A stretch of DNA of 64,000 nt from the IMG/VR virus record IMGVR_UViG_3300034069_002177, positions 64,001 through 128,000 of that record; one strand, written 5' to 3'. The notes beneath the pieces were generated by a model. It did not search any database and had not been told where the DNA came from. It saw nothing but the letters and a program-made list of their open reading frames with translations. Of the stretch, positions 1 through 64,000 are shown piece after piece. Source of the stretch: a virus (taxonomy: Duplodnaviria; Caudoviricetes). The first letter of the stretch is position 1; each line of letters begins with the position of its first letter. The translations under genes and the position numbers were made by a program.

Positions 1-1
1 T

Positions 2-289
2 GGCGAGAACGTTGGTCCGGCAGTGGAAGCGATGGACTATGCTGCTAAGAACGCACAGGAGAACTACGGTCAGCTTTTCAGGAACAAGATTGGTAGCGGC
101 TTGGAAGATGCGTTTACTGGTGGTGGCTATAAGTCTTCACCTAACCGCACCGTATGGCTCGCACTTGATGAGGATGCACCCATCATCTACACCTTGGATG
201 CAGACCGGGCACGAGATGCTGCCAAGATTTTGCGTCGCGGTTCTGATGAAGGTCAGAAGTTCACCAAGGTTGAAGTCAACCTTACGTAG
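2..289 (+). CDS. hypothetical protein, 5'-truncated at window edge
   Basis: Frame open from nt 2 to TAG at 287-289; phage-like codon usage; followed by a long inverted repeat. Confidence 0.6.
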   Translation, partial: GENVGPAVEAMDYAAKNAQENYGQLFRNKIGSGLEDAFTGGGYKSSPNRTVWLALDEDAPIIYTLDADRARDAAKILRRGSDEGQKFTKVEVNLT

Positions 290-298
290 TCGTGAGTC

Positions 299-340
299 AT
301 CATGGTCACATCCTTGATTTGGCGGGGATGTGACCATGAT
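299..340 (+). terminator. inverted repeat / probable terminator
   Basis: 15-bp perfect stem ATCATGGTCACATCC / GGATGTGACCATGAT just after the stop codon. Confidence 0.5.
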
Positions 341-727
341 GAGACTATGTGGTACCATTGATGTCAGTGGTCAGCACGACACTAGTAACAAGAGGCGAGA
401 GATAGCCTCTTCAAAGTTTCTTCGAAAAGTTTCTCGGAAAACTCGACAAATCGCTTTCGAGTGTGTATTCTCTAAACGTAGGGCAGCAAGCCCTACACCC
501 AAACTAGTCAAGAACCCTTGACGAAACCTAGGAGCAAACGTCACATGATGCGACAGCTATTTACGAACGGACACGCAGCTAAGCGTGCGTTCGATGCTGC
601 CGGAAAATGGCAGTCGCCCGTATGCTCAGATATTGAAACCCCAGCCTATAAGCTCGGTCAATTGAATAGCGGTTTCGTCGGAGGTGAACTCGACAAGTAG
701 ATCTAAACGTCTACCCCAGGCAATTTT

Positions 728-777
728 AAGCCGGGAGTCACCGAAGCGAAAGCAACGGGACTCTCGGCTTTTTGGTT
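728..777 (+). terminator. rho-independent terminator insulating the tRNA island
   Basis: AAGCCGGGAGTC...GACTCTCGGCTT stem followed by a T-tract. Confidence 0.6.
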
Positions 778-815
778 TGCCCCGAACAACACGAAAAAGA
801 AAATCAAGAAATAGT

Positions 816-844
816 TTGACAAAGGAAATACGGTCTGCTACATT
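816..844 (+). promoter_or_regulatory. sigma70/HrdB-type promoter at start of tRNA island
   Basis: TTGACA-17 nt-TACATT with TG extended -10, upstream of tRNA-Trp. Confidence 0.75.
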
Positions 845-898
845 AGAAATATAGTAACCGAGAACACAACAGCAAGATAGCAAGTCACAACACAATAT

Positions 899-971
<73 letters not shown>

Positions 972-1217
972 CAAAGCCTTTCATCGGAGGAAACGTTGAT
1001 GATGAAGGGTCCGCGAGTAGAAATACTCATTGGAAACTACACAGTGGATAAAGAAAGGGGATAGGTTGCCAAACCTATCCCACCCCTTGTCGTAAAAATC
1101 ACGAACTCTTCGGAGGTCGGGAGGAACAACAAGGTGTGATGAGGGCGGCAATCAACATGCCGTCGTATAGCCTCACGGCTCAAAACGAAGGACTTGATTG
1201 TCGTTCTCATCAGTAAT

Positions 1218-1299
1218 GGTAGTTTAGTCAAGTGGTCAACGACACCGCGCTGTAAACGCGACGGCTAAGCCTTCGGGAGTTCGAATCTCTCAACTACCA
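1218..1299 (+). tRNA. trnY: tRNA-Tyr(GTA)
   Basis: Cloverleaf with long variable arm; loop CT-GTA-AA. Confidence 0.93.
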
Positions 1300-1395
1300 C
1301 ATCTTTGCTAGTCACTCCAGTGGTGAGAAACTAGTCGTAGCGAACACTCGCGTCAAGGTTCGAAGTAGGTAAGGTCGCTCCTTATCTGCGTGCAT

Positions 1396-1478
1396 GGCGC
1401 ATTGCCCGAGTGGTCAAAGGGATCTGACTGTAAATCAGCCGCAAATATGCTACGGGAGTTCGAATCTCTCATGCGCCA
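1396..1478 (+). tRNA. trnY: tRNA-Tyr(GTA)
   Basis: Cloverleaf with long variable arm; loop CT-GTA-AA. Confidence 0.95.
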
Positions 1479-1520
1479 CAGTTCATAACGAACTAGTAGT
1501 AAGCAACACAGTTTCACCAT

Positions 1521-1592
1521 GCCTTTATAGCTGAGATGGTTTAGCAATCGGCTCTTAACCGATGGACGCGGGTTCGAATCCCTCTGGGGGCA
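1521..1592 (+). tRNA. trnK: tRNA-Lys(CTT)
   Basis: ATCGG-CT-CTT-AA-CCGAT; acceptor with 3 G-U pairs, one T-stem mismatch. Confidence 0.85.
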
Positions 1593-1718
1593 CATGTCGT
1601 TGTGGCGGGTAGCGCAAACCGAAGTACAAGGTAAGCGTCCAAAGCATGAAGGGTAACAGTCAAGCGCCGTGGCAAGGTGTGCTAGCAACCGTGAAGGTTG
1701 TAATGGCTTGACAAGCTT

Positions 1719-1792
1719 GGTTCTATAGCTCAGATGGTTAGAGCGCCGCCCTGTCACGGCGGAGGTCGCCGGTTCAAGTCCGGTTAGGATCG
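1719..1792 (+). tRNA. trnD: tRNA-Asp(GTC)
   Basis: Cloverleaf; CCGCC-CT-GTC-AC-GGCGG. Confidence 0.95.
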
Positions 1793-1889
1793 CGATGTAG
1801 CCGACAATATTCATCATCCTGCGAGACCTTTTATCGAAGGCGGTAGTGAGGCTTGAATGCGGACTTTCCTTCCGTACATCAAAGGATAT

Positions 1890-1962
1890 TCCTCTATAGC
1901 TCAATTGGCAGAGCATCTCACTGTTAATGAGACGGTTCGTGGTTCGAGTCCACGTGGGGGAG
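1890..1962 (+). tRNA. trnN: tRNA-Asn(GTT)
   Basis: Cloverleaf; U1-A72; loop CT-GTT-AA. Confidence 0.95.
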
Positions 1963-2064
1963 CAGTAATTCCGAGTCTGTGAGACTCGGGGTGAAACGAT
2001 GGTTAGGCTTTGGTATCGCTTCTCACAGGGGCGGTTGAAGGCTGTTCACATCCATAAAAAGAAC

Positions 2065-2135
2065 AGGGGTAATAGCTCAACGGTTAGAGCGCTCATCCGA
2101 GTGATGAGAGAAGCTGTTCAAATCAGCGAATCCTA
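2065..2135 (+). ncRNA. degenerate tRNA-like element (loop CC-GAG-TG)
   Basis: Canonical D arm TAGCTCAACGGTTAGAGC, AC stem CTCAT/ATGAG, T loop TTCAAAT; poor acceptor pairing; C33. Confidence 0.5.
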
Positions 2136-2308
2136 CAAAGCCTAAGATGGAAGGCGCTGCAAAGACTGTGCGGAGGTACCCCAAACAGAAACTAGCAATG
2201 TTGGAAGTTATGGCTTCGGGTTAGCATAAACCAGAATGCGGCGTGGGAGCGTGTATGGAACCGTGGTAGGTTCTACCCGATGTAAGAGGGAGGGAGAAAT
2301 CCTCACCC

Positions 2309-2380
2309 GACGAGATGGGCTAATTGGTCAGCCAGCGGACCTAATATCCGTGCATGGGAGTTCGAGCCTCCTTCTTGTCA
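2309..2380 (+). ncRNA. non-canonical tRNA (loop CC-TAA-TA, isotype undetermined)
   Basis: Fully paired acceptor GACGAGA/TCTTGTC, D stem GGCT/AGCC, AC stem GCGGA/TCCGT, T stem GGGAG/CTCCT; C33 and T37. Confidence 0.7.
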
Positions 2381-2386
2381 AAACAT

Positions 2387-2461
2387 GTCTGTGTAGCTCA
2401 GTCGGTTTAGAGTGCCACCCTGTCAAGGTGGAAGTCGCGGGTTCAAGTCCCGTCACAGTCG
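2387..2461 (+). tRNA. trnD: tRNA-Asp(GTC)
   Basis: Cloverleaf; loop CT-GTC-AA; one acceptor mismatch. Confidence 0.9.
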
Positions 2462-2844
2462 CAAGCAATTTGAAGGAGGTTAGCTTAGAAGTAGCAATCC
2501 TTTAAAGAGTGACGAGCGGCAATAAGCGTGATGGTGATAGCCGCACCCGATGCCTGAGTGAGAGTAAAGCTCAGGGGTTGCTAGAATAAGAACAAAGTCG
2601 AAATCCATCAGGAGTAGACGGAGTGAAGCGGGCGGTCCCTGCGTTCTGGATATACAAGGGTCAGAGTCTTTGGTGTAGTAACACACTTCTTTTTGCCTAA
2701 TGTTGTGGTATGAATTCCGACGACAAAACCTCGGATGGCAACTGAGTTCTAGACTCAGAGCAGTGATTCGAACACTGCACCACGACCCAACTTTACTGGT
2801 GTCAGTCCCAGTAAAAGGTCGCCGTAACCACTCGGTGACCATCT

Positions 2845-2918
2845 TCCCCGCTAGCACAATTGGCAGTTGCATCTGGTTCTGGACCAGAAGGTTCTAGGTT
2901 CGACTCCTAGGTGGGGAG
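2845..2918 (+). tRNA. trnQ: tRNA-Gln(CTG)
   Basis: Cloverleaf; U1-A72; loop TT-CTG-GA. Confidence 0.93.
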
Positions 2919-2954
2919 CAAAGGTCAATAATGACCCTCATCAGCAAATTTCAT

Positions 2955-3026
2955 TCCCCGATGGTGTAATTGGTAGCACGACTGGTTCTGGTCCAGTTAG
3001 TCTTGGTTCGAGTCCAGGTTGGGGAG
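2955..3026 (+). tRNA. trnQ: tRNA-Gln(CTG)
   Basis: Cloverleaf; loop TT-CTG-GT. Confidence 0.95.
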
Positions 3027-3101
3027 CGGGAGTGGTAGAAATTACCGCTTGTATCAACTTGCATACAGCAGTCAGATGTGCAAGAATCTAGACAGTAGTA
3101 A

Positions 3102-3172
3102 TCCCCTATAGTGTAATGGCAGCACGAGAGCCTTTGGAGCTTTTTGTTTTGGTTCGAATCCAGATGGGGGAA
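3102..3172 (+). tRNA. trnQ: tRNA-Gln(TTG)
   Basis: Cloverleaf; loop CT-TTG-GA. Confidence 0.92.
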
Positions 3173-3245
3173 CAAACGCGAAAGCGTCAAGCATTCCAGA
3201 ACGGTGACTACAACTCGCGCCGCTCCACGTTAGCATTCTGGATGC

Positions 3246-3317
<72 letters not shown>

Positions 3318-3421
3318 CAAGACACGTTCTCTACACCGAGGCGTCTTAGATACATCAAACAGCAGTGTGTAGTCAGGTTAGCTGGAATATGCAAGTTGCT
3401 CTATCAACTCAAACTGGGTAT

Positions 3422-3505
3422 GCGCACGTGGCGGAAATGGCAGACGCGCTAGCTTGAGGTGCTAGTGTTCGAAAGGACGTGAGGGTTCAAGTCCCTCCGC
3501 GCGCA
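3422..3505 (+). tRNA. trnL: tRNA-Leu(GAG)
   Basis: Long variable arm; loop TT-GAG-GT. Confidence 0.93.
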
Positions 3506-3573
3506 CACATGATTTGACAACATCGGTTTCGTTGGTGTACAGTTATGGAACAAGACAACAGAGAAAAAGATAT

Positions 3574-3655
3574 GCCCCTGTGGCGGAATTGGCAGACGCG
3601 CTCGACTCAAAATCGAGTTCTTCACGGAGTATCGGTTCAAGTCCGATTAGGGGTA
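3574..3655 (+). tRNA. trnL: tRNA-Leu(CAA)
   Basis: Long variable arm; loop CT-CAA-AA. Confidence 0.95.
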
Positions 3656-3699
3656 CAGGTTGTAGGCTGAAAATAACCAGCATAGTCAGAAGCCTATAT

Positions 3700-3773
3700 G
3701 CTCTCGTAGCCCAATCGGCAGAGGCGGTTGACTTAAAATCAATACAGTGTGGGTTCAAGTCCCACCGAGAGTA
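3700..3773 (+). tRNA. trnL: tRNA-Leu(TAA), short variable loop
   Basis: Loop CT-TAA-AA; short-arm form as in actinobacterial Leu(UAA). Confidence 0.92.
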
Positions 3774-3816
3774 CGCAACACAAGCAATAGAACAAATCCC
3801 ATTAATTAACACACCA

Positions 3817-3889
3817 CGGGGTGTGGCGCAGTTGGTAGCGCGCCCGTTTTGGGGGCGGGAGGTCGCAAGTTCGAATCTTGTCACCCCGA
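3817..3889 (+). tRNA. trnP: tRNA-Pro(TGG)
   Basis: C1-G72; loop TT-TGG-GG. Confidence 0.95.
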
Positions 3890-3942
3890 CGTAACAATGC
3901 ATTACACTAACAAGTAACGCAAGCAACAAAAGCAACACGTAT

Positions 3943-4015
3943 TCCTCGATAGCTCAATTGGCAGAGCATCGCACTGTTAATGCGACGGTTCTTGGTTCGA
4001 GTCCAAGTCGGGGAG
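3943..4015 (+). tRNA. trnN: tRNA-Asn(GTT)
   Basis: Cloverleaf; loop CT-GTT-AA. Confidence 0.95.
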
Positions 4016-4175
4016 CTAGGCGGTAGGGTCGCCTCTACACGTCGATTACGACAAACATCATGCAACAGTGCGTAGCACGCGCTTTCGCCCAATGGGCGGA
4101 CGACCGCCTCTACTAGCCGCATGGTCATAAAGTCGAAATCATTAGTACGGTGCATCCGCGCCTACCGCCCATGTT

Positions 4176-4342
4176 TTCCTTGAAGCACACTGGCAGTGCG
4201 CGCCTACATAGTAGGTCTTAAGAGATGGAGGTTCGAATCCTCCCAGCCGCCCTCGTGACGGCTGTAGTTCAATTCGTAGATTGGTAGAACAGACCGACAT
4301 AGCCGGTAACAAAGAATGTGGGTTCAAATCCCACCAAGGAAT
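4176..4342 (+). ncRNA. tandem double tRNA-like RNA with swapped acceptor strands
   Basis: Two D/AC/T-arm sets; TTCCTTG (4176-82) pairs with CAAGGAA (4335-41); CAGCCG (4244-49) pairs with CGGCTG (4259-64); both AC loops ACATAGY. Confidence 0.7.
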
Positions 4343-4524
4343 CGAAACAACATCTAGCAGCATGGTCAGGAAGATGACTTGGATGTTGTTGTATCGAGGT
4401 ATGAATGAACCCGCGTAGCGAACCATTCCCATCTTCACCTATTCTTTCCTCGTAAGAGGCGGTGTTTCCTAAATCCCTCGGGATGGACGGACTCAGGGCT
4501 TTCCGTAAAGTTTCGTCCACCAAA

Positions 4525-4913
4525 GGGGATGACTTGGATTCGACTGATTGATACAGGCGAAAAGAAGCGTGCCGTGGGTTGTCTGGCGACTACGTAAATT
4601 ACACCAGGCAAAAAGAAATGCAAACGCATCTCGCAACGACTTCGCACTCGCAGCCTAACCGCTACGAGGCTTAATGGAGTCTGTCTCAGCTTCCAATGCA
4701 GAATGATTCACGGCAGGAACTAGGCATCAGCAAAGAGGAATCCGATGCGTCACCTAACTACTGGGTGGCAAGCAGCGTAATCATGGTAGATAGACGATAA
4801 CGAGCCGGTGTCCATACCAACTCGTTGCAGTCGATAACCGCCCCAAATGGACTACGCACGTAGAAGGTTTCGGTTTATCAAGCAACACGCGGGTTCGATT
4901 CCCGCCATCTCCA
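4525..4913 (+). ncRNA. ssrA: tmRNA
   Basis: 5' GGGGATGACTTGGATTCGAC; 3' GCGGGTTCGATTCCCGCCATCTCCA with G3-U70; tag ORF 4620-4658 = ANASRNDFALAA*. Confidence 0.95.
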
Positions 4914-5109
4914 CGACCACTCACGAGAAGTACCGGCTCGATACCGGCATGATCCACCATATGGGTCATCTGCATGGCAACAGACTACGTGGGAGCACAT
5001 ATTTAGGTGAGAGTCCTTAGTCCAGACCGGGAGGGTATGACCGGGAGAGGGTGAAAGCCCCTAGGTGCCGCCTAACGTGGACGGCACCGCACAAACTTAC
5101 AAGTACGAG

Positions 5110-5139
5110 TTGACAGAAGCCATTTCTGCCTGTCATACT
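5110..5139 (+). promoter_or_regulatory. sigma70-type promoter
   Basis: TTGACA-18 nt-CATACT upstream of tRNA-Ser. Confidence 0.6.
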
Positions 5140-5160
5140 GAATGAACAGCAACACAATAT

Positions 5161-5249
5161 GGAGTGGTCGCATAGTCCGGCTTAGTGCAGCAGTCTTGAA
5201 AACTGCCGTGGCGTTAAAACCACCGTGGGTTCAAATCCCACCCGCTCCG
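5161..5249 (+). tRNA. trnS: tRNA-Ser(TGA)
   Basis: Long variable arm; loop CT-TGA-AA; G73. Confidence 0.95.
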
Positions 5250-5296
5250 CGAAGGTTATAGGGTAGACATACCCGTTCCCTTTCACAATCAAAAGA

Positions 5297-5453
5297 TGGC
5301 GTGTGGCGCAATTTGGCTGACGCAGTGGACTAGTACCTAACCCCTACGACTGGTGAGTTGTAATGGCATGGACGGAATCCACCGGAAATAGGGAGGCATT
5401 GGAAACGATGTCCCACCCGAGGTTCCTTGCAGGTTCGAGTCCTGTCACGTTGT
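5297..5453 (+). ncRNA. enlarged tRNA-like RNA with insertions in anticodon loop and variable arm
   Basis: Acceptor TGGCGTG/CACGTTG, D arm GCG/CGC, AC stem GTGGA/TCCAC enclosing ~48 nt, ~46 nt variable region, T arm GCAGG-TTCGAGT-CCTGT. Confidence 0.6.
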
Positions 5454-5469
5454 CTTCGATTGTGCCTTC

Positions 5470-5542
5470 GGGTTTTTAGCTCATCTGGTAGAGCGCTGCT
5501 TTTGCAAGGCAGAGGTGAGGGGTTCAAGTCCCCTAAGATCCA
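5470..5542 (+). tRNA. trnA: tRNA-Ala(TGC)
   Basis: G3-U70; loop TT-TGC-AA; unusual G48. Confidence 0.93.
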
Positions 5543-5568
5543 CGAGTCAAAGAAACTTCGGTTTTGAT

Positions 5569-5598
5569 TTGACTTAGATAGAAATTGTCTGGTAGTGT
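5569..5598 (+). promoter_or_regulatory. sigma70-type promoter
   Basis: TTGACT-18 nt-TAGTGT. Confidence 0.5.
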
Positions 5599-5670
5599 TG
5601 TGATAACAACAACGGAACTTGAAAAGACAACAGTGGAAATACAAGCTCAACGAAATTGGTTGAGCGAAAT

Positions 5671-5757
5671 GGAGCCGTCGCATAGTGGCCTAGTGCACCA
5701 CCCTGCTAAGGTGGAGTACCCGCAAGGGTACCGTGGGTTCAAATCCCACCGGCTCCG
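5671..5757 (+). tRNA. trnS: tRNA-Ser(GCT)
   Basis: Long variable arm; loop CT-GCT-AA. Confidence 0.96.
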
Positions 5758-5951
5758 CAAAGACCGAATGAGTAACCCCTGGTACGGGTAAAAATTCAGT
5801 CCTCGCTCAAATCAGCATCATCGATGCGGCTTCCAGCCGTGAAGTTGGAAAGTACATCGAGGGTGGTACCACTGAAACGAGCAATTGCCTTGGATGACTC
5901 AATAGGGGTGCGAAATGACATAAGTCATGAGCTTCACTGAATAGGCATTAT

Positions 5952-6038
5952 GGAACCGTCGCATAGTGGTCTAGTGCACCACCTTGGAAAGGTGGCATAC
6001 CTGCAAGGGTATCGAGAGTTCGAATCTCTCCGGTTCCG
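5952..6038 (+). tRNA. trnS: tRNA-Ser(GGA)
   Basis: Long variable arm; loop TT-GGA-AA. Confidence 0.96.
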
Positions 6039-6237
6039 CGTTGTCGTCTTCCAAGCGACAATCCCGACAAACCTGGGTGAAGGGTTGTTCAATGATGGCT
6101 AAGAACTAAAACCGAGCCATTGTGTATTTTCTTCATTCTTGCACTGACTAGAATGTTGCGGTTGATCCCGTTAGGAAATCTACGGAACGGCTTCGGTTGT
6201 TTCGGGTCGTTAGGGTTTGATCACCCTTTCGACGCAT

Positions 6238-6311
6238 GCCTCGCTAGCTCAATTGGCAGTAGCATCTGACTCTTAATCAGAGGGTTCCCGGTTCAAGTCC
6301 GGGGCGAGGCA
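6238..6311 (+). tRNA. trnK: tRNA-Lys(CTT)
   Basis: Cloverleaf; loop CT-CTT-AA. Confidence 0.95.
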
Positions 6312-6745
6312 CAAAGTATCTTCGGATACTTGCAGTAAGACAAGGCTTCCATGTACGCCGCAAGGTATGTAGAGAAATCGCTTCGCATGGGTGAGTCTTA
6401 CTGAGAACGTAGAGATGCGATTAGAGGCGTTCTTTCCACACTTGTACACCGGATCGGTCCTAGGAGCCTATCGTCACAGACGGCACATCCGAGGGAGGGG
6501 TTGATGAACCCTTGTACGTATACATCGTCGCTTCAAGCACAGCCTCTGTGAGGAACTGTTGCCAGTTCGGACGTAACCCGAACGCTCGTAAGTTCACAGC
6601 CTATGTAGAGGGGCTGGTGGGGCGCAATCCCATTGCGGTTATGAAAAGCCGAAAACTTGCAGCATTTTCGTCATGTGCGGGGTTCAATTCCCCAAGGGCG
6701 TCGGCTCAAACCCGGCGCGGTTGGATTCATTACCGTGGCGAATAT

Positions 6746-6819
6746 GGTGGGCGTAGCTCAGTTGGTAGAGCGCTGGCTTGTGGAGCCGGATGTCGCGGGT
6801 TCGAGCCCCGTCGTTCACC
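6746..6819 (+). tRNA. trnH: tRNA-His(GTG)
   Basis: Encoded G-1 opposite C73; loop TT-GTG-GA. Confidence 0.95.
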
Positions 6820-6994
6820 CGAATTACGTTCTGATTCAGATACCAAAAAGGAATCAGAAAGTCATCGAACAGCTTGGTATCTCTGTTGTGGATGGTGTGA
6901 AGTCGTATCGAGTCATCTTTTGCGTCGGCAGGCGTTGATGACAGGTGATGCATTCCGAAAGGAACTGCCCGTCGATAGCTTCACATAAGTTTTT

Positions 6995-7085
6995 GGAGGG
7001 GTCGCATAGTCCGGCTTAGTGCAGCAGTTTCGAAAGCTGCCGTAGGTGTCACATCCTACCGTGGGTTCAAATCCCACCCTCTCCG
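6995..7085 (+). tRNA. trnS: tRNA-Ser(CGA)
   Basis: Long variable arm; loop TT-CGA-AA. Confidence 0.95.
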
Positions 7086-7195
7086 CAATAGAGTTCAAGC
7101 AGCCCTGATTACCAGGAAGCATAAGATGACACTTGGACCTAGATTTCTTCATCGACTAGCAGATTCGTTCTGACTTGTCAGATGAAGTAAGTAAT

Positions 7196-7275
7196 GCCCG
7201 ATTGGTGGAATTGGCAGACACGCTGGCTTTAGGTGCCAGTGCTTAGGCGTGAGAGTTCAAGTCTCTCATCGGGTA
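7196..7275 (+). tRNA. trnL: tRNA-Leu(TAG)
   Basis: Loop TT-TAG-GT; Leu-type D arm. Confidence 0.94.
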
Positions 7276-7421
7276 CGCACGGATTCACAAGACGACTGGT
7301 GCAATGGTCGTTGCATAGTGCCTTGTTGTGATGATGTTGCCGGTTGGATCGGTATTGCACAATTGCCCCCCAACAAATCAGGTCCACCGAACGTCGTGAT
7401 GACAGTGCGGTGGGCTTCTGA

Positions 7422-7495
7422 CGCTCAGTAGCCAAGATGGTAAGGCGCACCGCTCATAACGGTGTTACGCGGTGGTTCGAGTCCACCCTGAGCGA
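7422..7495 (+). tRNA. trnM: tRNA-Met(CAT), elongator or Ile2
   Basis: Cloverleaf; CACCG-CT-CAT-AA-CGGTG. Confidence 0.88.
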
Positions 7496-7732
7496 CAAAG
7501 GTGATGAGGAAGGTCTTGACTACACTCATTATCTAACGGGACGACCCGGCAAGGTCGCTTTCGGTTCTCAGGTTTATCCCGTACACCCCTGAGACAGCAG
7601 TGTGAAACCTTTTGCCGAGGGTTGCTGCATTTTGAGACAGAAGAATGCATGTGATGTTATTGCCTCCGCGCTGACCTCTCCATGTTGGATATCTGTCGGA
7701 TCCTAAGTTGGTCACACTCGGCTTAGTTGTCT

Positions 7733-7806
7733 GGCGCGTTAGCACAATTGGTAGTTGCAGCACCCTTTCACGGTGCAGGTTACGGGTTCGAGCCCCGTAC
7801 GCGTCA
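7733..7806 (+). tRNA. trnE: tRNA-Glu(TTC)
   Basis: Loop CT-TTC-AC; 5-nt variable loop AGGTT. Confidence 0.92.
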
Positions 7807-7822
7807 CGTTTCTTGTTGGTAC

Positions 7823-7852
7823 TTGACAAGATAGGTAAGTCACCTGTAAGGT
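7823..7852 (+). promoter_or_regulatory. sigma70-type promoter
   Basis: TTGACA-18 nt-TAAGGT. Confidence 0.65.
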
Positions 7853-7867
7853 GATAGTAGTAAATAT

Positions 7868-7941
7868 GGCGCTGTAGCACAATTGGCAGTTGCATCGGTT
7901 TCTCAGACCGAAGGTTGCGGGTTCAAGTCCCGTCAGCGTCA
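7868..7941 (+). tRNA. trnE: tRNA-Glu(CTC)
   Basis: Loop TT-CTC-AG; 5-nt variable loop AGGTT. Confidence 0.9.
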
Positions 7942-8070
7942 CGATAACCCAAACGCTCCGAGGAATGTCGGAATCACTGGCGGGTTAGATAACTAACGAG
8001 AGACACTACGTAGCCTTCCTCAGGAGGTCTTTCGTCCAGAGTCGCCTACTGAGGCGGAAGCGACTACCAT

Positions 8071-8144
8071 GCCATCTTAGCTCAGTTGGAGAGAGCGACT
8101 GTTTGAAAAGCAGTAGGTCACCGGTTCGGCTCCGGTAGTTGGCA
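8071..8144 (+). tRNA. trnF: tRNA-Phe(GAA)
   Basis: Loop TT-GAA-AA; one acceptor mismatch. Confidence 0.88.
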
Positions 8145-8171
8145 CACTGGTTCCTTTTAGGACCACGTTAT

Positions 8172-8246
8172 ACCCTTGTAGTTCAGTAGAGATTAGGGCG
8201 CTTGTCGATGAGACAGGAGGCGGTGGTTCAAGTCCACCTGGGGGTA
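8172..8246 (+). ncRNA. non-canonical tRNA-like element (loop CG-ATG-AG)
   Basis: Acceptor ACCCTTG/TGGGGGT, AC stem CTTGT/ACAGG, perfect T arm GGTGG-TTCAAGT-CCACC; G33. Confidence 0.6.
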
Positions 8247-8363
8247 CGGTTGAGAGACTTTGCAAGGTCTCGATGCAAGTTCGGCGGGAATTGAACCCGT
8301 GCGGGGCGCAAGCTACGGTTGTCGTATGAGGAAGCTTACTCAGATAGTCTTCGCGTAGCACAT

Positions 8364-8436
<73 letters not shown>

Positions 8437-8517
8437 CAAACGGTGAGAGCCACTGGTTCTTAGCCGTCTTATCTCTACATCAACATCCAATCTATAGATA
8501 CGGCGTTGCTGTAGGGT

Positions 8518-8591
8518 TCCCTGTTGCGACTAATGGAATATGTCGTCTTCACAAGAACGAAGAGATGCCAGTTCGACTCTGGTACGGGGAG
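8518..8591 (+). ncRNA. non-canonical tRNA-like element with 8-nt anticodon loop (ACAAGAAC)
   Basis: Acceptor TCCCTGT/ACGGGGA, D stem CGAC/GTCG, AC stem TCTTC/GAAGA, T arm GCCAG-TTCGACT-CTGGT. Confidence 0.6.
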
Positions 8592-8731
8592 CTTAGTGGT
8601 ACCGGCACAGGGTGTACAACCATCGTCGGTGCGGTCGGGAGTGATATCCCCTGACCAGTCGTGCTTGGAAGGCTGCGTAATGTAGTACGGGGTTCGATCC
8701 CCGTCATGAGCCACTTATACTTCTTCAAGGG

Positions 8732-8761
8732 TTGACCGGAATCAAGATGCCGTGATACCAT
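8732..8761 (+). promoter_or_regulatory. sigma70-type promoter
   Basis: TTGACC-18 nt-TACCAT just upstream of tRNA-Met. Confidence 0.6.
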
Positions 8762-8772
8762 TGAAGGCATAA

Positions 8773-8847
8773 TGCGGGGTAGGGCAGTTCGGTAGCCCGC
8801 CAGGCTCATAATCTGGAAGTCGCGTGGTTCAAATCCCGCCCCCGCAA
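8773..8847 (+). tRNA. trnM: tRNA-Met(CAT), initiator-like scaffold
   Basis: fMet-like D arm and loop CT-CAT-AA, but paired U1-A72 and no run of three G-C pairs in AC stem. Confidence 0.85.
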
Positions 8848-9069
8848 CGTTACAACGAAGATACAAACATCGAAGGGTTCTTGTATCGGGATTACTAGAA
8901 AGCGCAACCTGCGTGTAACTGGGTTGTGTTAGGTGGGGACCGTAAGGTTCGTGCCGACACCGGCAAGAGAACGAGACCTAGCGTGAGAGCGAGAGGTCAG
9001 GTGAATTGGTACTTCGTACCGCGAGAAGCCCGAGCTTAGATGCACACGTTCCACTTGCCGGTTTTGTTT

Positions 9070-9142
9070 GGGTCGTTAGCTCATCTGGTAGAGCGCTGCT
9101 TTTGCAAGGCAGAGGTGAGGGGTTCAAGTCCCCTACGATCCA
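9070..9142 (+). tRNA. trnA: tRNA-Ala(TGC)
   Basis: Near-identical to 5470-5542 apart from the acceptor stem; G3-U70; G48. Confidence 0.94.
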
Positions 9143-9242
9143 CGCTTCCTCTCCAATCACCATTCTCGGCTCATTACCTTGGATGGCGGAGAGCCCCCAC
9201 TTCGATACCGGTTACGGGGTGGGGGATAGAAGCAACCAATAT

Positions 9243-9316
9243 AGGGGTATAGCTCAGATGGTTAGAGCGCTTCGCTGATAACGAAGAGGTCTTCGGTTCA
9301 ATTCCGAATATCCCTA
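9243..9316 (+). tRNA. trnI: tRNA-Ile(GAT)
   Basis: Cloverleaf; loop CT-GAT-AA. Confidence 0.95.
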
Positions 9317-9346
9317 CTGCTCATTGTCACTTCTAGAATCTGGCGG

Positions 9347-9376
9347 TTGACAAAGAGTTACGACACACGATAAAGT
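9347..9376 (+). promoter_or_regulatory. sigma70-type promoter
   Basis: TTGACA-18 nt-TAAAGT. Confidence 0.7.
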
Positions 9377-9424
9377 GGTGGTCGCGGTAAACAGTCCGCA
9401 CAGGCTCTCAACATTGAGGGTTCT

Positions 9425-9499
9425 GGCGCATTAGCACAATTGGTTAGTTGCATCGCCCTTTCACGGCGAAGGTTACGGGTTCAAGTCCCGTATGCGTCA
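9425..9499 (+). tRNA. trnE: tRNA-Glu(TTC)
   Basis: Loop CT-TTC-AC; 5-nt variable loop AGGTT. Confidence 0.93.
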
Positions 9500-9500
9500 C

Positions 9501-9577
<77 letters not shown>

Positions 9578-9602
9578 CTTCCAAACCAATATCAGTTTGG
9601 AC

Positions 9603-9632
9603 TTGACATCTACACAAAGTTGTTGCTAAGGT
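9603..9632 (+). promoter_or_regulatory. sigma70-type promoter
   Basis: TTGACA-18 nt-TAAGGT. Confidence 0.7.
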
Positions 9633-9701
9633 TGTTCTATAAGCAAGAAAGAACAACACTTGGTAACTCCATAGAGAAAGAAATGCCGCGCAAGCGGTTT
9701 T

Positions 9702-9774
9702 GGCTGTATAGCTCAGGGGTGAGAGCACTTCGCTGATAACGAAGGGGTCGGTGGTTCGATTCCACCTACAGCCA
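9702..9774 (+). tRNA. trnI: tRNA-Ile(GAT)
   Basis: Cloverleaf; loop CT-GAT-AA. Confidence 0.96.
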
Positions 9775-9973
9775 CTCGGAACACAACAACTCGCATACCT
9801 GCCGGACCAATCATCTGAGCAGCGCGGGGCGGAATGTTCGTCTCGAAAGAGAAATCGGCGGTATCTAGCGGTCCTTGGTTGCAAGGGTGCCGCAAGATGG
9901 ATGAGTACCGAGCGTTAACCTCATCAGATGATACGAAGCGAGATTGATTACCAAGCTTCTAAGTCGTCAACAT

Positions 9974-10046
9974 GCCCCTTTAGCTCAGTTGGTAGAGCGC
10001 TACGTTTACACCGTAGATGTCATCGGTTCGAGCCCGGTAGGGGGCA
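9974..10046 (+). tRNA. trnV: tRNA-Val(TAC)
   Basis: Cloverleaf; loop TT-TAC-AC. Confidence 0.95.
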
Positions 10047-10252
10047 CTGCACCAAGCGGTTATGCATGACTGACTATGGTGCTTGACACATACCAAGTGT
10101 CTAGGCGGGGTTCCTGAATGTGACCTAGTTGTCGGTTGGCTCCAAACCGTCCCTTATGGACTACGAGGTTACCGCGTGTCCCGTTTAGCGTTCTTGCGTG
10201 AAGAGCGTTGTGGGTGTCCGTCTCAGTGGTACGAGACGTAATCCCACAGAAT

Positions 10253-10325
10253 GCGCCCGTAGCTCAGGGGATAGAGCGGTTGACTACGGATCAACAGGTC
10301 GGGGGTTCGATTCCCTTCGGGCGCA
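10253..10325 (+). tRNA. trnR: tRNA-Arg(ACG)
   Basis: Cloverleaf; loop CT-ACG-GA. Confidence 0.96.
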
Positions 10326-10340
10326 CGCAACACAAAGATT

Positions 10341-10581
10341 TTCAACCAACTGGACTGTCGCGGGCGAAAGCTTGAGGAAAGTCCGGGCACTTGACCAACT
10401 ACCGTGTGGTAGATGAACTCCGCGTTCATCGCTCAAGAACCACTAAGCCCAACCTAAAAAGCAGGGTGCAGGATGTGTGCAACGCCAAACAGTCTGAGGG
10501 AGTTGGTCTCCTGTGAAAGACGGGTAGGCGGCTGAGACAGATGACAGTCTAAAACAGAACCCGGCTTACGGGTTGGTTGAA
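10341..10581 (+). ncRNA. rnpB: compact RNase P RNA
   Basis: GAGGAAAGTCC (10374-84) and ACAGAACCCGGCTTA (10554-68); P1 10341-51/10571-81; P2 GGACTGTC/GACAGTCT; P7-like GACCAACT/AGTTGGTC. Confidence 0.9.
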
Positions 10582-10586
10582 TTAAT

Positions 10587-10670
10587 GCCCGCATGGCGAA
10601 ATTGGCAGCCGCGTTGCGTTCAGAGCGCAATGACCGAATGGTCGTCCGAGTTCAAGTCTCGGTGTGGGCA
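10587..10670 (+). tRNA. trnL: tRNA-Leu(CAG)
   Basis: Long variable arm; loop TT-CAG-AG. Confidence 0.94.
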
Positions 10671-10761
10671 CTGCTGACCTAGGTCAGCCACTAATGAAAG
10701 GCTACACGAAATGATGGACTCCACCTAACCCTCCTTTGTTGACTATACAAAGGAGGTGAAA

Positions 10762-10941
10762 ATGAGAAAATTCACATACACAGACACCCGCGACTGGAAG
10801 GTCGCTGATGTCGATGGCAAGGCTATGACCTTGCTCGTGACGGATGCAAAGGGCAACAAAAGGAACGTCGAAAAGTTCGACGGCTTCCGCTCTGCATCCA
10901 GAGCAGCCAAGAAGCTTGGTGGTTTCGCCGTTAGGGCGTAA
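10762..10941 (+). CDS. small basic hypothetical protein (59 aa)
   Basis: Strong RBS AAGGAGG upstream of ATG; phage-like codon usage. Confidence 0.7.
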   Translation: MRKFTYTDTRDWKVADVDGKAMTLLVTDAKGNKRNVEKFDGFRSASRAAKKLGGFAVRA

Positions 10942-11057
10942 CTAGGCTTTCAGATTTCTCCGGTGTGCGGAGAATGAAATACCCAGTCGTGGACCTTGCA
11001 GAAACGAAGCGGCTGGCGAGTGGTAGGCATGTACTGCACTGTCCTACCACTCAAAAT

Positions 11058-11130
11058 GGCTCTGTAGCTCAGTTGGTAGAGCGTTCGACTGAAAATCGAA
11101 AGGTCACCGGATCGATGCCGGTCGGAGCCA
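11058..11130 (+). tRNA. trnF: tRNA-Phe(GAA)
   Basis: Loop CT-GAA-AA; T loop ATCGATG. Confidence 0.93.
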
Positions 11131-11280
11131 CGACCGATTCCATACAGTTTTTGCGGACTGCGATGGATCTCACTACTAGCCACGGGTACTTCGTTGCGTG
11201 CTGAGTAGGACATGAGGATTGGTGCCTCATCAATGAATAGACTGGTTGGGATACCGCAAAATTTCCAACTGGTCGCACTA

Positions 11281-11354
11281 GCCTCGCTAGCTCAATATGG
11301 CAGAGCATCAGACTTTTAATCTGCGGGTTCTCGGTTCAAGTCCGAGGCGGGGCA
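11281..11354 (+). tRNA. trnK: tRNA-Lys(TTT)
   Basis: Cloverleaf; loop CT-TTT-AA. Confidence 0.93.
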
Positions 11355-11379
11355 CACATCATTGGGATTCCAATGACTA

Positions 11380-11464
11380 GATAGTAGTGATGTAATTGGC
11401 AGCACGTCCGCCTTGTGTACAGAGGGCTAACGGAAGGAATCGACTCGAAATCGTTCTACTATCG
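11380..11464 (+). ncRNA. His-like degenerate tRNA with expanded anticodon arm
   Basis: 8-bp acceptor GATAGTAG/CTACTATC, D-arm motif TGTAATTGGCAGCAC, TCCG/CGGA enclosing 20 nt that include TT-GTG-TA; degenerate T loop CTCGAAA. Confidence 0.5.
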
Positions 11465-11590
11465 AAAACCGTGGCGTATGGTTTATTACGCAGTCACCGA
11501 AACATGGCGTAGGCGAAGCGCCCTAGAAGTTGGATTAGGTGAAAGGTGTCGGAAGCTCCCTCAGCAGGAGCCTAGTCTTGGTCACCATAT

Positions 11591-11663
11591 TCCTCTATAG
11601 CTCAATTGGCAGAGCAGTCGGCTGTTAACCGACAGGTTCGTGGTTCGAATCCACGTGGGGGAG
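11591..11663 (+). tRNA. trnN: tRNA-Asn(GTT)
   Basis: Cloverleaf; loop CT-GTT-AA. Confidence 0.95.
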
Positions 11664-11786
11664 CAATGCGAGTATCCGGTACGCAAGGTTGCAACGCTCG
11701 CAGAAGTCCTAACTTTCCCACAGCAGTCCGTGAGGGAAGTCAAGCAACGGAAATGAGAAATCATAGGGTTGGCGGTTAGGCAACAT

Positions 11787-11858
11787 GGCGATGTGGTGTG
11801 AGTGGTTAGCCGTTTCTCTGCAAAAGAAAATATGCCGGTTCGATTCCGGTCGTCGCCT
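11787..11858 (+). tRNA. trnC: tRNA-Cys(GCA)
   Basis: Loop CT-GCA-AA; U73. Confidence 0.9.
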
Positions 11859-11869
11859 CAATGCTCGAT

Positions 11870-11899
11870 TTGACTTTCACCGGTCAGTCGTTCTACCAT
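11870..11899 (+). promoter_or_regulatory. sigma70-type promoter (may also drive the downstream repeat array)
   Basis: TTGACT-18 nt-TACCAT. Confidence 0.65.
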
Positions 11900-11914
11900 G
11901 TTCTATATGAACAT

Positions 11915-11989
11915 GGGGTGATAGCCAAGCTGGTTAAGGCACCGAACTCATAATTCGACGATTCGTGGGTTCAAGTCCCACTCACCCCA
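11915..11989 (+). tRNA. tRNA-Ile2/Met(CAT)
   Basis: Cloverleaf; loop CT-CAT-AA; isotype (lysidine Ile2 vs elongator Met) not resolvable by eye. Confidence 0.88.
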
Positions 11990-12163
11990 CTCAACTTCAT
12001 CACTACTCCGATGAGGTAGGGTTCCGATAAGCACCATGTGTGCTAAGATTGGGGCTCGCAGAACCACCCGGTTCTGTTGTGTGCTGGATTCCGTGTTGTG
12101 CGCACGACGTGGAATTCATCGGTCGAAGTCCGACGTATGTAACCGACGAAACAGGTGCTACAT

Positions 12164-12236
12164 GCCCGTATAGCTCAGTTGGTAGAGCGCCAGCATGACT
12201 CGCTGGATGTCGGGGGTTCAAATCCCTCTACGAGCA
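12164..12236 (+). tRNA. trnV: tRNA-Val(GAC)
   Basis: CCAGC-AT-GAC-TC-GCTGG; atypical T37; one acceptor mismatch. Confidence 0.85.
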
Positions 12237-12252
12237 CTGCTTCTTGACACGA

Positions 12253-12519
12253 AGCTATTCCTGAGAAATCGGGATGTTCCGCCCTGACCTTCGCATTGTG
12301 AAGTTCCTTACCTCGGTTTGGATGAACCACTGCGACCCTTGGAGCCACCAAGTCCCTACTCCGGTAGGGATGAACCACCACGACCTTCGCGTCCACAATA
12401 TCCTCGCCTCGGCTTGGATGATCCTCCCCAACCTTCAGATTCATCACTTCCTCGCTCCGGCTTGGATGAACCGCGATGACCTCTACCGTGGGTACACTTT
12501 CGTTTCGACGGGAATTATG
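12253..12519 (+). CRISPR. delocalised degenerate type I-E-like array: 6 repeats, five 20-nt spacers
   Basis: GGATG at exact 48-nt period (12272, 12320, 12368, 12416, 12464); 28-nt units with 7-bp-stem/4-nt-loop geometry, e.g. CAAG-TCCCTAC-TCCG-GTAGGGA-TGAACC; degenerate terminal repeat ~12493-12519. Confidence 0.8.
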
Positions 12520-12528
12520 GAAATGGAC

Positions 12529-12558
12529 TTGACAGAGTATGGTCTGGTACTGTAAAGT
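12529..12558 (+). promoter_or_regulatory. sigma70-type promoter
   Basis: TTGACA-18 nt-TAAAGT. Confidence 0.7.
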
Positions 12559-12626
12559 GGTAAACGTCTTGTGAGAGCAAGACTTCGGAACTTCACAACA
12601 CAATAGCGTTTAGTAAGAAAGATTTT

Positions 12627-12700
12627 GCTTCTGTAGCTCAGATGGTTAGAGCGCCGCCCTGTCACGGCGGAGGTCGCCGGTTCAAGTCCGGTCAGGGGCG
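12627..12700 (+). tRNA. trnD: tRNA-Asp(GTC)
   Basis: Cloverleaf; loop CT-GTC-AC; core identical to 1719-1792. Confidence 0.95.
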
Positions 12701-12947
12701 CTATCAAAGGAACCGCGTTAGCGGGTTGCCTGCGATACAGCAAGACACCAGATACCGTCAAATATCTGGTACCCACACTTCTACCGTCGATGCGGTAGGT
12801 TCCGTTGACACGGAAGGATCGTTTCAAGTGAAGGTCTTGTACTTTGTTGGGCGTCGTCCTCCGGGACTGGCGCAGCCGATGGGTTCGGTTCCGTGACTCA
12901 TCTCCCTTTTATGCCGAGTGGTTGCAAACGCGAGGAAACGGAAATAT

Positions 12948-13020
12948 GGGGTCTTAACTCAGTTGGTAGAGTGCCTGCTTTGCAAGCAGGATGTCAGGAG
13001 TTCGATTCTCCTAGACTCCA
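12948..13020 (+). tRNA. trnA: tRNA-Ala(TGC)
   Basis: G3-U70; loop TT-TGC-AA. Confidence 0.95.
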
Positions 13021-13160
13021 CGTTGGTAGACGAAAGTCTTACCTTGGTAGATGAACACCTACCCTGCTCCAGTAATGGACAGGCTCCGAAGCAGAGATTC
13101 GGAATCCTACGTAAGACTGCTAGCGTCGCACATAGGAATATCGAGTCAAGTGTTCAACAT

Positions 13161-13231
13161 GGATTTTAGCTCAGTTGGTAGAGCACCTGCTTTCAAGCAG
13201 AATTTCGGGAGTTCGATTCCCCCATAATCCG
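13161..13231 (+). pseudogene. degenerate Ala-derived tRNA with 6-nt anticodon loop (TTTCAA)
   Basis: D arm and CTGC/GCAG stem resemble Ala(TGC) at 12948 but G35 is missing; mismatches in T and acceptor stems. Confidence 0.55.
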
Positions 13232-13375
13232 CGAACAAGAAGCTGTTGAAGTTTAGGGATTAACTACCCGAGTGCAGATACGTGTGTGTACTGTTTATAC
13301 CCTAGTCGCCGGTTAGGATGATGACTGCTTGGTAGTTCTTGCAGTGATTGTTCATGAATACGAGCTAGGCTCTGT

Positions 13376-13446
13376 GGGGATGTAGCTTAATGGTAAAGCC
13401 TTAGTCTTCCAAACTAATGACGCGGGTTCGATTCCCGTCATCCCCT
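13376..13446 (+). tRNA. trnG: tRNA-Gly(TCC)
   Basis: Loop CT-TCC-AA; U73. Confidence 0.94.
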
Positions 13447-13709
13447 CTGTGGCATCATCGAAATTACGGTGAAGGCTTCCTAACGCCTCTGTGTGAATCG
13501 CAGTGAAAAGTTAGGACTCTGCCGGAGTAGAGTGGTTGCATAGACTAAACCGGAAACAGGGCTTGCGGACCTGGGCGTGATACGGGATTCGGCTATCACA
13601 GACCTCTTTATGAGGCATATGGATGAAAGTTCCACAGTGAAGCATTTAGGAAATTCGAAGAATCCAAACGCGTTGGATGAAATCGTATAGACTAAGTGCA
13701 TCACGACAT

Positions 13710-13781
13710 GCGGATGTGGCGCAGTGGTAGCGCATAACCTTGCCAAGGTTAGGGTCGCGAGTTCGAATCTCGTCATCCGCT
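13710..13781 (+). tRNA. trnG: tRNA-Gly(GCC)
   Basis: Loop TT-GCC-AA; U73. Confidence 0.96.
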
Positions 13782-13949
13782 CGTAAGCAGCATTTGACTG
13801 CTAGGGCTTCTAGGATATCCATTGGGTATCCTTTTAGTCGAGATCCCGTCCAACCGCAAGGTTGGCGTAAGCGGTCGTTCAAATACACCTTCTCTAACTC
13901 CGGTTGGCATCGAAAGATGCGTTCTTGGGAAGCGTGTTAAACCGGATAT

Positions 13950-14021
13950 GCGGTCATAGCCTACGGGTATGGCAACTTGGCTTCCAGCCAAGAGTTGATG
14001 GTTCAAGTCCATCTGACCGCT
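13950..14021 (+). tRNA. trnG: tRNA-Gly(TCC)
   Basis: Loop CT-TCC-AG; U73. Confidence 0.9.
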
Positions 14022-14344
14022 CAAAGCCATCCAGAAGGCGGTATAAGCGAGTAACTAACGCCGATACCATCCGATGCTGGCTCATCCTTAGAATGGAACG
14101 TGGCGCTTGTGAGACTGTAGTGGTCAAGCACGTGTTACCGGAAATTCTCAGGCTCTGATTCTCGACTAGTAATCGGGAAGCGGGTTTGCTTCACCCGCCC
14201 TAGCTGCGACGAGTAGTGGCGAAGGAATAAGCACCTCAGCAATGCGAGGCTAAGCGTTGCCACTATTGGGTCACTGTTTACTAGACAAACCCTTTAGGAT
14301 TCGGTAAGCTAGAGACTAAGAAGCTTCCTAGCTTCCGAATACAT

Positions 14345-14439
14345 GGGACTGTAGCTCAAAAGTCACCCTCAAGGTGGCGGGTAGAGCAAGGAGCGGCGCG
14401 CGTTCCAGAAGGTTATCGGTTCGATCCCGATCAGTTCCA
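14345..14439 (+). ncRNA. Ala-like tRNA with hairpin inserted in D loop (loop GG-CGC-GC)
   Basis: Acceptor GGGACTG/CAGTTCC with G3-U70 and A73; D stem GCTC/GAGC enclosing GTCACC-CTCAA-GGTGGC; T arm ATCGG-TTCGATC-CCGAT. Confidence 0.65.
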
Positions 14440-14481
14440 CGGTCTTCTAGTCGTCCTTCGGGATGGCTAGAACTCCACCAT

Positions 14482-14556
14482 GCGAAAGTAACTCAGCGGT
14501 AGAGTTCCTCGTTGCCAACGAGGTTGTCGCGGGTTCGATCCCCGTCTTTCGCTCCA
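14482..14556 (+). tRNA. trnG: tRNA-Gly(GCC)
   Basis: Loop TT-GCC-AA; CCA encoded. Confidence 0.95.
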
Positions 14557-14641
14557 AGGTAGGAATTTGTCAAACGCAGCCCGGTGCCCTGACGACATCG
14601 ATGCTGTAGGGGTTCCTGCCTGTAACTTATTTTCATGATTT

Positions 14642-14714
14642 GCCCTCGTAGCTCAGGGGATAGAGCAGGAGCCTTCTAATCTCTTGGTCGCAGGTTCGAA
14701 TCCTGCCGAGGGCA
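14642..14714 (+). tRNA. trnR: tRNA-Arg(TCT)
   Basis: Loop CT-TCT-AA. Confidence 0.93.
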
Positions 14715-14815
14715 CAACGGTCGTCAATGGGCGTACACGACCGGGTTTACTTGGCGTCCAAAACAGGCGGCTTCCTATGAGTGTATGGAGGCTGATCCTC
14801 GACTCGACACTCACT

Positions 14816-14888
14816 GCGTTTGTAGCTCAGTGGATAGAGCAGTTGACTACGGATCAACAGGTCGGGGGTTCGAATCCCTCCAGGCGCA
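14816..14888 (+). tRNA. trnR: tRNA-Arg(ACG)
   Basis: Loop CT-ACG-GA. Confidence 0.95.
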
Positions 14889-14947
14889 CAGATTTGCATG
14901 GTAGCTGTCTAGCTGCTATGCTTTTCACGAGGGTAAAACCTTGAAAT

Positions 14948-15020
14948 GCCGACTTGGCGCAATTGGTAGCGCAACTGTCTTGTAAACAGTAGGTTGCGGG
15001 TTCAAGTCCCGCAGTTGGCT
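14948..15020 (+). tRNA. trnT: tRNA-Thr(TGT)
   Basis: Loop CT-TGT-AA. Confidence 0.95.
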
Positions 15021-15036
15021 CTCCGAAGGGATAATT

Positions 15037-15399
15037 ATGTACGACTTGTCATTCTCTGAATTTGACGACGAACCTCGCGCCCTCCCCATCGATGTAGCGC
15101 GTAATCGCATCGAGCCGTTGTTCCCGAATTTGAAGTTCACAAGTGCTGGCGGGTCAGTTCCCTTCCAAGCCGAGGGCTACTACATGGGTATCGCGGACTT
15201 TTACTTTCGGTTCCGACATGACTCGGCTAGTCTCACGATTGGTCGTCCTGGTCGGCACACCCCCGAAAATGATTTCGTCATCTACAAAGATGACGTGACT
15301 GGCGAGGATTACGCGGGAACGCTCGACGATGATGAATTTGTAGCGTTGTTCACGGAACTCATGGAGCGTATGCTTGCAGAGAAACCACTTCCTCGCTAA
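15037..15399 (+). CDS. hypothetical protein (120 aa, acidic)
   Basis: RBS GAAGGGA, protein-like composition, fills gap between tRNAs. Confidence 0.8.
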   Translation: MYDLSFSEFDDEPRALPIDVARNRIEPLFPNLKFTSAGGSVPFQAEGYYMGIADFYFRFRHDSASLTIGRPGRHTPENDFVIYKDDVTGEDYAGTLDDDEFVALFTELMERMLAEKPLPR

Positions 15400-15448
15400 G
15401 AAATAGACTGGTGATGGTCAGGTCAGAAATGAAGCAGCCATCATCTTT

Positions 15449-15521
15449 GCCCTTGTAGTTCAGCGGATAGAGCGTCATCTTCCGAAGGTGAATGTCGCTG
15501 GTTCGAATCCAGTCAAGGGCA
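15449..15521 (+). tRNA. trnR: tRNA-Arg(CCG)
   Basis: Loop TT-CCG-AA. Confidence 0.92.
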
Positions 15522-15757
15522 CAAGCAACACGAAGTGGCGATGGCAGGGTAAGTTGCAACGACTGTCACGCTCCCTATGCATGGGGTTGTGTTGTGAGGT
15601 GAAGGGAAATCACCAAATTCGTACTGGTCGTTCAAGTCAGGACTGCTTGTTAAAAGTGAGATGGGGGTATCGAATCCTTCCTAGTACGCCAAACTTCTTG
15701 TAACACGACCGGGTTCAGCCCAGTCGTGTGATATAGCCAGACACCGATGGTGTTTAT

Positions 15758-15829
15758 GCCACTTTAGCTCAGGGGTAGAGCAAACGCTTCGTAAGCGTTA
15801 GGTCGTCAGTTCAAATCTGACAAGTGGCT
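15758..15829 (+). tRNA. trnT: tRNA-Thr(CGT)
   Basis: Loop TT-CGT-AA. Confidence 0.95.
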
Positions 15830-16089
15830 CGGAATCGGGAACAAGGTCTCTCGGTAACGGACAGGTACAAAACGAGAACCCAGTGCACATGGACTCGCAC
15901 AAAATCCTGTTACCGTTTCGGTGTCCGTCTTCTTACGTTTTCGGGCACCGAACATTCTTCGAGGTTCAGCACTCGACGTATTTCATCTCAGGATACGGTA
16001 CGATACCAAAGGCTGGTCGGAGGTACACCGAAGGTAATCTGTTAGTGCAGATGATCAACCATGCACAGCGCGGAGTGATTCGCGTTTGT

Positions 16090-16161
<72 letters not shown>

Positions 16162-16197
16162 CGTAAAGACTGCTACGGTAGTTATTCACGAAAATAT

Positions 16198-16273
16198 GGG
16201 TTCTTAGCTCAGTTGGTAGAGCATCACGCTGGCAGCGTGAGGGTCAGGGGTTCGAATCCCCTAGGATCCACCA
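16198..16273 (+). tRNA. trnA: tRNA-Ala(GGC)
   Basis: G3-U70; loop CT-GGC-AG; CCA encoded. Confidence 0.95.
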
Positions 16274-16302
16274 TATAGACACCTTGACGAAACGGACCAA
16301 AG

Positions 16303-16776
16303 TTGACCGAGCTAGTAATCGCTCCAATGAATGTCGAAGATATTCAGTCCGTTATCGACCATGTAACCAATGTATCCCTAGCTTCGTCGCATCTCGACCA
16401 CCCCAATATCGGTGCATGGCTTGAAGGTGAATACAATCCTGCTGATGTACTCGCAAAGCTTGATTCGAGCATCTGTCTCATTGTGAGAGATAACGAGCAC
16501 ATTGTCGGTACCGGATTCATCGATACGACAACTGGCTACATTTCGGGTGTCTATGTCTCCAATAAGGGACACGGTACTGGTCGTTTGATTGTCGATAGGT
16601 TGCTTGAAGAAGCAGCAGCAGAGGCTGGTACGAAACACTTCACTGCGAGTGTTCATCCTGACTCGAAAGCCATGCAGCACATTCTTTCAACGTCTGGTTT
16701 CACGGCAACGCATGTGGACCCTCACGTTGTTTACTATGTTGGTACCGACTTCATGATTTGGGAAAAGTCGGTATAG
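16303..16776 (+). CDS. GNAT family N-acetyltransferase
   Basis: beta4/alpha3 acetyl-CoA motif VYVSNKGHGTGRLIVDRLL; C-terminal AMQHILSTSGF. Confidence 0.8.
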   Translation: MTELVIAPMNVEDIQSVIDHVTNVSLASSHLDHPNIGAWLEGEYNPADVLAKLDSSICLIVRDNEHIVGTGFIDTTTGYISGVYVSNKGHGTGRLIVDRLLEEAAAEAGTKHFTASVHPDSKAMQHILSTSGFTATHVDPHVVYYVGTDFMIWEKSV

Positions 16777-16782
16777 CAACAC

Positions 16783-16854
16783 GCCTCGTTAGTTCAGCGG
16801 AAGAATGCCTCTTTCCTAAAGAGTTGGTCGCTGGTTCGAATCCAGTACGGGGCA
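16783..16854 (+). tRNA. trnR: tRNA-Arg(CCT)
   Basis: Loop TT-CCT-AA. Confidence 0.9.
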
Positions 16855-17209
16855 CTGGGAAAACACCAACAGATTCGATTAGTCATCGAGGAACTAAGTT
16901 GGTGAGGGTGGTCGTTCACCGTGAAAAGAACGATGTCTGGTGATGTAGACGAGGTACCTAGCCTGAATCACAAGCGGATGAGACGGTTAGCTGGTTGGTG
17001 GACGCTCGATAAGGGTGGTTTCCGTACTCGCTGATTTGTGGGGTATAGATTCCGAATACTGCGACCCATCGTGGAAGACAACAAGCGGCTTGACTGGTCG
17101 CCCAAGTGACAAGTGTGGTGGAAATCCACTAGTAATCAAGAGCGTGGTACAGGGATCATAACCCTGCCTCCGTGAAGGTTTTAAGCCGGAGCGGCTTGGT
17201 TGCGATTTA

Positions 17210-17283
17210 CGGAGTATGGGAAAATTTGGCAATCCGCGCCGTTCGGGACGGCGAGAATGAGGGTTCAAATCCCTCTACTCCGA
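17210..17283 (+). tRNA. trnP: tRNA-Pro(CGG)
   Basis: C1-G72; loop TT-CGG-GA. Confidence 0.92.
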
Positions 17284-17377
17284 CATGGGGCGAGTGAGTC
17301 CGCGAAACCTTGGTGTTGACAACACAAGTAGACGTGGGCGCGGTCGCGTGTTTTCTCGACACCCTGTATCGTCAAAT

Positions 17378-17634
17378 GCAGTAGGGTTGAGGAACAGAAA
17401 TGCGGGCAGCAATGTGCCGCTACCGTAGGTCGAGACTACGGCGCTCCACCAAACTTTTGACACAGATTGGTCAACCCCGGCGCTTTAGGGGCTGAGAACG
17501 GCTCACAGAGCCAGTGGTCGTGGGCGAAGCGTGAAGGCATCCTGGGTAAGTCCTTCCGGCAAGCTACCAACGCGAATTCTGAGGTTCATGTCTTGGAAGT
17601 GCTGGGGACGTGGGTTCGATTCCCACCGACTGCA
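17378..17634 (+). ncRNA. large structured RNA closed by a tRNA/tmRNA-like acceptor and T arm
   Basis: GCAGTAG pairs (6/7) with CGACTGC-A after GGGGAC-GTGGG-TTCGATT-CCCAC; internal hairpins such as CCGTAG/CTACGG. Confidence 0.4.
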
Positions 17635-17660
17635 CAACGTCAGCAATGCGCTGACCGTAT

Positions 17661-17734
17661 GGTGTTCGTAGCTCAATTGGCAGAGCGGCAGGTCGTGAAC
17701 CTGTTCGTTGCGGGTTCAAGTCCCGTCGTCCACC
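17661..17734 (+). tRNA. atypical tRNA-His-like (loop TC-GTG-AA)
   Basis: G-1/C73, canonical D and T arms, C33, two acceptor mismatches. Confidence 0.65.
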
Positions 17735-17766
17735 TGAAACGATACCCTTATCGTCAAAAGGAATAA

Positions 17767-17840
17767 CAGGATGTAGCGCAGTTTGGTAGCGCGCCAGTTC
17801 GGGGAACTGGAGGTCGCGGGTTCAAACCCCGCCATCCTGA
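17767..17840 (+). tRNA. trnP: tRNA-Pro(GGG), C33 variant
   Basis: C1-G72; CCAGT-TC-GGG-GA-ACTGG. Confidence 0.85.
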
Positions 17841-18016
17841 CACTTATCGACATCCGTTAACGAATGACACCGTACTGTTTTATGGTATAAACACCCCAAT
17901 AGAGGGGTGGTTGTTCGATAGCGGGTACATTCCACATAAAAATGGCTTGACAGATGAGACAATTTCATACACGGCAAAATGGTTGCTGTATCTACATCCG
18001 AAAGCTCATCCCGACC

Positions 18017-19537
18017 ATGCTCCCAACTTCCCGCCAACTACTCGTTGGAGACTCCGCTGAAAACAGCATCATGCAGACAATTACGATTGCTGTTTCAGCA
18101 ATCCTTATTGCCGCTGGTCTTGTTACCGCTCCGGGTCTTATCAACAACGCCCGCGACAACAACGCCACTTCTGACTTGGCTAACGTAGCCTACGCTCAGG
18201 AAGGTGCGCTTGCTGTTGACGGCAAGTACCACTCTGACATCGATCCTAAGTCAACTGCTGATGATTCCCTCATCAAGACTGGCGGTGTCAAGTACACCTT
18301 CTCGGGCAAGACGACCAATCAGGCTGCATTGACTTGCGATACGCCAACCGCTGCCTACCTCATTCGCACAACCGCTGCTAATGGCAAGACTTTCTACCGC
18401 GCATCCGGTTCTGCTACGACTTCTACGGACCTTTCCAAGCTCACCATTGCAGATTGCATCAAGGCGCTTCCGGGATGGACCAGCTTCGAGATTCCTCAGC
18501 CCTCCGCTGGTGGCTCAACCACACCTTCTGCTGGTGCTTTCGTTGTCAAGAATCTCGCTAACCCCGGTCTTCGCTCCGCTGTTGCTAGCAACGGAAAAAT
18601 CTACGGTACGTTGAACTACGGCGCTCCTGACACTACTCAGTCGCCCGACCAAGACGGCAACCAGCCCGAACTTCCTCTAGATTTGCGAATTTCTTCTGAC
18701 AACGGTGCTACATGGTCAAGTGCAACTGGTCTACCTTCTAACCAGTTGATGGACAACATCCACGCTTCTGCGGATGGTCAAACCATCATCTTGACGCCTG
18801 GTGACAGCAACGGTCTCTACATCTCACACGATGCGGGCGCTTCATGGTCTCGCGTTGATGCCGCTGGAGAAAACAACTGGAATGGCGCGGTCACGTTGTC
18901 AGATGATGGCAAGACTATCGTCCTTTCTTCCCAGGATCAGAACAACTTTGATTATGGTACTGGACAGAACACTGTTGTTCCTGGTGGAGCAATGATCTCG
19001 CACGATGGTGGTGCTACCTTCACTACCAAGAACGTTGGGTCGGGAAACGACTTCCACGCATGGGCAACTTCTTCTGACGGAAGCGTCATTTACGGTAATG
19101 CAAATGACGGCACATTGTACAAGTCAACCAATGGTGGAAACACCTTCACTGCTCTATCTACGAGCACTCAAGGTGACTCTGCCATCAGCACCAATTCTGA
19201 TGGAAGCAGTGTCCTGCTTGTTGACGGAAACGATAGAGGAAACAACTTGTCGCTTTCTACAAATGGCGGTCAGTCCTTCAAAAACATCTCTCCGACAAAT
19301 GATCCTGATAATCGTAGATTCTGGTTCAAGTCGGATATGAGCGCCGATGGCAACACCATTGTTGTTGGTGATGGCAATGGTAACCCTGATTCATATATCT
19401 CAACCGATGCTGGTTCGACGTGGACCAAGGTTGACGGTACTTCTGGTCAGATCGGTTCAGTAAGTGTTTCTGCTGATGGTAAGACTTTCACAGTAACCGA
19501 TTCGAACAACCGCAGCACCGCAGTTGGTACCCGCTAG
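18017..19537 (+). CDS. type IV pilin-like N-terminus fused to BNR/Asp-box repeat (beta-propeller) domain
   Basis: Hydrophobic helix IMQTITIAVSAILIAAGLVTAPGL then SDLANVAYAQE; six S-x-D/N-x-G-x-T/S-W/F boxes; start codon uncertain. Confidence 0.7.
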   Translation: MLPTSRQLLVGDSAENSIMQTITIAVSAILIAAGLVTAPGLINNARDNNATSDLANVAYAQEGALAVDGKYHSDIDPKSTADDSLIKTGGVKYTFSGKTTNQAALTCDTPTAAYLIRTTAANGKTFYRASGSATTSTDLSKLTIADCIKALPGWTSFEIPQPSAGGSTTPSAGAFVVKNLANPGLRSAVASNGKIYGTLNYGAPDTTQSPDQDGNQPELPLDLRISSDNGATWSSATGLPSNQLMDNIHASADGQTIILTPGDSNGLYISHDAGASWSRVDAAGENNWNGAVTLSDDGKTIVLSSQDQNNFDYGTGQNTVVPGGAMISHDGGATFTTKNVGSGNDFHAWATSSDGSVIYGNANDGTLYKSTNGGNTFTALSTSTQGDSAISTNSDGSSVLLVDGNDRGNNLSLSTNGGQSFKNISPTNDPDNRRFWFKSDMSADGNTIVVGDGNGNPDSYISTDAGSTWTKVDGTSGQIGSVSVSADGKTFTVTDSNNRSTAVGTR

Positions 19538-19561
19538 AACCAATCTGCATCAACTAGCACC

Positions 19562-19600
19562 AGAAGCCGTGATACTCTCCCGATGAGTGTCACGGCTTCT
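19562..19600 (+). terminator. rho-independent terminator
   Basis: 16-bp stem AGAAGCCGTGATACTC/GAGTGTCACGGCTTCT. Confidence 0.7.
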
Positions 19601-19692
19601 GTCGTTCTTACTCCTAGATTTTTCTTTATCCGCTACGTAGAATTCAACTCCATAGCGTCACCTACAACCGAGCATAGAACAGGAGAAAACCA

Positions 19693-20190
19693 ATGACCGG
19701 TGTAATTGTACTGAATGCAAGTTATGAGCCCCTAGGCGTTGTTTCGCTCCACAAGGCGATGAAGAACATCATCCGTGGTCGTGTCGAAGTTGTACGTGCG
19801 CACGATTCTGATGTCATCCACACGTCTTCTGGTGTGCTCGCTGTGCCTATCGCTGTTCGTTTCACCAAGATGGTTCGGGTTCCTTACCGTAATGGTGAGA
19901 TGCAGCCGCACCTGAAGAAGGTTTTGATCCGTGACAACTACACGTGTGCCTACTGCGGTAAGCACGCTAAGACAGTTGACCACATCCAGCCTAAGTCCCG
20001 TGGTGGTAAGAACACGTGGATGAACCTCATTGCTGCTTGCCAGCCTTGTAACGGTAAGAAGGCGAACAAGACTCCTGAGGAAGCACACATGGTTCTTCAG
20101 TTCCAGCCGCACCCTGTCTACCAGCAGGATGTCCTGACGGCGAACATTGCCAAGACAGGCTTCAGCATGGATACTCTGTTCGACTTCTGA
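19693..20190 (+). CDS. HNH endonuclease
   Basis: RDNYTCAYCG...TVDHIQPKSRGG...NLIAACQPCNGKK; RBS AGGAGA. Confidence 0.92.
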   Translation: MTGVIVLNASYEPLGVVSLHKAMKNIIRGRVEVVRAHDSDVIHTSSGVLAVPIAVRFTKMVRVPYRNGEMQPHLKKVLIRDNYTCAYCGKHAKTVDHIQPKSRGGKNTWMNLIAACQPCNGKKANKTPEEAHMVLQFQPHPVYQQDVLTANIAKTGFSMDTLFDF

Positions 20191-20290
20191 ACGAACTAGC
20201 TACACCCTCGGGGACAACTATCTATGGGTGGTTGTCCCCGAGCCATTTGCGGAGTACGCTCCGCTTGTCAGTCAAGAGAAAGAGAAAAAG

Positions 20291-21493
20291 ATGAGTAACG
20301 AATTAGGATTCCCAATCGAGATGATTGGTACCAAGGCTCCGGTCCGAATGTGGGCTAATGAGTGGGAAGTAGAGCATGATGCGTTGAAGCAGCTACGGAA
20401 TATTGCTTCGATGCCTTGGGTTCACGGCGTCCGTGTGATGCCTGACGTGCATGTCGGCAAGGGCGCTACCGTTGGTTCGGTTATCGCTATGAAGCAAGCC
20501 GTATCTCCCAATGCTGTTGGTGTTGATATTGGCTGTGGAGTTGTAGCCGTTCGCACGAGCTTGCGCGAAGAAGATTTAGAGCGTTTGCCTCAGTTACGTG
20601 CGGCTATTGAGAACTCCATCCCTGTCGGTTTCCGTGGACATGACCGTGATGTGAATGTCCGCCAGCTTGGTCTTGAACGAGGCTGGGATAACTTCTGGGG
20701 CGACTACAAGAATTTGCACAAGGATGCCGATGCTATTGAGGGTAGAGCGCACTCTCAAATGGGTACATTAGGTGGCGGTAATCACTTCATCGAACTCTGT
20801 GTAGACGAAGCCGGTGATGTGTGGCTAACGCTGCACTCCGGTTCTCGTAACATCGGCAAGTCACTTGCGGAACGTCACATCGACATTGCGCAGAAGCTTG
20901 CTCACAATGACGGCTTGGTTGACCGAGACCTGGCGGTGTTCTTATCGGGTACGCCCGAAATGGATGCTTACCGTCACGACTTGATGTGGGCTCAGGAGTA
21001 TGCGCTACGTTCTCGCTCGATCATGATGGCGCTGTTCCGCAAGGCACTTCGTGATCACTACGGTGACAGCAAGACCGTCACCTTCGATGAAGAAATCAAT
21101 GTGCACCACAACTACGTCGCTGAGGAAATCATCGACGGCGAAGAGATGTTGGTTACCCGTAAGGGCGCTATTCGCGCAGGTCTTGGCGATGTTGCATTGA
21201 TTCCTGGTTCGATGGGTACCGGTTCGTATGTTGTTCGTGGTCTCGGAAACGATGCTTCGTTCCAGTCGGCATCTCACGGCGCTGGTCGTCGTATGAGCCG
21301 CAGCGCTGCAAAGCGGAAGTACACGGTCGAAGACTTGATTGCTCAGACAAAGGGTGTTGAGTCTCGTAAGGACCAGGGTGTTGTCGATGAGATTCCAGCG
21401 GCATACAAGGATTTGAAGCATGTCATGGATTCGCAGTCGGACTTGGTAGAAATCGTTCAGCACCTACGAACGGTTCTCTGCGTCAAGGGCTAG
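20291..21493 (+). CDS. rtcB: RtcB RNA ligase
   Basis: MPDVHVGKGATVG, VGVDIGCG, GTLGGGNHF, HSGSR, HHNY, RKGA, PGSMG, HGAGR, DEIPAAYK. Confidence 0.97.
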   Translation: MSNELGFPIEMIGTKAPVRMWANEWEVEHDALKQLRNIASMPWVHGVRVMPDVHVGKGATVGSVIAMKQAVSPNAVGVDIGCGVVAVRTSLREEDLERLPQLRAAIENSIPVGFRGHDRDVNVRQLGLERGWDNFWGDYKNLHKDADAIEGRAHSQMGTLGGGNHFIELCVDEAGDVWLTLHSGSRNIGKSLAERHIDIAQKLAHNDGLVDRDLAVFLSGTPEMDAYRHDLMWAQEYALRSRSIMMALFRKALRDHYGDSKTVTFDEEINVHHNYVAEEIIDGEEMLVTRKGAIRAGLGDVALIPGSMGTGSYVVRGLGNDASFQSASHGAGRRMSRSAAKRKYTVEDLIAQTKGVESRKDQGVVDEIPAAYKDLKHVMDSQSDLVEIVQHLRTVLCVKG

Positions 21494-21505
21494 ACGGTAT
21501 TGCTC

Positions 21506-21538
21506 AGAAGAGAGGCTCGAAAGGGTCTCTCTTCTTTG
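21506..21538 (+). terminator. rho-independent terminator
   Basis: AGAAGAGAGGCTC-GAAA-GGGTCTCTCTTCT then TT. Confidence 0.7.
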
Positions 21539-21592
21539 CGTAACCGCCTATGTCGGATGACTGCGTTAGACTTGTATCAACAAAGGAGATTC

Positions 21593-22201
21593 ATGTCCGA
21601 CCGCTCTCACCTCATTCGTGACACTACCGTCGATGTCAATGGACACCCTAAAACGGTGTATCGCAAACCGGGCGACCCCGCGCCAACGAACAACAGCCGC
21701 TCCGGTGGTATCGGCGCTCCGATTTCTTCACGACTTGTCAAGGTGGTTCCTGACCACTCGCAAGAGTTCCCTATCGCGGCAGATAAGTTCGATTCTCGTT
21801 GGGCTGAAACTAATCGTGTGAAGTACGCTGATGATTACATCAACGAATTCCAAGCGTGGAATGGCTGGAACGATTACAACCCAAACGGCACCCTCAACGC
21901 TCAGTCTGGTGATGATGGCATACTCTACTTCGTGGAGCCTCATACTGGCGATTTGGTTCTCACTGGTACGCCTGGTGAATTTTACATTGCAGCCATTTCA
22001 TCGCCACCAGTTGTCGAGCCCATCGAGTCCGGCTACAAGATCACGTACGTATCAACCGATTATGCAGAGGATGACAACCACCTCACCACCTTCAATATTG
22101 ACGCTAAGGGTGACTACACCGGAGAACCGGGTACGCTCGACACGTTCGGTAGTAACCTTGATGCAGAAAGCGCTCTCGGTGTTCTGCGTGGAGAGAACTA
22201 A
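21593..22201 (+). CDS. hypothetical protein, DKNG-motif family (divergent)
   Basis: RBS AAGGAGA; N-terminal TTVDVNGHPKTVYRK. Confidence 0.8.
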   Translation: MSDRSHLIRDTTVDVNGHPKTVYRKPGDPAPTNNSRSGGIGAPISSRLVKVVPDHSQEFPIAADKFDSRWAETNRVKYADDYINEFQAWNGWNDYNPNGTLNAQSGDDGILYFVEPHTGDLVLTGTPGEFYIAAISSPPVVEPIESGYKITYVSTDYAEDDNHLTTFNIDAKGDYTGEPGTLDTFGSNLDAESALGVLRGEN

Positions 22202-22316
22202 ACACATTTGATTGTGCTGAGAAGGGAAGTCTTTTACGGCTTCCCTTCTTGCATTTAACGGTCTCGTATGACTCGGGATGCTAACCTCTGTGTAGTCAAA
22301 ACGAGAGGCTCCTAGC

Positions 22317-22961
22317 GTGAGTATTGTCCAGAATCCCAAGTCCGATGTCACAGAAGACAACATTCAACTCACGGGTAAGAATGCCCTTTTGGCTTGGAAC
22401 CGTATTTCGACTGTACTTGCCGAGCATGGGGTCGATGATTCCACCGCTATTTCCAAGGCGGTCGCAAGGCGTCTAGTCGAGGACCACATCGTAGAAGGAG
22501 ATTTTTTCACACCCGGCTTGACTCATAACAGCAGCATTCGTGTTCGCAAGCTTGTGGATAATGCAGTTGTTCCTCATTTTGCTCACGTCACCGATGCCGG
22601 TGCTGACCTCATCAGCGTAGAAGATGTCGTGATTCCCGCTGGCGGACACAAGATGGTAGGTACTGGTATCGCTATCGAAATTCCTCTCGGTCGCGTTGGT
22701 CTTGTCCACCCTCGTTCCGGTCTTGCTGCGAAGCATGGCATCACCGTCTTGAACACCCCTGGCACTATTGACTCCGGTTACCGTGGTGAAGTCAAGGTAA
22801 TCCTCTACAACAGCACGAAAGAGGATTACGAAGTTGCTGTAGGTGACCGTATTGCTCAGTTGGTTATCCAAGAGCATGATTACCCGTTGTTCATCGAGGT
22901 CGAAGATCTCGCAACTTCCGACCGTGGTGAAAACGGTATCGGGTCCACAGGAAAGAACTGA
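22317..22961 (+). CDS. dut: trimeric dUTPase with N-terminal extension
   Basis: DAGADL, PRSGLA, GTIDSGYRGEVKV, RIAQLV, RGENGIGSTG. Confidence 0.95.
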   Translation: MSIVQNPKSDVTEDNIQLTGKNALLAWNRISTVLAEHGVDDSTAISKAVARRLVEDHIVEGDFFTPGLTHNSSIRVRKLVDNAVVPHFAHVTDAGADLISVEDVVIPAGGHKMVGTGIAIEIPLGRVGLVHPRSGLAAKHGITVLNTPGTIDSGYRGEVKVILYNSTKEDYEVAVGDRIAQLVIQEHDYPLFIEVEDLATSDRGENGIGSTGKN

Positions 22962-22966
22962 ACCAG

Positions 22967-23440
22967 ATGAAGAAAATCTTTGCCGTATCGGCATTGGTAA
23001 TGACCATTGGGCTGACGCTCGTTGGTTGTACTAACGCGAGCACAAACGGTGGCGGTACAGATGGTGTTCTTGCGCCGACGACCAAAGGTGATGATGTCAC
23101 TATCAGTCAGCTAAGCCAGGCAGAGACCGATAAACTTGTCGATGCTTCTGGTTCGAACTTCAGTGATTTCACGCCGGTTGCAAAGGGCAACAAGGTTACT
23201 TTTATTACGGTCGGTAGCAAGACGTGCAAGGAGACTCCTATTGCTGCCAAGGCAGAGAGCGATGCTACCAAGATCGCATTCAAGGTCTACGACCAGAAGA
23301 CGACCTGTTCCAATGATTTCGGCACTTACGGTTGGACCATCACATTCAAGAACACCACTCCTTTCGCTGGTGCTCCCTTCCTTCGTTGTGAGGGTGACAA
23401 ATGCTATAGCGATACCACAAACGACACCAAGGCTTGGTAA
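22967..23440 (+). CDS. lipoprotein
   Basis: MKK + hydrophobic stretch + lipobox LVGC. Confidence 0.8.
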   Translation: MKKIFAVSALVMTIGLTLVGCTNASTNGGGTDGVLAPTTKGDDVTISQLSQAETDKLVDASGSNFSDFTPVAKGNKVTFITVGSKTCKETPIAAKAESDATKIAFKVYDQKTTCSNDFGTYGWTITFKNTTPFAGAPFLRCEGDKCYSDTTNDTKAW

Positions 23441-23443
23441 CGA

Positions 23444-25075
23444 GTGAGTGATGGTGATTTCTCCGGTTTTGGTGCCGGGGTAGACAACAACGATAATTCG
23501 AAGAGGTCTTGGTATGACGGATTATCGCCAGAGGAACGTGCGCGTTATCAGGTAGAGGCTCAGAAGAAGCTACAGAACAGCAATCCGTCTTCTCGACCTC
23601 CTGTGCAACCAGTACGTCCGGTTCAGCCGGTTCGCCCTGTGCAGCCGGTTCGCCCTGTGCAGCCCATACGACCCGTCAACCCCACGCAGCAGCAAGTACC
23701 CGTATCTCGGGCTCGGTCGGCTCAGCCAGCCCCACAGCGCCCTGCGGCACCGGTTCAGGCAACCTCATACACATCTTCGCCGCCACCCACTCCGCAGCGT
23801 TCTTTACCCCCGGAAGCACCCTCAACACCTACTTCTTTTCTAAGCCCTTCTTCGACTCAGCAGCCTTCGGGAGATATTCAGCCGCCGCCGCCTGACCCGT
23901 ATCGCTATCTTCAGGCGGCACCTCAATCCTTCGAGGATCAGTCGCCGCCTTCGACTCCTAGGAATCCTTCATATCTTGATGACTTTGATGGCTTAGATAG
24001 ACAACAGCCGGTTCCTCCTATCGATCCTGCCGTTTTGCTGGATCCTTATGGTCGGGCTGCGATAACTCCACCCGAATTCCGCCCCTCTCCCCAAGGTCAA
24101 CCTGTTCCAGAATATCGCAACTATACGGAACCAACTCCCGGACAAACCCAGTATCGCCCCGCATTCAATCCGGTACCAAATTTCGCTCAGCAAGGACCGA
24201 CATACGCCCCACGCCCGCCTAGGCGTCGCAAAAAGTCTTTCATCCCCTTTACAATCGTCGCGGCATTTCTCGCGTTTGCCTTGGGAGCGGGAATCCCGTT
24301 AATTGGTCAGTACAGTGGTTCTGTGCAACAGTCAATAACTAACGCCGCCCCGAGTTCTCATGTAGGGACGGATGGCTCTATTGCCACTGTTACCGATCTC
24401 TCTACGACGTTGGCTGCGTCTGAGCAGATTCTCAAAGGGTCTGATGGTGTCAAGTCAGCCGCCGATTTAAAGGCAAAGATAGCGACCGCCACAAAGGTTG
24501 TAGCAGATAGCAAAAGCACCCCGGCAGAGCTTGGAAAGGCTCAGAACGAACTTGCTACAGTGACTGCCGATGTACGCCAGGAAGTACGCGTAGTTCAAGT
24601 GAATACTTACTCGGCAGCAGTAAAGACTAAACTTGCCAATGGCGAATTCCACCAAGGTGCTACTCGTAAAGACGATGTTCGCAACATGCTCGATACCCTC
24701 GGTGGTCAGGACATCGGGGTTATCTATGTTGACAGCCCTTGTGGTCTCACTAACGCCGCAGGTTGTGTCAAGAGCGAAGATCCTTCTGTCATGTACATCT
24801 CTCCCAAGATTTTGAACAAGGCTTACTACCAGGACTACATGTTGTTGCAGACTGTTGCCCACGAATACGGACATACTGTTCACTTCCGTACAGGCTACTA
24901 CCGTGTTTTCAATAACCCCGAAGTCAAGGCAGCTTTCGGCAAAGACCCAGAACATATTGCTGACTGCATGTCTCAGGACATTACGGGAGTGGTATTTACG
25001 ACCTATGGTTACACATGTGACGCTTCGCAACTCGCTGCTGCGAGAAAAATCTGGAATGATGACCTCGCATCTTGA
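23444..25075 (+). CDS. Pro-rich membrane protein with C-terminal HExxH metallopeptidase-like domain
   Basis: Pro/Gln-rich cytoplasmic N-terminus, one TM after RRRKK, TVAHEYGHTVH...EHIADC. Confidence 0.8.
   Translation: MSDGDFSGFGAGVDNNDNSKRSWYDGLSPEERARYQVEAQKKLQNSNPSSRPPVQPVRPVQPVRPVQPVRPVQPIRPVNPTQQQVPVSRARSAQPAPQRPAAPVQATSYTSSPPPTPQRSLPPEAPSTPTSFLSPSSTQQPSGDIQPPPPDPYRYLQAAPQSFEDQSPPSTPRNPSYLDDFDGLDRQQPVPPIDPAVLLDPYGRAAITPPEFRPSPQGQPVPEYRNYTEPTPGQTQYRPAFNPVPNFAQQGPTYAPRPPRRRKKSFIPFTIVAAFLAFALGAGIPLIGQYSGSVQQSITNAAPSSHVGTDGSIATVTDLSTTLAASEQILKGSDGVKSAADLKAKIATATKVVADSKSTPAELGKAQNELATVTADVRQEVRVVQVNTYSAAVKTKLANGEFHQGATRKDDVRNMLDTLGGQDIGVIYVDSPCGLTNAAGCVKSEDPSVMYISPKILNKAYYQDYMLLQTVAHEYGHTVHFRTGYYRVFNNPEVKAAFGKDPEHIADCMSQDITGVVFTTYGYTCDASQLAAARKIWNDDLAS
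23600..23671 (+). repeat. 18-bp coding tandem repeat (PVQPVR x4)
   Basis: CCTGTGCAACCAGTACGT-like unit repeated four times in frame. Confidence 0.8.
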
Positions 25076-25142
25076 CGTAGATCAATTTGTCTGGTAGATT
25101 AGGTCTGATCGGACAAAGTGTTCGGGACAAGCTAGTTGAGAG

Positions 25143-26063
25143 ATGAATGACAACCTACGCCGATATGACCTAATCCAAATCCACTTCGATACCCGTACCA
25201 TCAGCGGCAGTAAACCATTGTGCTACCTCGTAGCTGCCGTTGGGGACGGCTCTGGTGAATTTGAAGTCATAACCGATGAATTTGAACCCCGTGAGAATGC
25301 TCATGGGGAGCTTGCCGCGCGCATCGTCGATACCTGCATGAAGGTTGCTTCCAATAACCCACAGGCTCCGATTGAAGCCTTGGTTTACAATTCCGGTCCA
25401 CGCAAGAACATCTTGGCTATCGGAAGCGAATTCGGTCATGTGCGTTTCGCGCTACAGTCGGAGTTGAACAAGTCAAGTGCAGGCGGTCAGATAGTTACCG
25501 AAAAGACTCATAGTTGGGTAGTGGGTACCCCTGAGGTCGTTCAGGAAGATAGCGGTTCTGAACCAATGACTTTTGTGGCAACAGATGGAAGTCTGAACAA
25601 GTTCTACGCTGGTGGTTCCTACGGCTGGATTTCCTCTGACGGAGAGTTCGGTTACGGCGGTGTCGTACGTGGTGAAAGTTCACTTATCTGTGAACTTATT
25701 GCCATCAAAGAAATGCTTTCTTCGATGAAGCGAGACAATGTAAGGGTTCTGGTTGACAACCGATTAGCTATCAAGATTTCACGCGAGCCTGATTCGATGG
25801 GTGACAGCAAGCTTGTGAGCAAGCGTGCGCTTACGTTGGCTCGTAGCATCGCAGACCTAGTAAAGAAACGCAAGAATGTCGAGTTCCGTTGGATTAAGGG
25901 GCACAGCGGACATCCTTTGAATGAGGGTGCCGACCGTTTGGCGCGCAACGCTAGACTTGCTCAGTCATTCGATCAAGACAGCACGACAGTGAGCCAAATC
26001 GCACAGACCATTGCTGATGATATTACTGAGGAATACAACGCCTACGCCGAAACAGTACGCTGA
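25143..26063 (+). CDS. RNase HI-domain protein with N-terminal extension
   Basis: VATDGS, ELIAI, VLVDN, FRWIKGHSGHPLNEGADRLAR. Confidence 0.88.
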   Translation: MNDNLRRYDLIQIHFDTRTISGSKPLCYLVAAVGDGSGEFEVITDEFEPRENAHGELAARIVDTCMKVASNNPQAPIEALVYNSGPRKNILAIGSEFGHVRFALQSELNKSSAGGQIVTEKTHSWVVGTPEVVQEDSGSEPMTFVATDGSLNKFYAGGSYGWISSDGEFGYGGVVRGESSLICELIAIKEMLSSMKRDNVRVLVDNRLAIKISREPDSMGDSKLVSKRALTLARSIADLVKKRKNVEFRWIKGHSGHPLNEGADRLARNARLAQSFDQDSTTVSQIAQTIADDITEEYNAYAETVR

Positions 26064-26116
26064 CAACTTTCTCGCTGCTATCATCTGACGACGCCGCAAG
26101 ATAAGAATGAGTGTGC

Positions 26117-26824
26117 ATGTCTTTCCCTCCCAATACGCCTGATGAGGCAAGGAGTTCCACCGCTGGGTTCTTTGCGAAACTTGTTATCTTCATCCTCGTT
26201 GTAACTGCTGCGTTTGTTGTTCCTTATGTCGTGGTGAAGCAAAACGAAGCAAAAGGGTCCACGAGTACCGTTTCGCCGGAAGCAGTACATGGAGGTACAG
26301 CCACCCCGCATCCAGCAGTAAACGATCCCGGAACGGTGAAGACAAGCGCGGGTACTCTGCCCGATGAGTTGACGTTCGTAGCTGGAGATTCGTTGCCTTC
26401 GTCTGCAACATTAGCACTGGCTTCTCCTTCTGAAGCGGGCTGGGATCTCATCAGTCAGACTAATGGCGTGAATACCTATAAGTACCGTGCGTTGGGGTGC
26501 ACTATCACTTCGCAAATAGTCTCGATGAAGTTCACAGCGACTGGCGAAGGAGCAAGTACAGAACTACTCACTAACGAATTGAAACAGACCGTTTCTAGCA
26601 GTGATGTGACGGTAGCCAACCTCGAATACAACTTCCAACCATTCGATACTCAGTTCGTTGGAGTGGGTACGAGCGATGGTGGACTTTTCAAATGGAATTA
26701 CGGTCGTGCCTTCCCCACGATGAACAAGGGCGTTTATATCACTGCATCGTGCGGCACCAAGGATACGATGTTCCAAGCAGCGGATGAACTCCGCGCACAG
26801 TTCGGTGTATTGATTAAGGCGTAA
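26117..26824 (+). CDS. membrane-anchored exported protein
   Basis: N-terminal TM, Thr/Pro linker, DcrB/PsbP-like layout (not certain). Confidence 0.7.
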   Translation: MSFPPNTPDEARSSTAGFFAKLVIFILVVTAAFVVPYVVVKQNEAKGSTSTVSPEAVHGGTATPHPAVNDPGTVKTSAGTLPDELTFVAGDSLPSSATLALASPSEAGWDLISQTNGVNTYKYRALGCTITSQIVSMKFTATGEGASTELLTNELKQTVSSSDVTVANLEYNFQPFDTQFVGVGTSDGGLFKWNYGRAFPTMNKGVYITASCGTKDTMFQAADELRAQFGVLIKA

Positions 26825-27440
26825 GACCGAAACGATCTGGTTGAAGAACTCGCACGAGGGCGTATTCCTTACCCCATCGGGTGAACAGCTTGCGCTTCCT
26901 GAGATCAGCGATGTAAGCGTCTCGTTGGAGCTTGCGACCTGTTTCTTCGCCAAGACCAATAAGGAACTCATCGAAATCAGGTTCCAATACTTGCATATGA
27001 TCTGCGTCGTAAACAAATCTTGATGGGTAATACTCAGGAGCCTTTCGACGCTTGGCATAACGTGATTCTTCTATCATCGTGCCGATGTCTCGAATGAAGT
27101 CAGTGCGACGCTCACCCTCGATACGGGTGATGTGTTCCTGTGCACCCACGATAGCTAGCGGTCGGCTGATGTTGTCGTCAGGTGAGGTGTGGTTGTAGTC
27201 ATGATATAGAGCGGCTAAGGTTATCGCCAGCTTGTCGATAGTAGCGAAGCCGAACCACTCGGCACCTTCACTAGCGTATAGCGCTACGGTAATCCCATGC
27301 TGAGCATTGTGGTACGGCTTGTTGGCTGTAGGATTGGTCTCCGTGATAGCGGTGAGATGAGCCTGCGGGTCAGCAGATTTGAGCCTTGTGAGTGTTTCGA
27401 TAAGGCGTGAGATTCGACTTGCATTGACGGCTTGATCCAT
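26814..27440 (-). CDS. HD-domain phosphohydrolase
   Basis: PYHNAQHG, ALYHDYNH, YDADH. Confidence 0.85.
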   Translation of the reverse strand: MDQAVNASRISRLIETLTRLKSADPQAHLTAITETNPTANKPYHNAQHGITVALYASEGAEWFGFATIDKLAITLAALYHDYNHTSPDDNISRPLAIVGAQEHITRIEGERRTDFIRDIGTMIEESRYAKRRKAPEYYPSRFVYDADHMQVLEPDFDEFLIGLGEETGRKLQRDAYIADLRKRKLFTRWGKEYALVRVLQPDRFGLTP

Positions 27441-27457
27441 TGCCGAAGACTACCATC

Positions 27458-28201
27458 TCAGTCCGCAAACAAATCAAAAAGTTCTTTCGGAGCAATGTCA
27501 AGTTTGTTGGGAACATCATCGATATCTGAGATGAGCAGTCCATCAAGTTTCCGTTTGTATTCGACGATGGTCTTAGCCTTAGCCTTTTCGGCATCTGTTG
27601 CTTGTCGCCAGGACGACTCATACTTACTGGTCGGCTTCACGGGACGCTTAGTAGTCCATTTGGCATAGATGAGCTTTTTGTCGGTTTCGGCGCGAGTGTG
27701 TTGAGCCGTGAGTCCTCCTTTGTTGTGGACTTTGGTATTACCCTTCGTCTCACCGAGGTAGGTCCAATTGTCAGCCTTATAGAGTGCGCCCTTGCGAGTA
27801 TCGTTCTCTACAACGAATGTCTCGAAGCCGATAACCTTGACACCGTAGATGTCCTCCCACAATTGCGCGCACACTTTGCGCCAGAGCGCTAGAACTCGCG
27901 TGGCAAGGTTCTTCTCATGAAACTCTAAACGAAAGACTGTGTTATTGATGATTGCCGGTAGGTAGTAGCTCTGTTTGATCTCTTTGTCTTTGGGAATGCC
28001 GAAGAATGTATCTCTTGCACCTACGCCGTAGACCGATGATGCACCGGAGATGATACCTACGACTTTTCCGTTGTAGTGAATGATGAAGTGAAGTTGCTGA
28101 CCGTGCGTACCGTTGTTTTCGACGTAATGACGATTGCGAATTTCTTGATAGCGCTCGTCAGTTCGCTTGACGCATTCGAGCGCGATTTCTTCATTACTCA
28201 C
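27458..28201 (-). CDS. DUF4338/DruA-like (Mom-related GNAT fold) protein
   Basis: RHY..., NNTVFRL, LATRVL, W..IYG....FETFV, GALYKADNWTYLGETKG. Confidence 0.7.
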   Translation of the reverse strand: MSNEEIALECVKRTDERYQEIRNRHYVENNGTHGQQLHFIIHYNGKVVGIISGASSVYGVGARDTFFGIPKDKEIKQSYYLPAIINNTVFRLEFHEKNLATRVLALWRKVCAQLWEDIYGVKVIGFETFVVENDTRKGALYKADNWTYLGETKGNTKVHNKGGLTAQHTRAETDKKLIYAKWTTKRPVKPTSKYESSWRQATDAEKAKAKTIVEYKRKLDGLLISDIDDVPNKLDIAPKELFDLFAD

Positions 28202-28445
28202 TGGTACTCCTTAGGCGAAGAAATAGTAGCACGACGCATCTTAAATCACCAGAGCGAGATGTCGGAAGCATCATCTACAATCGAGTTATGCGAGGAAACT
28301 ACCGATTACGCAAACGTTGTTCTGGCGTCCTTTATGGCTGTGCTTATTCTGCGCAGCCATTTGCATTTAACAACTTGACAACCCAATTGGAATGCAATAG
28401 TATTGCTGTTGACGTAAGTGTTACCAGCCAAAAACGAAAGGAGGG

Positions 28446-28979
28446 ATGGTCATGCGCGGAGTAATTGTTTTGAACGGGAACAACGAGCCACTTGGTGTCG
28501 TGTCTGTCCGTCGTGCGGTCGGCTATGTTGTGGCTGATCGAGTTGATATCATCGAGGACACCGATGACGACTTCTTCCGCTCTGCTGGAAACAAGCTCGT
28601 GAAGGTACCTCGGGTAGTTCGCTTCAAGGACGCCGTGGATGTTCCTACACGGTTCAACGAAATGAACTGGTCTCGTACTAAGATGCTCGACCGCGACCTC
28701 TACACCTGTGGCTACTGCGGCAAGTGGGGTAACACCGTGGACCACATTATGCCTCAGTCTCGTGGCGGAAAGTACACCTGGATGAACACCATCACGGCGT
28801 GCCACAAGTGCAACAACCGCAAGGCTGACCGCACCCCTGAAGAGGCTGGTATGGAGCTTTTGTTCCAGCCCAAGCTTGTCTACCGAACCGACACTCTGCT
28901 GCTCGCTATGGCTGCGACAGGTGCCGACTTGGAGCGTTTGGGTTTTGACACCCCTACGCCTCGAATGGTGGAAGCCTAG
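28446..28979 (+). CDS. HNH endonuclease (paralog of 19693-20190)
   Basis: VIVLNGNNEPLG, RDLYTCGYCG, TVDHIMPQSRGG, CHKCNNRKADRTPEEA. Confidence 0.92.
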   Translation: MVMRGVIVLNGNNEPLGVVSVRRAVGYVVADRVDIIEDTDDDFFRSAGNKLVKVPRVVRFKDAVDVPTRFNEMNWSRTKMLDRDLYTCGYCGKWGNTVDHIMPQSRGGKYTWMNTITACHKCNNRKADRTPEEAGMELLFQPKLVYRTDTLLLAMAATGADLERLGFDTPTPRMVEA

Positions 28980-28997
28980 GAGGTTCCTGGCAACATA

Positions 28998-29038
28998 AGA
29001 AAGAGGTTGGGCTAATCGTCCAACCTCTTTCTGTTTCT
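28998..29038 (+). terminator. rho-independent terminator
   Basis: AGAAAGAGGTTGG...CCAACCTCTTTCT followed by T-rich run. Confidence 0.65.
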
Positions 29039-29094
29039 CTGACGATGTGACTATACTGGCGAAGTAAGTGTTTGACAGAAACGAAAGGTATCTC

Positions 29095-29568
29095 ATGTCA
29101 GCAGTTGTAAGTACCCCCATCGTAGATAAGAACGGTAAGCAGACTACGGTCAAAAAGAAGGTTGGTGAGGCTCCCAAGCCTTTCGCCCGTCCTATCCCAT
29201 TCCCTATCTCACGACCACAGCAGGCATCGCCTGAGCAAAGAAACAAGGACGCAGTACGAGATCTTCTTACCCGCCTTTCGGTAGGAGACAGCAGCACCAT
29301 CGCTGACTCGGATGTCAAGGAAGTAAGCACGAGTATTTACTCGGTCACCAGCGGCAAGACCAAGTTCGTTGCATTCGACAACATTCAGGTCTCTGATGAA
29401 ATCGTTTCCGGTATTGTCACCATTGACGACGGAAAAGTCGGTGGAAGCCTTTACCTCGGTAACGGTACCAGCAGCCAGACTGATTCGAGGGGTTACGCTC
29501 TTCGTTCTTCCAATGCCGCTGTTGAAACTCAGCTAGATGCAGCAAAGATTGCGTTGCCTTACCTCTAA
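29095..29568 (+). CDS. hypothetical protein, DKNG-motif family
   Basis: N-terminal TPIVDKNGKQTTVKKK; RBS GAAAGG. Confidence 0.8.
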   Translation: MSAVVSTPIVDKNGKQTTVKKKVGEAPKPFARPIPFPISRPQQASPEQRNKDAVRDLLTRLSVGDSSTIADSDVKEVSTSIYSVTSGKTKFVAFDNIQVSDEIVSGIVTIDDGKVGGSLYLGNGTSSQTDSRGYALRSSNAAVETQLDAAKIALPYL

Positions 29569-30098
29569 CGAGATTTGACTTCCAGCGAGAGTCGAAGTTC
29601 CTTCATCACAGCGAAGAGAACATCGACTCTCGCTTCTTTTCTGCCCTCTTCGATCTCGGTTACTCGAATGATCGGCACCTTGATTTTGGTTGCAACCTGC
29701 TTTCGGGTGAGCTTACGAGTCTCTCGTTGACGTTGAATCACCGAGCCTAGTTGTTCGAAGCTCGTGACTCCGCGATGCAATGAAGTTTCTTCAACAGCAA
29801 TAGGGGCATTGTGTCCGATGTGGAGGTTGTGACAGTAATCACAGCGGTATACATTTGAGGCTGGGTCGTCACGAAGCCTCTGCGGCACTTCTCCTTCGTA
29901 TTTGAAACGAGTTTTGAATCCCCACTGACCGTTCACGAGCCTTTTGCAACCGCGAGGTGCATCATCTACCTTATTGGACGGTGCGGGTACTTTGGCGCAT
30001 CGATACGAGCAATACATACCATCGACGACCGGAGTGCCATCCAAACCCTTGCGACAGTTCTTGCAGCGAGTACGGACGGGGTAAAGTGTTTCAGCCAT
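29565..30098 (-). CDS. Zn-finger plus XRE helix-turn-helix protein
   Basis: CxxC...CSYRC, CDYCHNLH; C-terminal LTRKQVATKIKVPIIRVTEIEEG. Confidence 0.8.
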   Translation of the reverse strand: MAETLYPVRTRCKNCRKGLDGTPVVDGMYCSYRCAKVPAPSNKVDDAPRGCKRLVNGQWGFKTRFKYEGEVPQRLRDDPASNVYRCDYCHNLHIGHNAPIAVEETSLHRGVTSFEQLGSVIQRQRETRKLTRKQVATKIKVPIIRVTEIEEGRKEARVDVLFAVMKELRLSLEVKSR

Positions 30099-30165
30099 GA
30101 TGGAGATACTACCATCTCGGTGTCGCCGCCTACGGCTATGATGGATACAGCCTTAAGGAGCAAAC

Positions 30166-31251
30166 ATGGTATCCACGAACACGCGACCAGAGTCCATTGT
30201 TGACAAAAACGGTGTCGCGACTACTCGACACAAGAAGCTAGACAATGGAACTTCTACTAAGCGCAGCGGTGGCGCACCCGCCCCCAAACTTGCTGCTGGA
30301 CAGAACTCCCGTCCGTTTGCTAACGACACTCCAGCCGAGGTTGATGTTCCGCTTGCTGAGATTTATGGAAAGATTGCTTCCGAACGTGGAGCAATCAACC
30401 ACGCCCGTTCCCAGATTGAAAATTATACGCGCCTTGTCGAAACCGAGATTGCCAAGGAAGCCAAGCGCGGTGTCGAAAATGGAAACGGTGGCTATTACGC
30501 TGATTCGTACCGTAACACCATCGGCAAGTTGCAACAAACCGTCAAAGAACATGAACCGCTTCTTGCCGAAGCTATCGAAGAAGCTGAGCCGTACGAAGAT
30601 GAATTTGCCGCTCGCGGAGGATGGAGTCGCTTCTATCAGGTAAGTAACTCAAATGGTCACGTTCACCGCAGTATGAATTGCTCGACGTGTTACCCCACGA
30701 CGGAGTTCTACTGGCATGCAGAGCGCTCCGGTTCTACTGACGCCGAAATTGTTGATGATGCCGGTGAGGACGCTTGTACCGTTTGCTTCCCCGACGCGCC
30801 CGTAGAAACACTATCCCGTCCTGGCAAGATGGAAACTCCTGATCGCACCAAGCAGCGTGAAGAGCGTGAAGCCCGCGCCGCGAAGAAGATCGCCGCAGAT
30901 GCTGCCAAGGTTGCTAAGTCCATCACCAACCCAGACGGCTCGCCTCTTCGTCTCGGTAAATATGACCTTATCAAGACAGAACGAGCAGCGGAAATGGATT
31001 TTGTTGATACAGCGCTCTACGCATACGCATACATCGACCCTGAAGAAGAAGGGTTCCGTAGAAACACCTGGCGCGATGAACAAGTCGAGAAGATGAGGCT
31101 TCTTTCGGCTGCGTTGGCTGCTAAGCGTGGAGTATCGCATGAAGAAATTTCTGAGTCCCTCAAGGCAAAGGCAGTCGGTAGGCTGAAGCGCGAGAACAAA
31201 GATCTCATTGAGAAGTTCGAGCGTAATTTCAAGCCTTCCGATTTCGAGTGA
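30166..31251 (+). CDS. hypothetical protein, DKNG-motif family, with Cys/His motif
   Basis: SIVDKNGVATTRHKK; GHVHRSMNCSTC...ACTVCFP. Confidence 0.85.
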   Translation: MVSTNTRPESIVDKNGVATTRHKKLDNGTSTKRSGGAPAPKLAAGQNSRPFANDTPAEVDVPLAEIYGKIASERGAINHARSQIENYTRLVETEIAKEAKRGVENGNGGYYADSYRNTIGKLQQTVKEHEPLLAEAIEEAEPYEDEFAARGGWSRFYQVSNSNGHVHRSMNCSTCYPTTEFYWHAERSGSTDAEIVDDAGEDACTVCFPDAPVETLSRPGKMETPDRTKQREEREARAAKKIAADAAKVAKSITNPDGSPLRLGKYDLIKTERAAEMDFVDTALYAYAYIDPEEEGFRRNTWRDEQVEKMRLLSAALAAKRGVSHEEISESLKAKAVGRLKRENKDLIEKFERNFKPSDFE

Positions 31252-31288
31252 TAGATTCATCTACAGACATAAGGGCTGACGCCTAGAA

Positions 31289-32080
31289 TTGGAGCACCAC
31301 TACATGGATGCCATCGGCTTTTTCGGTTTCGAAATTGACGGTGACGTAAAACTGGCTAACGTTGAGTCTTCATACGAAGCATTCGCACCCCACTATCTTG
31401 ACTGGATACGTGAGGCGAATCGTGAAGATCTGCTCCGCATGGTTACAACGTTACAGACCGTTCCAAATAATGCTGACGATGATGAGATCGCTCAGGCATT
31501 CGGCTACGCGAGTGCCGAAGACTTTTCCGAAAAGGTGGGAGCCTTCCCGGAAGGTGTACTTGACGAAGCATTGGGCAGCCCCAAGGATATGCTCTATAAC
31601 GGCGTTGTCTACGGTACAACCAAGCCATCTGATTTTCGTCATGCTGAGTATGGATATGTCGTCAACCTCACACAAGGAACTTTGGATTGCTACATCGGTA
31701 ATCAGCTAGCACCACATGATGAAGGTTTGTTCTTCATGGTTGCTCCGGTCACTGATTCAGGGACTATTGCGGAACACCACCACGTAGATTCAGTCGAAGT
31801 TTTTGCACCTCGCCTTTACGCTAGTTACGATTGGGATAACCTGCCGTCTAAAGCTGAGTTTCTTGCTAACCACTACCGAGCCTTGATGTTGCAAGAAGAC
31901 ATGAACAACTCTGCCATCACGAAAAGTAAGAAGACCAAGAAGAAACGTCATTCTCTTCTTGCGTTCGGAAGGAACAGGCCGGTCCTGGAAGATTCAGTCT
32001 GTGGCGCAATCGTAAAGTCGAATGGCAAGCCTTGTGTTCTTCGTGCAGGGCACGGAGGTAATCACCGATCTCGTATCTAG
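31289..32080 (+). CDS. hypothetical protein with C-terminal Cys2His2-type motif
   Basis: Long ORF; ends CGAIVKSNGKPCVLRAGHGGNHRSRI. Confidence 0.8.
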   Translation: MEHHYMDAIGFFGFEIDGDVKLANVESSYEAFAPHYLDWIREANREDLLRMVTTLQTVPNNADDDEIAQAFGYASAEDFSEKVGAFPEGVLDEALGSPKDMLYNGVVYGTTKPSDFRHAEYGYVVNLTQGTLDCYIGNQLAPHDEGLFFMVAPVTDSGTIAEHHHVDSVEVFAPRLYASYDWDNLPSKAEFLANHYRALMLQEDMNNSAITKSKKTKKKRHSLLAFGRNRPVLEDSVCGAIVKSNGKPCVLRAGHGGNHRSRI

Positions 32081-33438
32081 GCGGCTACAGGCTGCGCCGT
32101 AACGCCATTAGCATGGTTAGACACCCACGAGTCCATAGCGTCTTTCAAAGCCGTCCTGATTGATTCCTCGGTACTCTCAGAGGGTTTGATGGCTAGTGCT
32201 GCTGTATTGAGGAACATCATTAGCTCATCGACGCTACTACGAGCTTCGACCCATTTCTGCAAGTCGTGGGGGATGGTAATAACGATTCGGTTATCGTCTA
32301 CGGGCTTTTTCAAAGACTCCCGCGCAATCTCCGTTACTCGTTCCCAGAAACTTTCATTCTGACGAGTGGAACCGGAAGGTGCCTTGGTGAATGAGACCAT
32401 CGTCTTGTTTTTGAGAGCGGTTTCATAGTCAAGCCAATGACGAATTACTTTGGGCAGCTTCTCTATTTCTTCGACCTCGCCTGTCTTCTTGTCTTGGATG
32501 CCGAACTCCAAATTTCCCAATCGAACGATTTCTTGATTCTTAGCCAATGGTATGAAGAACTTAGACAGCTTGGGGTTGGCATTGATGAGCCGAAGGATGT
32601 CATGAGGGTTACGAACGTTGCCGTTGCCATCATCGTCGAGGTCACCATTTTCCTTGAACCACCCATTGTTGAACAGCGAACGAGGGAAACCGTGTTTGTA
32701 GGACTTGGTGAGGTAGCCGCTGACGACATTAGGGTCAAAAATTTCTTGCGCGGATATACCATTCTTACGGGTGGGGCGGGGGAGCTTTTCTGCTACGTGT
32801 GTGTCAATCCAGCATCTTGCAAAGATATCTTCGACCTTCTTCATAGTGATTGCGGGGACACGAGCGCTGTACAGAATTACGATATTGCTGTGTGGGTTGA
32901 TACCAGATTCGGTGTAGCTGATTTCTGGCATGTGGATAACGCCCGCAATGCTCAGGCGCGTCTTCTCGGCTTGGTTGAGCTTAGAAAGGAACTTAGAGTA
33001 TGCCTTGCCTTGTACCTTGATGAGTTCTTCATGGTCGAGGCGAGCGGCGCTACGGCTGGTAGCGACGATGAGTTGTGCTCGACCACCTTCCGCTTGCGTA
33101 TTCCTGATTAGAGCCTCTACCTGTCGCTCAGCGCGCATACCGTGCATCTGACCACAGTTGGGGCATGAAGAACGACCACACACGGACAGCTTGGAAAAGT
33201 TGGAACTGATGATCTCGCCGGAGGCAGAAAGTGTCACGGTCTGGTCCGAAGTGTTGCCGTTTGAATAACGCTGACAATTACGAATGCGGGTAGAGCTACT
33301 GATTCGTCTCAGAACTTTTCTGGACGCGCTAATCTCGCGCCTGTAATCGGCAAAGGCTACTTTTGGTAGCGAAAGTTGAATGCTCTCGTCCTGAGAATCC
33401 TCGGGTGTGGATGAAGATGTCATCGTTCTGTCGAGCAC
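32077..33438 (-). CDS. Rep_1-like rolling-circle (HUH) protein
   Basis: RIRNC...SVCGRSSCPNC, EIS....INPHSNIVI (motif II variant), GYLTK (motif III). Confidence 0.7.
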   Translation of the reverse strand: MLDRTMTSSSTPEDSQDESIQLSLPKVAFADYRREISASRKVLRRISSSTRIRNCQRYSNGNTSDQTVTLSASGEIISSNFSKLSVCGRSSCPNCGQMHGMRAERQVEALIRNTQAEGGRAQLIVATSRSAARLDHEELIKVQGKAYSKFLSKLNQAEKTRLSIAGVIHMPEISYTESGINPHSNIVILYSARVPAITMKKVEDIFARCWIDTHVAEKLPRPTRKNGISAQEIFDPNVVSGYLTKSYKHGFPRSLFNNGWFKENGDLDDDGNGNVRNPHDILRLINANPKLSKFFIPLAKNQEIVRLGNLEFGIQDKKTGEVEEIEKLPKVIRHWLDYETALKNKTMVSFTKAPSGSTRQNESFWERVTEIARESLKKPVDDNRIVITIPHDLQKWVEARSSVDELMMFLNTAALAIKPSESTEESIRTALKDAMDSWVSNHANGVTAQPVAA

Positions 33439-33582
33439 TCCCTTCGTAATCTGGTGTCGAAAACTAACCGTGGTTGGCGCTCTAAGCGACCTGTAACACG
33501 TTCGCCTTACGGTATCACCGAGAAGTCATTTCCGCTAGTTGATTTTCGTCCGAGTTTGGATGATTTTTCGGTCGTACCTGTG

Positions 33583-35103
33583 CTACGAAGACTGCTTTGT
33601 GAGACGGGTCTGAGCGAACTCGCGTTTTTCTTCGATGCTTTCCAGATCATCGAACGATTTAAGAACCGCTTGCTTGTCTTCTTGGCTCATTTCGGGAGTG
33701 AGAGACTCTTGGACCATCGACCACACCTTCCATTCAGGGGCTTTACCGGCAGATTCTACGTTCTTAACAGTGGGGCGAATGATAGAGGTCTGCTTGTCAT
33801 CATTGTAGGTACTGTGCTCTTTGATGGTGAGCTTGCTGATGTCGATAACTCCGCCTTCCCACACCTCCGGGGGATTGCTGGCACCCCATTTAATCAGATG
33901 GTTGTCTTCGTCTCGGAAAATCATTGTCGTTTTGTCACCGTAGTCGGTGGGATACGTTGCTCGGAACTCCAAAGTAAGCTTCATAGGCTTGATTATTTTG
34001 TCTCCCGGAGTACCAATCCATTCCTGATTGACTGGCGGCTTGCCTTCCTTGGCAATATCGGATGGCTTGTTGTTCTCGCGGTACCATGCAGAAACTGCGG
34101 AGGCAGCTATACCGACATGGCGTGCCTTTACCAACTCCATGTCCGTGTTGTTACCAGAACCAAAGACTGATTTGAGATTATCGATGTAGTCGCTACCGTT
34201 GTTTGAAGTGCTACGGACGTAAGCGATAACATCATCGACCTTTGCGGCGTCATACTTTTTGTCTTTTTCGCTCAGGGCGAGACTGACCTCATCAGCGGTC
34301 GCTTTGGTTGCCATCGTGCTGTTGGCGCGACTGATGTAATTGGCTCCATCATTGGTGAGGTTTAGAGCGACCCCGACAACATCACGAAGAGAGTAAGAAA
34401 CTCCCGAATTGCTTCCAAGTGAGGAAGATTCTAGGTCCGAAAGACTGTCTTCAATTTTAGTGTCATTGAGAGTCCAGAGACCTTCGGGTCGAACACCCAT
34501 GAACAATTGCAAGCAGTTGGATCCGATTTGCTTGGTATCACCCTCAGGGTTGGTCACGGTGTAGATCCGTTCGCGGCGGCGGTTGGTGTGGCATTGGTCG
34601 CAGTGTGCGTCTTCAGGAACTTCGAAGTCTGCACCCTTGCCGTAGTAGCTGAGCACATCACCAGCAGGAGTGAATTCGTGTGTAGCGGTGAAGGTCCACT
34701 CGCCGTTGGAAATCGTTGGCTTATTGAGAGTGGCTACGATAACCTCTCGCGAGGTACCATCATTCTCATTGTGAATCACTTTGGATTCGAAACCGTACTC
34801 GAATCGATCTTCGACACCAGCACGTTCAAGTCGATTATTTGCCATCTTGATAATGTGCTCGAACTTAGCCGAGTTATCTGCGGTGATCGTGTACTCCTGT
34901 ACAGGAAGACTTGCTCTATCAAGGTTTTCACCATCCGCGTCAAATGTTTGTTCTAGAACAGCTTCGGCAGCGCGGGGAGGGGTGGCGCTTTTGATACGGT
35001 TCTTGATGTCTTTCATGTTTGGCTTATCCGTGCTGCGGTGCACGGTGGTTGCCTTACCGTTTTTGTCAACGATAGGTGTGGGAACACGATTGGCGATAGA
35101 CAT
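33583..35103 (-). CDS. hypothetical protein, DKNG-motif family, with Zn-ribbon and OB-like C-terminus
   Basis: TPIVDKNGKATTVHRS; CDQCHTNRRR...IGSNCL; WIGTPGDK...TDYG. Confidence 0.85.
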   Translation of the reverse strand: MSIANRVPTPIVDKNGKATTVHRSTDKPNMKDIKNRIKSATPPRAAEAVLEQTFDADGENLDRASLPVQEYTITADNSAKFEHIIKMANNRLERAGVEDRFEYGFESKVIHNENDGTSREVIVATLNKPTISNGEWTFTATHEFTPAGDVLSYYGKGADFEVPEDAHCDQCHTNRRRERIYTVTNPEGDTKQIGSNCLQLFMGVRPEGLWTLNDTKIEDSLSDLESSSLGSNSGVSYSLRDVVGVALNLTNDGANYISRANSTMATKATADEVSLALSEKDKKYDAAKVDDVIAYVRSTSNNGSDYIDNLKSVFGSGNNTDMELVKARHVGIAASAVSAWYRENNKPSDIAKEGKPPVNQEWIGTPGDKIIKPMKLTLEFRATYPTDYGDKTTMIFRDEDNHLIKWGASNPPEVWEGGVIDISKLTIKEHSTYNDDKQTSIIRPTVKNVESAGKAPEWKVWSMVQESLTPEMSQEDKQAVLKSFDDLESIEEKREFAQTRLTKQSS

Positions 35104-35151
35104 AAGTGAGTCCTCCTAGGAATACCTCTAGGTTACTCCGTACTAGCGACA

Positions 35152-35757
35152 TCAGACCGCGTTGGATGCAAGACCGTTGAGTTCTGTTTTCAAAGTCAAA
35201 GTAATGTCGCTGAGCGCCACGTTCTGGCAATTCGCTGATGCGGCAATGAGAGCTAGGGAGGTAGTAGTGATGACTACCGCGTATTCGTATTCAGTAGATC
35301 CTAGTATGGTCGGATTGGCGAATTCTTTCACTTCTGTACCGACGAGGAAGGGAAGAACGCTTCCATTGATGAATGATTGAATATAGCGGGCGAAAGGCTC
35401 TGGTTCGATATCAGCAAGTCTTGCTATTGCTGGTGCGTTATGAACAATGAGACGTTTCGTTTCGTTCCAGACATCCATCTTGAAGTCATTGTGGGATTCA
35501 AAAGAACCGACAATACGTGTGCATAGCTTCACGCATGATGCGGCTAATACTCCCCACGGCATGACTTTGGTAACGAGACCGATGTTTGTTTGCACCATGT
35601 CGGAATAGCCCATGACATCGTATTCGATGTGCCCTTTGTCATCAGCGCAATGCAATACCAACTCGGCTAGACCCACAGCGGTACCATACGTCAACTCATT
35701 GACGGGGATACCCTCGGGCTTGGCGGACGGTGTGCCCGTGCCGGTTACCTGCTGCAT
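35152..35757 (-). CDS. hypothetical protein
   Basis: 201-aa ORF in tandem with downstream minus-strand gene. Confidence 0.65.
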   Translation of the reverse strand: MQQVTGTGTPSAKPEGIPVNELTYGTAVGLAELVLHCADDKGHIEYDVMGYSDMVQTNIGLVTKVMPWGVLAASCVKLCTRIVGSFESHNDFKMDVWNETKRLIVHNAPAIARLADIEPEPFARYIQSFINGSVLPFLVGTEVKEFANPTILGSTEYEYAVVITTTSLALIAASANCQNVALSDITLTLKTELNGLASNAV

Positions 35758-35860
35758 ATATGGAGGCTACACGAAACGGGCGGCGGCTGTCACAAAACAC
35801 AAAATCACCCAATGCGAGGAGAGAGCGCATTGGGTGATTTTGAGTATTCAGTTGTTAAAT

Positions 35861-36982
35861 TTATGCGGCGAGCTTCGGACGACCGACGCTACCACGACGC
35901 CAGTTCGGGAGTGCCTTGTCGAGCTTTGCCACCTTGTCAGACGACAGCTTGCCGTCCTTCAGGTACTTGCGGTTGCGAGTGATCCAGAATCCCATACGAC
36001 GAACGTCAGGGTCTTCCGAGGTCGTGGCGGGGAATGAACCGTTCTGCTTGTAGTATTCGGCAGAAGACACCAGAGTGTCTTCCCACGAAGAAACGTTCGT
36101 CGGAGCCTTGATGTCCGCCCAGTTGGGGAGCGTCGAGGTGAATTCCTCCGTACGGCTTTCGAGTTCGCCTGCCGCAGCCTTGCGCTTCTGCTCGAAGAAC
36201 CAGCGGGCGAGACGACGCTCGTCATCCTTTTCGGAGTTGACGGACGGAGCGTACTCGTTCTTCTCGAAGAATGCCTTGACGGCGGCGAGGTTGCGGCTCC
36301 ACTTGCCGTCGTTACGAGACAGGTCGTTCCATGCAGGAACAGCCTTGTTGAGGCTGGCGGCACGTTCCTCGGTCATCTGACCCTTTCGGAACATACGACG
36401 CTGGTTGTTGAGCCAAGCAGCGAGGCGACGCTCTTCGTCGGACTCACACTCGAAGACCGGCTTGAAGCCGTTGTTATCGAGGAACTTGACGAGAAGTGCG
36501 AGGTTCTCGTCCCATGTCGGGTAGTGCGAGGCACGCGTCTGCTTCTCACGCTGCCACTCGTTCCAGCCCGGAATCTTTTCGTCGAGGATGGCAATGGAAT
36601 CGAGAGAGGCTTCGCCGCGACGAGCCTGCGCCTTCTGGTTCGACATCCAGATGGCGAGTTTTCGCTCATCGTCATCATCAGACGATGAGACCGGAGTGCG
36701 GTCGCTCTTGGCGACGAATTCGAGATAGGCGGCGAGGTTGGTTCCGAAGCGGTCCGTCCGGCTACTCGTCTCGCGCCAGTGGGGAAGCTTTGCGTCGAGA
36801 AGGGCTGCACGGTCATCACGCATGTTGCCGGAGCGAAGTCGAACTCGCTGCATCGTGAACCACGACGCCAGGGTTGCTTCCTCGGGAATGGTGGATGACG
36901 GGTTGCGCCCGTTCTTATTGTAGAAATCGCTAACCTCAGCAAGACGATCCTGCCAAAGGTTTTCGCGCTCTTCGTTGTTCAT
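35861..36982 (-). CDS. stand-alone helicase-associated (HA) repeat protein, five repeats
   Basis: Five ~70-aa units W..l..l..F....G..P.....E..LA.W...QR...R.G.L...R...L....P.W. Confidence 0.85.
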   Translation of the reverse strand: MNNEERENLWQDRLAEVSDFYNKNGRNPSSTIPEEATLASWFTMQRVRLRSGNMRDDRAALLDAKLPHWRETSSRTDRFGTNLAAYLEFVAKSDRTPVSSSDDDDERKLAIWMSNQKAQARRGEASLDSIAILDEKIPGWNEWQREKQTRASHYPTWDENLALLVKFLDNNGFKPVFECESDEERRLAAWLNNQRRMFRKGQMTEERAASLNKAVPAWNDLSRNDGKWSRNLAAVKAFFEKNEYAPSVNSEKDDERRLARWFFEQKRKAAAGELESRTEEFTSTLPNWADIKAPTNVSSWEDTLVSSAEYYKQNGSFPATTSEDPDVRRMGFWITRNRKYLKDGKLSSDKVAKLDKALPNWRRGSVGRPKLAA

Positions 36983-37145
36983 GTGGTTTCTCCTATTTTT
37001 GTGTAGCTTGCGACTGAGCCTACACTAAAAGTGTGAGATGCGCAAGTTATCAGAAAGGTGGCGTTTATGACAAGTTTCTGACGTAGGAGCTACGATACAA
37101 GAAGAATCGCGGTTTTGTCAAGTCCCCTATTTCTGGGGACACAAA

Positions 37146-37580
37146 TTAACGAGTTCTGTGGTTGCCCGAGTGACCGCTTTTGAGGATGCAAGGGGCACCA
37201 ACACTGTCTACCATAGTGTTGCAGACAGACTTCTCAGTCGCAACGCCCCTGGTAGAGAAGGTAGGAAGCACAGTCTTGATATCAGGCTGCAAGAACTCAG
37301 GGGTTTCCATTGCCGCTTCAAGGCTATCGAAACTTTCTGAGTTGAATTCCCCCGAAGAATTCAAGCGACCCGACTGGTACTTGGCATTGAATTCGGAGGG
37401 GTGACGCGTTACAACGACATTGTACTGCATATCAGGAGAGTAGCTGAGACCAACTACCCGGTCGTCAACAACATCAGCCGTCTCGTAGAGGTACCGCTGT
37501 AACGCGGACCTTCTATTAGCAGGACAAGTGGTGCGGAGGTAGAATTCGGTATCGACATCGGTAAGAGTTGCGGTGGACAT
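37146..37580 (-). CDS. hypothetical protein with C-terminal Cys2His2-type motif
   Basis: Ends CNTMVDSVGAPCILKSGHSGNHRTR. Confidence 0.75.
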   Translation of the reverse strand: MSTATLTDVDTEFYLRTTCPANRRSALQRYLYETADVVDDRVVGLSYSPDMQYNVVVTRHPSEFNAKYQSGRLNSSGEFNSESFDSLEAAMETPEFLQPDIKTVLPTFSTRGVATEKSVCNTMVDSVGAPCILKSGHSGNHRTR

Positions 37581-37697
37581 GTTTGCATTCCTTCCCTATT
37601 GGGGTATGGACAACTACCGTATTAGGATAACACTCTTAAAGGCTGAAATTGCGCAATCCGCTATTTGCTGGTAGGGTTGAGATGAATCGAGGTTGAG

Positions 37698-38468
37698 ATG
37701 ACAACGCATTATGACACCCTAGGCGTTAGCCGTATGGCTACCAGCGCCGAGATTCGTAGCGCCTACCGTCACGAAATGCGTCTTCACCACCCCGACATGT
37801 CCAACAGCAATGGTGACCGCGCTGCTCAGATTACTCTTGCCTATGCTGTTCTTTCGGATGCAGCTAAGAAACGTTCTTACGATTACGATTTAGAGCGAAC
37901 ATCCCCCTACGCGCCCACCGTGTCAAATGCCAAGGCACCAGCTAGCCACCAGTACACAAGCGCCTCTACTAGCACAGCTAGTGCACCAAAGCGCACCGAT
38001 CCCGTCACTAATGTCGCGCCGCCGATGGAGTTTCATGATGCTACTCCGCCCAGTAAGCGCAAAAACAACAAGCGGGCTTCATTCTTTACTCGTGCATGGT
38101 CAACTATCGGCGGCAAGATAGCGTTGTCACTGACAATAGCTGGATTTATCACTTGGGTTGCATCTGCAAGTATCAGCCTCAGTTCACTTGCAGGCACTCC
38201 TGTCGGGTTATCTGGTCTCGTCTCCGGCATTCTCATTCTGACCGTACTGGTTTTCATCATCAACCCAGTACGACACCCGTGGCTATCAATAGTGATTTTC
38301 GCTCTTGCGTTGGCTATCCCAATCGATCACATTAACAAAAGTGATGTCCTGCCCAACTTCCTTGAAGGACTCAGTGACAAGACGACAATCGCAATTACCA
38401 TCACATATCTCGCAGCCCTGGGGACCAGGCTGTTCTTCGGACAGACTCGCCAAATCGCCAAGCGATAG
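37698..38468 (+). CDS. DnaJ (J-domain) membrane protein
   Basis: HYDTLGV...IRSAYR....HHPD...AYAVLSD..KKRSYD; C-terminal TM helices. Confidence 0.9.
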   Translation: MTTHYDTLGVSRMATSAEIRSAYRHEMRLHHPDMSNSNGDRAAQITLAYAVLSDAAKKRSYDYDLERTSPYAPTVSNAKAPASHQYTSASTSTASAPKRTDPVTNVAPPMEFHDATPPSKRKNNKRASFFTRAWSTIGGKIALSLTIAGFITWVASASISLSSLAGTPVGLSGLVSGILILTVLVFIINPVRHPWLSIVIFALALAIPIDHINKSDVLPNFLEGLSDKTTIAITITYLAALGTRLFFGQTRQIAKR

Positions 38469-38511
38469 AAGTTACTTGCCCTAGAATGGTCTTCCACAGG
38501 AAGGCTATGGC

Positions 38512-39060
38512 TTGTCAAAATCAAGGCACATAACCATCAACAACGTCTCCTTTGTAGTTGGTAGGACCATCGTCATTGCCTTCTTAGTGGGCGCATTTAC
38601 GTTATTCGCAGCTACATTTTTCGTACCCCGTTTCATTTTTCACGCCCAGAACTATGTTGTCGTATCCGGGTCAATGGTTCCTGAAATCAATATCGGTGAT
38701 ATCGTGATATCGGATACACATTACGATCCAGCGACCATCAAAGATGGCGACGTGGTGACCTATCTGACGAACGACCCCGATAACCCTTATGCTAATTCCA
38801 CTATTGTCCATCGAGTGATTAGCGCCCAGCATAACCAAGACGGAACGAAATACAAGTTCGTCACCAAGGGTGATGCAAACCTATCCTCAGATATACCGAT
38901 TACAGAACTCGATATCACAGGGAAAGTGCTGTACAAAGTTCCGTACATTGGACTCGTGACAAATTCAGCCTACTCCGGTGACATCCTGCTATTCATCGGG
39001 CTACTAATGGTAATGTTCGGGATAAGGCACGCTGAGCAAAGGAAAAGGCGCAAGAAATGA
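38512..39060 (+). CDS. signal peptidase I, SipW/S26B type
   Basis: VVVSGSMVPEINIGD, IVHRVI (Ser/His), TKGDAN, flanking TMs. Confidence 0.9.
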   Translation: MSKSRHITINNVSFVVGRTIVIAFLVGAFTLFAATFFVPRFIFHAQNYVVVSGSMVPEINIGDIVISDTHYDPATIKDGDVVTYLTNDPDNPYANSTIVHRVISAQHNQDGTKYKFVTKGDANLSSDIPITELDITGKVLYKVPYIGLVTNSAYSGDILLFIGLLMVMFGIRHAEQRKRRKK

Positions 39061-39158
39061 GAATGAGCAACAGGAAAAGACGAATCTTGGTAGGTGTCGT
39101 CGCAGCTATTGCAGGTGCCACGATGCTCGCCGGTACTTTGTCAACTTTTGTCCAATAG
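39057..39158 (+). CDS. 33-aa signal-peptide-like ORF
   Basis: ATGA overlap with peptidase stop; MRMSNRKRRILVGVVAAIAGATMLAGTLSTFVQ. Confidence 0.5.
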   Translation: MRMSNRKRRILVGVVAAIAGATMLAGTLSTFVQ

Positions 39159-39210
39159 CGAATCTTTCGCCACAATCGGCTGATAGGCTGCCATCAACAC
39201 AAGGAGAATC

Positions 39211-39720
39211 ATGACCAACGATTGGTATGCACTAGACACTATCTCGGAGACCGGATTTTATGCCGTCGTCGTCACTGCGCCTGAGGCTCTCGTACCCATC
39301 GCTTCCGGTTATGCCAAGACTATCTCGGCGGGGCTGCATAGTAGGTTCTCCGACCGTATTTACCTTGGAGTGAGGCTGGCTCAGGAAGGTAGCGGAGCGG
39401 AGGGCGAGATTACCCCTGCCGAAGCTGATATCGTGACCAACTGGGTTGAAGGTGTCAAGCGACCACGTAGGTCTGGTAACAAGCCTCCCAAAAGCGCCAT
39501 CATCTACGTTGAACGTTTCGACAGACTCCCGGAAGAACTGGTAACTCTACTTACTCAGGAAAGTGGTGGCGATTTGAATGTTATCCTTGTAGGAGCAGTA
39601 GACGTATCCACCCCTCCTAGCCCTGATTCACTTGCTCCTTTTGACGCGGTGCGCATCATCAATATTCCTTCCGAAGATGGCGACATCATTTCCACTGCTG
39701 AGGTTCAGCGAAAGGCTTAA
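39211..39720 (+). CDS. hypothetical protein
   Basis: RBS AAGGAGA; 169 aa. Confidence 0.75.
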   Translation: MTNDWYALDTISETGFYAVVVTAPEALVPIASGYAKTISAGLHSRFSDRIYLGVRLAQEGSGAEGEITPAEADIVTNWVEGVKRPRRSGNKPPKSAIIYVERFDRLPEELVTLLTQESGGDLNVILVGAVDVSTPPSPDSLAPFDAVRIINIPSEDGDIISTAEVQRKA

Positions 39721-39757
39721 TCGCTACATCTAGCAAGAACTAAAGAAGGGCAAGGCG

Positions 39758-40027
39758 TTGAATACAGTCACTGACAGTGCCGCCGATGCCACCGTTTGGT
39801 CGGAGTCGGCAGGAATGATGGTGGACTTAGGTGGTCTACTCATCATTATGCTAGGTATCTATCTGCTAGCCAAGGGCGCGTTTCTCTTTTCCGCCGAGAA
39901 ACGTCATGACAAGAATTTCATTGAAGAATACGGGTCTAAGAAGCGAACACCGTTCTTCTTTTTGACGTTTGGCGTAGCGCTTATCGTGTCAGGAATCATC
40001 GTCGTTTTCGTTCCTTTTACAAGCTAA
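39758..40027 (+). CDS. small membrane protein
   Basis: Two hydrophobic segments. Confidence 0.65.
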   Translation: MNTVTDSAADATVWSESAGMMVDLGGLLIIMLGIYLLAKGAFLFSAEKRHDKNFIEEYGSKKRTPFFFLTFGVALIVSGIIVVFVPFTS

Positions 40028-40177
40028 CCAGCTAACTACCAAACTAGCAGATTGTGACTTTTTAGCAATACATCGCAAACCGTTTACGGTGTCATTTGGT
40101 TGTGACAAGATAGACCTCACAACAAAGCCGAGGGGTAATACCGCTCTCGGCTCCCACGAAAGTTCTAAGGAGAGTTT

Positions 40178-40447
40178 ATGAGTTTGGTACTAGATAAGAT
40201 TGCAGAAGTTAAGGTGATTACTCGTCCGAGTTGCCAGCCTTGTAAAGCGACTATTCGTAAGTTCGGCTCATATGATCTCACCATCATCGACAGCGCAATC
40301 GAACGTGAAGAAGCCCTCGCTCTCGCCGCCGAGGTTGGTTACTTGGCAGCACCTATCGTAGTCGTTTACGCCGAGGATGGAACGATCATTGATCACTGGA
40401 CAGGATTCAACCCTGACCGTATCAATGCCGTTGTCGGTGCTAACTAG
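40178..40447 (+). CDS. nrdH: NrdH-like glutaredoxin
   Basis: CQPC, GYLAAPIVVV, HWTGFNPDRI; RBS AAGGAGA. Confidence 0.9.
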   Translation: MSLVLDKIAEVKVITRPSCQPCKATIRKFGSYDLTIIDSAIEREEALALAAEVGYLAAPIVVVYAEDGTIIDHWTGFNPDRINAVVGAN

Positions 40448-40574
40448 GAGGTGATCCCTGTATCTCGGTTGCGGGTTTAGTAGTACCTGCGATAAACAGG
40501 GAAGCACAGCTAGACCCGCAACTGTCAGGGTTCACCTTCTAGTCCACGATTCACCACTCATATAGGAGTAATAA

Positions 40575-41054
40575 TTGCCAAGACGACCAATTGCACAACC
40601 ACATTCCGTATCGCGCCGCGAACATCTGAAAATGGAACAGATAGGACTGAAAAGGTCTTTCCAATCAGGCGGGCGAAATCTGACGGAGGTTGAGTATGTC
40701 GGCTTGCACACTTTCCGCAAAATGCTTGCCAACCGTAACAAGAACCTCGGTGTTGCTGGTAGGCAGGTTTTGCGTGAACAAGCGGAGAGAAGCCGCAGTT
40801 TTGGAATTACGGAATTCGATTGCGCTGCTTGGTATGTTCTTTTCGGCGGTAATGAAACTCGCTACGAGAACGTACTTAATTCCGATATCGCGTTGATTCC
40901 TTTCGTAAAGTACCAGTCTGCTGGCGTCATGGATGACGACATCATTATCGAGTCACTCATCATCGGTCGTTCTGTTGAAGATGCCATTGCTGAGTTCAAA
41001 AAGCAGCACAACATCGTTCAGGATGAAGATTTCCTTTACGCCGAAACTGCTTGA
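40575..41054 (+). CDS. hypothetical protein
   Basis: 159-aa ORF after RBS AGGAG; overlaps next gene. Confidence 0.7.
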   Translation: MPRRPIAQPHSVSRREHLKMEQIGLKRSFQSGGRNLTEVEYVGLHTFRKMLANRNKNLGVAGRQVLREQAERSRSFGITEFDCAAWYVLFGGNETRYENVLNSDIALIPFVKYQSAGVMDDDIIIESLIIGRSVEDAIAEFKKQHNIVQDEDFLYAETA

Positions 41055-41419
41055 TGTCTGCATCAGAGATGCCCTCCCAAAAAGTATCCACTTTATTGCT
41101 CACCAAGGCTCTAAGCTCGGCGTTCCTATTCGTTGGTGTGGGTGCATTCGTACTCGCCTCGATGGCTTCTGCGTTCGTCGCTTCTTCGCTTGGAATTGGC
41201 GCTATAGGAATATTCCTACGCACTTATACGGCAGTGGAAGTATCAGCGGTTCCGCTTTTGCTTATCGTCGCTCTACTTGCAGCAGCCTTGAACACGGGTA
41301 GAAAAGATTCGAAGGGCTTCAAGCAAAATTTTGGGACAATGACCGAATCCACCCTTAGTTCGTTGTTCTGCGCCCCTCTCGTAGCCGCACTTGTAATCTA
41401 TTTGGTACTTAGCCGCTGA
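41051..41419 (+). CDS. membrane protein
   Basis: Three hydrophobic segments. Confidence 0.7.
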   Translation: MMSASEMPSQKVSTLLLTKALSSAFLFVGVGAFVLASMASAFVASSLGIGAIGIFLRTYTAVEVSAVPLLLIVALLAAALNTGRKDSKGFKQNFGTMTESTLSSLFCAPLVAALVIYLVLSR

Positions 41420-41482
41420 TTTTCTTTTGCACAAAGTCGGACGGATGTGCTAATGTATCCCAAAGTACAGGAAGGTACGAAG

Positions 41483-41905
41483 ATGACTCTGCTAGTCAAT
41501 ACCAATGAACCGACCGGTCAGGCGGATGTTCTCCACCAAAGCCGTGAAAACGATGAAACATCAGTAATGGTGCGAGTCATGGTCCCCGTCAGGCGCGCAA
41601 GCCGCTTCTGGCAGATGCTTCGCGATGAGTCGCTAAGCCAGTTCGCCCCATTCGGAACCTATGAGTCAGAGGATTTCCCCTCGCACCGACTCATGGTTGT
41701 TGAATTCACCGGCAAGCCTCAGGCGGTGAACACCGACCTCGACATGTTCACGAAGTACCACTTCACACCTAAGGTCGTCAGTAATGACTCCGATGCCGTC
41801 GCAATTCCGTCCATCAGCTTCTCCAAAACAAACAAGCTCGACTTCTCGGACCCTGAGTTGGATTTCAACAAGAAAACCAAAGGCTCTTCGAGCGCATTTA
41901 GCTAA
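41483..41905 (+). CDS. hypothetical protein (paralog of 57921-58325)
   Basis: Shared motif RFWQM(L/I)RDE...GTY...(L)MVV. Confidence 0.8.
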   Translation: MTLLVNTNEPTGQADVLHQSRENDETSVMVRVMVPVRRASRFWQMLRDESLSQFAPFGTYESEDFPSHRLMVVEFTGKPQAVNTDLDMFTKYHFTPKVVSNDSDAVAIPSISFSKTNKLDFSDPELDFNKKTKGSSSAFS

Positions 41906-41910
41906 GTAGC

Positions 41911-41956
41911 AAGAAAACAGCCCTCGGTGTATCAGCGCCGAGGGCTGTTTTCTTTT
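41911..41956 (+). terminator. rho-independent terminator
   Basis: 17-bp stem AAGAAAACAGCCCTCGG/CCGAGGGCTGTTTTCTT plus TT. Confidence 0.75.
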
Positions 41957-42034
41957 AACCAGAAATTTCGCATTACGTTCTGAGCGTCGTGAGGTGTGGC
42001 TAGGATTGTCTATAAGCACCGAAAGGCAATCTTG

Positions 42035-42493
42035 ATGTCCGTTGTACAACCAGTTGAAATCATCGATAAGAATGGCAAACGAAACACTGTTCGCAAAAGA
42101 CTGGACTCGTCAACCTCCGGTAGCAAAAGAAATACCACTGTTACTAGCTCTACCAGGGAGGAAGAAAGCTTCGACCACCCCTTCTTCCCCGATGCGGAGG
42201 ACAAGAAAACCGTCAAGCTCATTCGCAAAGTTTTCAAAGGAGCATCTGAGTTTCGATTCGAGTTCGAAGTAGAACGCGGCTCGCTGTATGTCATGAATAG
42301 GTCGGTTGTTTTAGAAAGCGGCGACGTGCATTCGGATGATGACAATGACGAAAGCAATCTTTCGCGACTTGATGAGGTTTCGGATCGCTTAGCGGAAATG
42401 TACTACTCATTGGGTGCATTCGGTTCACAACGTCGCGTACGGGTTGTGAACCAAGAAAGCGAGAGCAGATACATCGCCATCAGACTTGACTGA
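42035..42493 (+). CDS. hypothetical protein, DKNG-motif family
   Basis: EIIDKNGKRNTVRKR. Confidence 0.8.
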   Translation: MSVVQPVEIIDKNGKRNTVRKRLDSSTSGSKRNTTVTSSTREEESFDHPFFPDAEDKKTVKLIRKVFKGASEFRFEFEVERGSLYVMNRSVVLESGDVHSDDDNDESNLSRLDEVSDRLAEMYYSLGAFGSQRRVRVVNQESESRYIAIRLD

Positions 42494-42500
42494 TGGCATA

Positions 42501-42540
42501 GAGAAAGGGCGACGGAAAATGTATCCGTCGCCCTTTCCTT
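42501..42540. terminator. bidirectional terminator between convergent genes
   Basis: GAAAGGGCGACGGA...TCCGTCGCCCTTTC. Confidence 0.7.
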
Positions 42541-42545
42541 GCCGC

Positions 42546-43262
42546 TTAGAGGAACACGTCCGAGTCTGGCTTCTCCGGGTCGATGGTTCCCACCTCAGGT
42601 ACGTGAGGCTTGATAGCTCCGCGCCAGGTGTCACCAATCTGCGCCAAGTAAATCTTGGCAGCGTGGTCACCACGGTAAAGGCGCAGGAACTGCTTGCGTC
42701 GCTTAGCGACTGCGAGAACCTGCCCAAGGGCAGGAGTCCATACCGTAAGCGCTCCATCTTCCGCCTCGACACTGTTCTTGTCCTTGGGCGTATTACGTGA
42801 CGTTTCTCCGGTGACCCACTTCTTCAGTCCTTCGAGAGGAAAGTCATTTTCTTCGACCGGGAACAGGAACTCGGTTGGCTCATCAGCGGTCTCTTCGACA
42901 ATGGTGACAAATCCGTCCTTGACGACAATGGTGATGTGGTGCGGGTCGTCAGCCTTTTCCTTGTCGTGCTTTTTCGCAAGTGGGGTGAAGACGTACTTGA
43001 TGTTTTTGACGTTCACGGTGGACCAGAAGCCCGCCTCGACCTCACCGATACCAGGAACCCATGTATTGCCTACTACCTCGCCGTTGGCAGAGATACCGAC
43101 AAGCAGGTCTACATCGCCTGGTTCTTCATTCCACGGTCCGCGAGACGAACTGACATGAATACCGTTGAAGGTGGTGTCATCGGGCAGCGAGCCTGCGGTG
43201 ATGAGAAGATCGTCAAGGAAGCCGAGGAACTTCCTCGTTTGGATGGTGAAGCGACTAGACAT
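42546..43262 (-). CDS. hypothetical protein (possibly sliding-clamp-like fold)
   Basis: RBS GAAAGG; alternating alpha/beta pattern only loosely reminiscent of beta-clamp-like phage proteins. Confidence 0.7.
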   Translation of the reverse strand: MSSRFTIQTRKFLGFLDDLLITAGSLPDDTTFNGIHVSSSRGPWNEEPGDVDLLVGISANGEVVGNTWVPGIGEVEAGFWSTVNVKNIKYVFTPLAKKHDKEKADDPHHITIVVKDGFVTIVEETADEPTEFLFPVEENDFPLEGLKKWVTGETSRNTPKDKNSVEAEDGALTVWTPALGQVLAVAKRRKQFLRLYRGDHAAKIYLAQIGDTWRGAIKPHVPEVGTIDPEKPDSDVFL

Positions 43263-43372
43263 AGGCAAACCTTTCATGTGTGATTTGTCGTCATGCTAGC
43301 ACGGGATTTCTACCTAAACGGAACATCGAGAATCTCCGAGTGCTATCGTTCCGAAACGAGAAGCAAGGGTGA

Positions 43373-44605
43373 ATGGTGATGACTGAGTTCTATCGAGATG
43401 ACAGGTCTATTGTCCTGCACGGCACTGCATTAGAAGCCTTAAAAGGTATGCCAGATAACTCCGTTGATGCCGTTGTTACAGACCCTCCATACGCCTTGAC
43501 TGATTTGGATAGCAAGAAAGTCGTTGCGGCACTGACTTCGTGGACAGTCGGAGATAGGTCGTACGTTCCTGATTCCGGTAAAGGTTTCCGAGGAATGGAC
43601 TGGGATAAGTTCGTACCTCCGCCCAGTCTTTGGGATGAATGCATTCGCGTTTTGAAGCCAGGGGGATACTTGCTTGCCTTCGCTGGTGCACGGACACAGG
43701 ATCTCATGGGTATATCCATCCGCATCTCGGGGTTTGACATCAAAGATGGTATCGGCTGGGTATCCAGTCAGGGATTCCCGAAATCATTGGATGTAGGGAA
43801 GGCGGTTGATAAACATGTAAGCTCTGTGAGCCCATCTGAGGCGTTAGATGTTGTTGGCTCATCAGAGGAAGCAGTAATAGCCTCAGAGCCGCAGGTAGCG
43901 TCCTGGGATGGTTACGGTACGGCTATGAAGCCTAGCTTCGAGCCAATTATTGTTGCTCAGAAACCAATTGGTGAACGTAGTATCGTTGCCAATGTTCTTC
44001 GACATGGAACTGGTGCCTTGAACATTAACGCCACCCGAGTCGGCGGTTCTACAAAAGAAGACGCAGTGAGTCATCTCGGTAGATGGACCCCTAATTTTGT
44101 TCTTTCGCATTCTGAAGAATGCTTCCAGTCAGGGGCAGCGCCCGATTTCTTCGTCCGCAATAAGACGGAACAGTGGACGGGTTTTGGTCAGAAAGAAAGA
44201 CCCGGTTACAGTAGTGAATCAATCAGCTTCTCGACACCGACATACCATTGTGTCGAAGGATGTCCTGTGAGACTCCTTGCCGAAGAATCAAATAGTCATG
44301 CAGCTAAGGTTCCTGGTGAGGGTGTTACGTCCAAATACTTCCCCGCCTTCCTTTATCACAAGAAAGCTTCGAAGCAAGAAAAGCCAGTGTCCGCCGATGG
44401 GAAAACACACGTATCTGTCAAGCCGCTCGAACTGATGCAATGGCTCGTTCGACTCGTCACGCCCCAGGGTGGGGTTGTTCTAGATCCCTTCCTGGGATCG
44501 GGAACAACAGTCGAGGCAGCACGTCGAGAAGGTATTCTTTCCATAGGTGTTGAAGGGCATCAGCCCTACCTCGAACTAATTTCACAAAGACTCCAAAGGT
44601 CTTGA
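43373..44605 (+). CDS. amino-DNA methyltransferase (N6A/N4C, beta class)
   Basis: VVTDPPY near N-terminus; HVSVKPLELMQWLVRL; DPFLGSGTT near C-terminus. Confidence 0.93.
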   Translation: MVMTEFYRDDRSIVLHGTALEALKGMPDNSVDAVVTDPPYALTDLDSKKVVAALTSWTVGDRSYVPDSGKGFRGMDWDKFVPPPSLWDECIRVLKPGGYLLAFAGARTQDLMGISIRISGFDIKDGIGWVSSQGFPKSLDVGKAVDKHVSSVSPSEALDVVGSSEEAVIASEPQVASWDGYGTAMKPSFEPIIVAQKPIGERSIVANVLRHGTGALNINATRVGGSTKEDAVSHLGRWTPNFVLSHSEECFQSGAAPDFFVRNKTEQWTGFGQKERPGYSSESISFSTPTYHCVEGCPVRLLAEESNSHAAKVPGEGVTSKYFPAFLYHKKASKQEKPVSADGKTHVSVKPLELMQWLVRLVTPQGGVVLDPFLGSGTTVEAARREGILSIGVEGHQPYLELISQRLQRS

Positions 44606-44672
44606 CAACAGCGTCCAAATAAGGTCTAATTCGTGGTACGTTACCTCGACAGATAGAAACTGAAAGAAGACA

Positions 44673-45029
44673 ATGGCTACTCCTGACAACATCATCGCCG
44701 CAATCGACTTGTTCGTGTGCTCACAGATTCCCGAGGCGTCAGAGGCGACCTTCTCGTATCAGCCAACTTTAGATCCTACAGGGGTTCCGTACAAGGTGCA
44801 GCTTCTCTTTGTCTACGACAACGCATCTGTCGATGCTGTAGCGACTCGTAACGAGCTTCACACGGGCGGTGTAGCCAAGATGGAGGATTACCTCAGCAGT
44901 AATCTTTCCGACGTGCTAAAAAGTCAATTCGTTGAAAATCTTCGTCTTGATGATGGCGCGGGAAAGTTCGGCGTAGCTCTACGCAACTCCCAAGACCGTA
45001 TCGAGCGCGAGCAGCCTTCTTACTACTGA
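44673..45029 (+). CDS. hypothetical protein
   Basis: 118-aa ORF followed by terminator. Confidence 0.75.
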   Translation: MATPDNIIAAIDLFVCSQIPEASEATFSYQPTLDPTGVPYKVQLLFVYDNASVDAVATRNELHTGGVAKMEDYLSSNLSDVLKSQFVENLRLDDGAGKFGVALRNSQDRIEREQPSYY

Positions 45030-45040
45030 GCAACACCAAT

Positions 45041-45078
45041 AAGAACGCCCCCGCTATTGATTTAGCGGGGGCGTTCTT
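45041..45078. terminator. bidirectional terminator
   Basis: AAGAACGCCCCCGCTA-TTGATT-TAGCGGGGGCGTTCTT. Confidence 0.8.
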
Positions 45079-45087
45079 CGTATCAAC

Positions 45088-45768
45088 TCATGTCATCTTT
45101 TGAAGCAGTTCTAACTTCGCAATGAGGTACTTTTCTCGTTCGATAGCTCCATCAGCAAACTGCGCATCTAGCGCAACGACCTGATCGGCAAGAATGTCAT
45201 TTGCCCTGATTTGATACTCGGGCTTGGGAAGGTTTTGAATGAGCAAGCTCATCTCATACTGATCTCGGGTGACGTTGTTCATCCTGCTGGTGATTCTTGT
45301 AACCGCCTCCACGAACGCTTTGCCTACAGGGCTCCACACTCCAGTGAATTTGACACTTGCTGTTGTGCCATAGATGTAGATCCTCATGCGTCCTTGAACG
45401 ATTCCGCCTAACCAGCGCATTTTCGATATGAGGCGGTAGTCGTAAATCAGTGTTGTTTTGTTGACCCAGCCGTGAAAGATGAACAAGATACGAGAGTTGG
45501 TGGCAACCAACAGACCTCGCTCATCTTTATGTGTAGTCGGTACCATTGCAAGCACGCGCTCATCAGGCATCAGATGGGTTTCGAGTTCACGAATTTCACG
45601 TTTGACGCGGAAAATTATTCCTGCCTGATCGGCAGCATCTTGAATGTCCGGGCGGTATTTAGCTCGTGAAATTTCCCTTTTTGCTTCGGATACGGGCACA
45701 ACGGTATAAGGTCCGTTGCTGCCTGACCAAATCAATACTTCTTGGTCTTTCTCGTTCTTGGTCCACAT
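45088..45768 (-). CDS. bacterial PH-domain protein
   Basis: LMPDERVL...GLLVATNSRILFI...IYDYRLISKM. Confidence 0.75.
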   Translation of the reverse strand: MWTKNEKDQEVLIWSGSNGPYTVVPVSEAKREISRAKYRPDIQDAADQAGIIFRVKREIRELETHLMPDERVLAMVPTTHKDERGLLVATNSRILFIFHGWVNKTTLIYDYRLISKMRWLGGIVQGRMRIYIYGTTASVKFTGVWSPVGKAFVEAVTRITSRMNNVTRDQYEMSLLIQNLPKPEYQIRANDILADQVVALDAQFADGAIEREKYLIAKLELLQKMT

Positions 45769-45832
45769 GCCGTCTATCTACCCCTGGTTCACGGTTAGCC
45801 TACACAACTCACCTGATGAAAAGCTGTGTATC

Positions 45833-47047
45833 TCACTGATTGTCGCAGAGGCTAAATAGACCCTCACAATTAGAGCTTTTAGGTGTGTCGGAAGTGGGTG
45901 GCGTAGTTGCTACAGGTGCTTCAGAGGTAGCGGTAGGATTGGGTTCTGCCGTAGCGGGCGTGCTAGGGGTAGCAGAGGGACTCACTGTGGGCTCGCTTGC
46001 TACCTTGACAACAATAGGAGAGCCGCCATTTCCAAAAGTAGCCATCTTGATGTCGGTAACAACGGTGTTGACTGGTACGTCGAAGTAAACCGTTCCAGTG
46101 ACTGATTCATCCGCAGCCAACTTGGAAATGACGTTGGAACCGCCCACGTCACCATACTGAGAATTTCCGTTATAGCTCTTGTTTGCTTCCGAGATGATGG
46201 AAAACCGCTGTGTTGATAGCGTCAAGATGGAACCAGAAACATTTTTGGCGGTGAAGTCGAGTTGGCACCATGCGCCATTAGAAGCCTTGACAGATGCACC
46301 ATTCATATCCTTTGCCGCGACATCACACTTGATGCTTTGTGCTGTCATTTGCATCCCGTCCACTGTCGTTCCAAATTTGCCTACACTAGTTGTCAGCAGC
46401 GGGGTCCAGTCTGCTGCGACCGTGGATTTAGAAGGTTTAGGAGCGCTACTTTTAGATGGCTGAGAGGTCGTTACCGTGGGCTTGTCAGGTGCCTTATCTT
46501 TGGAACCGCCTGTGATGGAACCAATGACGCTGACGATAATAATGATGACAATGATGAGGAGTGCGATGGAGGCACCGCCAACAAGAATCTTTTTCTTCTT
46601 GTCCAGTTCCATGAACTGTGTTTTCAGGGCATTGAACTGATACTTCTCGGGTAACGAGAAACGAGATTTTGGCTTATCGCCGCTATCGTCCATAACATCA
46701 TCGTCATCAAGCATTTCTTCGTCACTATCGACTTCATCGAAGGTAGGCTCGGGTCTTCCACCTCGACGCCTGTCGCGAGGATCGGGGTTGCGGGAATCAT
46801 CTTCGCCCCTATCCATCCGATTTTGCTGTGGACGCCGAGGTCGTTCTTCTACCGGTTCTTGATTAGCATAGTTATCTCTCCTGTTTCGATTAGGAACCTC
46901 GGTGGCATTCAAATCCCATTCAGGATCCTCTGGACCACTTTCCGCCTCGGGCGCGTTTTTGGGCAGCGAACTAAGGTCTATCTCGTATTGATTAGACTTA
47001 CCTTTACCCACGGCGGGATCCGCGAATAGATCTTCATCTCTTGCCAT
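45833..47047 (-). CDS. membrane protein with DUF4352-like extracellular domain
   Basis: Acidic N-terminus, single TM, LDFTAKNVSG...LAADESVTGTVYFDVP. Confidence 0.75.
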   Translation of the reverse strand: MARDEDLFADPAVGKGKSNQYEIDLSSLPKNAPEAESGPEDPEWDLNATEVPNRNRRDNYANQEPVEERPRRPQQNRMDRGEDDSRNPDPRDRRRGGRPEPTFDEVDSDEEMLDDDDVMDDSGDKPKSRFSLPEKYQFNALKTQFMELDKKKKILVGGASIALLIIVIIIIVSVIGSITGGSKDKAPDKPTVTTSQPSKSSAPKPSKSTVAADWTPLLTTSVGKFGTTVDGMQMTAQSIKCDVAAKDMNGASVKASNGAWCQLDFTAKNVSGSILTLSTQRFSIISEANKSYNGNSQYGDVGGSNVISKLAADESVTGTVYFDVPVNTVVTDIKMATFGNGGSPIVVKVASEPTVSPSATPSTPATAEPNPTATSEAPVATTPPTSDTPKSSNCEGLFSLCDNQ

Positions 47048-47137
47048 TAACCTTCTCGATTCTTACCTGCGGAGTATATCCAGTCGCAACAATACAGTGC
47101 GATTTTATCGAAATGACACTAATCGGGTTGTACTATC

Positions 47138-47641
47138 ATGGATATGAATGCAGTAGCCAAGTTCAACACCAGGGTGTCCATCGAATCGAAGGTGCCCGCT
47201 ACTGCTCTGTTCAGCAAACTCCGAGAAATTCTCAGAATCAACCCTGCACTAGAAGCCGTTACTTACGCGACTGAACTCTATTTCGATCCAGATGATGATT
47301 TCATTGTTCAAGTGAACATGGAATTCGGTGAAGAAGATGGTCGCAAGCCGTTATTCGAAGATGGCGAAGACGAAGACTACGTTGACGAACATACACCCTA
47401 TGCTGAGATTACCCTTTCGACAGATACCGACTACAAAACCAAGTTGGGCGGAGCACCGAAAGACCTTCATTCTCTTGTTTTGTCGGAACTTTCCGAGTGG
47501 CTCGATGATCACAGCATTGAATGGGGATACTATTCCGACGCTGACAAAATGGGTCGCTGGATTTCTGGCGAGTTCCCTGTCAGATTTGGAAATCCAGACA
47601 AGGCTGACCTTGACGAGCTAGCTGTCGGCGGCATCAGTTAG
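47138..47641 (+). CDS. hypothetical acidic protein
   Basis: 167-aa ORF. Confidence 0.75.
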   Translation: MDMNAVAKFNTRVSIESKVPATALFSKLREILRINPALEAVTYATELYFDPDDDFIVQVNMEFGEEDGRKPLFEDGEDEDYVDEHTPYAEITLSTDTDYKTKLGGAPKDLHSLVLSELSEWLDDHSIEWGYYSDADKMGRWISGEFPVRFGNPDKADLDELAVGGIS

Positions 47642-47663
47642 TATTTAGAGTAGGAGGTCGTCA

Positions 47664-48578
47664 ATGAACGCCAAAGTACCTACCCCTATTGTCGATAAGA
47701 ACGGCAAGCGCACTACCGTCCACAAACGCACAGATGATGGCAAAAGTGGTCAAGGTCGCGCCGGTTCTGTAGCTGCTCCAAAACAGACTGTCGTAGAGCC
47801 AGAACGCAGTGAGTATGTAGCGCCGAACAGGGCTTCCTTGCAGAAACTCATTCGCTACAAAGGTGAAGTGATGACCTGGGGACAGCTTCTCGAAGAGCTT
47901 CAGCCTGTTGGTATCAGAAGGACTTTGGTTGGCGATGAGGCGCGACCTTCATGGGGTGCTGTACATTCCGATGACGAGAGCATCAGCACGGGAATCACCG
48001 CTCAGATAGCCAAGGATAGTGGTCTCGAAGATATCACCGAGCCCATAGATAGAGTGCGTGACGATCTCGCTGTTGCTCAGCGCAAGCTAGACAACGCGAC
48101 ATACGGCTTCAACATAAGGCGAACTCCTGACGAAATCAAGTACCGCGAACAAGTCAACAATTTGACTGCCGAACTTTTGGTTTTTGAACGTGATTCGGCA
48201 AAGGACAAGCTTGAAGGTATGGACTCTTCTGAGAAGATCGGCTACATGCTGAATTCCATTTGGGCGCAATCAAATTCGATGGCTCAGGTACTTGCTGAAG
48301 ATGAAGACATCGAAGTAGTAAGGGCACTAGCAGCATCAGATGCACGTAATTACCTTGATGTCGATTACCGCAAAAACCTCATCAACCACCCAGATGAGAA
48401 GGTACGGGAGAACTACATGACGGGTAATAACGGTCTTCCTGTAAACAAAATCTTCGACGTTGTTGAAAAAGACTCATCCCAGCTAGTTCGTGACGCTGCT
48501 CAGCAGCAGATTACCAGCAGAGGCTATGAAGTATACCGCGACGAGGGCGGCATGCTTCATATGAACACTCTGAAGTAA
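47664..48578 (+). CDS. hypothetical protein, DKNG-motif family, helical C-terminus
   Basis: RBS AGGAGG; TPIVDKNGKRTTVHKR. Confidence 0.85.
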   Translation: MNAKVPTPIVDKNGKRTTVHKRTDDGKSGQGRAGSVAAPKQTVVEPERSEYVAPNRASLQKLIRYKGEVMTWGQLLEELQPVGIRRTLVGDEARPSWGAVHSDDESISTGITAQIAKDSGLEDITEPIDRVRDDLAVAQRKLDNATYGFNIRRTPDEIKYREQVNNLTAELLVFERDSAKDKLEGMDSSEKIGYMLNSIWAQSNSMAQVLAEDEDIEVVRALAASDARNYLDVDYRKNLINHPDEKVRENYMTGNNGLPVNKIFDVVEKDSSQLVRDAAQQQITSRGYEVYRDEGGMLHMNTLK

Positions 48579-48580
48579 CC

Positions 48581-49297
48581 CTACAGAAGACCTTGCAGTG
48601 CAGAGTTGGCACGTGTGAGGTCTTCTTGGAAGTCCACTTCCATAGCCCCGATACCCATACGGGAGATATCCAACGGTAGGTAGTTGGAATCTCCTGTTTC
48701 GATAGCAAGTTCAATGCCTCGCTCGAAGTAGTCATTATCATCAACGACTTTCAGCTTCTGCATCAATGTCACCTTATTTCGCGGTGACACATAGTTGATT
48801 CCGACAGCTTCCCCCAGAGCCTGATTGATGCGTACCTTTTTGGATAGTTTGTGGATAAAACCGTATTCGTCTACCGTGTACTTTACTTCTTCGTCAGAAA
48901 CACTAGACGTATTGACGGCGACAAAAGATTGCTCTTCCATGATGAGGTGCCGAATGCGACTAAGTAGCGTCTCATCGAATACCACGTCGCCATTTAACCA
49001 AAGAACACCATTCTTGCGAGGGATAGCCTGAAGGGCACGGAAAAGAGACTTGGACGTGTTCGTCTGATCGTAACGCTCGTTGTAGATGAAACGCTCGGTC
49101 GGGAATGTTTCGACAATTTTTTCAAACTGGAAGCCGACTACGACATCAACCGCTTTCGGACCGAATTCGTCGTGAATGTTCTTCAGAGCACGACCCATGA
49201 TAGTGCTGCCATCTACTAATGGAGTAAGGGGTTTGGGAAATGGCATACCAAGACGTGTGCCATTGCCTGCCGCGAGAATAACGATTGATGTGCTCAT
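48581..49297 (-). CDS. sugar/choline-phosphate nucleotidyltransferase (NTP transferase)
   Basis: IVILAAGNGTRLGMPFPKPL, VVVGF, NTSKSL, LWLNGDV, EVDFQED. Confidence 0.9.
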   Translation of the reverse strand: MSTSIVILAAGNGTRLGMPFPKPLTPLVDGSTIMGRALKNIHDEFGPKAVDVVVGFQFEKIVETFPTERFIYNERYDQTNTSKSLFRALQAIPRKNGVLWLNGDVVFDETLLSRIRHLIMEEQSFVAVNTSSVSDEEVKYTVDEYGFIHKLSKKVRINQALGEAVGINYVSPRNKVTLMQKLKVVDDNDYFERGIELAIETGDSNYLPLDISRMGIGAMEVDFQEDLTRANSALQGLL

Positions 49298-49409
49298 GCC
49301 TCATCTTAGCAAGAAAACAATGGTCATGCTAGGCGGTAGTGTAGAGTGATACAAAACTGTGACCGTTACGAAAACAGACCTTATATGTAACGGTACGAGG
49401 GTGAAATTG

Positions 49410-50231
49410 ATGGCTAGCTGGCTCAAAAGATTCAAGTTCTCGATGCGGAGCGACCGTGCCGAGAACTCGATCATGCAAACAATCACTGTTGCTGTATCCG
49501 CAATTCTCATTGCAGCAGGTACATTGACCGCTCCTGGGCTCATTAACGGTCAGAAGGAAAACAACCTTCGCACCGAACTTGGCGACATGGCATTTGCCCA
49601 AACCGCTTGGGTTGCCGCGAAAGGTTCAGTCAACCAGAACTTCATTCCTAGCAATGGCGGCTCTGACAACTTAGCTCGCTGGAAGTACCCTTACGACTTC
49701 GATAAGACCGCCTTTAAGGAAAATCCTACGGTTCAATGGTGTTACAAAAACGAGTATGTAGTCAAGGCTACGACTAAAACCGGCAAGCAGTACGCAATCA
49801 CGTCTTCTAAGCCAGAAGCAGTACCGATCTCTCAGCTTGTGTTGCCCACAACTTGTAAGCCGGGTTACGTACCACCGGCTGATGTCACCCCGTCCGTACC
49901 TGACAAGATTACCGCTCCTACAGCTATTGCCAAAAACCTCGCCTTCTACAACGGCATTCAAAATCTTACGTGGACTGGTGTAGCATGCACTACTAATGTC
50001 ACCACTCCTGCCTACCAGATTCGCGTCAAGTTTGGAACCAACACCACTCTCGTAACGAACGCGTGGTCGAGCGCTACTAATCAGTCATTGGATTTCCTTG
50101 ATGACAACAACACTGTCTCGAACACAAAGACAACCTACTATGTTGCCTCAAAGTGCCGTTCTAACGATACTGGTGATCTTTCGGACAAGGAAACTGTCAG
50201 CACTCAGGTACTCACCTATACCGCTCCTTGA
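49410..50231 (+). CDS. type IV pilin-like N-terminus protein (paralog of 18017-19537)
   Basis: AENSIMQTITVAVSAILIAAGTLTAPGLIN shared N-terminus; different C-terminal domain. Confidence 0.7.
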   Translation: MASWLKRFKFSMRSDRAENSIMQTITVAVSAILIAAGTLTAPGLINGQKENNLRTELGDMAFAQTAWVAAKGSVNQNFIPSNGGSDNLARWKYPYDFDKTAFKENPTVQWCYKNEYVVKATTKTGKQYAITSSKPEAVPISQLVLPTTCKPGYVPPADVTPSVPDKITAPTAIAKNLAFYNGIQNLTWTGVACTTNVTTPAYQIRVKFGTNTTLVTNAWSSATNQSLDFLDDNNTVSNTKTTYYVASKCRSNDTGDLSDKETVSTQVLTYTAP

Positions 50232-50276
50232 CCAGGAATTGCTTTTTGACTCGAATGGGTTTACTATTGTCACCTG

Positions 50277-53210
50277 ATGATGGTATCCACACACGAGAAG
50301 CACGCTCTCCGAGTTGCGCGTAAGGCAGAAGACCTGTCTTACGCCGCGCGTTCGGTTTGGGGTAAGACCCAGCGTGGTAAAGATACGACCTTCTGGATGC
50401 CTCTTTACCGGCACTTGGCTGATACTGCACTCGTATCTGCGCGCCTTTACGATGAATACCTGCCGGATGCCGCCAAGCGAGATATTGCTCTTGCTCTGAA
50501 CAGCGAAGATGATGCGCGGACACTAGCTATTTTCCTTGCTGGAATTCACGACCTCGGTAAGTCATCGCCTGTTTTCCTTGCATCAGAAGATGATTACGTC
50601 AATGAACTCAATGATGCATTCATGGGCAAAAATGGTCTTCACGTGCCACGAGGTCTTGATAGATCTCTAATTCGACATGAAGTAATCTCAGCTATTCTCA
50701 TCAAGCGCTTCCTTCTCGAAGAAGGTGTCTCTGAGGCTGTAGCTGATTCTTGCGCAATCGTAGTCGGTAGTCATCACGGCAACCCCCTCTCTCACGAGCT
50801 TCTTGCGTCTTGTATCGGTCGAGAAGACATCATCGGAACTTCTGACCCAGCCTGGCTCGCCGTTCAGCGCGAAATCTTTGACTATGCCGCTGTCATCTCC
50901 GGGGCTAACAAGAGCTTCATTAATTGGCGAGACATGGAGATGTCACGTTCAGCAGAAACCATTCTTATGGGTTTCGTTGTAGCTGCTGACTGGGGTGCCT
51001 CTCAGGGTTTTGGCTGCAATATGTCTTTGAAATCCAAGACCCTCGACATCGACGTAAAGAAAGACACCAGCCGAGCGGTGGTTGCGCTCAACGCACTGCC
51101 TATTCCATCCAAGTGGACACCCTCTGTACCGCCCAACGCAGGGAGTGAATTCTTCCATACGAGATTTGGCTTCCCACCACGACCTGTACAGAAGGCTGCG
51201 CTTGATGCTGTTCGTCCAATGACAGACAGTGGGCTAATAATCATCGAAGCCCCAATGGGTGAAGGCAAAACGGAAGCCGCGCTCGCTGTTGCTGAGGTAA
51301 TGGCTCAGCAAACTGGTGCGTCAGGAGTATTTGTTGCACTACCCACCATTGCTACCTCAGACGCCATATTCAGCCGCGCCCGAAGCTGGGTTAGCAACCT
51401 TCCCGGAAGCCGCAGTGGCATGTCGATGTATCTTTCGCATTCCCGTTCCGGTCTCAACGGTAACTTCGCTGAACTACTAGATGCGGCTCGTGAAGAAGGC
51501 GTCGATGGTGGACACGTCAATAGGTGGCTGTCACAGGGAACCAAGCTGGGTCCGCTATCGAACTTCGTAGTCGGGACTATCGACCAAGTGCTTGTTTCGG
51601 CATTGGCATCAAGGCATGTCACGTTGCGACATCTAGCGCTCGCCAACAAGGTTGTAATTCTCGATGAGGTGCATGCATATGATGCGTATATGAACGTATT
51701 CCTGGCACGAGCGTTGCAATGGTTGGGTTATTACGGCGTTCCCGTCGTGCTTCTTTCGGCTACTTTGCCGACCGATATCCGCAAGGATCTGGTGGTGGCA
51801 TATAACGACGGCTTGAATTCGCGTCGGACGATGAGTGCACCTGTCAAGGAACTTCCTCTTACTTTGGACATCACTAAGATTGCAAAGTCCAAGCAGTCAC
51901 GTAATGACATTGGCGGTATTGACCTGAAGCCGTTGACAACTATTCGGTACCCTTTGATTTCCGTTCTGGACAAGAAAGGTGTGCATGTTCATCACACCGA
52001 AGGTGCATCGAGCAAGAATCCGCTCGCTCTGAATGTGCTTCCTGGCGGTGGTAACGACGAGACGCTCGCGAAGCGTCTTTCTGACCGACTCATCCACGGC
52101 GGGTGTATCGGAATCTTCCGTAATACGGTCGCTCGTTCTCAGCAGACCTATGACGCCATGAAGGCATACTTTGCGGAGCAAGAAATTCCTGTCGAGGTTC
52201 TTCTACTCCACTCGCGATTCATCGGGCTTGATCGCGCCGTCAAAGAACAGCGGCTCAACAACTATCTCGGCAAGGAATTTGCCAAACGACCTAAGCGGCT
52301 CATTGTAGTCGGAACACAGGTGATGGAACAGTCGCTTGATATCGATTTCGATGAAAGCATTTCGGACATTGCTCCTATTGACTCGCTGTTGCAGCGCGCG
52401 GGACGAACCCATCGCCACAACATCCCCAATCGTCCGCGCGTATTCACGGAACCAAGACTTTACATCGCTGGAGTCTCTAACTGGGATGAAGAAGAAGGTG
52501 GGGTGCCTGGTGTCAACCATGCCGCAGAAGCGATTTATCCACTCAAAACACTGTACCGAGCCGTTCACGCCCTGCGCCCTTACGCCCTAGATGACGAGAA
52601 GCGACTACAACTCCCTCGTGATATTTCTGCCTTGGTACGTCGTGGTTATGGCGACCGTGTTCGTCCGCCTGAAAGCTGGAAGGACGAATGGAAGGTAGCC
52701 GAGAAAGAATGGCGCGATCTCATCAAGGATAAACGGGATAAGGCTGACAGTAACTATCTCCTTCCCGCGCCTGAGACCGACATCCTTGACTGGCAAAGCC
52801 ATATCAGCAAGGGTGTTGGAGATAGCGAATCCAAAGCACTCGCGTCTGTCCGAGACATCGATGATGAGGAAGAGATCATCTTGCTCAAGTCGAATGGAAA
52901 GGGTCAGATCCAAACTCTCGATGGAGAGTTTGCTGGTGCTGGTCTCGCAGTTGATTTCGAGAGTAAACCTAATCACGAAACTGCACTTGCTATTGCGGCA
53001 AGCATGTTGCGTCTCCGGGCAAAAGAATTTGCTGCCCTTGACGCTGAGTCGGTTCTATTCGACACCGATCTGATTGGTGAATGGAAAGCGATTCCGATTC
53101 TACGTCACAAGAAAATTCTGGTGCTGCGAGAGAACATGGTTATCAACGGCAAGGGTTTTGCTGTGCAGTACAGCCATGACCGGGGTTTGGAAATGAAGGT
53201 GGTTAAGTGA
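50277..53210 (+). CDS. cas3: CRISPR-associated helicase/nuclease Cas3
   Basis: HD domain (HLADT, IHDLGK, HEVIS, SHHG, AADW); APMGEGKTE, DEVH, SAT, QRAGR. Confidence 0.96.
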   Translation: MMVSTHEKHALRVARKAEDLSYAARSVWGKTQRGKDTTFWMPLYRHLADTALVSARLYDEYLPDAAKRDIALALNSEDDARTLAIFLAGIHDLGKSSPVFLASEDDYVNELNDAFMGKNGLHVPRGLDRSLIRHEVISAILIKRFLLEEGVSEAVADSCAIVVGSHHGNPLSHELLASCIGREDIIGTSDPAWLAVQREIFDYAAVISGANKSFINWRDMEMSRSAETILMGFVVAADWGASQGFGCNMSLKSKTLDIDVKKDTSRAVVALNALPIPSKWTPSVPPNAGSEFFHTRFGFPPRPVQKAALDAVRPMTDSGLIIIEAPMGEGKTEAALAVAEVMAQQTGASGVFVALPTIATSDAIFSRARSWVSNLPGSRSGMSMYLSHSRSGLNGNFAELLDAAREEGVDGGHVNRWLSQGTKLGPLSNFVVGTIDQVLVSALASRHVTLRHLALANKVVILDEVHAYDAYMNVFLARALQWLGYYGVPVVLLSATLPTDIRKDLVVAYNDGLNSRRTMSAPVKELPLTLDITKIAKSKQSRNDIGGIDLKPLTTIRYPLISVLDKKGVHVHHTEGASSKNPLALNVLPGGGNDETLAKRLSDRLIHGGCIGIFRNTVARSQQTYDAMKAYFAEQEIPVEVLLLHSRFIGLDRAVKEQRLNNYLGKEFAKRPKRLIVVGTQVMEQSLDIDFDESISDIAPIDSLLQRAGRTHRHNIPNRPRVFTEPRLYIAGVSNWDEEEGGVPGVNHAAEAIYPLKTLYRAVHALRPYALDDEKRLQLPRDISALVRRGYGDRVRPPESWKDEWKVAEKEWRDLIKDKRDKADSNYLLPAPETDILDWQSHISKGVGDSESKALASVRDIDDEEEIILLKSNGKGQIQTLDGEFAGAGLAVDFESKPNHETALAIAASMLRLRAKEFAALDAESVLFDTDLIGEWKAIPILRHKKILVLRENMVINGKGFAVQYSHDRGLEMKVVK

Positions 53211-55261
53211 CATCGTTCAACCTTGTTGATGAGCCTTGGATTCCAGTCAATCTGATTAGCGGTGAGGGTGTTGACGTTTCACTAAGAGATCTCTTTGCCC
53301 GCTCTCGTGATATTCGCTCTATCGAGTGTGACAACCCGATGCAGACCGCAGCGGTGGTGAGACTGGTACTTGCTGTAATGTACCGGGCTCTTACGCCTTT
53401 GTTTCTGGCGCAGAAGAATCACGCTAAAAACGCCGATGTCACTCTCTGGAAAATGCTGTGGGACGACGAGACGGGCACACTTGCCAACACAATCGACAGC
53501 TATCTCGAAACATGGAAGAATCGCTTCGATCTATTCGATGCCAAGCGCCCTTTCTACCAAATCGCTGACTTGGAATACAGCAGCGCCGATGAAAGCAATC
53601 GAGGCGAAATCAAGCGCAGCCTTGGAAAGATGATGCCTGACGGTGACATCATCAGCGTTTTCAAGAACAGCGATTTTGCTGCTAAGGTGAGTTATGCAGA
53701 AGCGGCGCGTATTCTCATTGGCTACCATTCGTGGTCAACTCTCGCTCCACTCAGTCCTGTGGTGGGTATTTACCCGGATGACGAGCTAGCTATTTCACGA
53801 CTGTATCCCAAAGGTCATCGCGGTTGGTGTTCTTCAATCGGGATCACCCTCATGGTAGGTCGCAATTTCTATGAGACGGCGATGCTCAACTTCGTCCCCA
53901 GCCAACTCAATTTCAAAGATGTACCTTTCTGGGAAGAGGCTAAGGCTCGAAAAGTGCCGATCCTCTATGAAATGCCAGATGGTCTCGCCAAGCCCATCCT
54001 CAAATCTCGCAATGCCAAACCTGTTGGTCAGGTACAGCTTTTCGTTTGGTTCGCTAAGAGCGTTCGACTAATTCCCGAAAACGGTAAAGTCGTTGCGGCT
54101 ATTTCATCCGAGCACGATTCACTGAGTTCCCGAAGCTCCAATGTACACATGGCTCGACACCATGAAACTCAAACTGCTTGGCGCGAAACGGAGAAAGGTG
54201 AGATGGCGGCGTATCACTTTGTCAGCGACTCGGTTTGGCAGAACATTCCCGCAGTGCTTCCCAAGACTCGTGATGGATTCCTTGCCCCACTCAACGTTAC
54301 ATGGTCGGCAAAGGTCGTCAACTTACTCGGTATTCGGCTACCCGCACGAATTCGCATTATCGGAGCGAGTACCGATGATCGTGCGCAAACATTTCGAGGC
54401 GTTATTGACAAGAGCGTTACCATCTCGTCTTTGTCCAAACTGGATAATCCCGTTGTCACAGCCCGTATTGCAGATACTGCCGAAACGTTGACGAAAATGG
54501 TTAGGACTTACTACTACGGCTTTGCACGCGATGTCCTCTCTACCAAGTACGGGGAGGTGTCCAGCATCCTTTTAGATGCCCTTATGTCGCCAGCTAACGT
54601 TGTCTTGGACAAGTCCTTCGTCTCTTTGTTCCGGCTCGCTACAGACCCGAATGAGCCGAACGTTGATACTGTTATCGATGGCTTGGTCGAACACTTGATC
54701 GAGCTATCTCAGGAAGTAGCCAATGATTCAAACGGAACTGACTTGCTGGGAAAATGGCACCACATCAACGGAGAAAACAAGCTTCTTTCGATTGCTGCCT
54801 CACGCGCAAGATTGTTACGGGGAATTCAGCCCGAACGCAAGAAATCGTTTGGAAAACTGACCGAAGATGCTGGGTTTGTAAGGTGGGCGATCAATAAGAA
54901 CCTCGCCAGCAAAAAGCTGAGCCCCGAAGAGTCCGACTTGGATGAGTTCGTGTTGGGGTTCTGGTCTGGGCGGAAAAATCTACCCAGCGGTGCTCCCGTC
55001 CATATCGTCGAGAAGACTCCTTATGACTCTTTTTCGGTATTGCGCAAGAGTGATGGCGCAGCCTTCGATGAGAGAGTTTCTGACCTTTTCGATGCCAAAG
55101 ATGATGCAACCATCAAGGAGTCCTTACGTCGTCTGGCGGGTGTGGCTAATTCGCAGGGTTATCCGATGGATTTCGGAACTCTCGCGGCTATTGGGAAGTC
55201 GATTCACAATCCCGAACTACGTCTAGAAATCGCGCAAGATATAGCAGACCGCCGTAAGTGA
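53207..55261 (+). CDS. cas8e: type I-E Cas8e (Cse1/CasA) with C-terminal Cas11 (Cse2)-like extension
   Basis: FNLVDEPWIPV...SLRDLF, RFDLFDAKRPFYQ; final ~140 aa ending ERVSDLFDAKDD..IKESLRRLAG....QGYPMDFGTLA; no separate cse2 ORF. Confidence 0.88.
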   Translation: MTSFNLVDEPWIPVNLISGEGVDVSLRDLFARSRDIRSIECDNPMQTAAVVRLVLAVMYRALTPLFLAQKNHAKNADVTLWKMLWDDETGTLANTIDSYLETWKNRFDLFDAKRPFYQIADLEYSSADESNRGEIKRSLGKMMPDGDIISVFKNSDFAAKVSYAEAARILIGYHSWSTLAPLSPVVGIYPDDELAISRLYPKGHRGWCSSIGITLMVGRNFYETAMLNFVPSQLNFKDVPFWEEAKARKVPILYEMPDGLAKPILKSRNAKPVGQVQLFVWFAKSVRLIPENGKVVAAISSEHDSLSSRSSNVHMARHHETQTAWRETEKGEMAAYHFVSDSVWQNIPAVLPKTRDGFLAPLNVTWSAKVVNLLGIRLPARIRIIGASTDDRAQTFRGVIDKSVTISSLSKLDNPVVTARIADTAETLTKMVRTYYYGFARDVLSTKYGEVSSILLDALMSPANVVLDKSFVSLFRLATDPNEPNVDTVIDGLVEHLIELSQEVANDSNGTDLLGKWHHINGENKLLSIAASRARLLRGIQPERKKSFGKLTEDAGFVRWAINKNLASKKLSPEESDLDEFVLGFWSGRKNLPSGAPVHIVEKTPYDSFSVLRKSDGAAFDERVSDLFDAKDDATIKESLRRLAGVANSQGYPMDFGTLAAIGKSIHNPELRLEIAQDIADRRK

Positions 55262-55310
55262 TTTGACACGACGACTACACTCAGATACCCTTCCGTCAGG
55301 AGAACCATCA

Positions 55311-56381
55311 ATGACAACTTTCATCAACATCCACGCCATTCAAAGCCTTCCTCCATCGTCGCTTAACCGTGATGACAGCGGAGTTCCTAAGAAGGCACTG
55401 TTCGGCGGTACAGAACGCGTTCGGGTTTCTTCTCAGTCATGGAAGTTCGCTATTCGAAAGTTCTTTTCTGATAACTACGACTCCAGCTATATTGGGTGTC
55501 GGACGACTCAGCTTCCTGTGGAGTTCGAAAAGGCTCTACGGTCAATCCGACCCGAAGCCGATGATGCACTGGTGAAAAAGCTGACGAAGACAGTTTTGGG
55601 AGTAGCCGAGAAAACCGAAGAAGACGGGGCGGGATTCGAGCCTGGTTCGGTTGCGGGTTCTAAGATGATTGTCTTCTATAGCCCCGCGCAGTTAGAGGCG
55701 CTCGTTACCATCGCCATCGAGGTGGTTGACGGAAAACGAAAAGGTGTCACTGTTTCTGAGATCAAAGAAGCATTGGTTGGCAAGAACACTGTCGATATCG
55801 CCCTGTTTGGGAGAATGATGACGGCTCAGGCGGAACTAAGTGTTGATGCTGCGGCAAATGTTGCTCACGTCATCGGAGTTGATAAATATGAGTCGCAACG
55901 TGACTCCTTTGTGGGTTTAGACGACAACCTCGGTAAGGCAAAAATCCTGGGCTCCATTGACTTCGTATCTTCGGTCGTCTACCGATACGCATGTATCGAT
56001 GCTGATTCACTCACCAAGAACCTTGATGGTGACAAGACGTTCTCGGCGGAGGCGGCTGGTGCATTTATCAATGCATTCATTCGGTCCATGCCATCGGGTA
56101 AGCAGTCTAGCTTCGCGGCTCATACCCTCCCCAGTTTCGTTCTCGTAACACTTTCAGATAATCAGCCACTCTCGCTTGCTAGTGCCTTCACTCGGGTAAT
56201 TAGCGGCGACGACATTGAAAACGACGCTATTGACGCCCTGGTGGAGAATGCGATGATGATCTCCGATAACTATGGGGAACCGATTGCTGCATTCACGTTG
56301 CATGATGGAACGCATGATATTCCTTTTGCGAAGAAGGTTTCGCTGCCCGACCTAGTTGACTCTGTGAAGAAAGCTTACTAA
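55311..56381 (+). CDS. cas7: type I-E Cas7 (CasC/Cse4)
   Basis: INIHAIQSLPPSSLNRDDSGVPK...RVRVSSQSWK, DIALFGRM, DAAANVAH, SSVVYRY, PSGKQSSFAAH. Confidence 0.96.
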   Translation: MTTFINIHAIQSLPPSSLNRDDSGVPKKALFGGTERVRVSSQSWKFAIRKFFSDNYDSSYIGCRTTQLPVEFEKALRSIRPEADDALVKKLTKTVLGVAEKTEEDGAGFEPGSVAGSKMIVFYSPAQLEALVTIAIEVVDGKRKGVTVSEIKEALVGKNTVDIALFGRMMTAQAELSVDAAANVAHVIGVDKYESQRDSFVGLDDNLGKAKILGSIDFVSSVVYRYACIDADSLTKNLDGDKTFSAEAAGAFINAFIRSMPSGKQSSFAAHTLPSFVLVTLSDNQPLSLASAFTRVISGDDIENDAIDALVENAMMISDNYGEPIAAFTLHDGTHDIPFAKKVSLPDLVDSVKKAY

Positions 56382-56384
56382 GTC

Positions 56385-57128
56385 ATGTCATCCGTCGTTC
56401 TTGTCCTTTCTGGTGTACTCCAATCATGGGGTACTACCACTATCGGTCATGCCCGAGCAACAAACAGCTACCCAACCAAGAGCGCCATCGTTGGTCTTGT
56501 TGCAAATGCGCTCGGTAGAGAACGCACTGATACCATTTCGGATTTGGCGAAACTTTCGTTCGGAGTTCGTATCGATATGGCGGGCGTAGTGCAACGTGAT
56601 TATCACACGGTCAGCATTATCACTCAGCCGACTAAAGGTGACAGAGTGAATCGCATCACTGAACGCTATTACTTAGCCGATGCTGTTTTCGTGGTCGTGC
56701 TTAGTGGTACTGATAATGAGCTAATCAAGCAAATCGGAGAAGCATTACAGCGCCCCGCACGACCTTTGTTCCTGGGACGCAAGTCATGCCCTCCTATCAG
56801 ACCAACTTTTCATAGCTACTCAGATCTTGGCGTTCAAGAAACACTGGCTGCTGTTGCTTGGCAGGCTGATATTGCTACGCAGGAATCATTCATCGGTTCT
56901 CATCTCGAATTAGATGTTTACCGAGACCCTACCGATGACATCGAGGGTTTTGACTCTGATGTCATCAATGACCAGCCGAAGAGTTTTGATCCTCATGCTC
57001 GTAGGTATGCATCACGAGGCGTTTACCGCGATGTCGTAAAGATCGAGTTTCCTATTCAGCAGTCAAGAACGACTCCTATTTCTGGTTTCTTTGCGCTGGC
57101 ACAAAAGGTTGCGGAGGCAGCATCATGA
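56385..57128 (+). CDS. cas5: type I-E Cas5 (CasD)
   Basis: LSGVLQSWG...PTKSAIVGLVANALG, RDYHTV, RYYLADAVF, LFLGRKSCPP. Confidence 0.96.
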   Translation: MSSVVLVLSGVLQSWGTTTIGHARATNSYPTKSAIVGLVANALGRERTDTISDLAKLSFGVRIDMAGVVQRDYHTVSIITQPTKGDRVNRITERYYLADAVFVVVLSGTDNELIKQIGEALQRPARPLFLGRKSCPPIRPTFHSYSDLGVQETLAAVAWQADIATQESFIGSHLELDVYRDPTDDIEGFDSDVINDQPKSFDPHARRYASRGVYRDVVKIEFPIQQSRTTPISGFFALAQKVAEAAS

Positions 57129-57760
57129 CGTATCTCACCGTCGTTCCTCTGAATGCTTACAGGGCGTCCACTAAGAAGATGCTGTCTTCTCGTCAAGTTG
57201 CTCACGCAACAGTGATGCAGTCATTCGCGCCCAATCAAAATCTCAATGACGCCGATTCAAGAGTTCTTTGGTCGCTTGATGTTTCGGGTCGAGACGTGCA
57301 ACTGACCATTCTGAGTCCAGAGCGGGCTTCTGTAGAGCACATTGTGGAGACCTGCGGATGGACAGCAGCGGGAGATTCTAGCTTCCAGCAAGTTGAATAC
57401 ACCCCGTTGGTTTCGAGTGTTGCAACAGGAAGTCAGTATTCATTTTCTGTCACAGTCAATCCTGTTATTTCGGTCACAGGAAGTTCCAAACGCATAGCGG
57501 TTTCCGAGAAAGACGTAGCTGCATGGGTTGCTTCTAAATTCGGGCGGGAAGGTATGAGAATTATCACCTCAGAAGTAATCTCGTATCGTATTGAATCCTT
57601 CAAACGAGGAAACGGCAAGGTCACTCTGGCGTTGGCTACCGTCACTGGGACATTCCGGGTTGAGGATGCATCAGCCACGCAAAAAGCTCTCGTTGCTGGG
57701 ATTGGTCGTGCCAAAGGATATGGCTGTGGTCTCATCTCACTCAACGAGCAATTAGTCTGA
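57125..57760 (+). CDS. cas6e: type I-E Cas6e (CasE/Cse3)
   Basis: HATVMQSF, RVLW, VNPV, C-terminal GIGRAKGYGCGLISL. Confidence 0.95.
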   Translation: MTYLTVVPLNAYRASTKKMLSSRQVAHATVMQSFAPNQNLNDADSRVLWSLDVSGRDVQLTILSPERASVEHIVETCGWTAAGDSSFQQVEYTPLVSSVATGSQYSFSVTVNPVISVTGSSKRIAVSEKDVAAWVASKFGREGMRIITSEVISYRIESFKRGNGKVTLALATVTGTFRVEDASATQKALVAGIGRAKGYGCGLISLNEQLV

Positions 57761-57765
57761 TTGGG

Positions 57766-57838
57766 GTGCTCCCAGTGATGGGATGTTCCTCCGTGATACC
57801 GACGTGACAAGAATTCCCCGGCACGCCGGGGTTGCACT
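57766..57838 (+). CRISPR. single-spacer mini-array with atypical repeats and a 21-nt spacer
   Basis: GTGC-TCCCA-GTGA-TGGGA-TGTTCC (24 nt), spacer 57790-57810, GAAT-TCCCCGG-CACG-CCGGGGT-TGCACT (28 nt), 5 nt after cas6e stop. Confidence 0.8.
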
Positions 57839-57857
57839 CCAATCAGATTCACTCAGT

Positions 57858-57886
57858 TTGACTTTCGGGCATAATTGAACTACCGT
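57858..57886 (+). promoter_or_regulatory. sigma70-type promoter
   Basis: TTGACT-17 nt-TACCGT upstream of 57921. Confidence 0.55.
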
Positions 57887-57920
57887 AGATGTTGTAGTAA
57901 GAACCAGAAAGGACTACAAC

Positions 57921-58325
57921 ATGGCTGTCACTCTAGATTCAATGCCGAACGAGGTCAATGTCAAGGACGCACCTCCCGCTCCTAATCTCGTCAAGGTCGC
58001 AACTCTCCGAGCGGTCACCACTCGCCGTCGTCTGGATCGTTTCTGGCAGATGATTCGCGATGAGGCTCCCACCAGCTATCCCGTTGGCACCTACAGCATC
58101 CCTGGTGAAGAGGATCTGAAGCTCGTGGTGGTCGATGTCATGAAGCCCGCATCAAGCGCAGAGCTTACCGATGACGACACAGCAGTCTTCCCGAAATACC
58201 GTTTCGGTGCAAAGGTCGTCTCTGCCGATTCGATTGCTACCGATCTCGGTGAAATCGGAGTTGCCACTCCTTACGACTACGTAGCTCCCAAGCCCAAGAA
58301 CACTCCCGGTGACGGATTCGTTTGA
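57921..58325 (+). CDS. hypothetical protein (paralog of 41483-41905)
   Basis: RBS GAAAGGA; RFWQMIRDE...GTY. Confidence 0.85.
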   Translation: MAVTLDSMPNEVNVKDAPPAPNLVKVATLRAVTTRRRLDRFWQMIRDEAPTSYPVGTYSIPGEEDLKLVVVDVMKPASSAELTDDDTAVFPKYRFGAKVVSADSIATDLGEIGVATPYDYVAPKPKNTPGDGFV

Positions 58326-58675
58326 TGTATTCCTGCGAACCAGATGAGGTAAATCCGAGCGTCCAGATGCCGGATATCGCTCATGAGATTCTTCGGCTCC
58401 AAAGCGAGCTTGGGGATCTTTGGCAGGAATACATCGAGGTAGCGGAACTCAGCGGTTTTGTTGACTCAGAAAAGCCTCATGAAGAAAATTTCGCCATCTT
58501 GGAATCGACAATGATGGCTGTGGCAGAACGTGGTCCTTATAGTGCCCTCCGTACGCAATCAGAAGGTGTGAACTGGGCAGATGAAAATGGTCTTCCTCAA
58601 CGAATGCATTACCGGAAAGATGGTGTTGTCGAGTACACTTACGATTCGGGCGAGACCTTTCTTTCAAACGAGTGA
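58322..58675 (+). CDS. hypothetical protein
   Basis: Overlaps upstream stop; 117 aa acidic. Confidence 0.7.
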   Translation: MMYSCEPDEVNPSVQMPDIAHEILRLQSELGDLWQEYIEVAELSGFVDSEKPHEENFAILESTMMAVAERGPYSALRTQSEGVNWADENGLPQRMHYRKDGVVEYTYDSGETFLSNE

Positions 58676-58706
58676 GAGGGTTCGTTGTTTGCGTTACGAT
58701 GAACCA

Positions 58707-59012
58707 ATGAACGTACAGCCGCCAAAACCAGATTTGCTCGTCACCTTCCCTGATGGAGCAATAGCTGGATGGCATGACGGTTATTTCTTCGGTGACGATT
58801 CCAAAGCTGCTATGGCTATTCTGAGATGTGAAGCACTGTTCTTTTTTGAATCGGAGCTTGGGCTGTCTGTAGCCAACCAATACTCTATCGAAGGAGCACT
58901 TGTCGCTCTTATTGGTAGTAAGCCCCGAAGTCAATTCATCATCGTACCGGAACAACCAATCAACAACGTCCCAATGGTTTTAGCAGCCGGAATAGGTGCT
59001 TGGCATGAGTGA
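58707..59012 (+). CDS. hypothetical protein
   Basis: ORF filling the gap; start uncertain. Confidence 0.6.
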   Translation: MNVQPPKPDLLVTFPDGAIAGWHDGYFFGDDSKAAMAILRCEALFFFESELGLSVANQYSIEGALVALIGSKPRSQFIIVPEQPINNVPMVLAAGIGAWHE

Positions 59013-59430
59013 TACTTTTATCACCAAAGAAATCTTGGACAAAAACGGCAACCCTAAAACCATTCAAGTCAAGGTCGCAGGTGATGCGTACCGTCCCAAC
59101 CCTAGTTGGCGCGGCATCGAGTACGGCTGGACAATTGATGACGTAGCACCTGAGTCCATTGATGGGAATTGGCGTCAGGACATTGCTGACTGGGTGGTAT
59201 CACACGGTGGCGTTGTGGTTGCTAGACGAGTTGATATCGACAACGAAGAAGTTCCTTTGGTTTATACAGCAAACCACAGCCTGTTATTCGTTGTATTTGA
59301 CAAAGAACCCGAGCCAAAACATTGGCAGCAATGGAGTCAAGACTCTGGCATTGATAAAGAGCAAGTGCTGCTTCACAGAGTCATTCACGACGGCAATTCG
59401 GTTCGCCATAAGTTTTCGTTGATGTCGTAA
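59005..59430 (+). CDS. hypothetical protein, DKNG-motif family
   Basis: EILDKNGNPKTIQVK. Confidence 0.75.
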   Translation: MSDTFITKEILDKNGNPKTIQVKVAGDAYRPNPSWRGIEYGWTIDDVAPESIDGNWRQDIADWVVSHGGVVVARRVDIDNEEVPLVYTANHSLLFVVFDKEPEPKHWQQWSQDSGIDKEQVLLHRVIHDGNSVRHKFSLMS

Positions 59431-59479
59431 CCAGTTGCTAAGATGAGTACATCAGCAATCATCTCTCAAAGGACATGAC

Positions 59480-60523
59480 GTGAGTGAACTCATCGCAACA
59501 CCAGTCACAGACAAGAACGGCAAGCAGACCACCGTTCATAAAAAGCCCGTTACTTCGGGTACCGGTGCCAAGCGTGCATCGAAGGTAGCTCCTAAGAGCG
59601 CCGCCGTCAAAAAGACCTACGAGAAAAAGGGTCCAACTCTTACGGAAAAGCTGGAAGGCTACAAGGAGGAACTCAAGAGCCGCGTTACGGCACTTGCTGA
59701 TGACGCCAATTGGAATCATTACCTCACTTCGATGAGTAAGTTCCATAACTACTCATGGAACAATCAGATCCTCATTGATATCCAAACCAAAGGGCAGGCA
59801 ACTCATGTTGCAGGCTACAAGACATGGCAGTCCTTGGGTCGCACGGTTAATGGCGGCGAGAAGGCTATCGCTATCATTGGATTTCGAAAGATCAAAGTAG
59901 ATGCTACCGACCGTAATGGCAACAAGATTATGGGAGCGGATGGCAAGCCCGAGAAAAAGGAGATTCCCAACTTCTTCGGCACAGGTGTTTTCGACATTGC
60001 ACAGACTTCCGGTGACGCACTACCCGAGGCACACGCCAAGATGACAGCAGAACCCCCTGTTGGTCTCACTAACGACCTTGAAGCAACCATTAAGGCAAAA
60101 GGCTTCTCAGTTGAATACGTAGACAACTTACGTGGAGCTAAGGGCAGCACTTCCACCGATCCGAATCGCAAGGTTGTGCAGATTCTCAGCAGCTTGAACG
60201 ATGGCGAACGAGCCAAGACTCTTGCACACGAACTGTTCCATATCGCCTCTGGTCACATCGAACGTGCCGATGAGTACCACACCGGTCATGGTGGGCAACG
60301 TAACGCTATGGAAGTGGAAGCGGAGTCCGGTGCATACGTTCTTCTGCGTGCTAACGGTATGGACGAGCATGCAGATACCTCAGCGACCTATGTTGCCGGA
60401 TGGGCTGGCGTTCGTGGCGGTAACGACCGTGAGAAAATGGTTGCTAATGCCGCAGAAAATGTTGCCAAAACAACTCGTTCACTTCTTACCGATTTCGAGT
60501 GGCAAAACTCCGACTTAGTGTAG
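59480..60523 (+). CDS. ardC: ArdC-like ssDNA-binding plus zincin metallopeptidase protein with DKNG N-terminus
   Basis: FHNYSWNNQILI..Q...ATHVAGYKTWQSLGRTVNGGEKAI; TLAHELFH; EVEAESGAY. Confidence 0.8.
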   Translation: MSELIATPVTDKNGKQTTVHKKPVTSGTGAKRASKVAPKSAAVKKTYEKKGPTLTEKLEGYKEELKSRVTALADDANWNHYLTSMSKFHNYSWNNQILIDIQTKGQATHVAGYKTWQSLGRTVNGGEKAIAIIGFRKIKVDATDRNGNKIMGADGKPEKKEIPNFFGTGVFDIAQTSGDALPEAHAKMTAEPPVGLTNDLEATIKAKGFSVEYVDNLRGAKGSTSTDPNRKVVQILSSLNDGERAKTLAHELFHIASGHIERADEYHTGHGGQRNAMEVEAESGAYVLLRANGMDEHADTSATYVAGWAGVRGGNDREKMVANAAENVAKTTRSLLTDFEWQNSDLV

Positions 60524-60553
60524 CCTGTACAAAATTTCCACCCGGAGGCTCTC

Positions 60554-60718
60554 ATGGCTACAGCAATCATCGAAATCGTAGACGAAGGTAACGACCTTGT
60601 TTATGTGTTCACTCACGAAGACGACCTGCAAGCAGCACTTGACGAATCTGATGGTGATGTAGCTAACTTTGCTGACATCGAGTGGGTAGAAAGCCGCCCT
60701 CGCACCACAAACGATTGA
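60554..60718 (+). CDS. small highly acidic protein (54 aa)
   Basis: RBS GGAGG; not in ORF track (<60 aa); 15 D/E vs 2 R. Confidence 0.75.
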   Translation: MATAIIEIVDEGNDLVYVFTHEDDLQAALDESDGDVANFADIEWVESRPRTTND

Positions 60719-60785
60719 TCTAAACTGACTGTAGCCAGAATGATTGGTGATAGTGTTATGTCAATCTTTAGGCGGGTCGTGACAG

Positions 60786-61829
60786 ATGATGACGGACATT
60801 CCTTTCGGCATTGCTGAAATCGAAGGCGAAGCGGTAACCATAGCGGAATTGAATTTCGCGGAAGTCGCCGCCTTTACCGCGTTCATCCCTAACCACGAAC
60901 TTCTTTTTGCCCTGATTCGCTCGCTTGACTTCTCGGGTCACACCCCGCCAATTCTTGCGCAAACGGATGAAGAACGGCAGTTTGTCGAGCATACAATGCA
61001 GGGGAACTACATTCCTACTTCGGAAGATGTTGGGATGGCGAGCGAAGTATTCGGAAGATGGGTGAACGACGTAGCTCCCCTAGGCATTCAGTCTCTCGTG
61101 GAAAAGGGTCTGCTTATCCCCGCTGAGAACAACAGCTTCAAAACGCATCGGTCGCTCGACAACATCATTCGTACGTTACGGATGCCTGTGGAGCATATGT
61201 CTTACCGCACCACTCAGGTACCAACAAAAGATCCTTTAGGAGCACCAATTCTGCGATCTGCACTTTACGGAGTACAGAGCTATGCGGGGGATTGGGTTAT
61301 CGCTGAACACTTCCAGTCTCACGAGTACATCAGGTTCGTTGGTATTGCGGGAGGCACTCAGTTGGCTTCTAAGGTCGGAGAAGTCCTCAGCGCAGGTGTG
61401 GCTCATTCCATCTCGAATCCGCTTGTGTCGGGCAATGGGTCGGAGTTCAGACCATACTCAGTAATCATCTCGCGCACCAACGAGCATGGTGCGAGCATAA
61501 TCACATCAGCCCAAGCAACAGGGGTGGGAAAAGATGCGTTGTGGTATACACCGTATCCTGAGGCGGGCGACAACAAACTGCTCGGGAGTCACGTCAAAAA
61601 GTTCGGTAATGTCTTCTCGTCTGAGCCGGGAGTTGCCCAAATGGCTTCGGCACCGTATACTCAGATGGATATAAGGAATGGTATCGAAGGATGGTCTCTA
61701 ATTGGAGACAATGATCAGTTCGTTCGTGAAGTCTCGCACCTCACCGAATTGACGTTGCACTCACAAGCCGACCATCTACCAGACACGATACCTGAATACT
61801 TCTTCGACGAAAACAAGGGAAACGATTGA
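60786..61829 (+). CDS. hypothetical protein, possibly EspG-like (paralog 1)
   Basis: ELNFAEV... QSLVEKGLL...; first of three coupled ORFs. Confidence 0.7.
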   Translation: MMTDIPFGIAEIEGEAVTIAELNFAEVAAFTAFIPNHELLFALIRSLDFSGHTPPILAQTDEERQFVEHTMQGNYIPTSEDVGMASEVFGRWVNDVAPLGIQSLVEKGLLIPAENNSFKTHRSLDNIIRTLRMPVEHMSYRTTQVPTKDPLGAPILRSALYGVQSYAGDWVIAEHFQSHEYIRFVGIAGGTQLASKVGEVLSAGVAHSISNPLVSGNGSEFRPYSVIISRTNEHGASIITSAQATGVGKDALWYTPYPEAGDNKLLGSHVKKFGNVFSSEPGVAQMASAPYTQMDIRNGIEGWSLIGDNDQFVREVSHLTELTLHSQADHLPDTIPEYFFDENKGND

Positions 61830-62809
61830 GCACGCACGCATCAGTAATTGATTTGGATATCACCGAATTAGCAGCCATTCTGCTTACTAAGGGTGGACCC
61901 GGAACAGCGGCAGCCATCAGCATCATCGATGAGTCATTATCTGCGCTTGGACCGGTGGCTAACGTCCTCGTGCAGAATGCAATGACGTACGATGAGCGCA
62001 CAAGCGATTACACACTCCCTCGCAACTACACTGGAAAGATTCTTGCCAACAAGCTCATTGCTGAGAAAGTGACTCGGCTTGGTCTAGAAATCCTCTCAGA
62101 CCGAGGTCTTGTTGATGACGCCGGATTCACTAATCCTGTCATCGAACCTATCATGCAGATTCTGACTAATCCCAACCGTGTCATTCACAACTTCACGATG
62201 CTTGCGGAGTACGACCGTCGTGAGTTCGTAGCTCGCTTGGGTCAGCGACTAGGTAAGGATGCCGCTGAGAACGCCGTGCCTCAGACTCCGCCCAACGGAA
62301 TCTCCTACCCCGTCACCGCTTATGCCGCCACCATCATCTCGACTGAGCATGGTGGGGTTGTTATCGCCCCGAATGATTTCAACTCGATGCTGTTCGATTT
62401 GCAGTTGATCGCTTCCGGCTCTGTTTCCGGTTTCATCAAGGAACTCTCAGTGGTTGCGGAAGATGTGACACCTAAGTCTATCCCCCGAACAATTGTCTAC
62501 GGCATCAAGATTCCAGGTGGAACCGAAATTAATTCTGCCGTATTCGCAGACGAAAAGGGTAATTGGAGCGCTGCCTTCTCGACTCCCGAAGACGACATTC
62601 AGTACCTCCCTCTTTCTAACGCCGATGGCTCAGTGGTCTCTAACGAGTTCGTTGTCGCGTCGAACAAGACAGACCTTCTTGTCGCAAGCGCACTTCGGGA
62701 CAGTGTATCGCTCGCAAATCTTGATTCTGCTGGCGATTACATCGCTAAACTTTCAGATGTACCTCTCGCCAAGCGCAACGAGACGACCAAAGAGAACCTA
62801 GAGGACTAA
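61826..62809 (+). CDS. hypothetical protein, possibly EspG-like (paralog 2)
   Basis: DLDITELAAIL... ILSDRGLV...; overlaps upstream stop. Confidence 0.7.
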   Translation: MSTHASVIDLDITELAAILLTKGGPGTAAAISIIDESLSALGPVANVLVQNAMTYDERTSDYTLPRNYTGKILANKLIAEKVTRLGLEILSDRGLVDDAGFTNPVIEPIMQILTNPNRVIHNFTMLAEYDRREFVARLGQRLGKDAAENAVPQTPPNGISYPVTAYAATIISTEHGGVVIAPNDFNSMLFDLQLIASGSVSGFIKELSVVAEDVTPKSIPRTIVYGIKIPGGTEINSAVFADEKGNWSAAFSTPEDDIQYLPLSNADGSVVSNEFVVASNKTDLLVASALRDSVSLANLDSAGDYIAKLSDVPLAKRNETTKENLED

Positions 62810-62811
62810 AC

Positions 62812-63606
62812 GTGAGCGTCACCCCATTTAGACTGAGCGGTAATGAGCTTGTTGCTCTCCTTGTCAGCATCGTGCCCGAGAAGACTCTATGGTCATCATT
62901 GCGCATCATGGGTCTACTGAGTGATGTCGAGGGCTACGAGAAAATCTCAGACAGCTACCCGCCCTCTGAAGAAGTTGTTATTAGGGGAACGCAGTCACTC
63001 ATCGACAGAGGGCTGCTTCACTTTGTAGAAGGTGTAGCTCACGCCAATACGGAAATTGAAGCTATAGGACTCGCATTCGCCCAGCCTGAAGCTGTCTTGA
63101 CGTACCAGTCGATCTCCGAAGAAGTTGAATTCACGTCGGTCATTGTTGACACCAGTAGTGGCTATCGAGTTGTTCTGGACTTTGCAACAGGTTCTAGTTA
63201 CGAAGCCACTTTGGTCCATAAAGAAGATTCTGATATCACTACATTCTTTTCCACTATTGCGGCAGCTATCGCAACAGCGTTCAAGAGCTATCTCTTTGAC
63301 ATTGCTTACTACACCAATTCGGATGATGTGCTTACTGCTTACGTTGTGTGCACTCCTGAAGCTCCCGACGAAGCGCTATCTTCTATGTCTTTGGAACGAG
63401 GCGGGTACTGGGTTGTTAGCGCTGATGTTCCCTATACCGGTGATGACATCAAGGTCTATCAGATTAACGGAGAAAGCGAAGAGATCCCGATTTTCCGTCG
63501 AGAATTCTCTTCGCTTCCTGATGCTCTCAGCAACCTAAAGGATAGGCTCCTTGCAGAGGCTACCGAGAGTGAAGACGATTATGATGAATCGTCTGTACTA
63601 ATTTAG
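62812..63606 (+). CDS. hypothetical protein, possibly EspG-like (paralog 3)
   Basis: RLSGNELVALL... QSLIDRGLL...AFAQP. Confidence 0.7.
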   Translation: MSVTPFRLSGNELVALLVSIVPEKTLWSSLRIMGLLSDVEGYEKISDSYPPSEEVVIRGTQSLIDRGLLHFVEGVAHANTEIEAIGLAFAQPEAVLTYQSISEEVEFTSVIVDTSSGYRVVLDFATGSSYEATLVHKEDSDITTFFSTIAAAIATAFKSYLFDIAYYTNSDDVLTAYVVCTPEAPDEALSSMSLERGGYWVVSADVPYTGDDIKVYQINGESEEIPIFRREFSSLPDALSNLKDRLLAEATESEDDYDESSVLI

Positions 63607-63998
63607 GCGACCTGATATCCGCGTGCGTTGCGCACGGTGAAGATACTGGGCGCGAGCTTGATGACAGGCTCGTCATCGGAATCGTAAGACCGAGTGACAT
63701 TTCCCGAACCGGTGATAGTGTCGTTTGCCTGCACCTTGGCGAATCGCGACGGAATCATGTGCACGATGGTGCTCACGAATCCATCATTGTCGGGCATCTC
63801 TACACGAATGAGCACGGAACTACCATCGTCCAGCTTCTGGACGATTTTACCCGTGAAACGAACTCCCTTAGCGGAGCCCATCATTGCCCGAATACTCGGG
63901 TCTGAGGCATACTTTCGAAGTGTCATGATTGGTCCTTTCTTTCCTAAGTTCACTTTATCAGAGGTATCAAAATTTGTCAAACATCTCTTTAGGAACAC
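63603..63998 (-). CDS. hypothetical protein, possible OB fold
   Basis: VRFTGKIVQ...IRV...NDTITGSGNV; start uncertain, near window end. Confidence 0.6.
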   Translation of the reverse strand: MFLKRCLTNFDTSDKVNLGKKGPIMTLRKYASDPSIRAMMGSAKGVRFTGKIVQKLDDGSSVLIRVEMPDNDGFVSTIVHMIPSRFAKVQANDTITGSGNVTRSYDSDDEPVIKLAPSIFTVRNARGYQVA

Positions 63999-64000
63999 AC

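Follow-up and report, generated by a model that had tools for sequence, protein, structure and literature searches.

Within the tRNA gene array of a virus record, we identified a 157-nt RNA gene whose product is probably a stable, non-decoding RNA derived from tRNA-Leu, in which the top half of the tRNA is intact and the bottom half is locked by a tetraloop-receptor contact. The analyzed window comprises 64,000 nucleotides and corresponds to bases 64001-128000 of a 202,737-base IMG/VR virus record. All 64 tRNA genes of the record lie on the plus strand of the window between positions 899 and 17841, and their span also hosts a tmRNA gene on the same strand (4525-4916). The candidate RNA gene (5297-5453, plus strand) lies within this 64-gene cluster, starts 380 nt after the tmRNA gene and is flanked on the same strand by tRNA-Ser(tga) (5161-5250) and, after 16 nt, by tRNA-Ala(tgc) (5470-5543). 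Like the neighboring tRNA genes, it encodes no CCA. The only open reading frame of at least 100 aa overlapping the candidate is on the opposite strand and also spans two real tRNA genes, and the region is therefore considered non-coding. A promoter-like site (TTGACA, 18 nt, TG-CATACT) at 5110-5139 of the plus strand, detected by consensus scan with 10 out of 12 matches, precedes tRNA-Ser(tga), the candidate and tRNA-Ala(tgc); the number of such sites is not above chance (one found, compared to a mean of 1.9 in shuffled sequences), and we report this weak evidence for context only. Just past the tRNA array, approximately 15 kb downstream of the candidate, lies a gene for RtcB (20147-21493, 403 bits).

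The candidate folds into a complete cloverleaf with the acceptor, D, anticodon (GTGGA/TCCAC) and T arms that had been recognized in an earlier note on this DNA. The 5' strand of the acceptor stem (UGGCGUG, 5297-5303) pairs at all seven positions with 5446-5452, and its top three pairs are all wobbles (U1-G72, G2-U71 and G3-U70, the last formed by 5299 and 5450). The following segment (5304-5324) is composed of U8 and G9, a class II D arm of the tRNA-Leu type and position 26, and matches the invariant columns of six phage tRNA-Leu genes. The D stem has 3 bp (5306-5308 with 5321-5323) and its 12-nt loop holds G18 and G19. The anticodon stem, identified from the fold and from the comparison with the homologue described below, is formed by GUGGA (5325-5329) and UCCAC (5378-5382). 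Instead of the 7-nt anticodon loop that this 5-bp stem closes in a canonical tRNA, it encloses 48 nt (5330-5377), in agreement with the expansion of about 48 nt previously noted; the hairpin within it, however, has 7 bp (TACGACT/AGTTGTA) rather than the 6 bp then assigned.

The inside of this enlarged loop is structured. The anticodon stem runs via a 6x6-nt spacer, with CUAGUA (5330-5335) facing ACGGAA (5372-5377, read from the sequence), into an 11-nt GAAA-tetraloop receptor formed by CCUAAC (5336-5341) and CAUGG (5367-5371). The receptor is closed by a distal hairpin (5342-5366), predicted to consist of 2 bp, followed by the 7-bp stem UACGACU/AGUUGUA (5345-5351/5356-5362) and the loop GGUG. 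The second enlargement is the variable arm of 46 nt (5383-5428), which comprises helices of 4, 3 and 7 bp with internal loops between them and measures about 20 base-pair steps. As the earlier note had reported for a variable region of about 46 nt, its inner hairpin GGCATTG/CGATGTC (5395-5401/5406-5412) has a GNRA cap; the stem has 7 bp and the cap is a GAAA tetraloop (5402-5405) closed by G5401-C5406, which is the proposed partner of the receptor. When the internal loops were inspected by eye, a K-turn or loop-E consensus did not hold in both copies of the RNA. The molecule ends with the T arm GCAGG-UUCGAGU-CCUGU (5429-5445) and the 3' strand of the acceptor, CACGUUG, followed by the discriminator U73 (5446-5453; U5453).

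Three comparisons bear on the origin of this RNA. The 33 nt at its 5' end align column for column with the tRNA-Leu genes of the record and of actinophages. Under a covariance model derived from only the candidate (R1), the homologue received 46.6 bits and tRNA-Leu genes came next, at 33-39 bits; tRNA-Leu genes were the best canonical matches also of a second model, built from both copies (R2). Finally, the T arm and the 3' strand of the acceptor match tRNA-Leu genes of Streptomyces phages over 21-22 bases. Since the D-arm and acceptor columns, the ranking by R1 and the T-arm matches agree, sequence comparison indicates that the candidate descends from a class II tRNA-Leu. In common with the class II tRNA-Leu of actinobacteriophages, such as tRNA-Leu(tag) of Microbacterium phage Pumpernickel and of Streptomyces phage MeganTheeKilla, it has acceptor, D and T arms in which the elbow nucleotides are conserved, U8 and G9, the 3-bp D stem with the Leu-type GG loop, the 5-bp anticodon stem and a variable arm of the long type; the sequence of the T arm, GCAGG-UUCGAGU-CCUGU, is also shared. 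In contrast to them, it lacks the 7-nt anticodon loop, has a variable region of 46 instead of about 15 nt and ends its acceptor in three wobbles. The leucine identity elements are also missing: the discriminator is U73 in the candidate and G73 in its Pumpernickel homologue instead of A73, and there is no anticodon loop to carry a leucine anticodon. ARAGORN made no call at the candidate, either with or without introns allowed, the Rfam tRNA family (RF00005) did not match it even at E <= 10, and no Rfam family matched the candidate or the Pumpernickel copy.

The two inserts make up a matched tetraloop/receptor pair, of which the docking itself is predicted. The receptor of the candidate, CCUAAC_CAUGG, differs from the canonical CCUAAG_UAUGG in the replacement of the G-U closing pair with C-C. 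This variant has been named, its DMS reactivity changes with Mg2+, and the change "occurs 31 times" in the set of the authors (bioRxiv 10.1101/2024.03.11.584472). The anticodon insert of Pumpernickel contains the canonical 11-nt receptor, closed by a hairpin (CCUAAG-(GGC UAU GCC)-UAUGG), and in both copies helices flank the receptor on both sides. In both copies the enlarged variable arm also bears a terminal GAAA tetraloop with a G-C closing pair; the arm of Pumpernickel has approximately the same length (about 20 steps) and the tip GG-GAAA-CC. The receptor lies 5-6 nt per strand past the 5-bp anticodon stem in both RNAs. Overall, the distance of the receptor and the length of the variable arm are alike in the two copies and the hairpin past the receptor varies; the most conserved part of the anticodon insert is the one adjacent to the stem, that is, the receptor motif.

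Neither motif is frequent by chance. The receptor motif occurred in 213 out of 2,000,000 shuffles of the anticodon insert (approximately 1.1e-4); when the variable insert was shuffled 200,000 times, 283 of the resulting sequences formed a hairpin of 5 bp or more with a GAAA cap (approximately 1.4e-3). Scanning of the full record and of four Microbacterium phage regions returned no further receptor that had a closing helix of 3 bp or more and lay in a tRNA-like frame. The test that recovers the receptor of the candidate returned none elsewhere in the record or its tRNA array, with the exception of an unrelated site near 187 kb. Each of the two inserts occurs only once in the genome, and the idea of mobile hairpin repeats was rejected; a 17 out of 18 match at G000:163416-163433, on the sense strand of a 417-aa open reading frame, is probably due to chance.

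The only homologue that we found is unannotated and lies in Microbacterium phage Pumpernickel (NC_073468.1, 83001-83138; L006:13002-13139), where it occupies 138 nt between tRNA-Pro(tgg) and tRNA-Pro(cgg). The covariance-model search suggested in the earlier note was run, and the inserts of the one homologue are structured and conserved. When the two copies were compared, only 1 out of 5,000 shuffles scored as high for the anticodon insert and 8 out of 5,000 for the variable insert. In the two-copy alignment, 97.6% of the pair cells hold standard pairs, which falls to 39-49% when the partners are slid by 1-3 columns, and 14 out of 47 pairs changed on both sides, compared to 1-2 pairs in the slid controls; these counts derive from two sequences in a model-fitted alignment, which leans towards the model. 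The 14 double changes involve four of the seven pairs of the acceptor, one pair of the D stem, three of the five pairs of the anticodon stem (GCUGC/GCGGC in Pumpernickel), two receptor-proximal pairs of the helix past the receptor and four pairs of the variable arm, in its outer and inner helices.

The spacer between anticodon stem and receptor keeps 5-6 nt per strand with the pattern CUA.../...G.AA, and its 3' side is conserved as A.G.AA (AAGUAA in Pumpernickel). The distal hairpin is reduced to the 3-bp GGC-UAU-GCC in Pumpernickel, corresponding to a 16-nt alignment gap compared to the candidate. The T arm is identical, together with three upstream and one downstream flanking bases (21 bases, CTTGCAGGTTCGAGTCCTGTC). 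At the acceptor, Pumpernickel has a C3-U70 mismatch and the discriminator is G, compared to U in the candidate. Because the acceptor is weak in both copies and the discriminators differ, it is not evident that a single enzyme would charge or recognize both RNAs.

Judged by its proteins, the Pumpernickel genome is otherwise unrelated to this element. The comparison between the record and Microbacterium phage proteins (eight from Pumpernickel and one from Cece) returned only ThyX and a weak helicase match, and the RtcB proteins of the record and of Pumpernickel are 55% identical. The related phages Cece, Zooman and Big4 do not have the RNA at the syntenic site. Two sequences cannot tell function from shared descent. 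Pumpernickel is a cultured and publicly available phage with a laboratory host, Microbacterium paraoxydans, which makes the idea directly testable.

The folding energy of the whole candidate is ordinary (z = -0.38 compared to shuffles). Taken singly, both arms are of moderate stability: the anticodon arm has z = -1.67, with 11 out of 200 shuffles folding as well, and the variable arm has z = -2.34, with 5 out of 200 shuffles folding as well. Folding energy is weak evidence in this case, and it is the sequence comparison that argues for a real RNA.

The wider search for relatives was done at several levels. With R2, no third member was found in approximately 0.8 Mb of loci. Motif patterns, which demanded exact motifs and would therefore miss diverged members, returned no third member from IMG/VR (five patterns), JGI metagenome contigs (one pattern) or GTDB species genomes (one pattern); their matches were chance occurrences, group I introns, tRNA halves at integration sites or other long tRNA-like genes without the motif pair. 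One of the loci (L078:4318-4450) has a Leu-like body with CCUAAG and CAUGG that could not be folded into the architecture of the candidate. When either copy was compared by BLAST to 50,697 phage records, only tRNA arms were matched, and an exact 19-mer search for relatives gave one chance match. Two neighboring proteins had no relatives in IMG/VR, and the loci collected on the basis of RtcB belong to unrelated phages.

A possible course of events for this RNA can be outlined from its parts. The candidate would be co-transcribed with its tRNA neighbors, and the 5' cut by RNase P, trimming of the 3' end and CCA addition would release it, because the enzymes of tRNA processing recognize the top half, which is that of an intact tRNA. 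The GAAA loop would then dock into the receptor and thereby connect the variable arm with the extended anticodon arm, turning the bottom half into a rigid closed frame. Counted in base-pair steps, the distance from the core is about 20 for the tetraloop and about 12 for the receptor, and the variable arm would therefore have to bend at its conserved internal loops; docking between two molecules is equally allowed. The product would be a putative tRNA mimic or decoy, which may show a normal acceptor and T-arm face to a tRNA-binding protein, be useless to the ribosome and offer an anticodon nuclease no anticodon loop to cut. Its most likely use would be to bind or divert a factor of the host or of the element that handles class II tRNAs, in the setting of a mobile element that carries its own full tRNA set, tmRNA and RtcB. 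It is tempting to extend this to an as yet undescribed class of rigid tRNA mimics in large actinobacterial phages and phage-like elements, all with a tRNA-Leu body and a GAAA/11-nt clamp, that would trap or mislead, during infection, a host factor (for example a toxin or a defense nuclease) by which class II tRNAs are attacked or handled. We regard so broad a class as rather unlikely.

The same features may also be read as remnants. The candidate could be a decaying tRNA-Leu pseudogene, which perhaps once hosted a group I intron, retained the receptor hairpin and has no present function. The same CCUAAG-hairpin-UAUGG module does occur in group I introns of tRNA genes from phages and bacteria, and most of the other matches to a receptor-plus-T-arm pattern were indeed group I introns. 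In the intron-bearing tRNA genes of five loci (L069, L070, L095, L100 and L129), the insertion is likewise in the anticodon loop and contains the canonical version of the module. However, these insertions are 200-260 nt long and have a full catalytic core detected by RF00028, while that of the candidate measures 48 nt, is coreless and has its GAAA partner outside the insert, in the variable arm. This arrangement is informative, since the loop and the receptor of an intron both lie 5' of the 3' exon, and the GAAA arm of the candidate lies instead 3' of the 3' strand of the anticodon stem. A simple deletion within a group I intron cannot produce that order. Decay is also difficult to reconcile with the helices of the tRNA body and the elbow nucleotides, which are all kept in both copies, with the 14 compensatory pairs, and with the conservation of receptor, loop and spacings in two otherwise unrelated genomes. 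We therefore consider a pseudogene unlikely, and keep it among the explanations because the acceptor stems are weak and the family is small, with no third member and no copy in the three related Microbacterium phages.

A different reading accepts the same RNA and places the contact between molecules, either in a homodimer or multimer, as in designed tectoRNAs, or through docking on another RNA of the element. With loop and receptor at different distances from the core, an intramolecular contact is geometrically demanding, and this loop/receptor pair is known to drive RNA-RNA assembly. On the other hand, the test that recovers the receptor of the candidate showed no second one in the record apart from the unrelated site near 187 kb, no partner RNA was identified, and the variable arm has conserved internal loops that could serve as hinges. 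This reading is in our opinion quite unlikely.

The earlier note had offered two interpretations, a tRNA-scaffolded non-coding RNA or an intron-containing tRNA that requires a protein endonuclease and RtcB. The former fits our results, as both inserts are structured and conserved on an intact tRNA-Leu body and form a recognizable tetraloop/receptor pair, which the note had missed. According to the latter, a protein endonuclease would excise the insert of the anticodon loop and RtcB would join the halves into a decoding tRNA. In its favor, the insert is in the anticodon loop, which starts with CU like positions 32-33 of a tRNA, and RtcB, which joins 2',3'-cyclic phosphate and 5'-OH ends, is encoded directly after the tRNA array. 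RtcB is nevertheless found in 523 phage records and is not specific evidence. Moreover, the two copies share no anticodon. If the first 7 nt of the loop were kept, the candidate would have the anticodon AGU and Pumpernickel AAA; if CU and the last 5 nt were kept, the anticodons would be CGG and AGU, respectively, and at every boundary tried the two copies gave different triplets that do not correspond to leucine. The loops beside the 4-bp helix are two-sided (3x4 and 3x3) instead of the two 3-nt bulges of a bulge-helix-bulge motif. EndA (PF01974) is absent from the 202.7-kb record, and the same search detected the family in four control archaea. No group I core (RF00028) was found in either copy at E <= 10, and an insert of 48 nt compares with true group I introns that our pattern scans detected in tRNA genes at 65-86 bits and with lengths of 240-263 nt. 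The supposed intron is most conserved precisely at the receptor, and the insert in the variable arm, which is conserved together with the first, would remain in the spliced product. To our knowledge, no splicing system acts in the variable arm of a tRNA. Altogether, these observations make an intron very improbable.

The G3-U70 wobble of the candidate hints at charging with alanine, although Pumpernickel has C3-U70. The RNA might accordingly be a chargeable helper similar to tmRNA, alanylated by AlaRS through G3-U70 and acting off the decoding pathway. The pair at 3:70 is non-Watson-Crick in both copies, and the gene closely follows the tmRNA gene of the element. Yet the mismatch in Pumpernickel is not a G-U pair, the discriminators are U and G and not A, the G-U is one of three successive wobbles and may only mark a weak stem, and the RNA has no coding module. 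Such a role is highly doubtful.

Other interpretations of the motifs were discarded. The two hairpins with 7 bp and a tetraloop are 32 nt apart, near the spacing of the short-spacer type I-E CRISPR array of the element, whose repeats lie at 12253-12519 and beside cas6e; the repeats of the array have UCC...GGA stems followed by UGAACCAC, unlike the hairpins of the candidate. A hammerhead-like core (CUGGUGA, GAAAC) had no match among Rfam ribozymes at E <= 10. CCUAA might also pair with UAGG in the variable arm or, in a T-box-like manner, with the anticodon loop of tRNA-Leu(UAG), but this is better explained by the identity of the receptor.

Non-decoding tRNA look-alikes are already known; tmRNA, Y RNAs and the tRNA-like ends of viruses are examples. 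The candidate resembles the YrlA Y RNAs (RF02553) and the tRNA-like domain of tmRNA in that it is non-decoding and has a tRNA-like acceptor and T-arm face; in actinobacteria and their phages, such RNAs are encoded close to the genes of RtcB, tmRNA or Ro. However, YrlA is circularly permuted, has its ends in the stem that replaces the anticodon arm and binds Ro, whereas the order of arms in the candidate is normal, and tmRNA has a reading frame and pseudoknots. The only match of RF02553 in the record (E = 0.29) joins two separate genes. Since no TROVE (Ro) domain is encoded in the record, a role similar to that of Y RNAs with an Ro protein of the element is unlikely; Pumpernickel encodes an Ro-like protein.

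The pairing of a GAAA loop with the 11-nt receptor is instead well represented outside tRNAs, as in P4-P6 of the Tetrahymena group I intron, the tRNA-Ile intron of Azoarcus, RNase P RNAs and designed tectoRNAs. The candidate shares with these systems a helix-flanked receptor and a GAAA loop closed by G-C in the same RNA. It differs from them because the host is a tRNA body, whose extended anticodon arm carries the receptor and whose variable arm carries the loop, and because the docking is predicted. In the tRNA scaffold of Ponchon and Dardel, the RNA of interest reportedly replaces the anticodon stem-loop of a tRNA. As in the scaffolded RNAs, the candidate keeps an intact top half, which would allow processing and make the RNA stable, and has a foreign structured module in place of the anticodon loop; unlike them, it is natural, is conserved in two mobile elements and has a second, matched module on the variable arm. 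If the contact forms, it would represent a natural counterpart of the engineered scaffold and would show that mobile elements rebuild tRNAs as rigid decoys.

We did not find described any tRNA look-alike in which two enlarged arms are connected by a textbook tertiary module, as is predicted for this RNA. Our literature search returned no paper joining a tetraloop receptor with the variable arm of a tRNA, and no natural tRNA or tRNA-like RNA described with a GAAA/receptor pair. In a review of non-canonical tRNAs, anticodon stems are lengthened only from 5 to 6 bp.

RNAs such as the candidate may account for a number of the gaps that lack annotation in the tRNA arrays of phages. Large phage contigs repeatedly contain long tRNA-shaped genes that tRNA finders do not detect, and their inserts differ each time.

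Among the viral and bacterial loci fetched in our motif-pattern scans, a 133-nt Leu-like gene of IMGVR_UViG_3300009128_001633 (L078:4318-4450) may be a distant relative of the candidate, the probably non-decoding tRNA-Leu-like RNA of the window. This gene has a perfect acceptor stem and a D arm of the Leu type, and it contains CCUAAG, CAUGG and two GAAA strings. Our folding attempts did not reproduce the architecture of the candidate in it. Within the 202,737-base viral record itself, but outside the window, we found a stretch (G000:163416-163433) with 17/18 identity to nucleotides 8-25 of the anticodon insert (CTAAC.CCTACGACTGG; E = 0.024). This stretch falls within a 417-aa ORF, on its sense strand, and the resemblance is probably due to chance.

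The pattern that required an 11-nt receptor 5' of a Leu-type T arm returned mostly tRNA genes whose anticodon loop is interrupted by a group I intron. These loci were both viral (L069, L070, L074, L080, L086 and L087) and from bacterial metagenome-assembled genomes (L095, L100, L129 and others). Rfam confirmed the group I intron in the bacterial L095, L100 and L129; no group I intron was matched by Rfam in the viral L069 and L070, whose introns apparently belong to group I as judged from their sequence resemblance. Genes of this type occur widely among Rokubacteria, Chloroflexi, Planctomycetes and CPR; phages apparently carry them too. The scans also led to a 99-kb viral contig that encodes a ROOL RNA (L085:4703-5301, 273 bits) with a tRNA cluster directly 3' of it, as well as a group I intron (L085:1273-1520).

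Long tRNA-shaped genes are present in other viral contigs. We detected four of them 3' of the tmRNA gene in the 125-kb contig IMGVR_UViG_3300017990_000012 (146, 116, 125 and 119 nt at L045:258-403, 441-556, 776-900 and 2223-2341, respectively), all of which were left uncalled by ARAGORN. The anticodon loop of the 119-nt gene encloses a T-arm-like hairpin, GGG-UUCGACU-CCC. On the minus strand of IMGVR_UViG_3300042922_000982, a 141-nt Leu-like gene (L042:18697-18837) has an anticodon arm lengthened by a second helix and ending in a normal 7-nt loop, CUCAGAC, with the Leu anticodon CAG, while its variable region forms three hairpins, one of them capped by GAAA. This gene adjoins an 89-nt 'tRNA-Ala(tgc)' whose variable arm is long. 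The 136-nt tRNA-Leu of the 402-kb IMGVR_UViG_3300032167_000002 (L079:6104-6239, minus strand) also has a normal anticodon loop, CUUAAAA (anticodon UAA), and carries an insertion of approximately 50 nucleotides at an unusual site, after the D arm and before the anticodon stem.

In the Microbacterium phage Pumpernickel, an unannotated stretch of approximately 80 nt just 3' of the candidate's look-alike (L006:13150-13240; ...CTGGTCTT.AGCCGGTTGCGGAGAGTGGGCAGTTACGTG...GTGCCAGGA.GGTAGGAGCTT) is conserved in phage Cece (L007:16300-16390), with no match in Rfam. A promoter-like TTGACA...GCTAGAGTC recurs across the tRNA arrays of Microbacterium phages.

The 245-nt gap that separates the tmRNA gene from the promoter-like site in the window includes a GC-rich region (4960-5100) with evident hairpins, GGTGCCGCC...GGACGGCACC. 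Its GAGAGTCC and GGGTGAAAGCC strings are reminiscent of RNase P RNA; nothing in Rfam matched this region at E <= 10. Elsewhere in the tRNA array of the window, we noted an Rfam tRNA match of 33.5 bits that ARAGORN did not call (2066-2135), a low-scoring tRNA-His(atg) (34.6 bits, 8172-8247), a tRNA whose anticodon is 2 nt long, tc (13161-13232), and, when ARAGORN was run with introns allowed, a 'tRNA-Met' of 122 nt interrupted by a 38-nt intron (17514-17635).

Follow-up and report, generated by a model that had tools for sequence, protein, structure and literature searches.

Can an RNA of 241 nt, encoded among the tRNA genes of a virus, be a genuine and working RNase P RNA? Few ribozymes are universal; RNase P RNA belongs to them and has been treated as a cellular and organellar gene. 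The question was raised by the IMG/VR record IMGVR_UViG_3300034069_002177 (202,737 bp, provirus class, CheckV completeness estimate of 96%), of which bases 64001 to 128000 were analysed; this stretch of 64,000 nt is called the window hereafter. The initial annotation had proposed that the element encodes a miniaturised RNase P RNA of about 241 nt. Our analysis confirms part of what had been observed, corrects the anatomy and supports part of the interpretation. We regard it as highly probable that the locus is a real and selected gene for a miniature, class A-derived RNase P RNA, which would be transcribed with the tRNA array, bind the RnpA protein of the host and trim the pre-tRNAs of the element.

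Detection of the RNase P RNA gene

The covariance model of the bacterial class A RNase P RNAs (RF00010) matches the window at positions 10342-10584 in an E-value scan, with a score of 84.9 bits and an E-value of 2.4e-26 (2.2e-27 when the whole record is taken as search space). The alignment runs end to end, from model position 1 to 367, and displays no truncation. The comparison with RF00010 that the initial annotation had recommended thus yields a significant full-length match, though with a score below the Rfam gathering cut-off of 100 bits. A scan of the window at the gathering threshold returned no RNase P match and the E-value scan alone recovered 10341-10581; a score under the cut-off means that annotation pipelines overlook this RNA. 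It is the single RNase P match in the whole 202,737-bp record, and the best model of the clan CL00002 is RF00010, not the archaeal RF00373. The object is real and far beyond a chance match.

The class A consensus blocks GAGGAAAGUCCGGGC, GCAA, CGGGUA, AGA..GAUG and ACAGAACCCGGCUUA are kept, identical or nearly so. The formal marks of class A that the RNA fails are the gathering score, P18 and the P8-P14 specificity domain. The RNA clearly descends from a bacterial class A RNase P RNA, and its activity would be class A-like.

Anatomy of the catalytic domain

The ends of the gene were set at P1 by duplex folding, which gives a length of 241 nt, as first estimated. The features are listed in Table 1, where counts refer to the 21 sequences of the alignment described below.

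Table 1. Features of the RNase P RNA gene and of its two tRNA neighbours, in window coordinates. Compensatory changes are given as pairs with such changes over pairs in the helix.
Feature	Position	Strand	Remarks
Upstream tRNA-Arg(ACG)	10253-10326	+	ends 14 nt before the RNA
Whole miniature RNase P RNA gene	10341-10581	+	241 nt, from P1 5' strand to P1 3' strand
P1 5' strand	10341-10350	+	pairs with 10572-10581; compensatory changes 10/10 (21 sequences)
P2 5' strand	10352-10359	+	pairs with 10543-10550; compensatory changes 4/8; paired in 18-21 of 21 sequences per position
P3 hairpin, GAAA loop	10361-10374	+	compensatory changes 5/5
Conserved block GAGGAAAGUCCGGGC	10374-10388	+	identical to RF00010 consensus
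P4 5' strand	10379-10387	+	inside the GAGGAAAGUCCGGGC block; bulged U at 10382
P5	10388-10390 / 10477-10479	+	3' strand GUG; paired in 21/21 at three positions
P6 pseudoknot, 7 bp	10393-10399 / 10502-10508	+	GACCAAC with GUUGGUC of the P17 loop; compensatory changes 7/7
Reduced specificity domain	10400-10475	+	about 76 nt, from P6 5' strand to P5 3' strand
Weak P7	10402-10403 / 10471-10472	+	CC/GG; 2 bp in the window; judged by eye
Hairpin S1	10406-10409 / 10440-10443	+	GUGG/CCAC stem; compensatory changes 3/4
Hairpin S2	10447-10450 / 10464-10467	+	GCCC/GGGU stem; compensatory changes 2/4
J5/15 bases CAA	up to 10482	+	directly after P5 3' strand; GCAA invariant
P15-P16-P17 arm	10483-10530	+	same arm folds in 21/21 sequences
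P15	10483-10486 / 10527-10530	+	compensatory changes 3/4
P16	10492-10495 / 10518-10521	+	compensatory changes 3/4
P17	10498-10501 / 10509-10512	+	folded arm
L15 3' strand GGGUA, with GGU	10522-10526	+	CGGGUA nearly invariant across relatives
Single-stranded joiner P15 to P2	10531-10542	+	usual place of P18; AGA..GAUG motif
Conserved block ACAGAACCCGGCUUA	10554-10568	+	identical to RF00010 consensus
P4 3' strand	10560-10567	+	inside the ACAGAACCCGGCUUA block
Downstream tRNA-Leu(CAG)	10587-10671	+	starts 5 nt after the RNA

The catalytic domain is almost complete: P1 to P6, P15 to P17, the GGU of L15 and the conserved P4 and joiner blocks are all present, and only P18 is lost. The two universal P4 motifs and the helices P1, P2 and P3 were found as the initial annotation had reported them. 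Its statement that little or no room is left for P15-P19 has to be abandoned, as P15, P16, P17, the L15 GGU and a P6 of 7 bp are present and covary. P18 occupies 24 positions in RF00010 and faces 0 window bases; it is absent in all window-type relatives, and there are cellular class A RNAs that lack it as well.

The P4 pseudoknot with its bulged U, which had been proposed as the test of the fold, forms 8 of 8 pairs in 21 of the 21 sequences, all of them invariant or G-U. P5 shows the swaps AU/UA and CG/GC/UA among relatives. The two strands of P6 have a mean duplex energy of -10.7 kcal/mol when cognate versus -6.6 kcal/mol when non-cognate. P3 is of different length between relatives and its loop-proximal pair is formed in just seven of the 21 sequences. 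In class A enzymes, the GGU of L15 base-pairs with the 3' end of the tRNA.

Two automated folds were set aside. The minimum free energy fold of the single sequence (z = -2.0) was dropped from the model, because pseudoknots mislead it. RNAalifold, applied to the multi-alignment, wrongly joined P2 to the 5' strand of P4, and L15 to its 3' strand; these pairs were exchanged for the class A pseudoknotted pairing and the pairs were then counted by script.

Reduction of the specificity domain

The loss of size falls almost wholly within the specificity domain. This domain, bounded by the 5' strand of P6 and the 3' strand of P5, measures about 76 nt and not about 100 nt as initially estimated. The model positions of P8 to P14 are unaligned in the window RNA, where they are bridged by inserts of 27, 25 and 34 nt. 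Class A RNAs dock the tRNA elbow through the blocks CR-II and CR-III, and neither block can be recognised in the RF00010 alignment. What is left comprises P7, read by eye as 3-4 bp with swaps in the relatives, and the two hairpins S1 and S2. The tip of S1 varies from 5 to 34 nt among relatives and the stem of S2 closes the highly conserved loop AACCUAAAAAGCA. As a speculation, the U..A-rich invariant loops of S1 and S2 (UAAG and UAAAA) could form T-loop-like docking motifs.

Two sequences of this domain are strongly conserved, ACUAAGCC and the S2 loop AACUUAAAAAGCA. That the RNA has conserved specificity sequences of its own, unalignable to class A, and that the reductions differ between elements would suit a specialised ribozyme, in which the two-hairpin domain steers the enzyme to particular targets (for example the unusual precursors of the element, tRNA-like RNAs or the tmRNA), maybe with an unrecognised element protein. 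We consider this distinctly unlikely, since the standard L15 GGU and the whole active site fit ordinary pre-tRNA cleavage, and neither a candidate protein partner nor a link to a non-tRNA target was found in the data.

Relatives and covariation

Relatives were sought by scanning for patterns in which the two P4 blocks stand at shortened spacing. These scans detected two viral contigs (171 kb and 191 kb), 20 metagenome loci and eight more viral loci (seven distinct RNAs). The multi-alignment (A2) contains 21 sequences, that is, the window and 20 loci of the same architecture; three further window-type loci (two distinct RNAs) and four cultured phages were added outside it, for a total of about 24 non-redundant window-type relatives. 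They are of 210-275 nt and 50-86% identical to the window RNA, and those that were scored with RF00010 reach 64-85 bits. Most of them are located within the tRNA arrays of other large elements.

The covariation analysis was realized on 47 pairs of P1, P2, P3, P5, P6, S1, S2, P15 and P16. Over the 21 sequences, 90.7% of the cells hold standard pairs, versus 36-47% after the partner column has been displaced by one to three positions and 64.9 ± 0.9% (maximum 68.5%) in 500 column shuffles. Compensatory double changes are observed in 37 of the 47 pairs; no shuffle exceeds 32. For P1, P2, P5, P6, P15 and P16, the cognate strands pair far better than strands taken from different members.

This covariation, together with the invariant P4 and the shared arm, indicates a functional structured RNA and not a decaying fragment. 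A functionless remnant of a captured host rnpB would be in keeping with a length below that of any cellular bacterial RNase P RNA and with a score below the Rfam cut-off. We hold this reading to be extremely improbable: about two dozen elements have the same reduced architecture, in which 37 of the 47 pairs carry compensatory changes, the precise deletions are common to the relatives, and an RNA library contains an identical contig (see below).

The other sequence searches had the following outcome. BLASTN against plasmids gave no match. Against phages, the window sequence as query gave only tRNA matches; the homologues in Microbacterium phages surfaced only with the relative from the 171-kb contig (L004) as query. 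None of the five matches in the scan of the GTDB genomes was assigned to the window-type family and none was near a tRNA gene. Three of them are class A RNAs (166-207 bits) from proteobacterial MAGs and two are reduced RNAs from Candidatus Shapirobacteria MAGs.

Two loci differ in their surroundings. L010 (Ga0308158_10000009, 885,359 bp) and L014 (Ga0308157_10000025, 697,643 bp) are very long metagenome contigs that carry window-type miniature RNAs, and no tRNA genes were found in the stretches examined around them; they may be giant elements or small genomes of cells. In another element, L039 (IMGVR_UViG_3300012942_000035, 114,812 bp), the tRNA array contains a window-type miniature RNA, a GOLLD RNA (RF02032, 199.7 bits) and a tmRNA; the sites are 2438-2853 and 6827-7195.

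Occurrence in cultured Microbacterium phages

The family is present in four cultured phages of Microbacterium foliorum, of approximately 192-195 kb, which include A3Wally, Zooman and Big4. The RNA of L004 is 99.5% identical to a stretch of A3Wally (194,724 bp) and about 91% identical to Zooman, Big4 and the fourth phage. The copy of A3Wally (MZ150783, about 93852-94072; 72 bits) lies in an unannotated gap between the tRNA genes 162 and 163, and those of Zooman, Big4 and the fourth phage (64.3 bits in the fourth) likewise lie in unannotated gaps; the deposited annotations of the carrier phages lack the RNase P RNA. The tRNA and tmRNA arrays of large actinobacteriophages, for example A3Wally, Zooman, Big4 and Pumpernickel, are loci of the same kind as that in the window: tens of tRNA genes share a strand, and genes for the repair or maturation of tRNAs are close by. 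Microbacterium phage Pumpernickel contains no RNase P RNA.

The deposited annotation of A3Wally (L031, MZ150783.1, 92354-95565) names tRNA-Pro(ccg), tRNA-Val(gtt), tRNA-Leu(ctg) and tRNA-Phe(ttt), in the order in which ARAGORN reads Arg(ccg), Asn(gtt), Gln(ctg) and Lys(ttt) on L004. From this comparison, the deposited labels appear to come from an anticodon read as a codon.

The tRNA array and its companion genes

The tRNA island extends from position 899 to 17841 of the window. It comprises 64 genes for tRNAs and one for a tmRNA, without exception on the plus strand; this count replaces the earlier one of about 70 tRNA or tRNA-like genes. In L018, the closest relative, the RNA is followed at short distance by the same tRNA as in the window. 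A tRNA ends 0-2 nt before P1 in about ten loci (e.g. L004, L006, L023, L009, L012, L015, L021 and L022), and a tRNA starts 0-5 nt after P1 in five (the window, L018, L004, L006 and L023). The 14-nt spacer upstream of the window RNA leaves no room for a promoter, and a consensus scan of 9500-11200 detected neither promoter-like sites nor plus-strand terminator-like sites.

The full CCA is encoded by three of the 64 tRNA genes. A frame of 573 amino acids with a PolyA_pol domain (PF01743) was observed outside the window (G000:C1:8653-9054, locus L032). This nucleotidyltransferase domain is typical of CCA-adding enzymes and poly(A) polymerases, and such a protein fits an element whose tRNA genes are without CCA. 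An RtcB tRNA-splicing/repair ligase (PF01139, E 2e-120) is encoded on the plus strand at 20147-21493, about 2.3 kb downstream of the tRNA island. The PF01743 protein, RtcB and the tmRNA together suggest that the element supplies several steps of tRNA maturation and repair.

The base directly after the discriminator is a C in 62 of the 64 tRNA genes of the window. A co-adaptation of this C to the retained L15 was considered and rejected as specific evidence, as the array of Pumpernickel, which is without RNase P RNA, has a C in 13 of 13 cases.

IMG/VR classes the element as a virus. Phage_capsid (PF05065, HK97-type) and Terminase_6N (PF03237) gave no match in the record, and two families are too few to decide whether it is a phage. 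Genes for Cas3 and Cse1 are present at positions 50277-55261 of the window.

RNA evidence and proposed function

In the RNA-seq run X5 (leaf litter), one contig of 184 nt with a depth of 5.4 is identical to positions 10374-10557, wholly inside the RNA, and nothing else in 9900-11200 is covered. The library does not belong to the study of the sample from which the element probably originates. The contig hints at a stable RNA; it is uninformative on strand or ends, and DNA carry-over is possible. The runs X13, X17 and X19 were rejected as expression data, as they cover the flanking tRNA genes only and their contigs continue into unlike sequence.

A gene for RnpA (Ribonuclease_P, PF00825) was not found in the record, in the complete genome of A3Wally or in two other viral contigs, which is consistent with the borrowing of host RnpA put forward in the initial annotation. 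In class A holoenzymes, as seen in the Thermotoga maritima structure, RnpA contacts P2/P3, P15 and the joiner before P2. These regions are retained in the window RNA. Bacterial RnpA proteins are reported to be interchangeable between species (PMC4919922). From these three points, the use of host RnpA is the simplest inference.

The same facts can be turned towards a decoy or regulator, an RNA that would bind host RnpA or pre-tRNAs without useful catalysis, so that host RNase P would be starved or sponged and the maturation of host tRNAs would drop as the element takes over. Little is left of the specificity domain, a protein partner encoded by the element was not found and the RnpA-contact regions of class A are kept. 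The bulged U of P4, the GCAA of J5/15 and the GGU of L15, which a decoy would not need, are nevertheless conserved across the 21 relatives, and the 64 tRNA genes that the element carries raise its need for RNase P activity and do not lower it. We regard a decoy as very unlikely.

The window RNA is most likely a working catalytic RNA that uses host RnpA and is freed by the processing of its tRNA neighbours. The RNA would be transcribed within the one-strand transcript of the tRNA array. Its 5' end would be made by 3' processing of the upstream tRNA, and its 3' end by the RNase P cut that creates the 5' end of the downstream tRNA, so that the enzyme would help to mature itself. Once bound to host RnpA, it would strip the 5' leaders from the 64 pre-tRNAs and the pre-tmRNA of the element. 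The gain might be an added RNase P capacity, or continuity at times when the host is overloaded or shut down by the element. The most likely role of the RNA is to provide RNase P with catalytic RNA when the pre-tRNAs of the element are made in a burst. With regard to the proposal of an element-encoded miniaturised RNase P RNA, the full-length RF00010 match, the covarying family, the place in the tRNA array and the contig of the RNA library are all in its favour.

A bolder combination of these elements would be a tRNA-maturation line run by the element itself, in which the two-hairpin module of 60-80 nt docks the tRNA elbow and which is maybe free of host RnpA; taken jointly, these proposals appear rather unlikely. 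The version free of host RnpA might rely on the RNA alone or on an unrecognised element protein. If it were true, the element would keep making tRNAs after disabling the tRNA genes or the RNase P of the host, and the two-hairpin module would represent a previously unseen and much smaller way of docking the tRNA elbow.

Comparison with known RNase P RNAs

The window RNA is a known ribozyme in a reduced form, with an unexpected carrier. It shares with the class A RNAs P1-P6, P15-P17, the L15 GGU, the bulged U of P4 and the motifs of J5/15 and of the joiner before P2. It differs from them by its length of 241 nt, by the absence of P18, by the replacement of P8-P14, CR-II and CR-III by two small hairpins, by a long P6 (about 6-8 bp across the window-type family, 7 bp in the window) and by its location in a tRNA array of a mobile element and not on a cell chromosome. 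Bacterial P RNAs are typically of 340-420 nt (PMC4919922), and the M1 RNA of Escherichia coli has 377 nt (PMC3001073).

Two naturally reduced RNAs are the closest points of comparison. That of Mycoplasma fermentans is of type B lineage and retains the specificity core that docks the elbow. According to the accounts given in two later papers, it is small (276 nt) and catalytic (Siegel et al. 1996, via PMC3001073 and PMC2858038), and it is reported to be without P12 (PMC2858038). Both RNAs are naturally reduced and of bacterial type; the window RNA is 35 nt shorter, has relatives down to 210 nt and has no alignable specificity block. The minimal RNA of Pyrobaculum (type T/P), as summarised in a later account, lacks nearly the whole specificity domain (Lai et al. 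2010, via PMC4919922). Like the window RNA, it consists of a catalytic domain with almost no specificity domain, but it is archaeal and cellular and works with several archaeal proteins, whereas the window RNA is of class A lineage, is carried by a mobile element and retains a small conserved remnant of the specificity domain. In the literature searched, with most subscription journals outside its coverage, no description of a phage- or plasmid-encoded RNase P RNA was found.

With 210-275 nt, and most members below the 276 nt of M. fermentans, the family represents the smallest natural bacterial-type form and reveals which parts of the ribozyme nature can lose. It adds a catalytic RNA to the translation toolkit of mobile elements (tRNAs, tmRNA, repair enzymes). 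It also points to a gap in annotation, as nearly all these miniature RNAs score below the Rfam cut-off. The members found in cultured M. foliorum phages open activity, protein partner, processing and fitness to bench tests.

Differently reduced RNase P RNAs

A second type of reduction is represented by L005 (IMGVR_UViG_3300028920_000026, 190,723 bp), where an RNA of 207 nt lies at the end of a tRNA array (10596-10802). This RNA keeps P8, P9 and P18 and has lost P12-P14 and P15-P17. Unlike the window RNA, it still aligns to P8, P9, ACAGAA and GUAAACC, and its 118.5 bits exceed the Rfam cut-off. BLASTN of this type of RNA against phages was discarded as evidence, the matches being only bacterial rnpB in mislabelled or contaminated records. 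Five other large viral contigs (L034, L036, L037, L038 and L040) contain further differing reductions. From this variety, miniaturisation within tRNA arrays seems to have occurred by several routes.

The contig PMNQ01000053.1 of a Gammaproteobacteria MAG (L029) contains a class A match of about 265 nt (2084-2348, 174.5 bits) and, about 130 nt away, a second match restricted to the specificity positions 109-211 (2477-2584, 87.9 bits); this pair could reflect an rnpB that has been split or rearranged, or an error of assembly. Finally, two Candidatus Shapirobacteria MAGs (L026 and L027) and the locus L024 carry RNase P RNAs that measure about 205-240 nt and have no tRNA genes in their vicinity, the best-scoring model for L026 being the archaeal RF00373. 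These look like the own reduced RNase P RNAs of cells of the candidate phyla radiation.

Follow-up and report, generated by a model that had tools for sequence, protein, structure and literature searches.

A CRISPR-like array of short tRNA-antisense guides in the tRNA cluster of a phage-like element, and its candidate type I-E effector

Introduction

Type I-E CRISPR arrays have repeats of ~29 nt and spacers of ~32 nt, giving a unit of ~61 nt, and the crRNAs of E. coli consist of an 8-nt 5' handle, AUAAACCG, then the guide and then a 3' hairpin. The locus studied here raises the question of whether a series of hairpins with a unit of only 48 nt and with unlike repeats, lying within a cluster of tRNA genes, can be such an array and, if so, at what its guides would be directed. 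The window, as we call the whole stretch of DNA that was analysed, is 64,000 nt long and represents bases 64001-128000 of a 202.7-kb IMG/VR virus record. An original prediction, made from the window alone, had described the series as a hidden CRISPR-like array distant from the cas genes. Based on the analyses below, we consider it probable (roughly 0.6) that the array encodes genuine, fixed crRNAs for a mini type I-E Cascade-Cas3 system of the element itself, which would have no acquisition genes and would be aimed at foreign tRNA genes.

Results

Layout of the array and its homolog in a related element

Within its first 18 kb, the window carries 64 tRNA genes together with a tmRNA, every one of them on the plus strand. 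The array, also on the plus strand, is situated between tRNA-Val(GAC) (12164..12237, plus strand), which is directly upstream, and tRNA-Asp(GTC) (12627-12701, plus strand) on its far side, and comprises six hairpin repeats with five short guides between them. Copies of the motif GGATGWWCC begin at 12272, 12320, 12368, 12416 and 12464, each preceded by a hairpin of 16-18 nt. These are exact 48-nt steps, as originally predicted, and the gap of 37.8 kb between the array and cas3 likewise bears out the predicted distance of 38 kb from the cas genes. The motif occurs 10 times on the plus strand of the 202.7-kb record, with five of these occurrences outside the array.

Repeat 1 (12253..12281) has a leader, a 6-bp hairpin with a GAAA loop (12261-12276) and the 5' handle ATGTTCC+G (12274-12281), and is followed by guide S1 (12282..12300; 19 nt). 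Repeat 2 (12301..12329), with a CUCG loop and the handle ATGAACC+A, precedes guide S2 (12330..12348), and repeat 3 (12349..12377), with a UCCG loop and the same handle, ATGAACC+A, precedes guide S3 (12378..12396). Repeat 4 (12397..12425) has a CUCG loop and the handle ATGATCC+T and is followed by guide S4 (12426..12444); repeat 5 (12445..12473) has a UCCG loop and the handle ATGAACC+G and is followed by guide S5 (12474..12492). The array ends in a degenerate sixth repeat (12493..12520) that had escaped the original prediction, in which a 6-bp hairpin with a UUCG loop (12498-12513) is retained and the handle has decayed to AATTATGG.

A homologous array was found in a relative, L364, a 155-kb contig whose RtcB is 87% identical to that of the window and whose tRNA series is syntenic with that of the window. 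It lies at the same tRNA-Val(GAC)/tRNA-Asp(GTC) junction, with the same tRNA-Val(GAC) as its upstream neighbor, and consists of seven repeats separated by six guides, the periods being 47, 47, 48, 48, 47 and 47 nt. Its guides are mostly different from those of the window, with one, U5, being clearly homologous to S2. Separately, three protein genes (205, 211 and 162 aa) lie inside the L364 tRNA series at 6320-8470, where the window has tRNAs, and this insertion of genes indicates that the tRNA cluster is being remodelled.

The L364 array also bears on whether the series could be a protein-coding repeat. The candidate frames in the window were a plus-strand frame of 93 aa (12274-12555) and a minus-strand frame of 142 aa. 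However, the L364 units alternate between 47 and 48 nt and no frame is conserved, with no frame longer than 48 aa on the plus strand or 91 aa on the minus strand crossing the L364 array, and a coding repeat is thereby excluded. Minus-strand tRNA or tRNA-like genes were also considered, and none were identified in the array by ARAGORN or Rfam.

Rfam models of CRISPR repeats (CRISPR-DR) matched nothing in the array even at E<=10, and TRF reported a period of 48 for part of it, with 2.2 copies only. The array has the regular spacing and unique guides that finder programs look for, with repeat identity of just ~60%. These results, obtained with Rfam models and TRF rather than with dedicated finders, fit the expectation that standard CRISPR finders would miss the array. 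A scan for a hairpin followed by a handle detected no further hidden units in the 202.7-kb record beyond the array and one unit beside cas6e, which is described below.

Transcription of the array

No terminator-like sites were detected in the region 11700-13100, so that none separates tRNA-Met, tRNA-Val and the array. A promoter-like site with a weak consensus match is located upstream of all three (11870..11899, plus strand), and a second, TTGACA-18-TAAAGT, is located just after the array (12529..12558, plus strand), with a similar site after the L364 array. We infer from the shared strand, the lack of terminator-like sites and these promoter-like sites that the array may be co-transcribed with the tRNAs. 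In a nearby spacer between tRNA-Asp and tRNA-Ala (12721-12934), contigs from two RNA libraries (freshwater, leaf litter) match the window with 0-3 differences, which hints either at natural transcription of the tRNA region or at carry-over of DNA into the libraries. Four further sequencing runs were examined that also contain this DNA, and no contig from them spans the array.

Repeat structure, compensatory changes and the crRNA handle

The original prediction held that every repeat has a 7-bp stem and a 4-nt loop. The loops are indeed 4 nt in all six window repeats, and are mostly of the UNCG or GNRA type. The stems, however, are more variable: a perfect 7-bp stem is present in repeat 3 alone, those of repeats 1 and 6 are 6 bp long, and in repeats 2, 4 and 5 five of seven positions pair, leaving a 2x2 internal mismatch.

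The repeats were also predicted to covary in their stems while drifting in sequence, and this was upheld in a larger set of repeats. Across 21 repeats from five elements, which are ~60% alike, 60 of 77 inner stem positions are paired, as compared to 59% when the arms are swapped between repeats, and in a permutation test none of 20000 permutations reached the observed value. The stems are held by compensatory changes, and it is the structure rather than the sequence of the repeats that is conserved.

The predicted type I-E geometry of the repeats also held, and a repeat-guide-repeat unit adjacent to cas6e has a shared handle and the same period. Two details of the predicted layout required revision. 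The sequences ATGAACC, ATGATCC and ATGTTCC had been considered 3' handles, and are instead the crRNA 5' handles, which have the form AUGWWCC+N and resemble AUAAACCG. The spacers of 20 nt read better as one variable handle base plus a guide of 19 nt. In 16 units this last handle base is never C, and thus never pairs with G53 of a tRNA. In the best register, which corresponds to that of E. coli, a handle of 8 nt precedes a guide of 19 nt and a hairpin of 21 nt, and the units measure 47-49 nt across the window, L364 and five mini-arrays.

The cas operon and the unit beside cas6e

A type I-E operon with strong Pfam matches, cas3-cas8e-cas7-cas5-cas6e, was identified at 50.3-57.8 kb of the window. 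The first gene, cas3 (50277..53210, plus strand), encodes an HD nuclease and helicase (Pfam Cas3_HD, DEAD, Cas3-like_C_2 and Cas3_C) in which the HD metal-binding motifs H, HD, H and HH are all kept, as determined by alignment to the HD domain of T. thermophilus Cas3. It is followed, all on the plus strand, by cas8e (Cse1; 53207..55261; Pfam CRISPR_Cse1, 1e-60), cas7e (55263..56381; Pfam Cas_CT1975, 2e-86), cas5e (56385..57128; Pfam Cas_Cas5d, 9e-39) and cas6e (57125..57760; Pfam CRISPR_assoc, 1e-38). The catalytic His and the C-terminal Gly-rich loop of Cas6e align with those of T. thermophilus Cse3.

There is no separate gene for Cas11 (Cse2) in the operon. Cas8e is 684 aa, with a Cas11/Cse2-like C-terminal domain: the final 185 aa have a weak match to Pfam Cse2 (E 0.037), and an AlphaFold model of this region (pLDDT 70) had CasB/Cse2 chains as all nine of its best PDB matches, with full-length coverage and probabilities of 0.44-0.99 (at least 0.80 for eight of the nine), at weak E-values of 0.07-0.8. 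Homologs of Cas8e with 44-62% identity are all 664-693 aa, a length conserved in 7 relatives. Based on these matches, Cas8e is probably a fusion with Cas11, and a fused small subunit would fit a shorter Cascade. Searches of the 202.7-kb record gave no match to Cas1 and, for Cas2, only a sub-threshold Cas2-like stretch inside a frame of 440 aa, leaving no credible cas2.

Immediately after cas6e are two hairpins that flank a single short guide, with their stem ends 48-49 nt apart. Repeat A (57762..57790, plus strand) has a hairpin at 57770-57783 and the handle ATGTTCC+T, guide M1 occupies 57791..57809 (plus strand), and repeat B (57810..57839, plus strand) has a 6-bp hairpin at 57816-57831 and a decayed handle. 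The sequence GGGATGTTCC, which the first repeat of the array had been noted to share with the repeat beside cas6e, occurs exactly twice in the record, at 12271 in repeat 1 and at 57780 beside cas6e. Since the cas6e-side unit has the same handle and a 48-49-nt spacing, the odd unit length is a property of this cas system rather than a peculiarity of a single locus.

The same cas operon followed by the same repeat-guide-repeat unit was identified in four relatives, L358, L359, L361 and L368 (the L359 protein is also encoded on a second contig, L360). M1 is nearly invariant across the five related elements, the guide in these four being identical or changed at 1-3 positions, and both of the stems that flank it differ among the relatives by compensatory substitutions. 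The gene cas3 is conserved in all five elements examined.

After the mini-array, at 57921-58325, there is a frame of 131-134 aa that is also found in those relatives whose loci extend to this point and had no Pfam match when the window copy was tested. A conserved promoter-like block of the TTGACT type lies between the mini-array and this frame, and a gene with an ArdC-N domain follows the frame within 0.1-1.1 kb.

The guides are antisense to tRNAs

In the register above, and beyond anything in the original prediction, all of the guides are antisense to tRNAs. Each is antisense to tRNA positions 52 to 34, S2 and S3 being tRNA-like in this sense, and adjoins the universal G53-T54-T55. The reverse complement of a guide begins with the anticodon, continues along the 3' strand of its stem and across a variable loop of the AGGTC type, and reaches into the T stem. 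On a profile of tRNA positions 37-52, built from the element's own 41 class-I tRNAs, the reverse complements of the five array guides scored among the highest 0.0003-0.09% of the 20-mers that the record contains, with S2 at 0.09%; the six L364 guides ranked in the top 0.003-2% and M1 at 2.1%.

Because the guides pair with the tRNA from position 52 downward, their PAM side always falls on G53-T54-T55, the complement of which is 5'-AAC on the non-target strand. This AAC flank arises from tRNA architecture and was built into the search patterns, and therefore does not constitute an independent result.

Natural matches were sought in IMG/VR and in a collection of metagenomes, using search patterns in which two or three position pairs were unconstrained, and by comparison with all 964 full tRNAs of the loci analysed. 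The closest match of S1 was tRNA-Ala(CGC), with mismatches at guide position 18, or at 12 and 18, and that of S5 was tRNA-Val(CAC), with mismatches at 12 and 18. S4 was closest to the tRNA-Arg(ACG) of L217, a viral contig of 543 kb, again with mismatches at 12 and 18. The closest matches of M1 were tRNA-Glu(UUC/CUC) and tRNA-Asp(GUC) with 4-nt variable loops, mismatched at 6, 12 and/or 18. Positions 6, 12 and 18 are those that E. coli Cascade flips out and leaves unread, and S1, S4, S5 and M1 each have zero mismatches with natural tRNAs at the positions that are read. The nearest tRNA to S3 was tRNA-Arg(GCG/ACG), with mismatches at 12, 13 and 18, of which 13 is a read position. S2 had no natural match, and for neither S2 nor S3 did these scans yield a tRNA with zero read mismatches.

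The pattern of mismatches is consistent with recognition of the Cascade type in the proposed register, and we consider this modest support, as the every-sixth-base pattern comprises few independent observations and the search patterns left most positions fixed; only the free positions count, and some of these are the same in all tRNAs. In five relatives M1 does not vary at positions 6 and 12, which argues against free drift there, and the true target of M1 may match at both positions and merely be unsampled.

Five of six tested S1 matches in IMG/VR were partial tRNA copies, with no tRNA gene detected at the match, and the contigs that matched S1 and S5 had a high GC content. The element itself encodes neither tRNA-Ala(CGC) nor tRNA-Val(CAC), and its own tRNAs have 3-7 read mismatches to the guides, including at seed positions. 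Self-targeting or self-regulation was considered and rejected: apart from the guides themselves, no site in the 202.7-kb record had fewer than three read mismatches to any guide, and seed-only matches in the record were at chance level and were not near promoters of the locus.

Discussion

Proposed function of the array

The type I-E geometry, the handle and period shared with the unit at cas6e, the homologous L364 array, the compensated stems and a Cas6e that appears intact together support a genuine array. In the mechanism that we propose, the array would be transcribed on the plus strand together with the neighboring tRNAs, and Cas6e would cut at the 3' base of each hairpin, releasing crRNAs of 47-49 nt that consist of the 8-nt handle AUGWWCC+N, the 19-nt guide and the 21-nt 3' hairpin. 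E. coli Cascade has a step of 6 nt per Cas7, and by analogy these crRNAs would load a shortened Cascade of about four Cas7 subunits, Cas5, Cas6e and one Cas8e-Cas11 fusion. This complex would open an R-loop on a tRNA gene and recruit Cas3, with its intact HD motifs, leading to degradation of the DNA carrying the gene, which could be the host chromosome or rival elements with tRNA genes or tRNA-derived attachment sites. The scheme assumes AAC as the working PAM, recruitment of Cas3 on a 19-bp R-loop and the stoichiometry given for Cascade. Weighing against it are the weakened stems in three of the six window repeats, the unmatched S2 and the one read mismatch of S3.

A broader and more tentative proposal, which we regard as possible though well short of probable, is that a giant phage-like element destroys the tRNA genes of both its host and its rivals, with the T-loop serving as a built-in PAM, while it provides a complete, guide-resistant tRNA set of its own along with enzymes of tRNA repair, amounting to a CRISPR-based takeover of the translation apparatus. 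The mismatches at every sixth base would then be tolerated or selected since Cascade does not read them, and they may keep mature tRNAs from soaking up the crRNAs.

Alternative explanations

The same crRNAs and Cascade could serve competition between elements, in which the relevant targets would be rival mobile elements and not the host chromosome, such as temperate phages and integrative elements whose att sites copy the 3' half of a tRNA, or the tRNA sets of giant phages. The partial tRNA copies among the S1 matches (5/6 of those tested) are in keeping with this, as is the fact that the sole read-perfect match of S4 was a tRNA on the 543-kb viral contig, and related viruses are known targets of viral mini-arrays (PMC11656645). 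However, an att-site copy is identical to the host tRNA gene, so that the host would be hit too, and the matches come from a viral database, which biases what can be found. We view a restriction to rival elements as somewhat doubtful.

The guides might also bind without causing destruction, a short R-loop blocking or marking tRNA genes in the manner of CreA/CreR or type IV systems. The guides are short, at 19 nt, and the degenerate repeats and the repeat-guide-repeat unit at the cas genes resemble the architecture of CreA; repression by nuclease-free systems is documented (PMC11656645). Against this, cas3 is kept in all five elements examined, with all HD metal ligands present, and the element itself has no partial target, even one matching the seed only. 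We therefore consider binding without cleavage to be unlikely.

Action at the RNA level, in which the transcripts would be antisense to host tRNAs or pre-tRNAs, with or without Cas proteins, and cause their sequestration or decay, appears highly unlikely to us. The guides are complementary to the tRNA itself as well as to its gene, and the locus lies in a tRNA operon near genes for the tRNA repair enzymes RtcB and CCA-adding enzyme. Yet type I-E complexes target DNA, in a folded tRNA most of positions 34-52 are paired, and a plain antisense RNA would have no need of Cas6e-type hairpins, a handle or a link to a cas operon.

Finally, that the array is a functionless relic of tandem duplications of an inverted tRNA fragment, CRISPR-like by resemblance, is barely credible, since despite a core common to the guides (the antisense of the variable loop) and a handle loosely like the antisense of the T-loop, the stems are kept by compensatory changes, the period agrees within 1 nt in two diverged arrays with different guides, the unit design is conserved beside cas6e in five elements, and the minus strand has no detectable tRNA fold.

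Comparison with known systems

The proposed mini-Cascade system has the gene set and order of the canonical type I-E systems of E. coli K-12, T. fusca and T. thermophilus (cas3, cas8e, cas7, cas5, cas6e), and shares with them the catalytic His of Cas6e, the HD ligands of Cas3 and a repeat in which a short leader is followed by a stem of 6-7 bp with a loop of 4 nt and then by an 8-nt handle. It differs from them in its guides of 19 nt rather than 32, its units of 47-49 nt rather than 61 and its repeats that are ~60% alike rather than near-identical. Unlike the canonical systems it is without cas1 and cas2, its Cas11 is probably fused to Cas8e instead of having a separate gene, its main array is 38 kb from the cas genes within a tRNA operon, and its guides are from one target class.

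Degenerate mini-arrays are also characteristic of CreTA/CreR, in which they guide Cascade to repress a neighboring gene. The likeness lies in a degenerate repeat-guide-repeat unit beside the cas genes that is conserved as a fixed guide. In contrast to CreTA/CreR, no complementary site was found in the element, even for the seed only, the guide matches tRNA genes elsewhere, and there is a second array with five guides.

Transposon-borne CRISPR systems of types V-K and I-F3 use delocalized degenerate crRNAs for homing near tRNA genes (PMC11656645). The present system is similar to these CRISPR-associated transposons in having a guide away from the main array, partly matching repeats, a short spacer and a conserved tRNA-gene site (PMC11656645). 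However, CRISPR-associated transposons lack a nuclease, serve Tn7-like transposition and have one homing site, whereas here there are six guides against different tRNA bodies. An identity as a CRISPR-associated transposon was rejected, as Cas3 is intact and no match to TniQ was found in the 202.7-kb record.

Huge phages carry CRISPR systems without adaptation genes (Al-Shayeb et al. 2020, PMC7162821). Like those systems and the type I-F system of ICP1, the one described here occupies a large phage-like replicon that also carries many tRNAs and a tmRNA, is without cas1 and cas2, and is presumably used offensively; the arrays of huge phages and ICP1, unlike this one, are ordinary in how alike their repeats are and in the length of their spacers. 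A virus may also carry one or two guides in a mini-array or a single repeat unit (PMC11656645), but such units reuse host repeats and host Cas proteins, whereas the present repeats match the Cas6e of the element, which brings its own effector. As far as the literature was searchable, we found neither a type I-E system using guides of 19 nt nor an array made up only of tRNA-antisense guides described.

If our interpretation is correct, this would be a natural type I-E Cascade that is built around a guide of 19 nt, is shorter by two backbone steps and has its small subunit fused to the large one. Such a short Cascade would be of interest for compact genome-targeting tools and for how the length of the R-loop gates Cas3. 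It would also represent CRISPR without adaptation, in which inherited guides are set against the most conserved genes in biology and a universal tRNA motif occupies the PAM position. The large tRNA sets of giant phages, which have long been puzzling, would be tied to an offensive system, and an attack on the tRNA genes of all others may be part of the reason why the element brings tRNAs of its own. Lastly, if arrays with short spacers and repeats that keep their structure while losing their sequence escape standard searches, similar systems may be widely overlooked.

Genomic context of the element

The 202.7-kb "provirus" record is a piece of a 654-kb contig, a protein of the window being listed on a contig of this size. 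Past its left end (L370) the GC content is still ~50% and similar genes (vWA, MoxR) continue, and relatives of the element were found on contigs of 229-805 kb. It is probable that the provirus borders of the record are artificial, and the replicon may extend far beyond them.

An RtcB RNA ligase gene (20147-21493) is located ~2.3 kb downstream of the tRNA cluster, and a gene for a CCA-adding enzyme is at 8389-10065 of L350; the tRNAs, tmRNA, RtcB and CCA-adding enzyme look like a kit for tRNA supply and repair. The RtcB has 70-74% identity to those of Arthrobacter and Curtobacterium which, along with the high GC content of the contigs matched by S1 and S5, hints at a host in the Micrococcales.

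No close relatives among deposited phages were identified by DNA or protein search, searches of viral contigs with Cas6e and with the array pattern returned nothing useful, and a scan of a genome collection with Cas7 detected only distant gammaproteobacterial systems (~36% identity). For the proviruses with matching tRNAs, no named relatives were found. Among the 30 largest frames of L350-L357 and the window, PHROGs recognized no capsid, portal, terminase or tail genes. The PHROGs matches were to Pol III alpha, a clamp loader, NAD ligase, topoisomerase II, RNR, SbcC, an FtsK-like protein and NAMPT. The genes recognized in these 30 frames are thus those of replication and nucleotide metabolism, and the assignment of the element to the phages is tentative.

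Two of the tRNAs called by ARAGORN, a tRNA-His with the anticodon ATG (8172-8247) and a tRNA with a 2-base anticodon, "tc" (13161-13232), had low Rfam scores and may be decayed or unusual tRNAs. The window also contains a family of 33-nt direct repeats, at 29125, 42065, 47694 and 59510, which are near the starts of four unrelated genes and code for a "DKNG" N-terminal motif.

Follow-up and report, generated by a model that had tools for sequence, protein, structure and literature searches.

We describe six short CRISPR guides, carried by a virus-like mobile element together with an adaptation-less type I-E system, whose reverse complements align with a single segment of host tRNA genes (positions 34–52). 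The guides are probably functional and would recognise these genes in Microbacteriaceae hosts, a reading to which we assign a probability of roughly 0.85. The whole chain of events proposed below, ending with degradation of the host chromosome by Cas3, is judged probable with clearly less assurance, and suggests that CRISPR serves here to attack the host chromosome and not to provide immunity. The stretch analysed (the window) comprises 64,000 nt, corresponding to positions 64,001 to 128,000 of IMG/VR record IMGVR_UViG_3300034069_002177. The record, listed in IMG/VR as a ‘provirus’, is 202,737 bp long, originates from a plant metagenome and keeps a GC content of 51% up to both ends.

A split array and its cas operon

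The guides S1–S5 lie in a degenerate CRISPR-like array embedded in the tRNA gene cluster of the element, whose GGATGWWCC anchors (12272, 12320, 12368, 12416 and 12464) recur at a strict spacing of 48 nt. Each 20-nt interval between repeats is composed of one free nucleotide followed by a 19-nt guide. The features of this region, with tRNA genes located by ARAGORN, are as follows.

899–17841, plus strand throughout: 64 tRNA genes and a tmRNA, with the CRISPR-like array embedded among them
12164–12237, plus strand: tRNA-Val(gac), immediately 5' of the array
12253–12520, plus strand: CRISPR-like array of six 28-nt repeats (R0–R5) and five 20-nt intervals
12253–12280, plus strand: repeat R0, degenerate, hairpin with GAAA loop, handle ATGTTCC
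12281–12300, plus strand: free nucleotide (12281) and guide S1 (12282–12300)
12301–12328, plus strand: repeat R1, hairpin weakened, handle ATGAACC
12329–12348, plus strand: free nucleotide and guide S2 (12330–12348)
12349–12376, plus strand: repeat R2, perfect type I-E-like stem of 6–8 bp, TCCG loop, handle ATGAACC
12377–12396, plus strand: free nucleotide and guide S3 (12378–12396), in register with tRNA positions 34–52
12397–12424, plus strand: repeat R3, hairpin weakened, handle ATGATCC
12425–12444, plus strand: free nucleotide and guide S4 (12426–12444)
12445–12472, plus strand: repeat R4, hairpin weakened, handle ATGAACC
12473–12492, plus strand: free nucleotide and guide S5 (12474–12492)
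12493–12520, plus strand: terminal repeat R5, TTCG-loop hairpin retained, handle degenerate, conserved in the related locus L023
12529–12558, plus strand: sigma-70-like promoter for tRNA-Asp, with a similar motif in L023
12627–12701, plus strand: tRNA-Asp, the next tRNA gene 3' of the array

The repeats are ~60–70% alike, and the hairpin and handle are the only parts kept. In RNA folding, every repeat formed a hairpin of 5–8 bp capped by a 4-nt loop, and the handle after it has the form AT(G/T)WWSS (ATGAACC type); R1, R3 and R4 carry two internal stem mismatches each, and the degenerate end repeats R0 and R5 retain the hairpin. The near-identical repeats and fast-turnover spacers of 32–33 nt that are expected of a canonical array were absent, and the folds of R0–R5 and of the cas6e-adjacent repeats presented a Cas6e-type hairpin succeeded by a 5' handle. 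A preliminary description of this DNA had placed the array spacers at 12281–12492 and spoken of six: these limits enclose five guides, the full array extends further on both sides to its degenerate first and last repeats, and the sixth guide stands apart, behind cas6e. Its omission of the first nucleotide of each interval was justified, as this nucleotide differs in all five intervals from that of a relative (see below) and never needs to pair.

The sigma-70-like promoter 3' of R5 marks the 3' end of a unit formed by tRNA-Val and the array, and no promoter-like site was found between tRNA-Val(gac) and R0; the pre-crRNA is therefore probably co-transcribed with tRNA-Val. R5 is the source of the 3' hairpin for the predicted S5 crRNA. 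Rfam models matched nothing between tRNA-Val(gac) and tRNA-Asp, and no further guide unit was found in the 203-kb record beyond this array and the cas6e-adjacent unit.

The same element encodes a cas3-cas8e-cas7-cas5-cas6e operon 38 kb downstream of the tRNA-embedded array, followed by the one-guide unit.

50277–53210, plus strand: cas3, 977 aa, with conserved HD nuclease and helicase motifs
53207–55261, plus strand: cas8e/cse1, 684 aa, with a C-terminal extension
55263–56381, plus strand: cas7 (casC), profile match
56385–57128, plus strand: cas5e (casD), profile match
57125–57760, plus strand: cas6e (casE), profile match
57762–57840, plus strand: one-guide array, a repeat with handle ATGTTCC (as in R0) and then a terminal hairpin repeat
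57791–57809, plus strand: guide S0, preceded by a free nucleotide at 57790 and built like S1–S5

Cas3 matched NCBIfam and Pfam models above the curated cut-offs, as did Cas8e (TIGR02547/PF09481), Cas7e (TIGR01869/PF09344), Cas5e (TIGR01868/PF09704) and Cas6e (TIGR01907/PF08798), and alignment of Cas3 to the solved structures 4q2c and 4qqw indicated that the HD, HH and helicase I/II motifs are retained. No match to cas1 (PF01867) was found in the 203-kb record, which may be part of a larger contig, and cas1 is also absent beside the operon in the relatives; TniQ likewise had no match in the 203-kb record. A separate cas11 gene was not found. The C-terminus of Cas8e gave a weak match to Cse2 (PF09485) below the cut-off (E = 0.033), and its AlphaFold model was of low confidence (pLDDT 60) without a fold match; a Cas8e–Cas11 fusion is possible.

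Cas7 belongs to a tight metagenomic clade (52–76% identity) from which bacterial type I-E Cas7 proteins stand apart at ~40%. Three diverged relatives carry the five-gene operon in the same order with the same neighbours, nrdI and nrdE lying just downstream, and the cas6e-adjacent guide is conserved in relatives of this clade. Among 29 loci from a metagenome scan, three (L023, L026 and L029) contain homologous tRNA-embedded arrays. The five 19-nt guides of the array agree with their counterparts in L023 at 85 of 95 positions (89%), S1 and S5 being unchanged and S4 differing at position 12 only, whereas the repeats agree at 118 of 168 positions (70%), with compensating stem changes indicative of covariation. 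Such conservation is the opposite of that in an adaptive array and shows selection to act on the guides. The free nucleotide is identical in none of the five intervals and, since it varies throughout and never needs to pair, it would act as the unpaired eighth base of the handle.

Searches for additional lineages returned little. INPHARED yielded matches to single tRNA genes only, in phages of Microbacterium, Arthrobacter, Mycobacterium and Synechococcus, and no match to the flanking 527-aa protein; the latter, a member of a paralogous pseudopilin/BNR family, was unusable as a lineage anchor. Within IMG/VR, a Cas7 peptide scan retrieved no relative, the exact S5 guide had no match, and a three-anchor array pattern retrieved only unrelated coding tandem repeats. 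Reads of other metagenomes contributed short near-identical fragments and no new lineage, and the locus was found in no RNA run.

Proteins of the element are also recorded on a 654-kb contig, and those of its relatives on contigs of 128–805 kb. No Pfam match to TerL_ATPase or the HK97 capsid was found in the 203 kb and a VirB4-like ATPase is present, which is why we call it a virus-like mobile element; phage-like genes include RtcB adjoining the tRNA array, RNase H and an ArdC-like protein. The element may thus be a phage or a conjugative element, and may not be a lytic phage.

Predicted guide targets in host tRNA genes

As proposed in the preliminary description, the spacers are antisense to tRNA positions 34–52, in register from position 34 both with the tRNAs of the element and with a complete host tRNA set, and all stop at position 52. 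Every target is followed by GTTC (G53-T54-T55-C56), and the T-loop would thereby provide an AAC PAM next to the protospacer. Use of AAC by type I-E systems, which had been cited as established, is documented: it is a spacer-dependent PAM in Escherichia coli, permitting interference for some spacers (PMC4678831), and the optimal PAM of the Vibrio cholerae system (PMC12767519).

Against Microbacteriaceae tRNA genes, four guides (S0, S1, S4 and S5) match 15–16 of the 16 positions that Cascade reads. S0 is antisense to tRNA-Glu(TTC/CTC) with mismatches at exactly positions 6, 12 and 18. S1 is antisense to tRNA-Ala(CGC), with mismatches at 12 and 18 only, in 30 of 101 Microbacteriaceae genomes; S4 to tRNA-Arg(ACG), with mismatches at 12, 16 and 18, in 55 of the 101; and S5 to tRNA-Val(CAC), with mismatches at 12 and 18 only. 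The assignments of S1 to Ala, S4 to Arg(ACG) and S5 to Val(CAC), originally made from actinobacterial consensus sequences, are thus borne out in real genomes, whereas the suggestion of His or Pro for S2 and S3 survives only as Pro, neither guide targeting His. S2 comes closest to tRNA-Pro(GGG), from which it departs at 10, 12, 15 and 18, two of these being read positions. In the genomes sampled, the anticipated near-perfect host targets were accordingly found for S0, S1, S4 and S5, but not for S3 and only in part for S2.

S3 fits tRNA-Pro(CGG) loosely, with 2–3 read-position mismatches. Its nine PAM-proximal positions match this gene when T47 is present, as in genome G088, and a relaxed pattern, in which the anticodon bases were left unspecified and taken as CGG, recovered tRNA-Pro(?GG) variants in 15 of 151 genomes of the order. 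Relative to such a variant, a read-position mismatch occurs at 10, with another at 19 if the anticodon is CGG. No near-perfect S3 target was found in ~550 sampled Actinomycetota genomes and none within three mismatches in 101 Microbacteriaceae, and the masked pattern with one further mismatch allowed gave a single non-tRNA match in 301 Actinomycetota.

Searches masked at positions 6, 12 and 18 behaved as the preliminary description had predicted, returning tRNA genes with AAC alongside, overwhelmingly from Microbacteriaceae. For S5, at least 120 loci were recovered, nearly all of them, among the matches listed, Microbacteriaceae tRNA-Val(CAC), from genera that include Microbacterium, Cryobacterium, Leifsonia, Clavibacter, Salinibacterium, Rhodoglobus, Frigoribacterium and Rathayibacter. 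An exact search for S5 followed by GTTC, in contrast, gave no match in 185,579 species genomes. Reversed-pattern controls for S1, S4 and S5 gave no matches and, together with the contrast between exact and masked S5 searches, exclude chance matching. Targets for S1, S4 and S5 occur together in each of three genomes (G021, G060 and G088), the last also carrying that of S0. The guide targets alone point to Microbacteriaceae as the likely hosts. GC content at the fetched loci is 67–70%, far above the 51% of the element, a difference that fits the carriage of a complete tRNA set of its own.

The distribution of mismatches lends further support to the predicted targeting. In type I R-loops, every sixth base is flipped out and unread (PMC9881144), and 11 of the 14 guide–target mismatches fall at guide positions 6, 12 or 18, a concentration reached by none of 2,000,000 random placements (P < 5e-7). 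As a control, the same 19-nt segment was compared between the 63 tRNAs of the element and their best counterparts in the complete host tRNA set. Of the 333 differences that this comparison gave, 49 (15%, against 16% expected) occupied these positions. The guides differ from this measure of tRNA divergence (Fisher P = 4e-7), so that the mismatch pattern is no property of tRNA evolution. Such periodic mismatches are the signature that would be expected of guides selected through Cascade binding in a type I R-loop. Since guide position 18 corresponds to the middle anticodon base, the guides spell anticodons that are absent from the real cognate tRNAs. Taken together, the masked matches and the 6-nt mismatch rule support the earlier proposal that host tRNA genes are the targets.

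The element's own genome contains no good target. Although the reverse complements of the guides align with its tRNAs at offset 0 from base 34, they do so at just 13–15 of 20 positions, and the earlier count of 15 of 19 for S5 against the window's Val(tac) gene (around 10007–10025) is correct. The cognate Glu, Pro, Arg, Ala and Val genes of the element differ from the guides at 3–8 read positions, and its tRNA set includes no Ala(CGC) or Val(CAC) gene. Across the 203-kb record, fewer than three read-position mismatches were found only at the spacers, each bordered by repeat-derived CCN; among AAC-flanked self sites, the element's tRNA-Val(tac) comes nearest, with mismatches at 8, 14 and 19. 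The Asp, Gly-GCC and His tRNAs of the element are almost identical to those of the host in the 34–52 segment, and no guide is aimed at Asp, Gly-GCC or His.

Proposed mechanism and rival explanations

We propose that the tRNA-embedded array and the cas6e-adjacent array together supply six hard-wired crRNAs to the element's adaptation-less type I-E system. Cleavage of the hairpin repeats by Cas6e would release RNAs of ~48 nt, each made up of an 8-nt handle (ATGAACC plus the free nucleotide), the 19-nt guide and a 21-nt hairpin, and these would assemble a shortened Cascade. In a host (Microbacteriaceae) tRNA gene, the guide would base-pair with the sense strand, running from position 52 back to 34, with G53-T54-T55 of the T-loop supplying the 5'-AAC-3' PAM on the opposite strand; because the T-loop is invariant, one PAM would serve all tRNA genes. 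Recruited Cas3 would then nick and degrade the host chromosome from several dispersed, hard-to-mutate sites, while the element would be sustained by the 64 tRNAs, tmRNA, RtcB ligase, ribonucleotide reductase and putative replisome that it encodes. In this scheme we infer expression, processing, the shortened Cascade, the use of AAC as PAM and the degradation outcome; the array anatomy, the matches to host tRNA genes with their periodic mismatches, guide conservation in a relative, the lack of self targets and the intact Cas3 motifs are observed. In E. coli, shortened crRNAs assemble and bind as Cascades with fewer Cas7 subunits, and interference needs spacers longer than 20 nt (PMC5159557). 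Set against that limit, a natural 19-nt guide would imply either that the complex has adapted or that binding occurs without cleavage.

Degradation of the host chromosome is favoured because Cas3 is intact and conserved, and silencing without cutting is its main rival. Cascade seated on host tRNA genes could block their transcription or mark them for another process, with Cas3 serving other guides or being weakly recruited. A non-lethal effect of this kind would suit an element that lives as a plasmid or spreads by conjugation, and S2 and S3 fit well in the PAM-proximal half only. In E. coli, spacers of up to 20 nt permit binding but not interference (PMC5159557), and CreA and other degenerate mini-CRISPRs act as repressors that do not cleave (PMC8501985). 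However, all four lineages have retained a Cas3 whose HD and helicase motifs are intact, the six guides are the only ones found, and four of them match over their full length at read positions, beyond what a repressor needs. tRNAs are, moreover, long-lived, and a transcription shut-off would bring little short-term gain. We regard silencing as unlikely, though deserving serious consideration. Similarly doubtful is a giant conjugative or virus-like replicon that makes the cell depend on it through the attack on tRNA genes. Two versions of this dependence are possible: the host chromosome may be erased, leaving a chromosome-less cell run on the element's tRNAs, tmRNA, RtcB, putative replisome and RNR, or specific host tRNA genes may be deleted or silenced, so that survivors need the element's tRNA array, a form of addiction. 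If the element is a resident plasmid, host killing would make little sense.

Attachment sites frequently duplicate a tRNA gene from its anticodon to the 3' end. The guides might accordingly be directed against competing phages or integrative elements with tRNA genes, or with tRNA 3' halves in their attachment sites, just as viral mini-arrays usually target related viruses (PMC11656645). The host would be struck anyway, since the same sequences stand in its chromosome, and IMG/VR holds only three S5-target loci and none on viral contigs for S2 or S3. These three loci have a host-like GC content (67–68%), and the one with tRNA genes is a Val-Gly-Cys-Val cluster; the tRNA regions of the relatives contain no target except their own spacers. 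Competition between elements is thus an improbable purpose. That the tRNAs themselves are the target, a further suggestion of the preliminary description, found no support. Transcripts antisense to the tRNA and co-transcribed with tRNAs could pair with host tRNAs or pre-tRNAs and sequester them or trigger their cleavage, Cas proteins being optional, but simple base pairing would neither tolerate nor concentrate mismatches at every sixth position, the middle of the anticodon included. The region from 34 to 52 is also structured and modified in mature tRNA, and the fixed end at 52 beside GTTC is explained by a DNA PAM, type I-E effectors acting on PAM-flanked double-stranded DNA; antisense action on RNA therefore seems very improbable.

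A relic CRISPR array, or inverted pieces of tRNA that recombination had left behind within the tRNA array, would account for repeats that are ~60–70% alike with three weakened stems, for the lack of cas1 and for the 38 kb between array and cas genes. It would leave unexplained why conservation across lineages is higher in the guides than in the repeats, why the hairpins covary, and why the guides match the tRNAs of the host, not those of the element, with periodic mismatches, so that decay or chance is still harder to credit. Least credible is an RNA anti-CRISPR (Racr-like) decoy, in which repeat mimics soak up host Cas6e or Cas7: solitary or few repeats in viral genomes can act in this way (PMC11656645), yet the element possesses matching effector genes of its own, its repeats resemble its own cas6e-adjacent repeat, and the inter-repeat sequences are conserved and have targets.

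Relation to known CRISPR systems

Hard-wired targeting of host tRNA genes by this element would draw on the machinery of canonical type I-E systems such as those of E. coli and Thermobifida fusca, with which it shares the Cas3, Cas8e, Cas7, Cas5e and Cas6e families, a hairpin followed by an ATxAACC-type handle, unread sixth positions and a 5' A-rich PAM. It differs from them in having neither cas1/cas2 nor a separate cas11, guides of 19 nt instead of 32–33 nt, and mutually diverged repeats. Its guides are fixed and conserved, not acquired, its predicted targets are cellular housekeeping genes, and its array is split into parts 38 kb apart. Laboratory constructs with shortened spacers in E. coli have demonstrated that crRNA length sets the number of Cas7 subunits (PMC5159557); the present element would be a natural system built on 19 nt, and the E. 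coli interference limit lies at or above such a length.

The ICP1 type I-F system directed against PLE and the arrays of huge phages likewise involve a mobile-element effector acting against sequences in the host cell. Huge-phage arrays include spacers against host sigma-70 and glycyl-tRNA synthetase genes, and a link between phage CRISPR and translation takeover was already proposed by Al-Shayeb et al. (PMC7162821). Those arrays have normal repeats and turnover-type spacers of normal length, in contrast to the short, hard-wired and lineage-conserved guides described here, which would hit one gene class in one register with a universal structural motif as PAM.

The delocalised or atypical homing guides of CRISPR-associated transposons (CASTs) have several features in common with those described here, being fixed and conserved, with degenerate repeats and short or partly mismatched spacers that are directed at or near tRNA genes and tolerate sixth-position mismatches (PMC11656645, PMC9881144). 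CASTs, however, lack Cas3 and encode TniQ and TnsABC, and their guides lead to one attachment site, whereas the element encodes an intact Cas3 without a TniQ match and its guides would lead to six different tRNA genes. CreA and cr-like RNAs similarly combine degenerate repeats and a conserved short guide with a non-immune type I Cascade (PMC8501985; 10.1101/2023.03.03.530964). Guides of the CreA type match a promoter in their own locus partially and repress it; here, four guides match foreign genes at read positions in full. A preprint on a Thermus Cas12r phage was considered as a precedent and set aside, as its subject is elements with tRNA genes as integration sites and not guides directed at such genes. 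Our literature search turned up no description of fixed guides directed at tRNA genes as such in the CRISPR system of a phage or plasmid.

If the proposed mechanism is correct, CRISPR has been turned from immunity into a built-in anti-host weapon, directed at a target class, the tRNA genes, that the host can hardly mutate and that offers a T-loop PAM in every tRNA gene of every host. The position of the array inside the tRNA array would also be explained, the element replacing what it attacks. Such a natural 19-nt mini-Cascade would be informative about how small type I effectors can be and about compact Cas3 tools, and, should the dependence of the cell on the element prove true, it would represent a naturally evolved escape-proof guide design that joins a structural-motif PAM to essential, conserved targets.

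Loci of this kind would be missed by standard pipelines, because repeat finders depend on near-identical repeats and target searches on matches of more than 24 bp with no more than one mismatch (PMC7162821); similar hard-wired guides may consequently be widespread. The sixth-position mismatch signature offers a purely computational test of Cascade function that could be used on other orphan arrays.

A point against the proposed reading concerns guide position 6, which is always A and is mismatched in only one of the six guides; this constancy indicates that unread positions are not drifting freely.

Unread guide positions and repeats of the embedded array

All six guides of the element (12287, 12335, 12383, 12431, 12479 and 57796) and those of its relatives carry A at guide position 6, and this holds even for the Glu guide, whose target also has A at that position. 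At guide position 12, all six of the element's guides have a purine, as do four of the five in the orthologous array of the diverged relative L023. With an invariant A at position 6 and a purine bias at position 12, the positions not read by Cascade look as if they were under some constraint apart from base pairing, perhaps one set by Cas7 pockets.

R2 (12349–12376, between S2 and S3), the best-formed repeat of the window, is nearly identical to R3 of L023, which lies between S3 and S4, whereas repeats at matching positions in the two arrays differ. Exchange or conversion of repeats between array units seems to have taken place.

Translation genes and unusual members of the tRNA array

Two genes associated with translation were identified:

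4525–4914, tmRNA, tag peptide ANASRNDFALAA
20147–21493 (+), RtcB-type tRNA ligase (PHROG 1075, E = 2e-132)

The presence of both RtcB and tmRNA shows that the element spends a large effort on the upkeep of translation. The RtcB gene lies shortly 3' of the tRNA array. Within the array, ARAGORN predictions include two oddities:

8172–8247, tRNA-His(atg), anticodon unusually placed
13161–13232, tRNA-like gene, anticodon of two bases

Size of the element and neighbouring genes

The 203-kb 'provirus' record (G000) has a uniform GC content of 51% up to both ends, and a contig of 654,127 bp is listed as carrying the element's own proteins as well, with relatives on contigs of up to 805 kb. Within G000, TerL and HK97 capsid were without a Pfam match, and a VirB4-like ATPase was found:

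G000 147838, VirB4-like ATPase, 926 aa

The element may be much larger than the 203-kb record and may be something other than a classical phage.

Two further genes have counterparts elsewhere:

17954–19537 (+), 527-aa protein with BNR/sialidase-like repeats
59480–60523 (+), ArdC-like anti-restriction protein containing a metalloprotease domain

The ArdC-like gene, 3' of the cas operon, is kept in relatives (13885–14919 in the related locus L003), where a few kb separate it from nrdI and nrdE further downstream. The N-terminal part of the 527-aa protein recurs in dozens of paralogues encoded on the large contigs mentioned above, and also in proteins from the Microbacteriaceae genera Frigoribacterium and Lacisediminihabitans; some of the proteins sharing it are annotated by JGI as pseudopilins.
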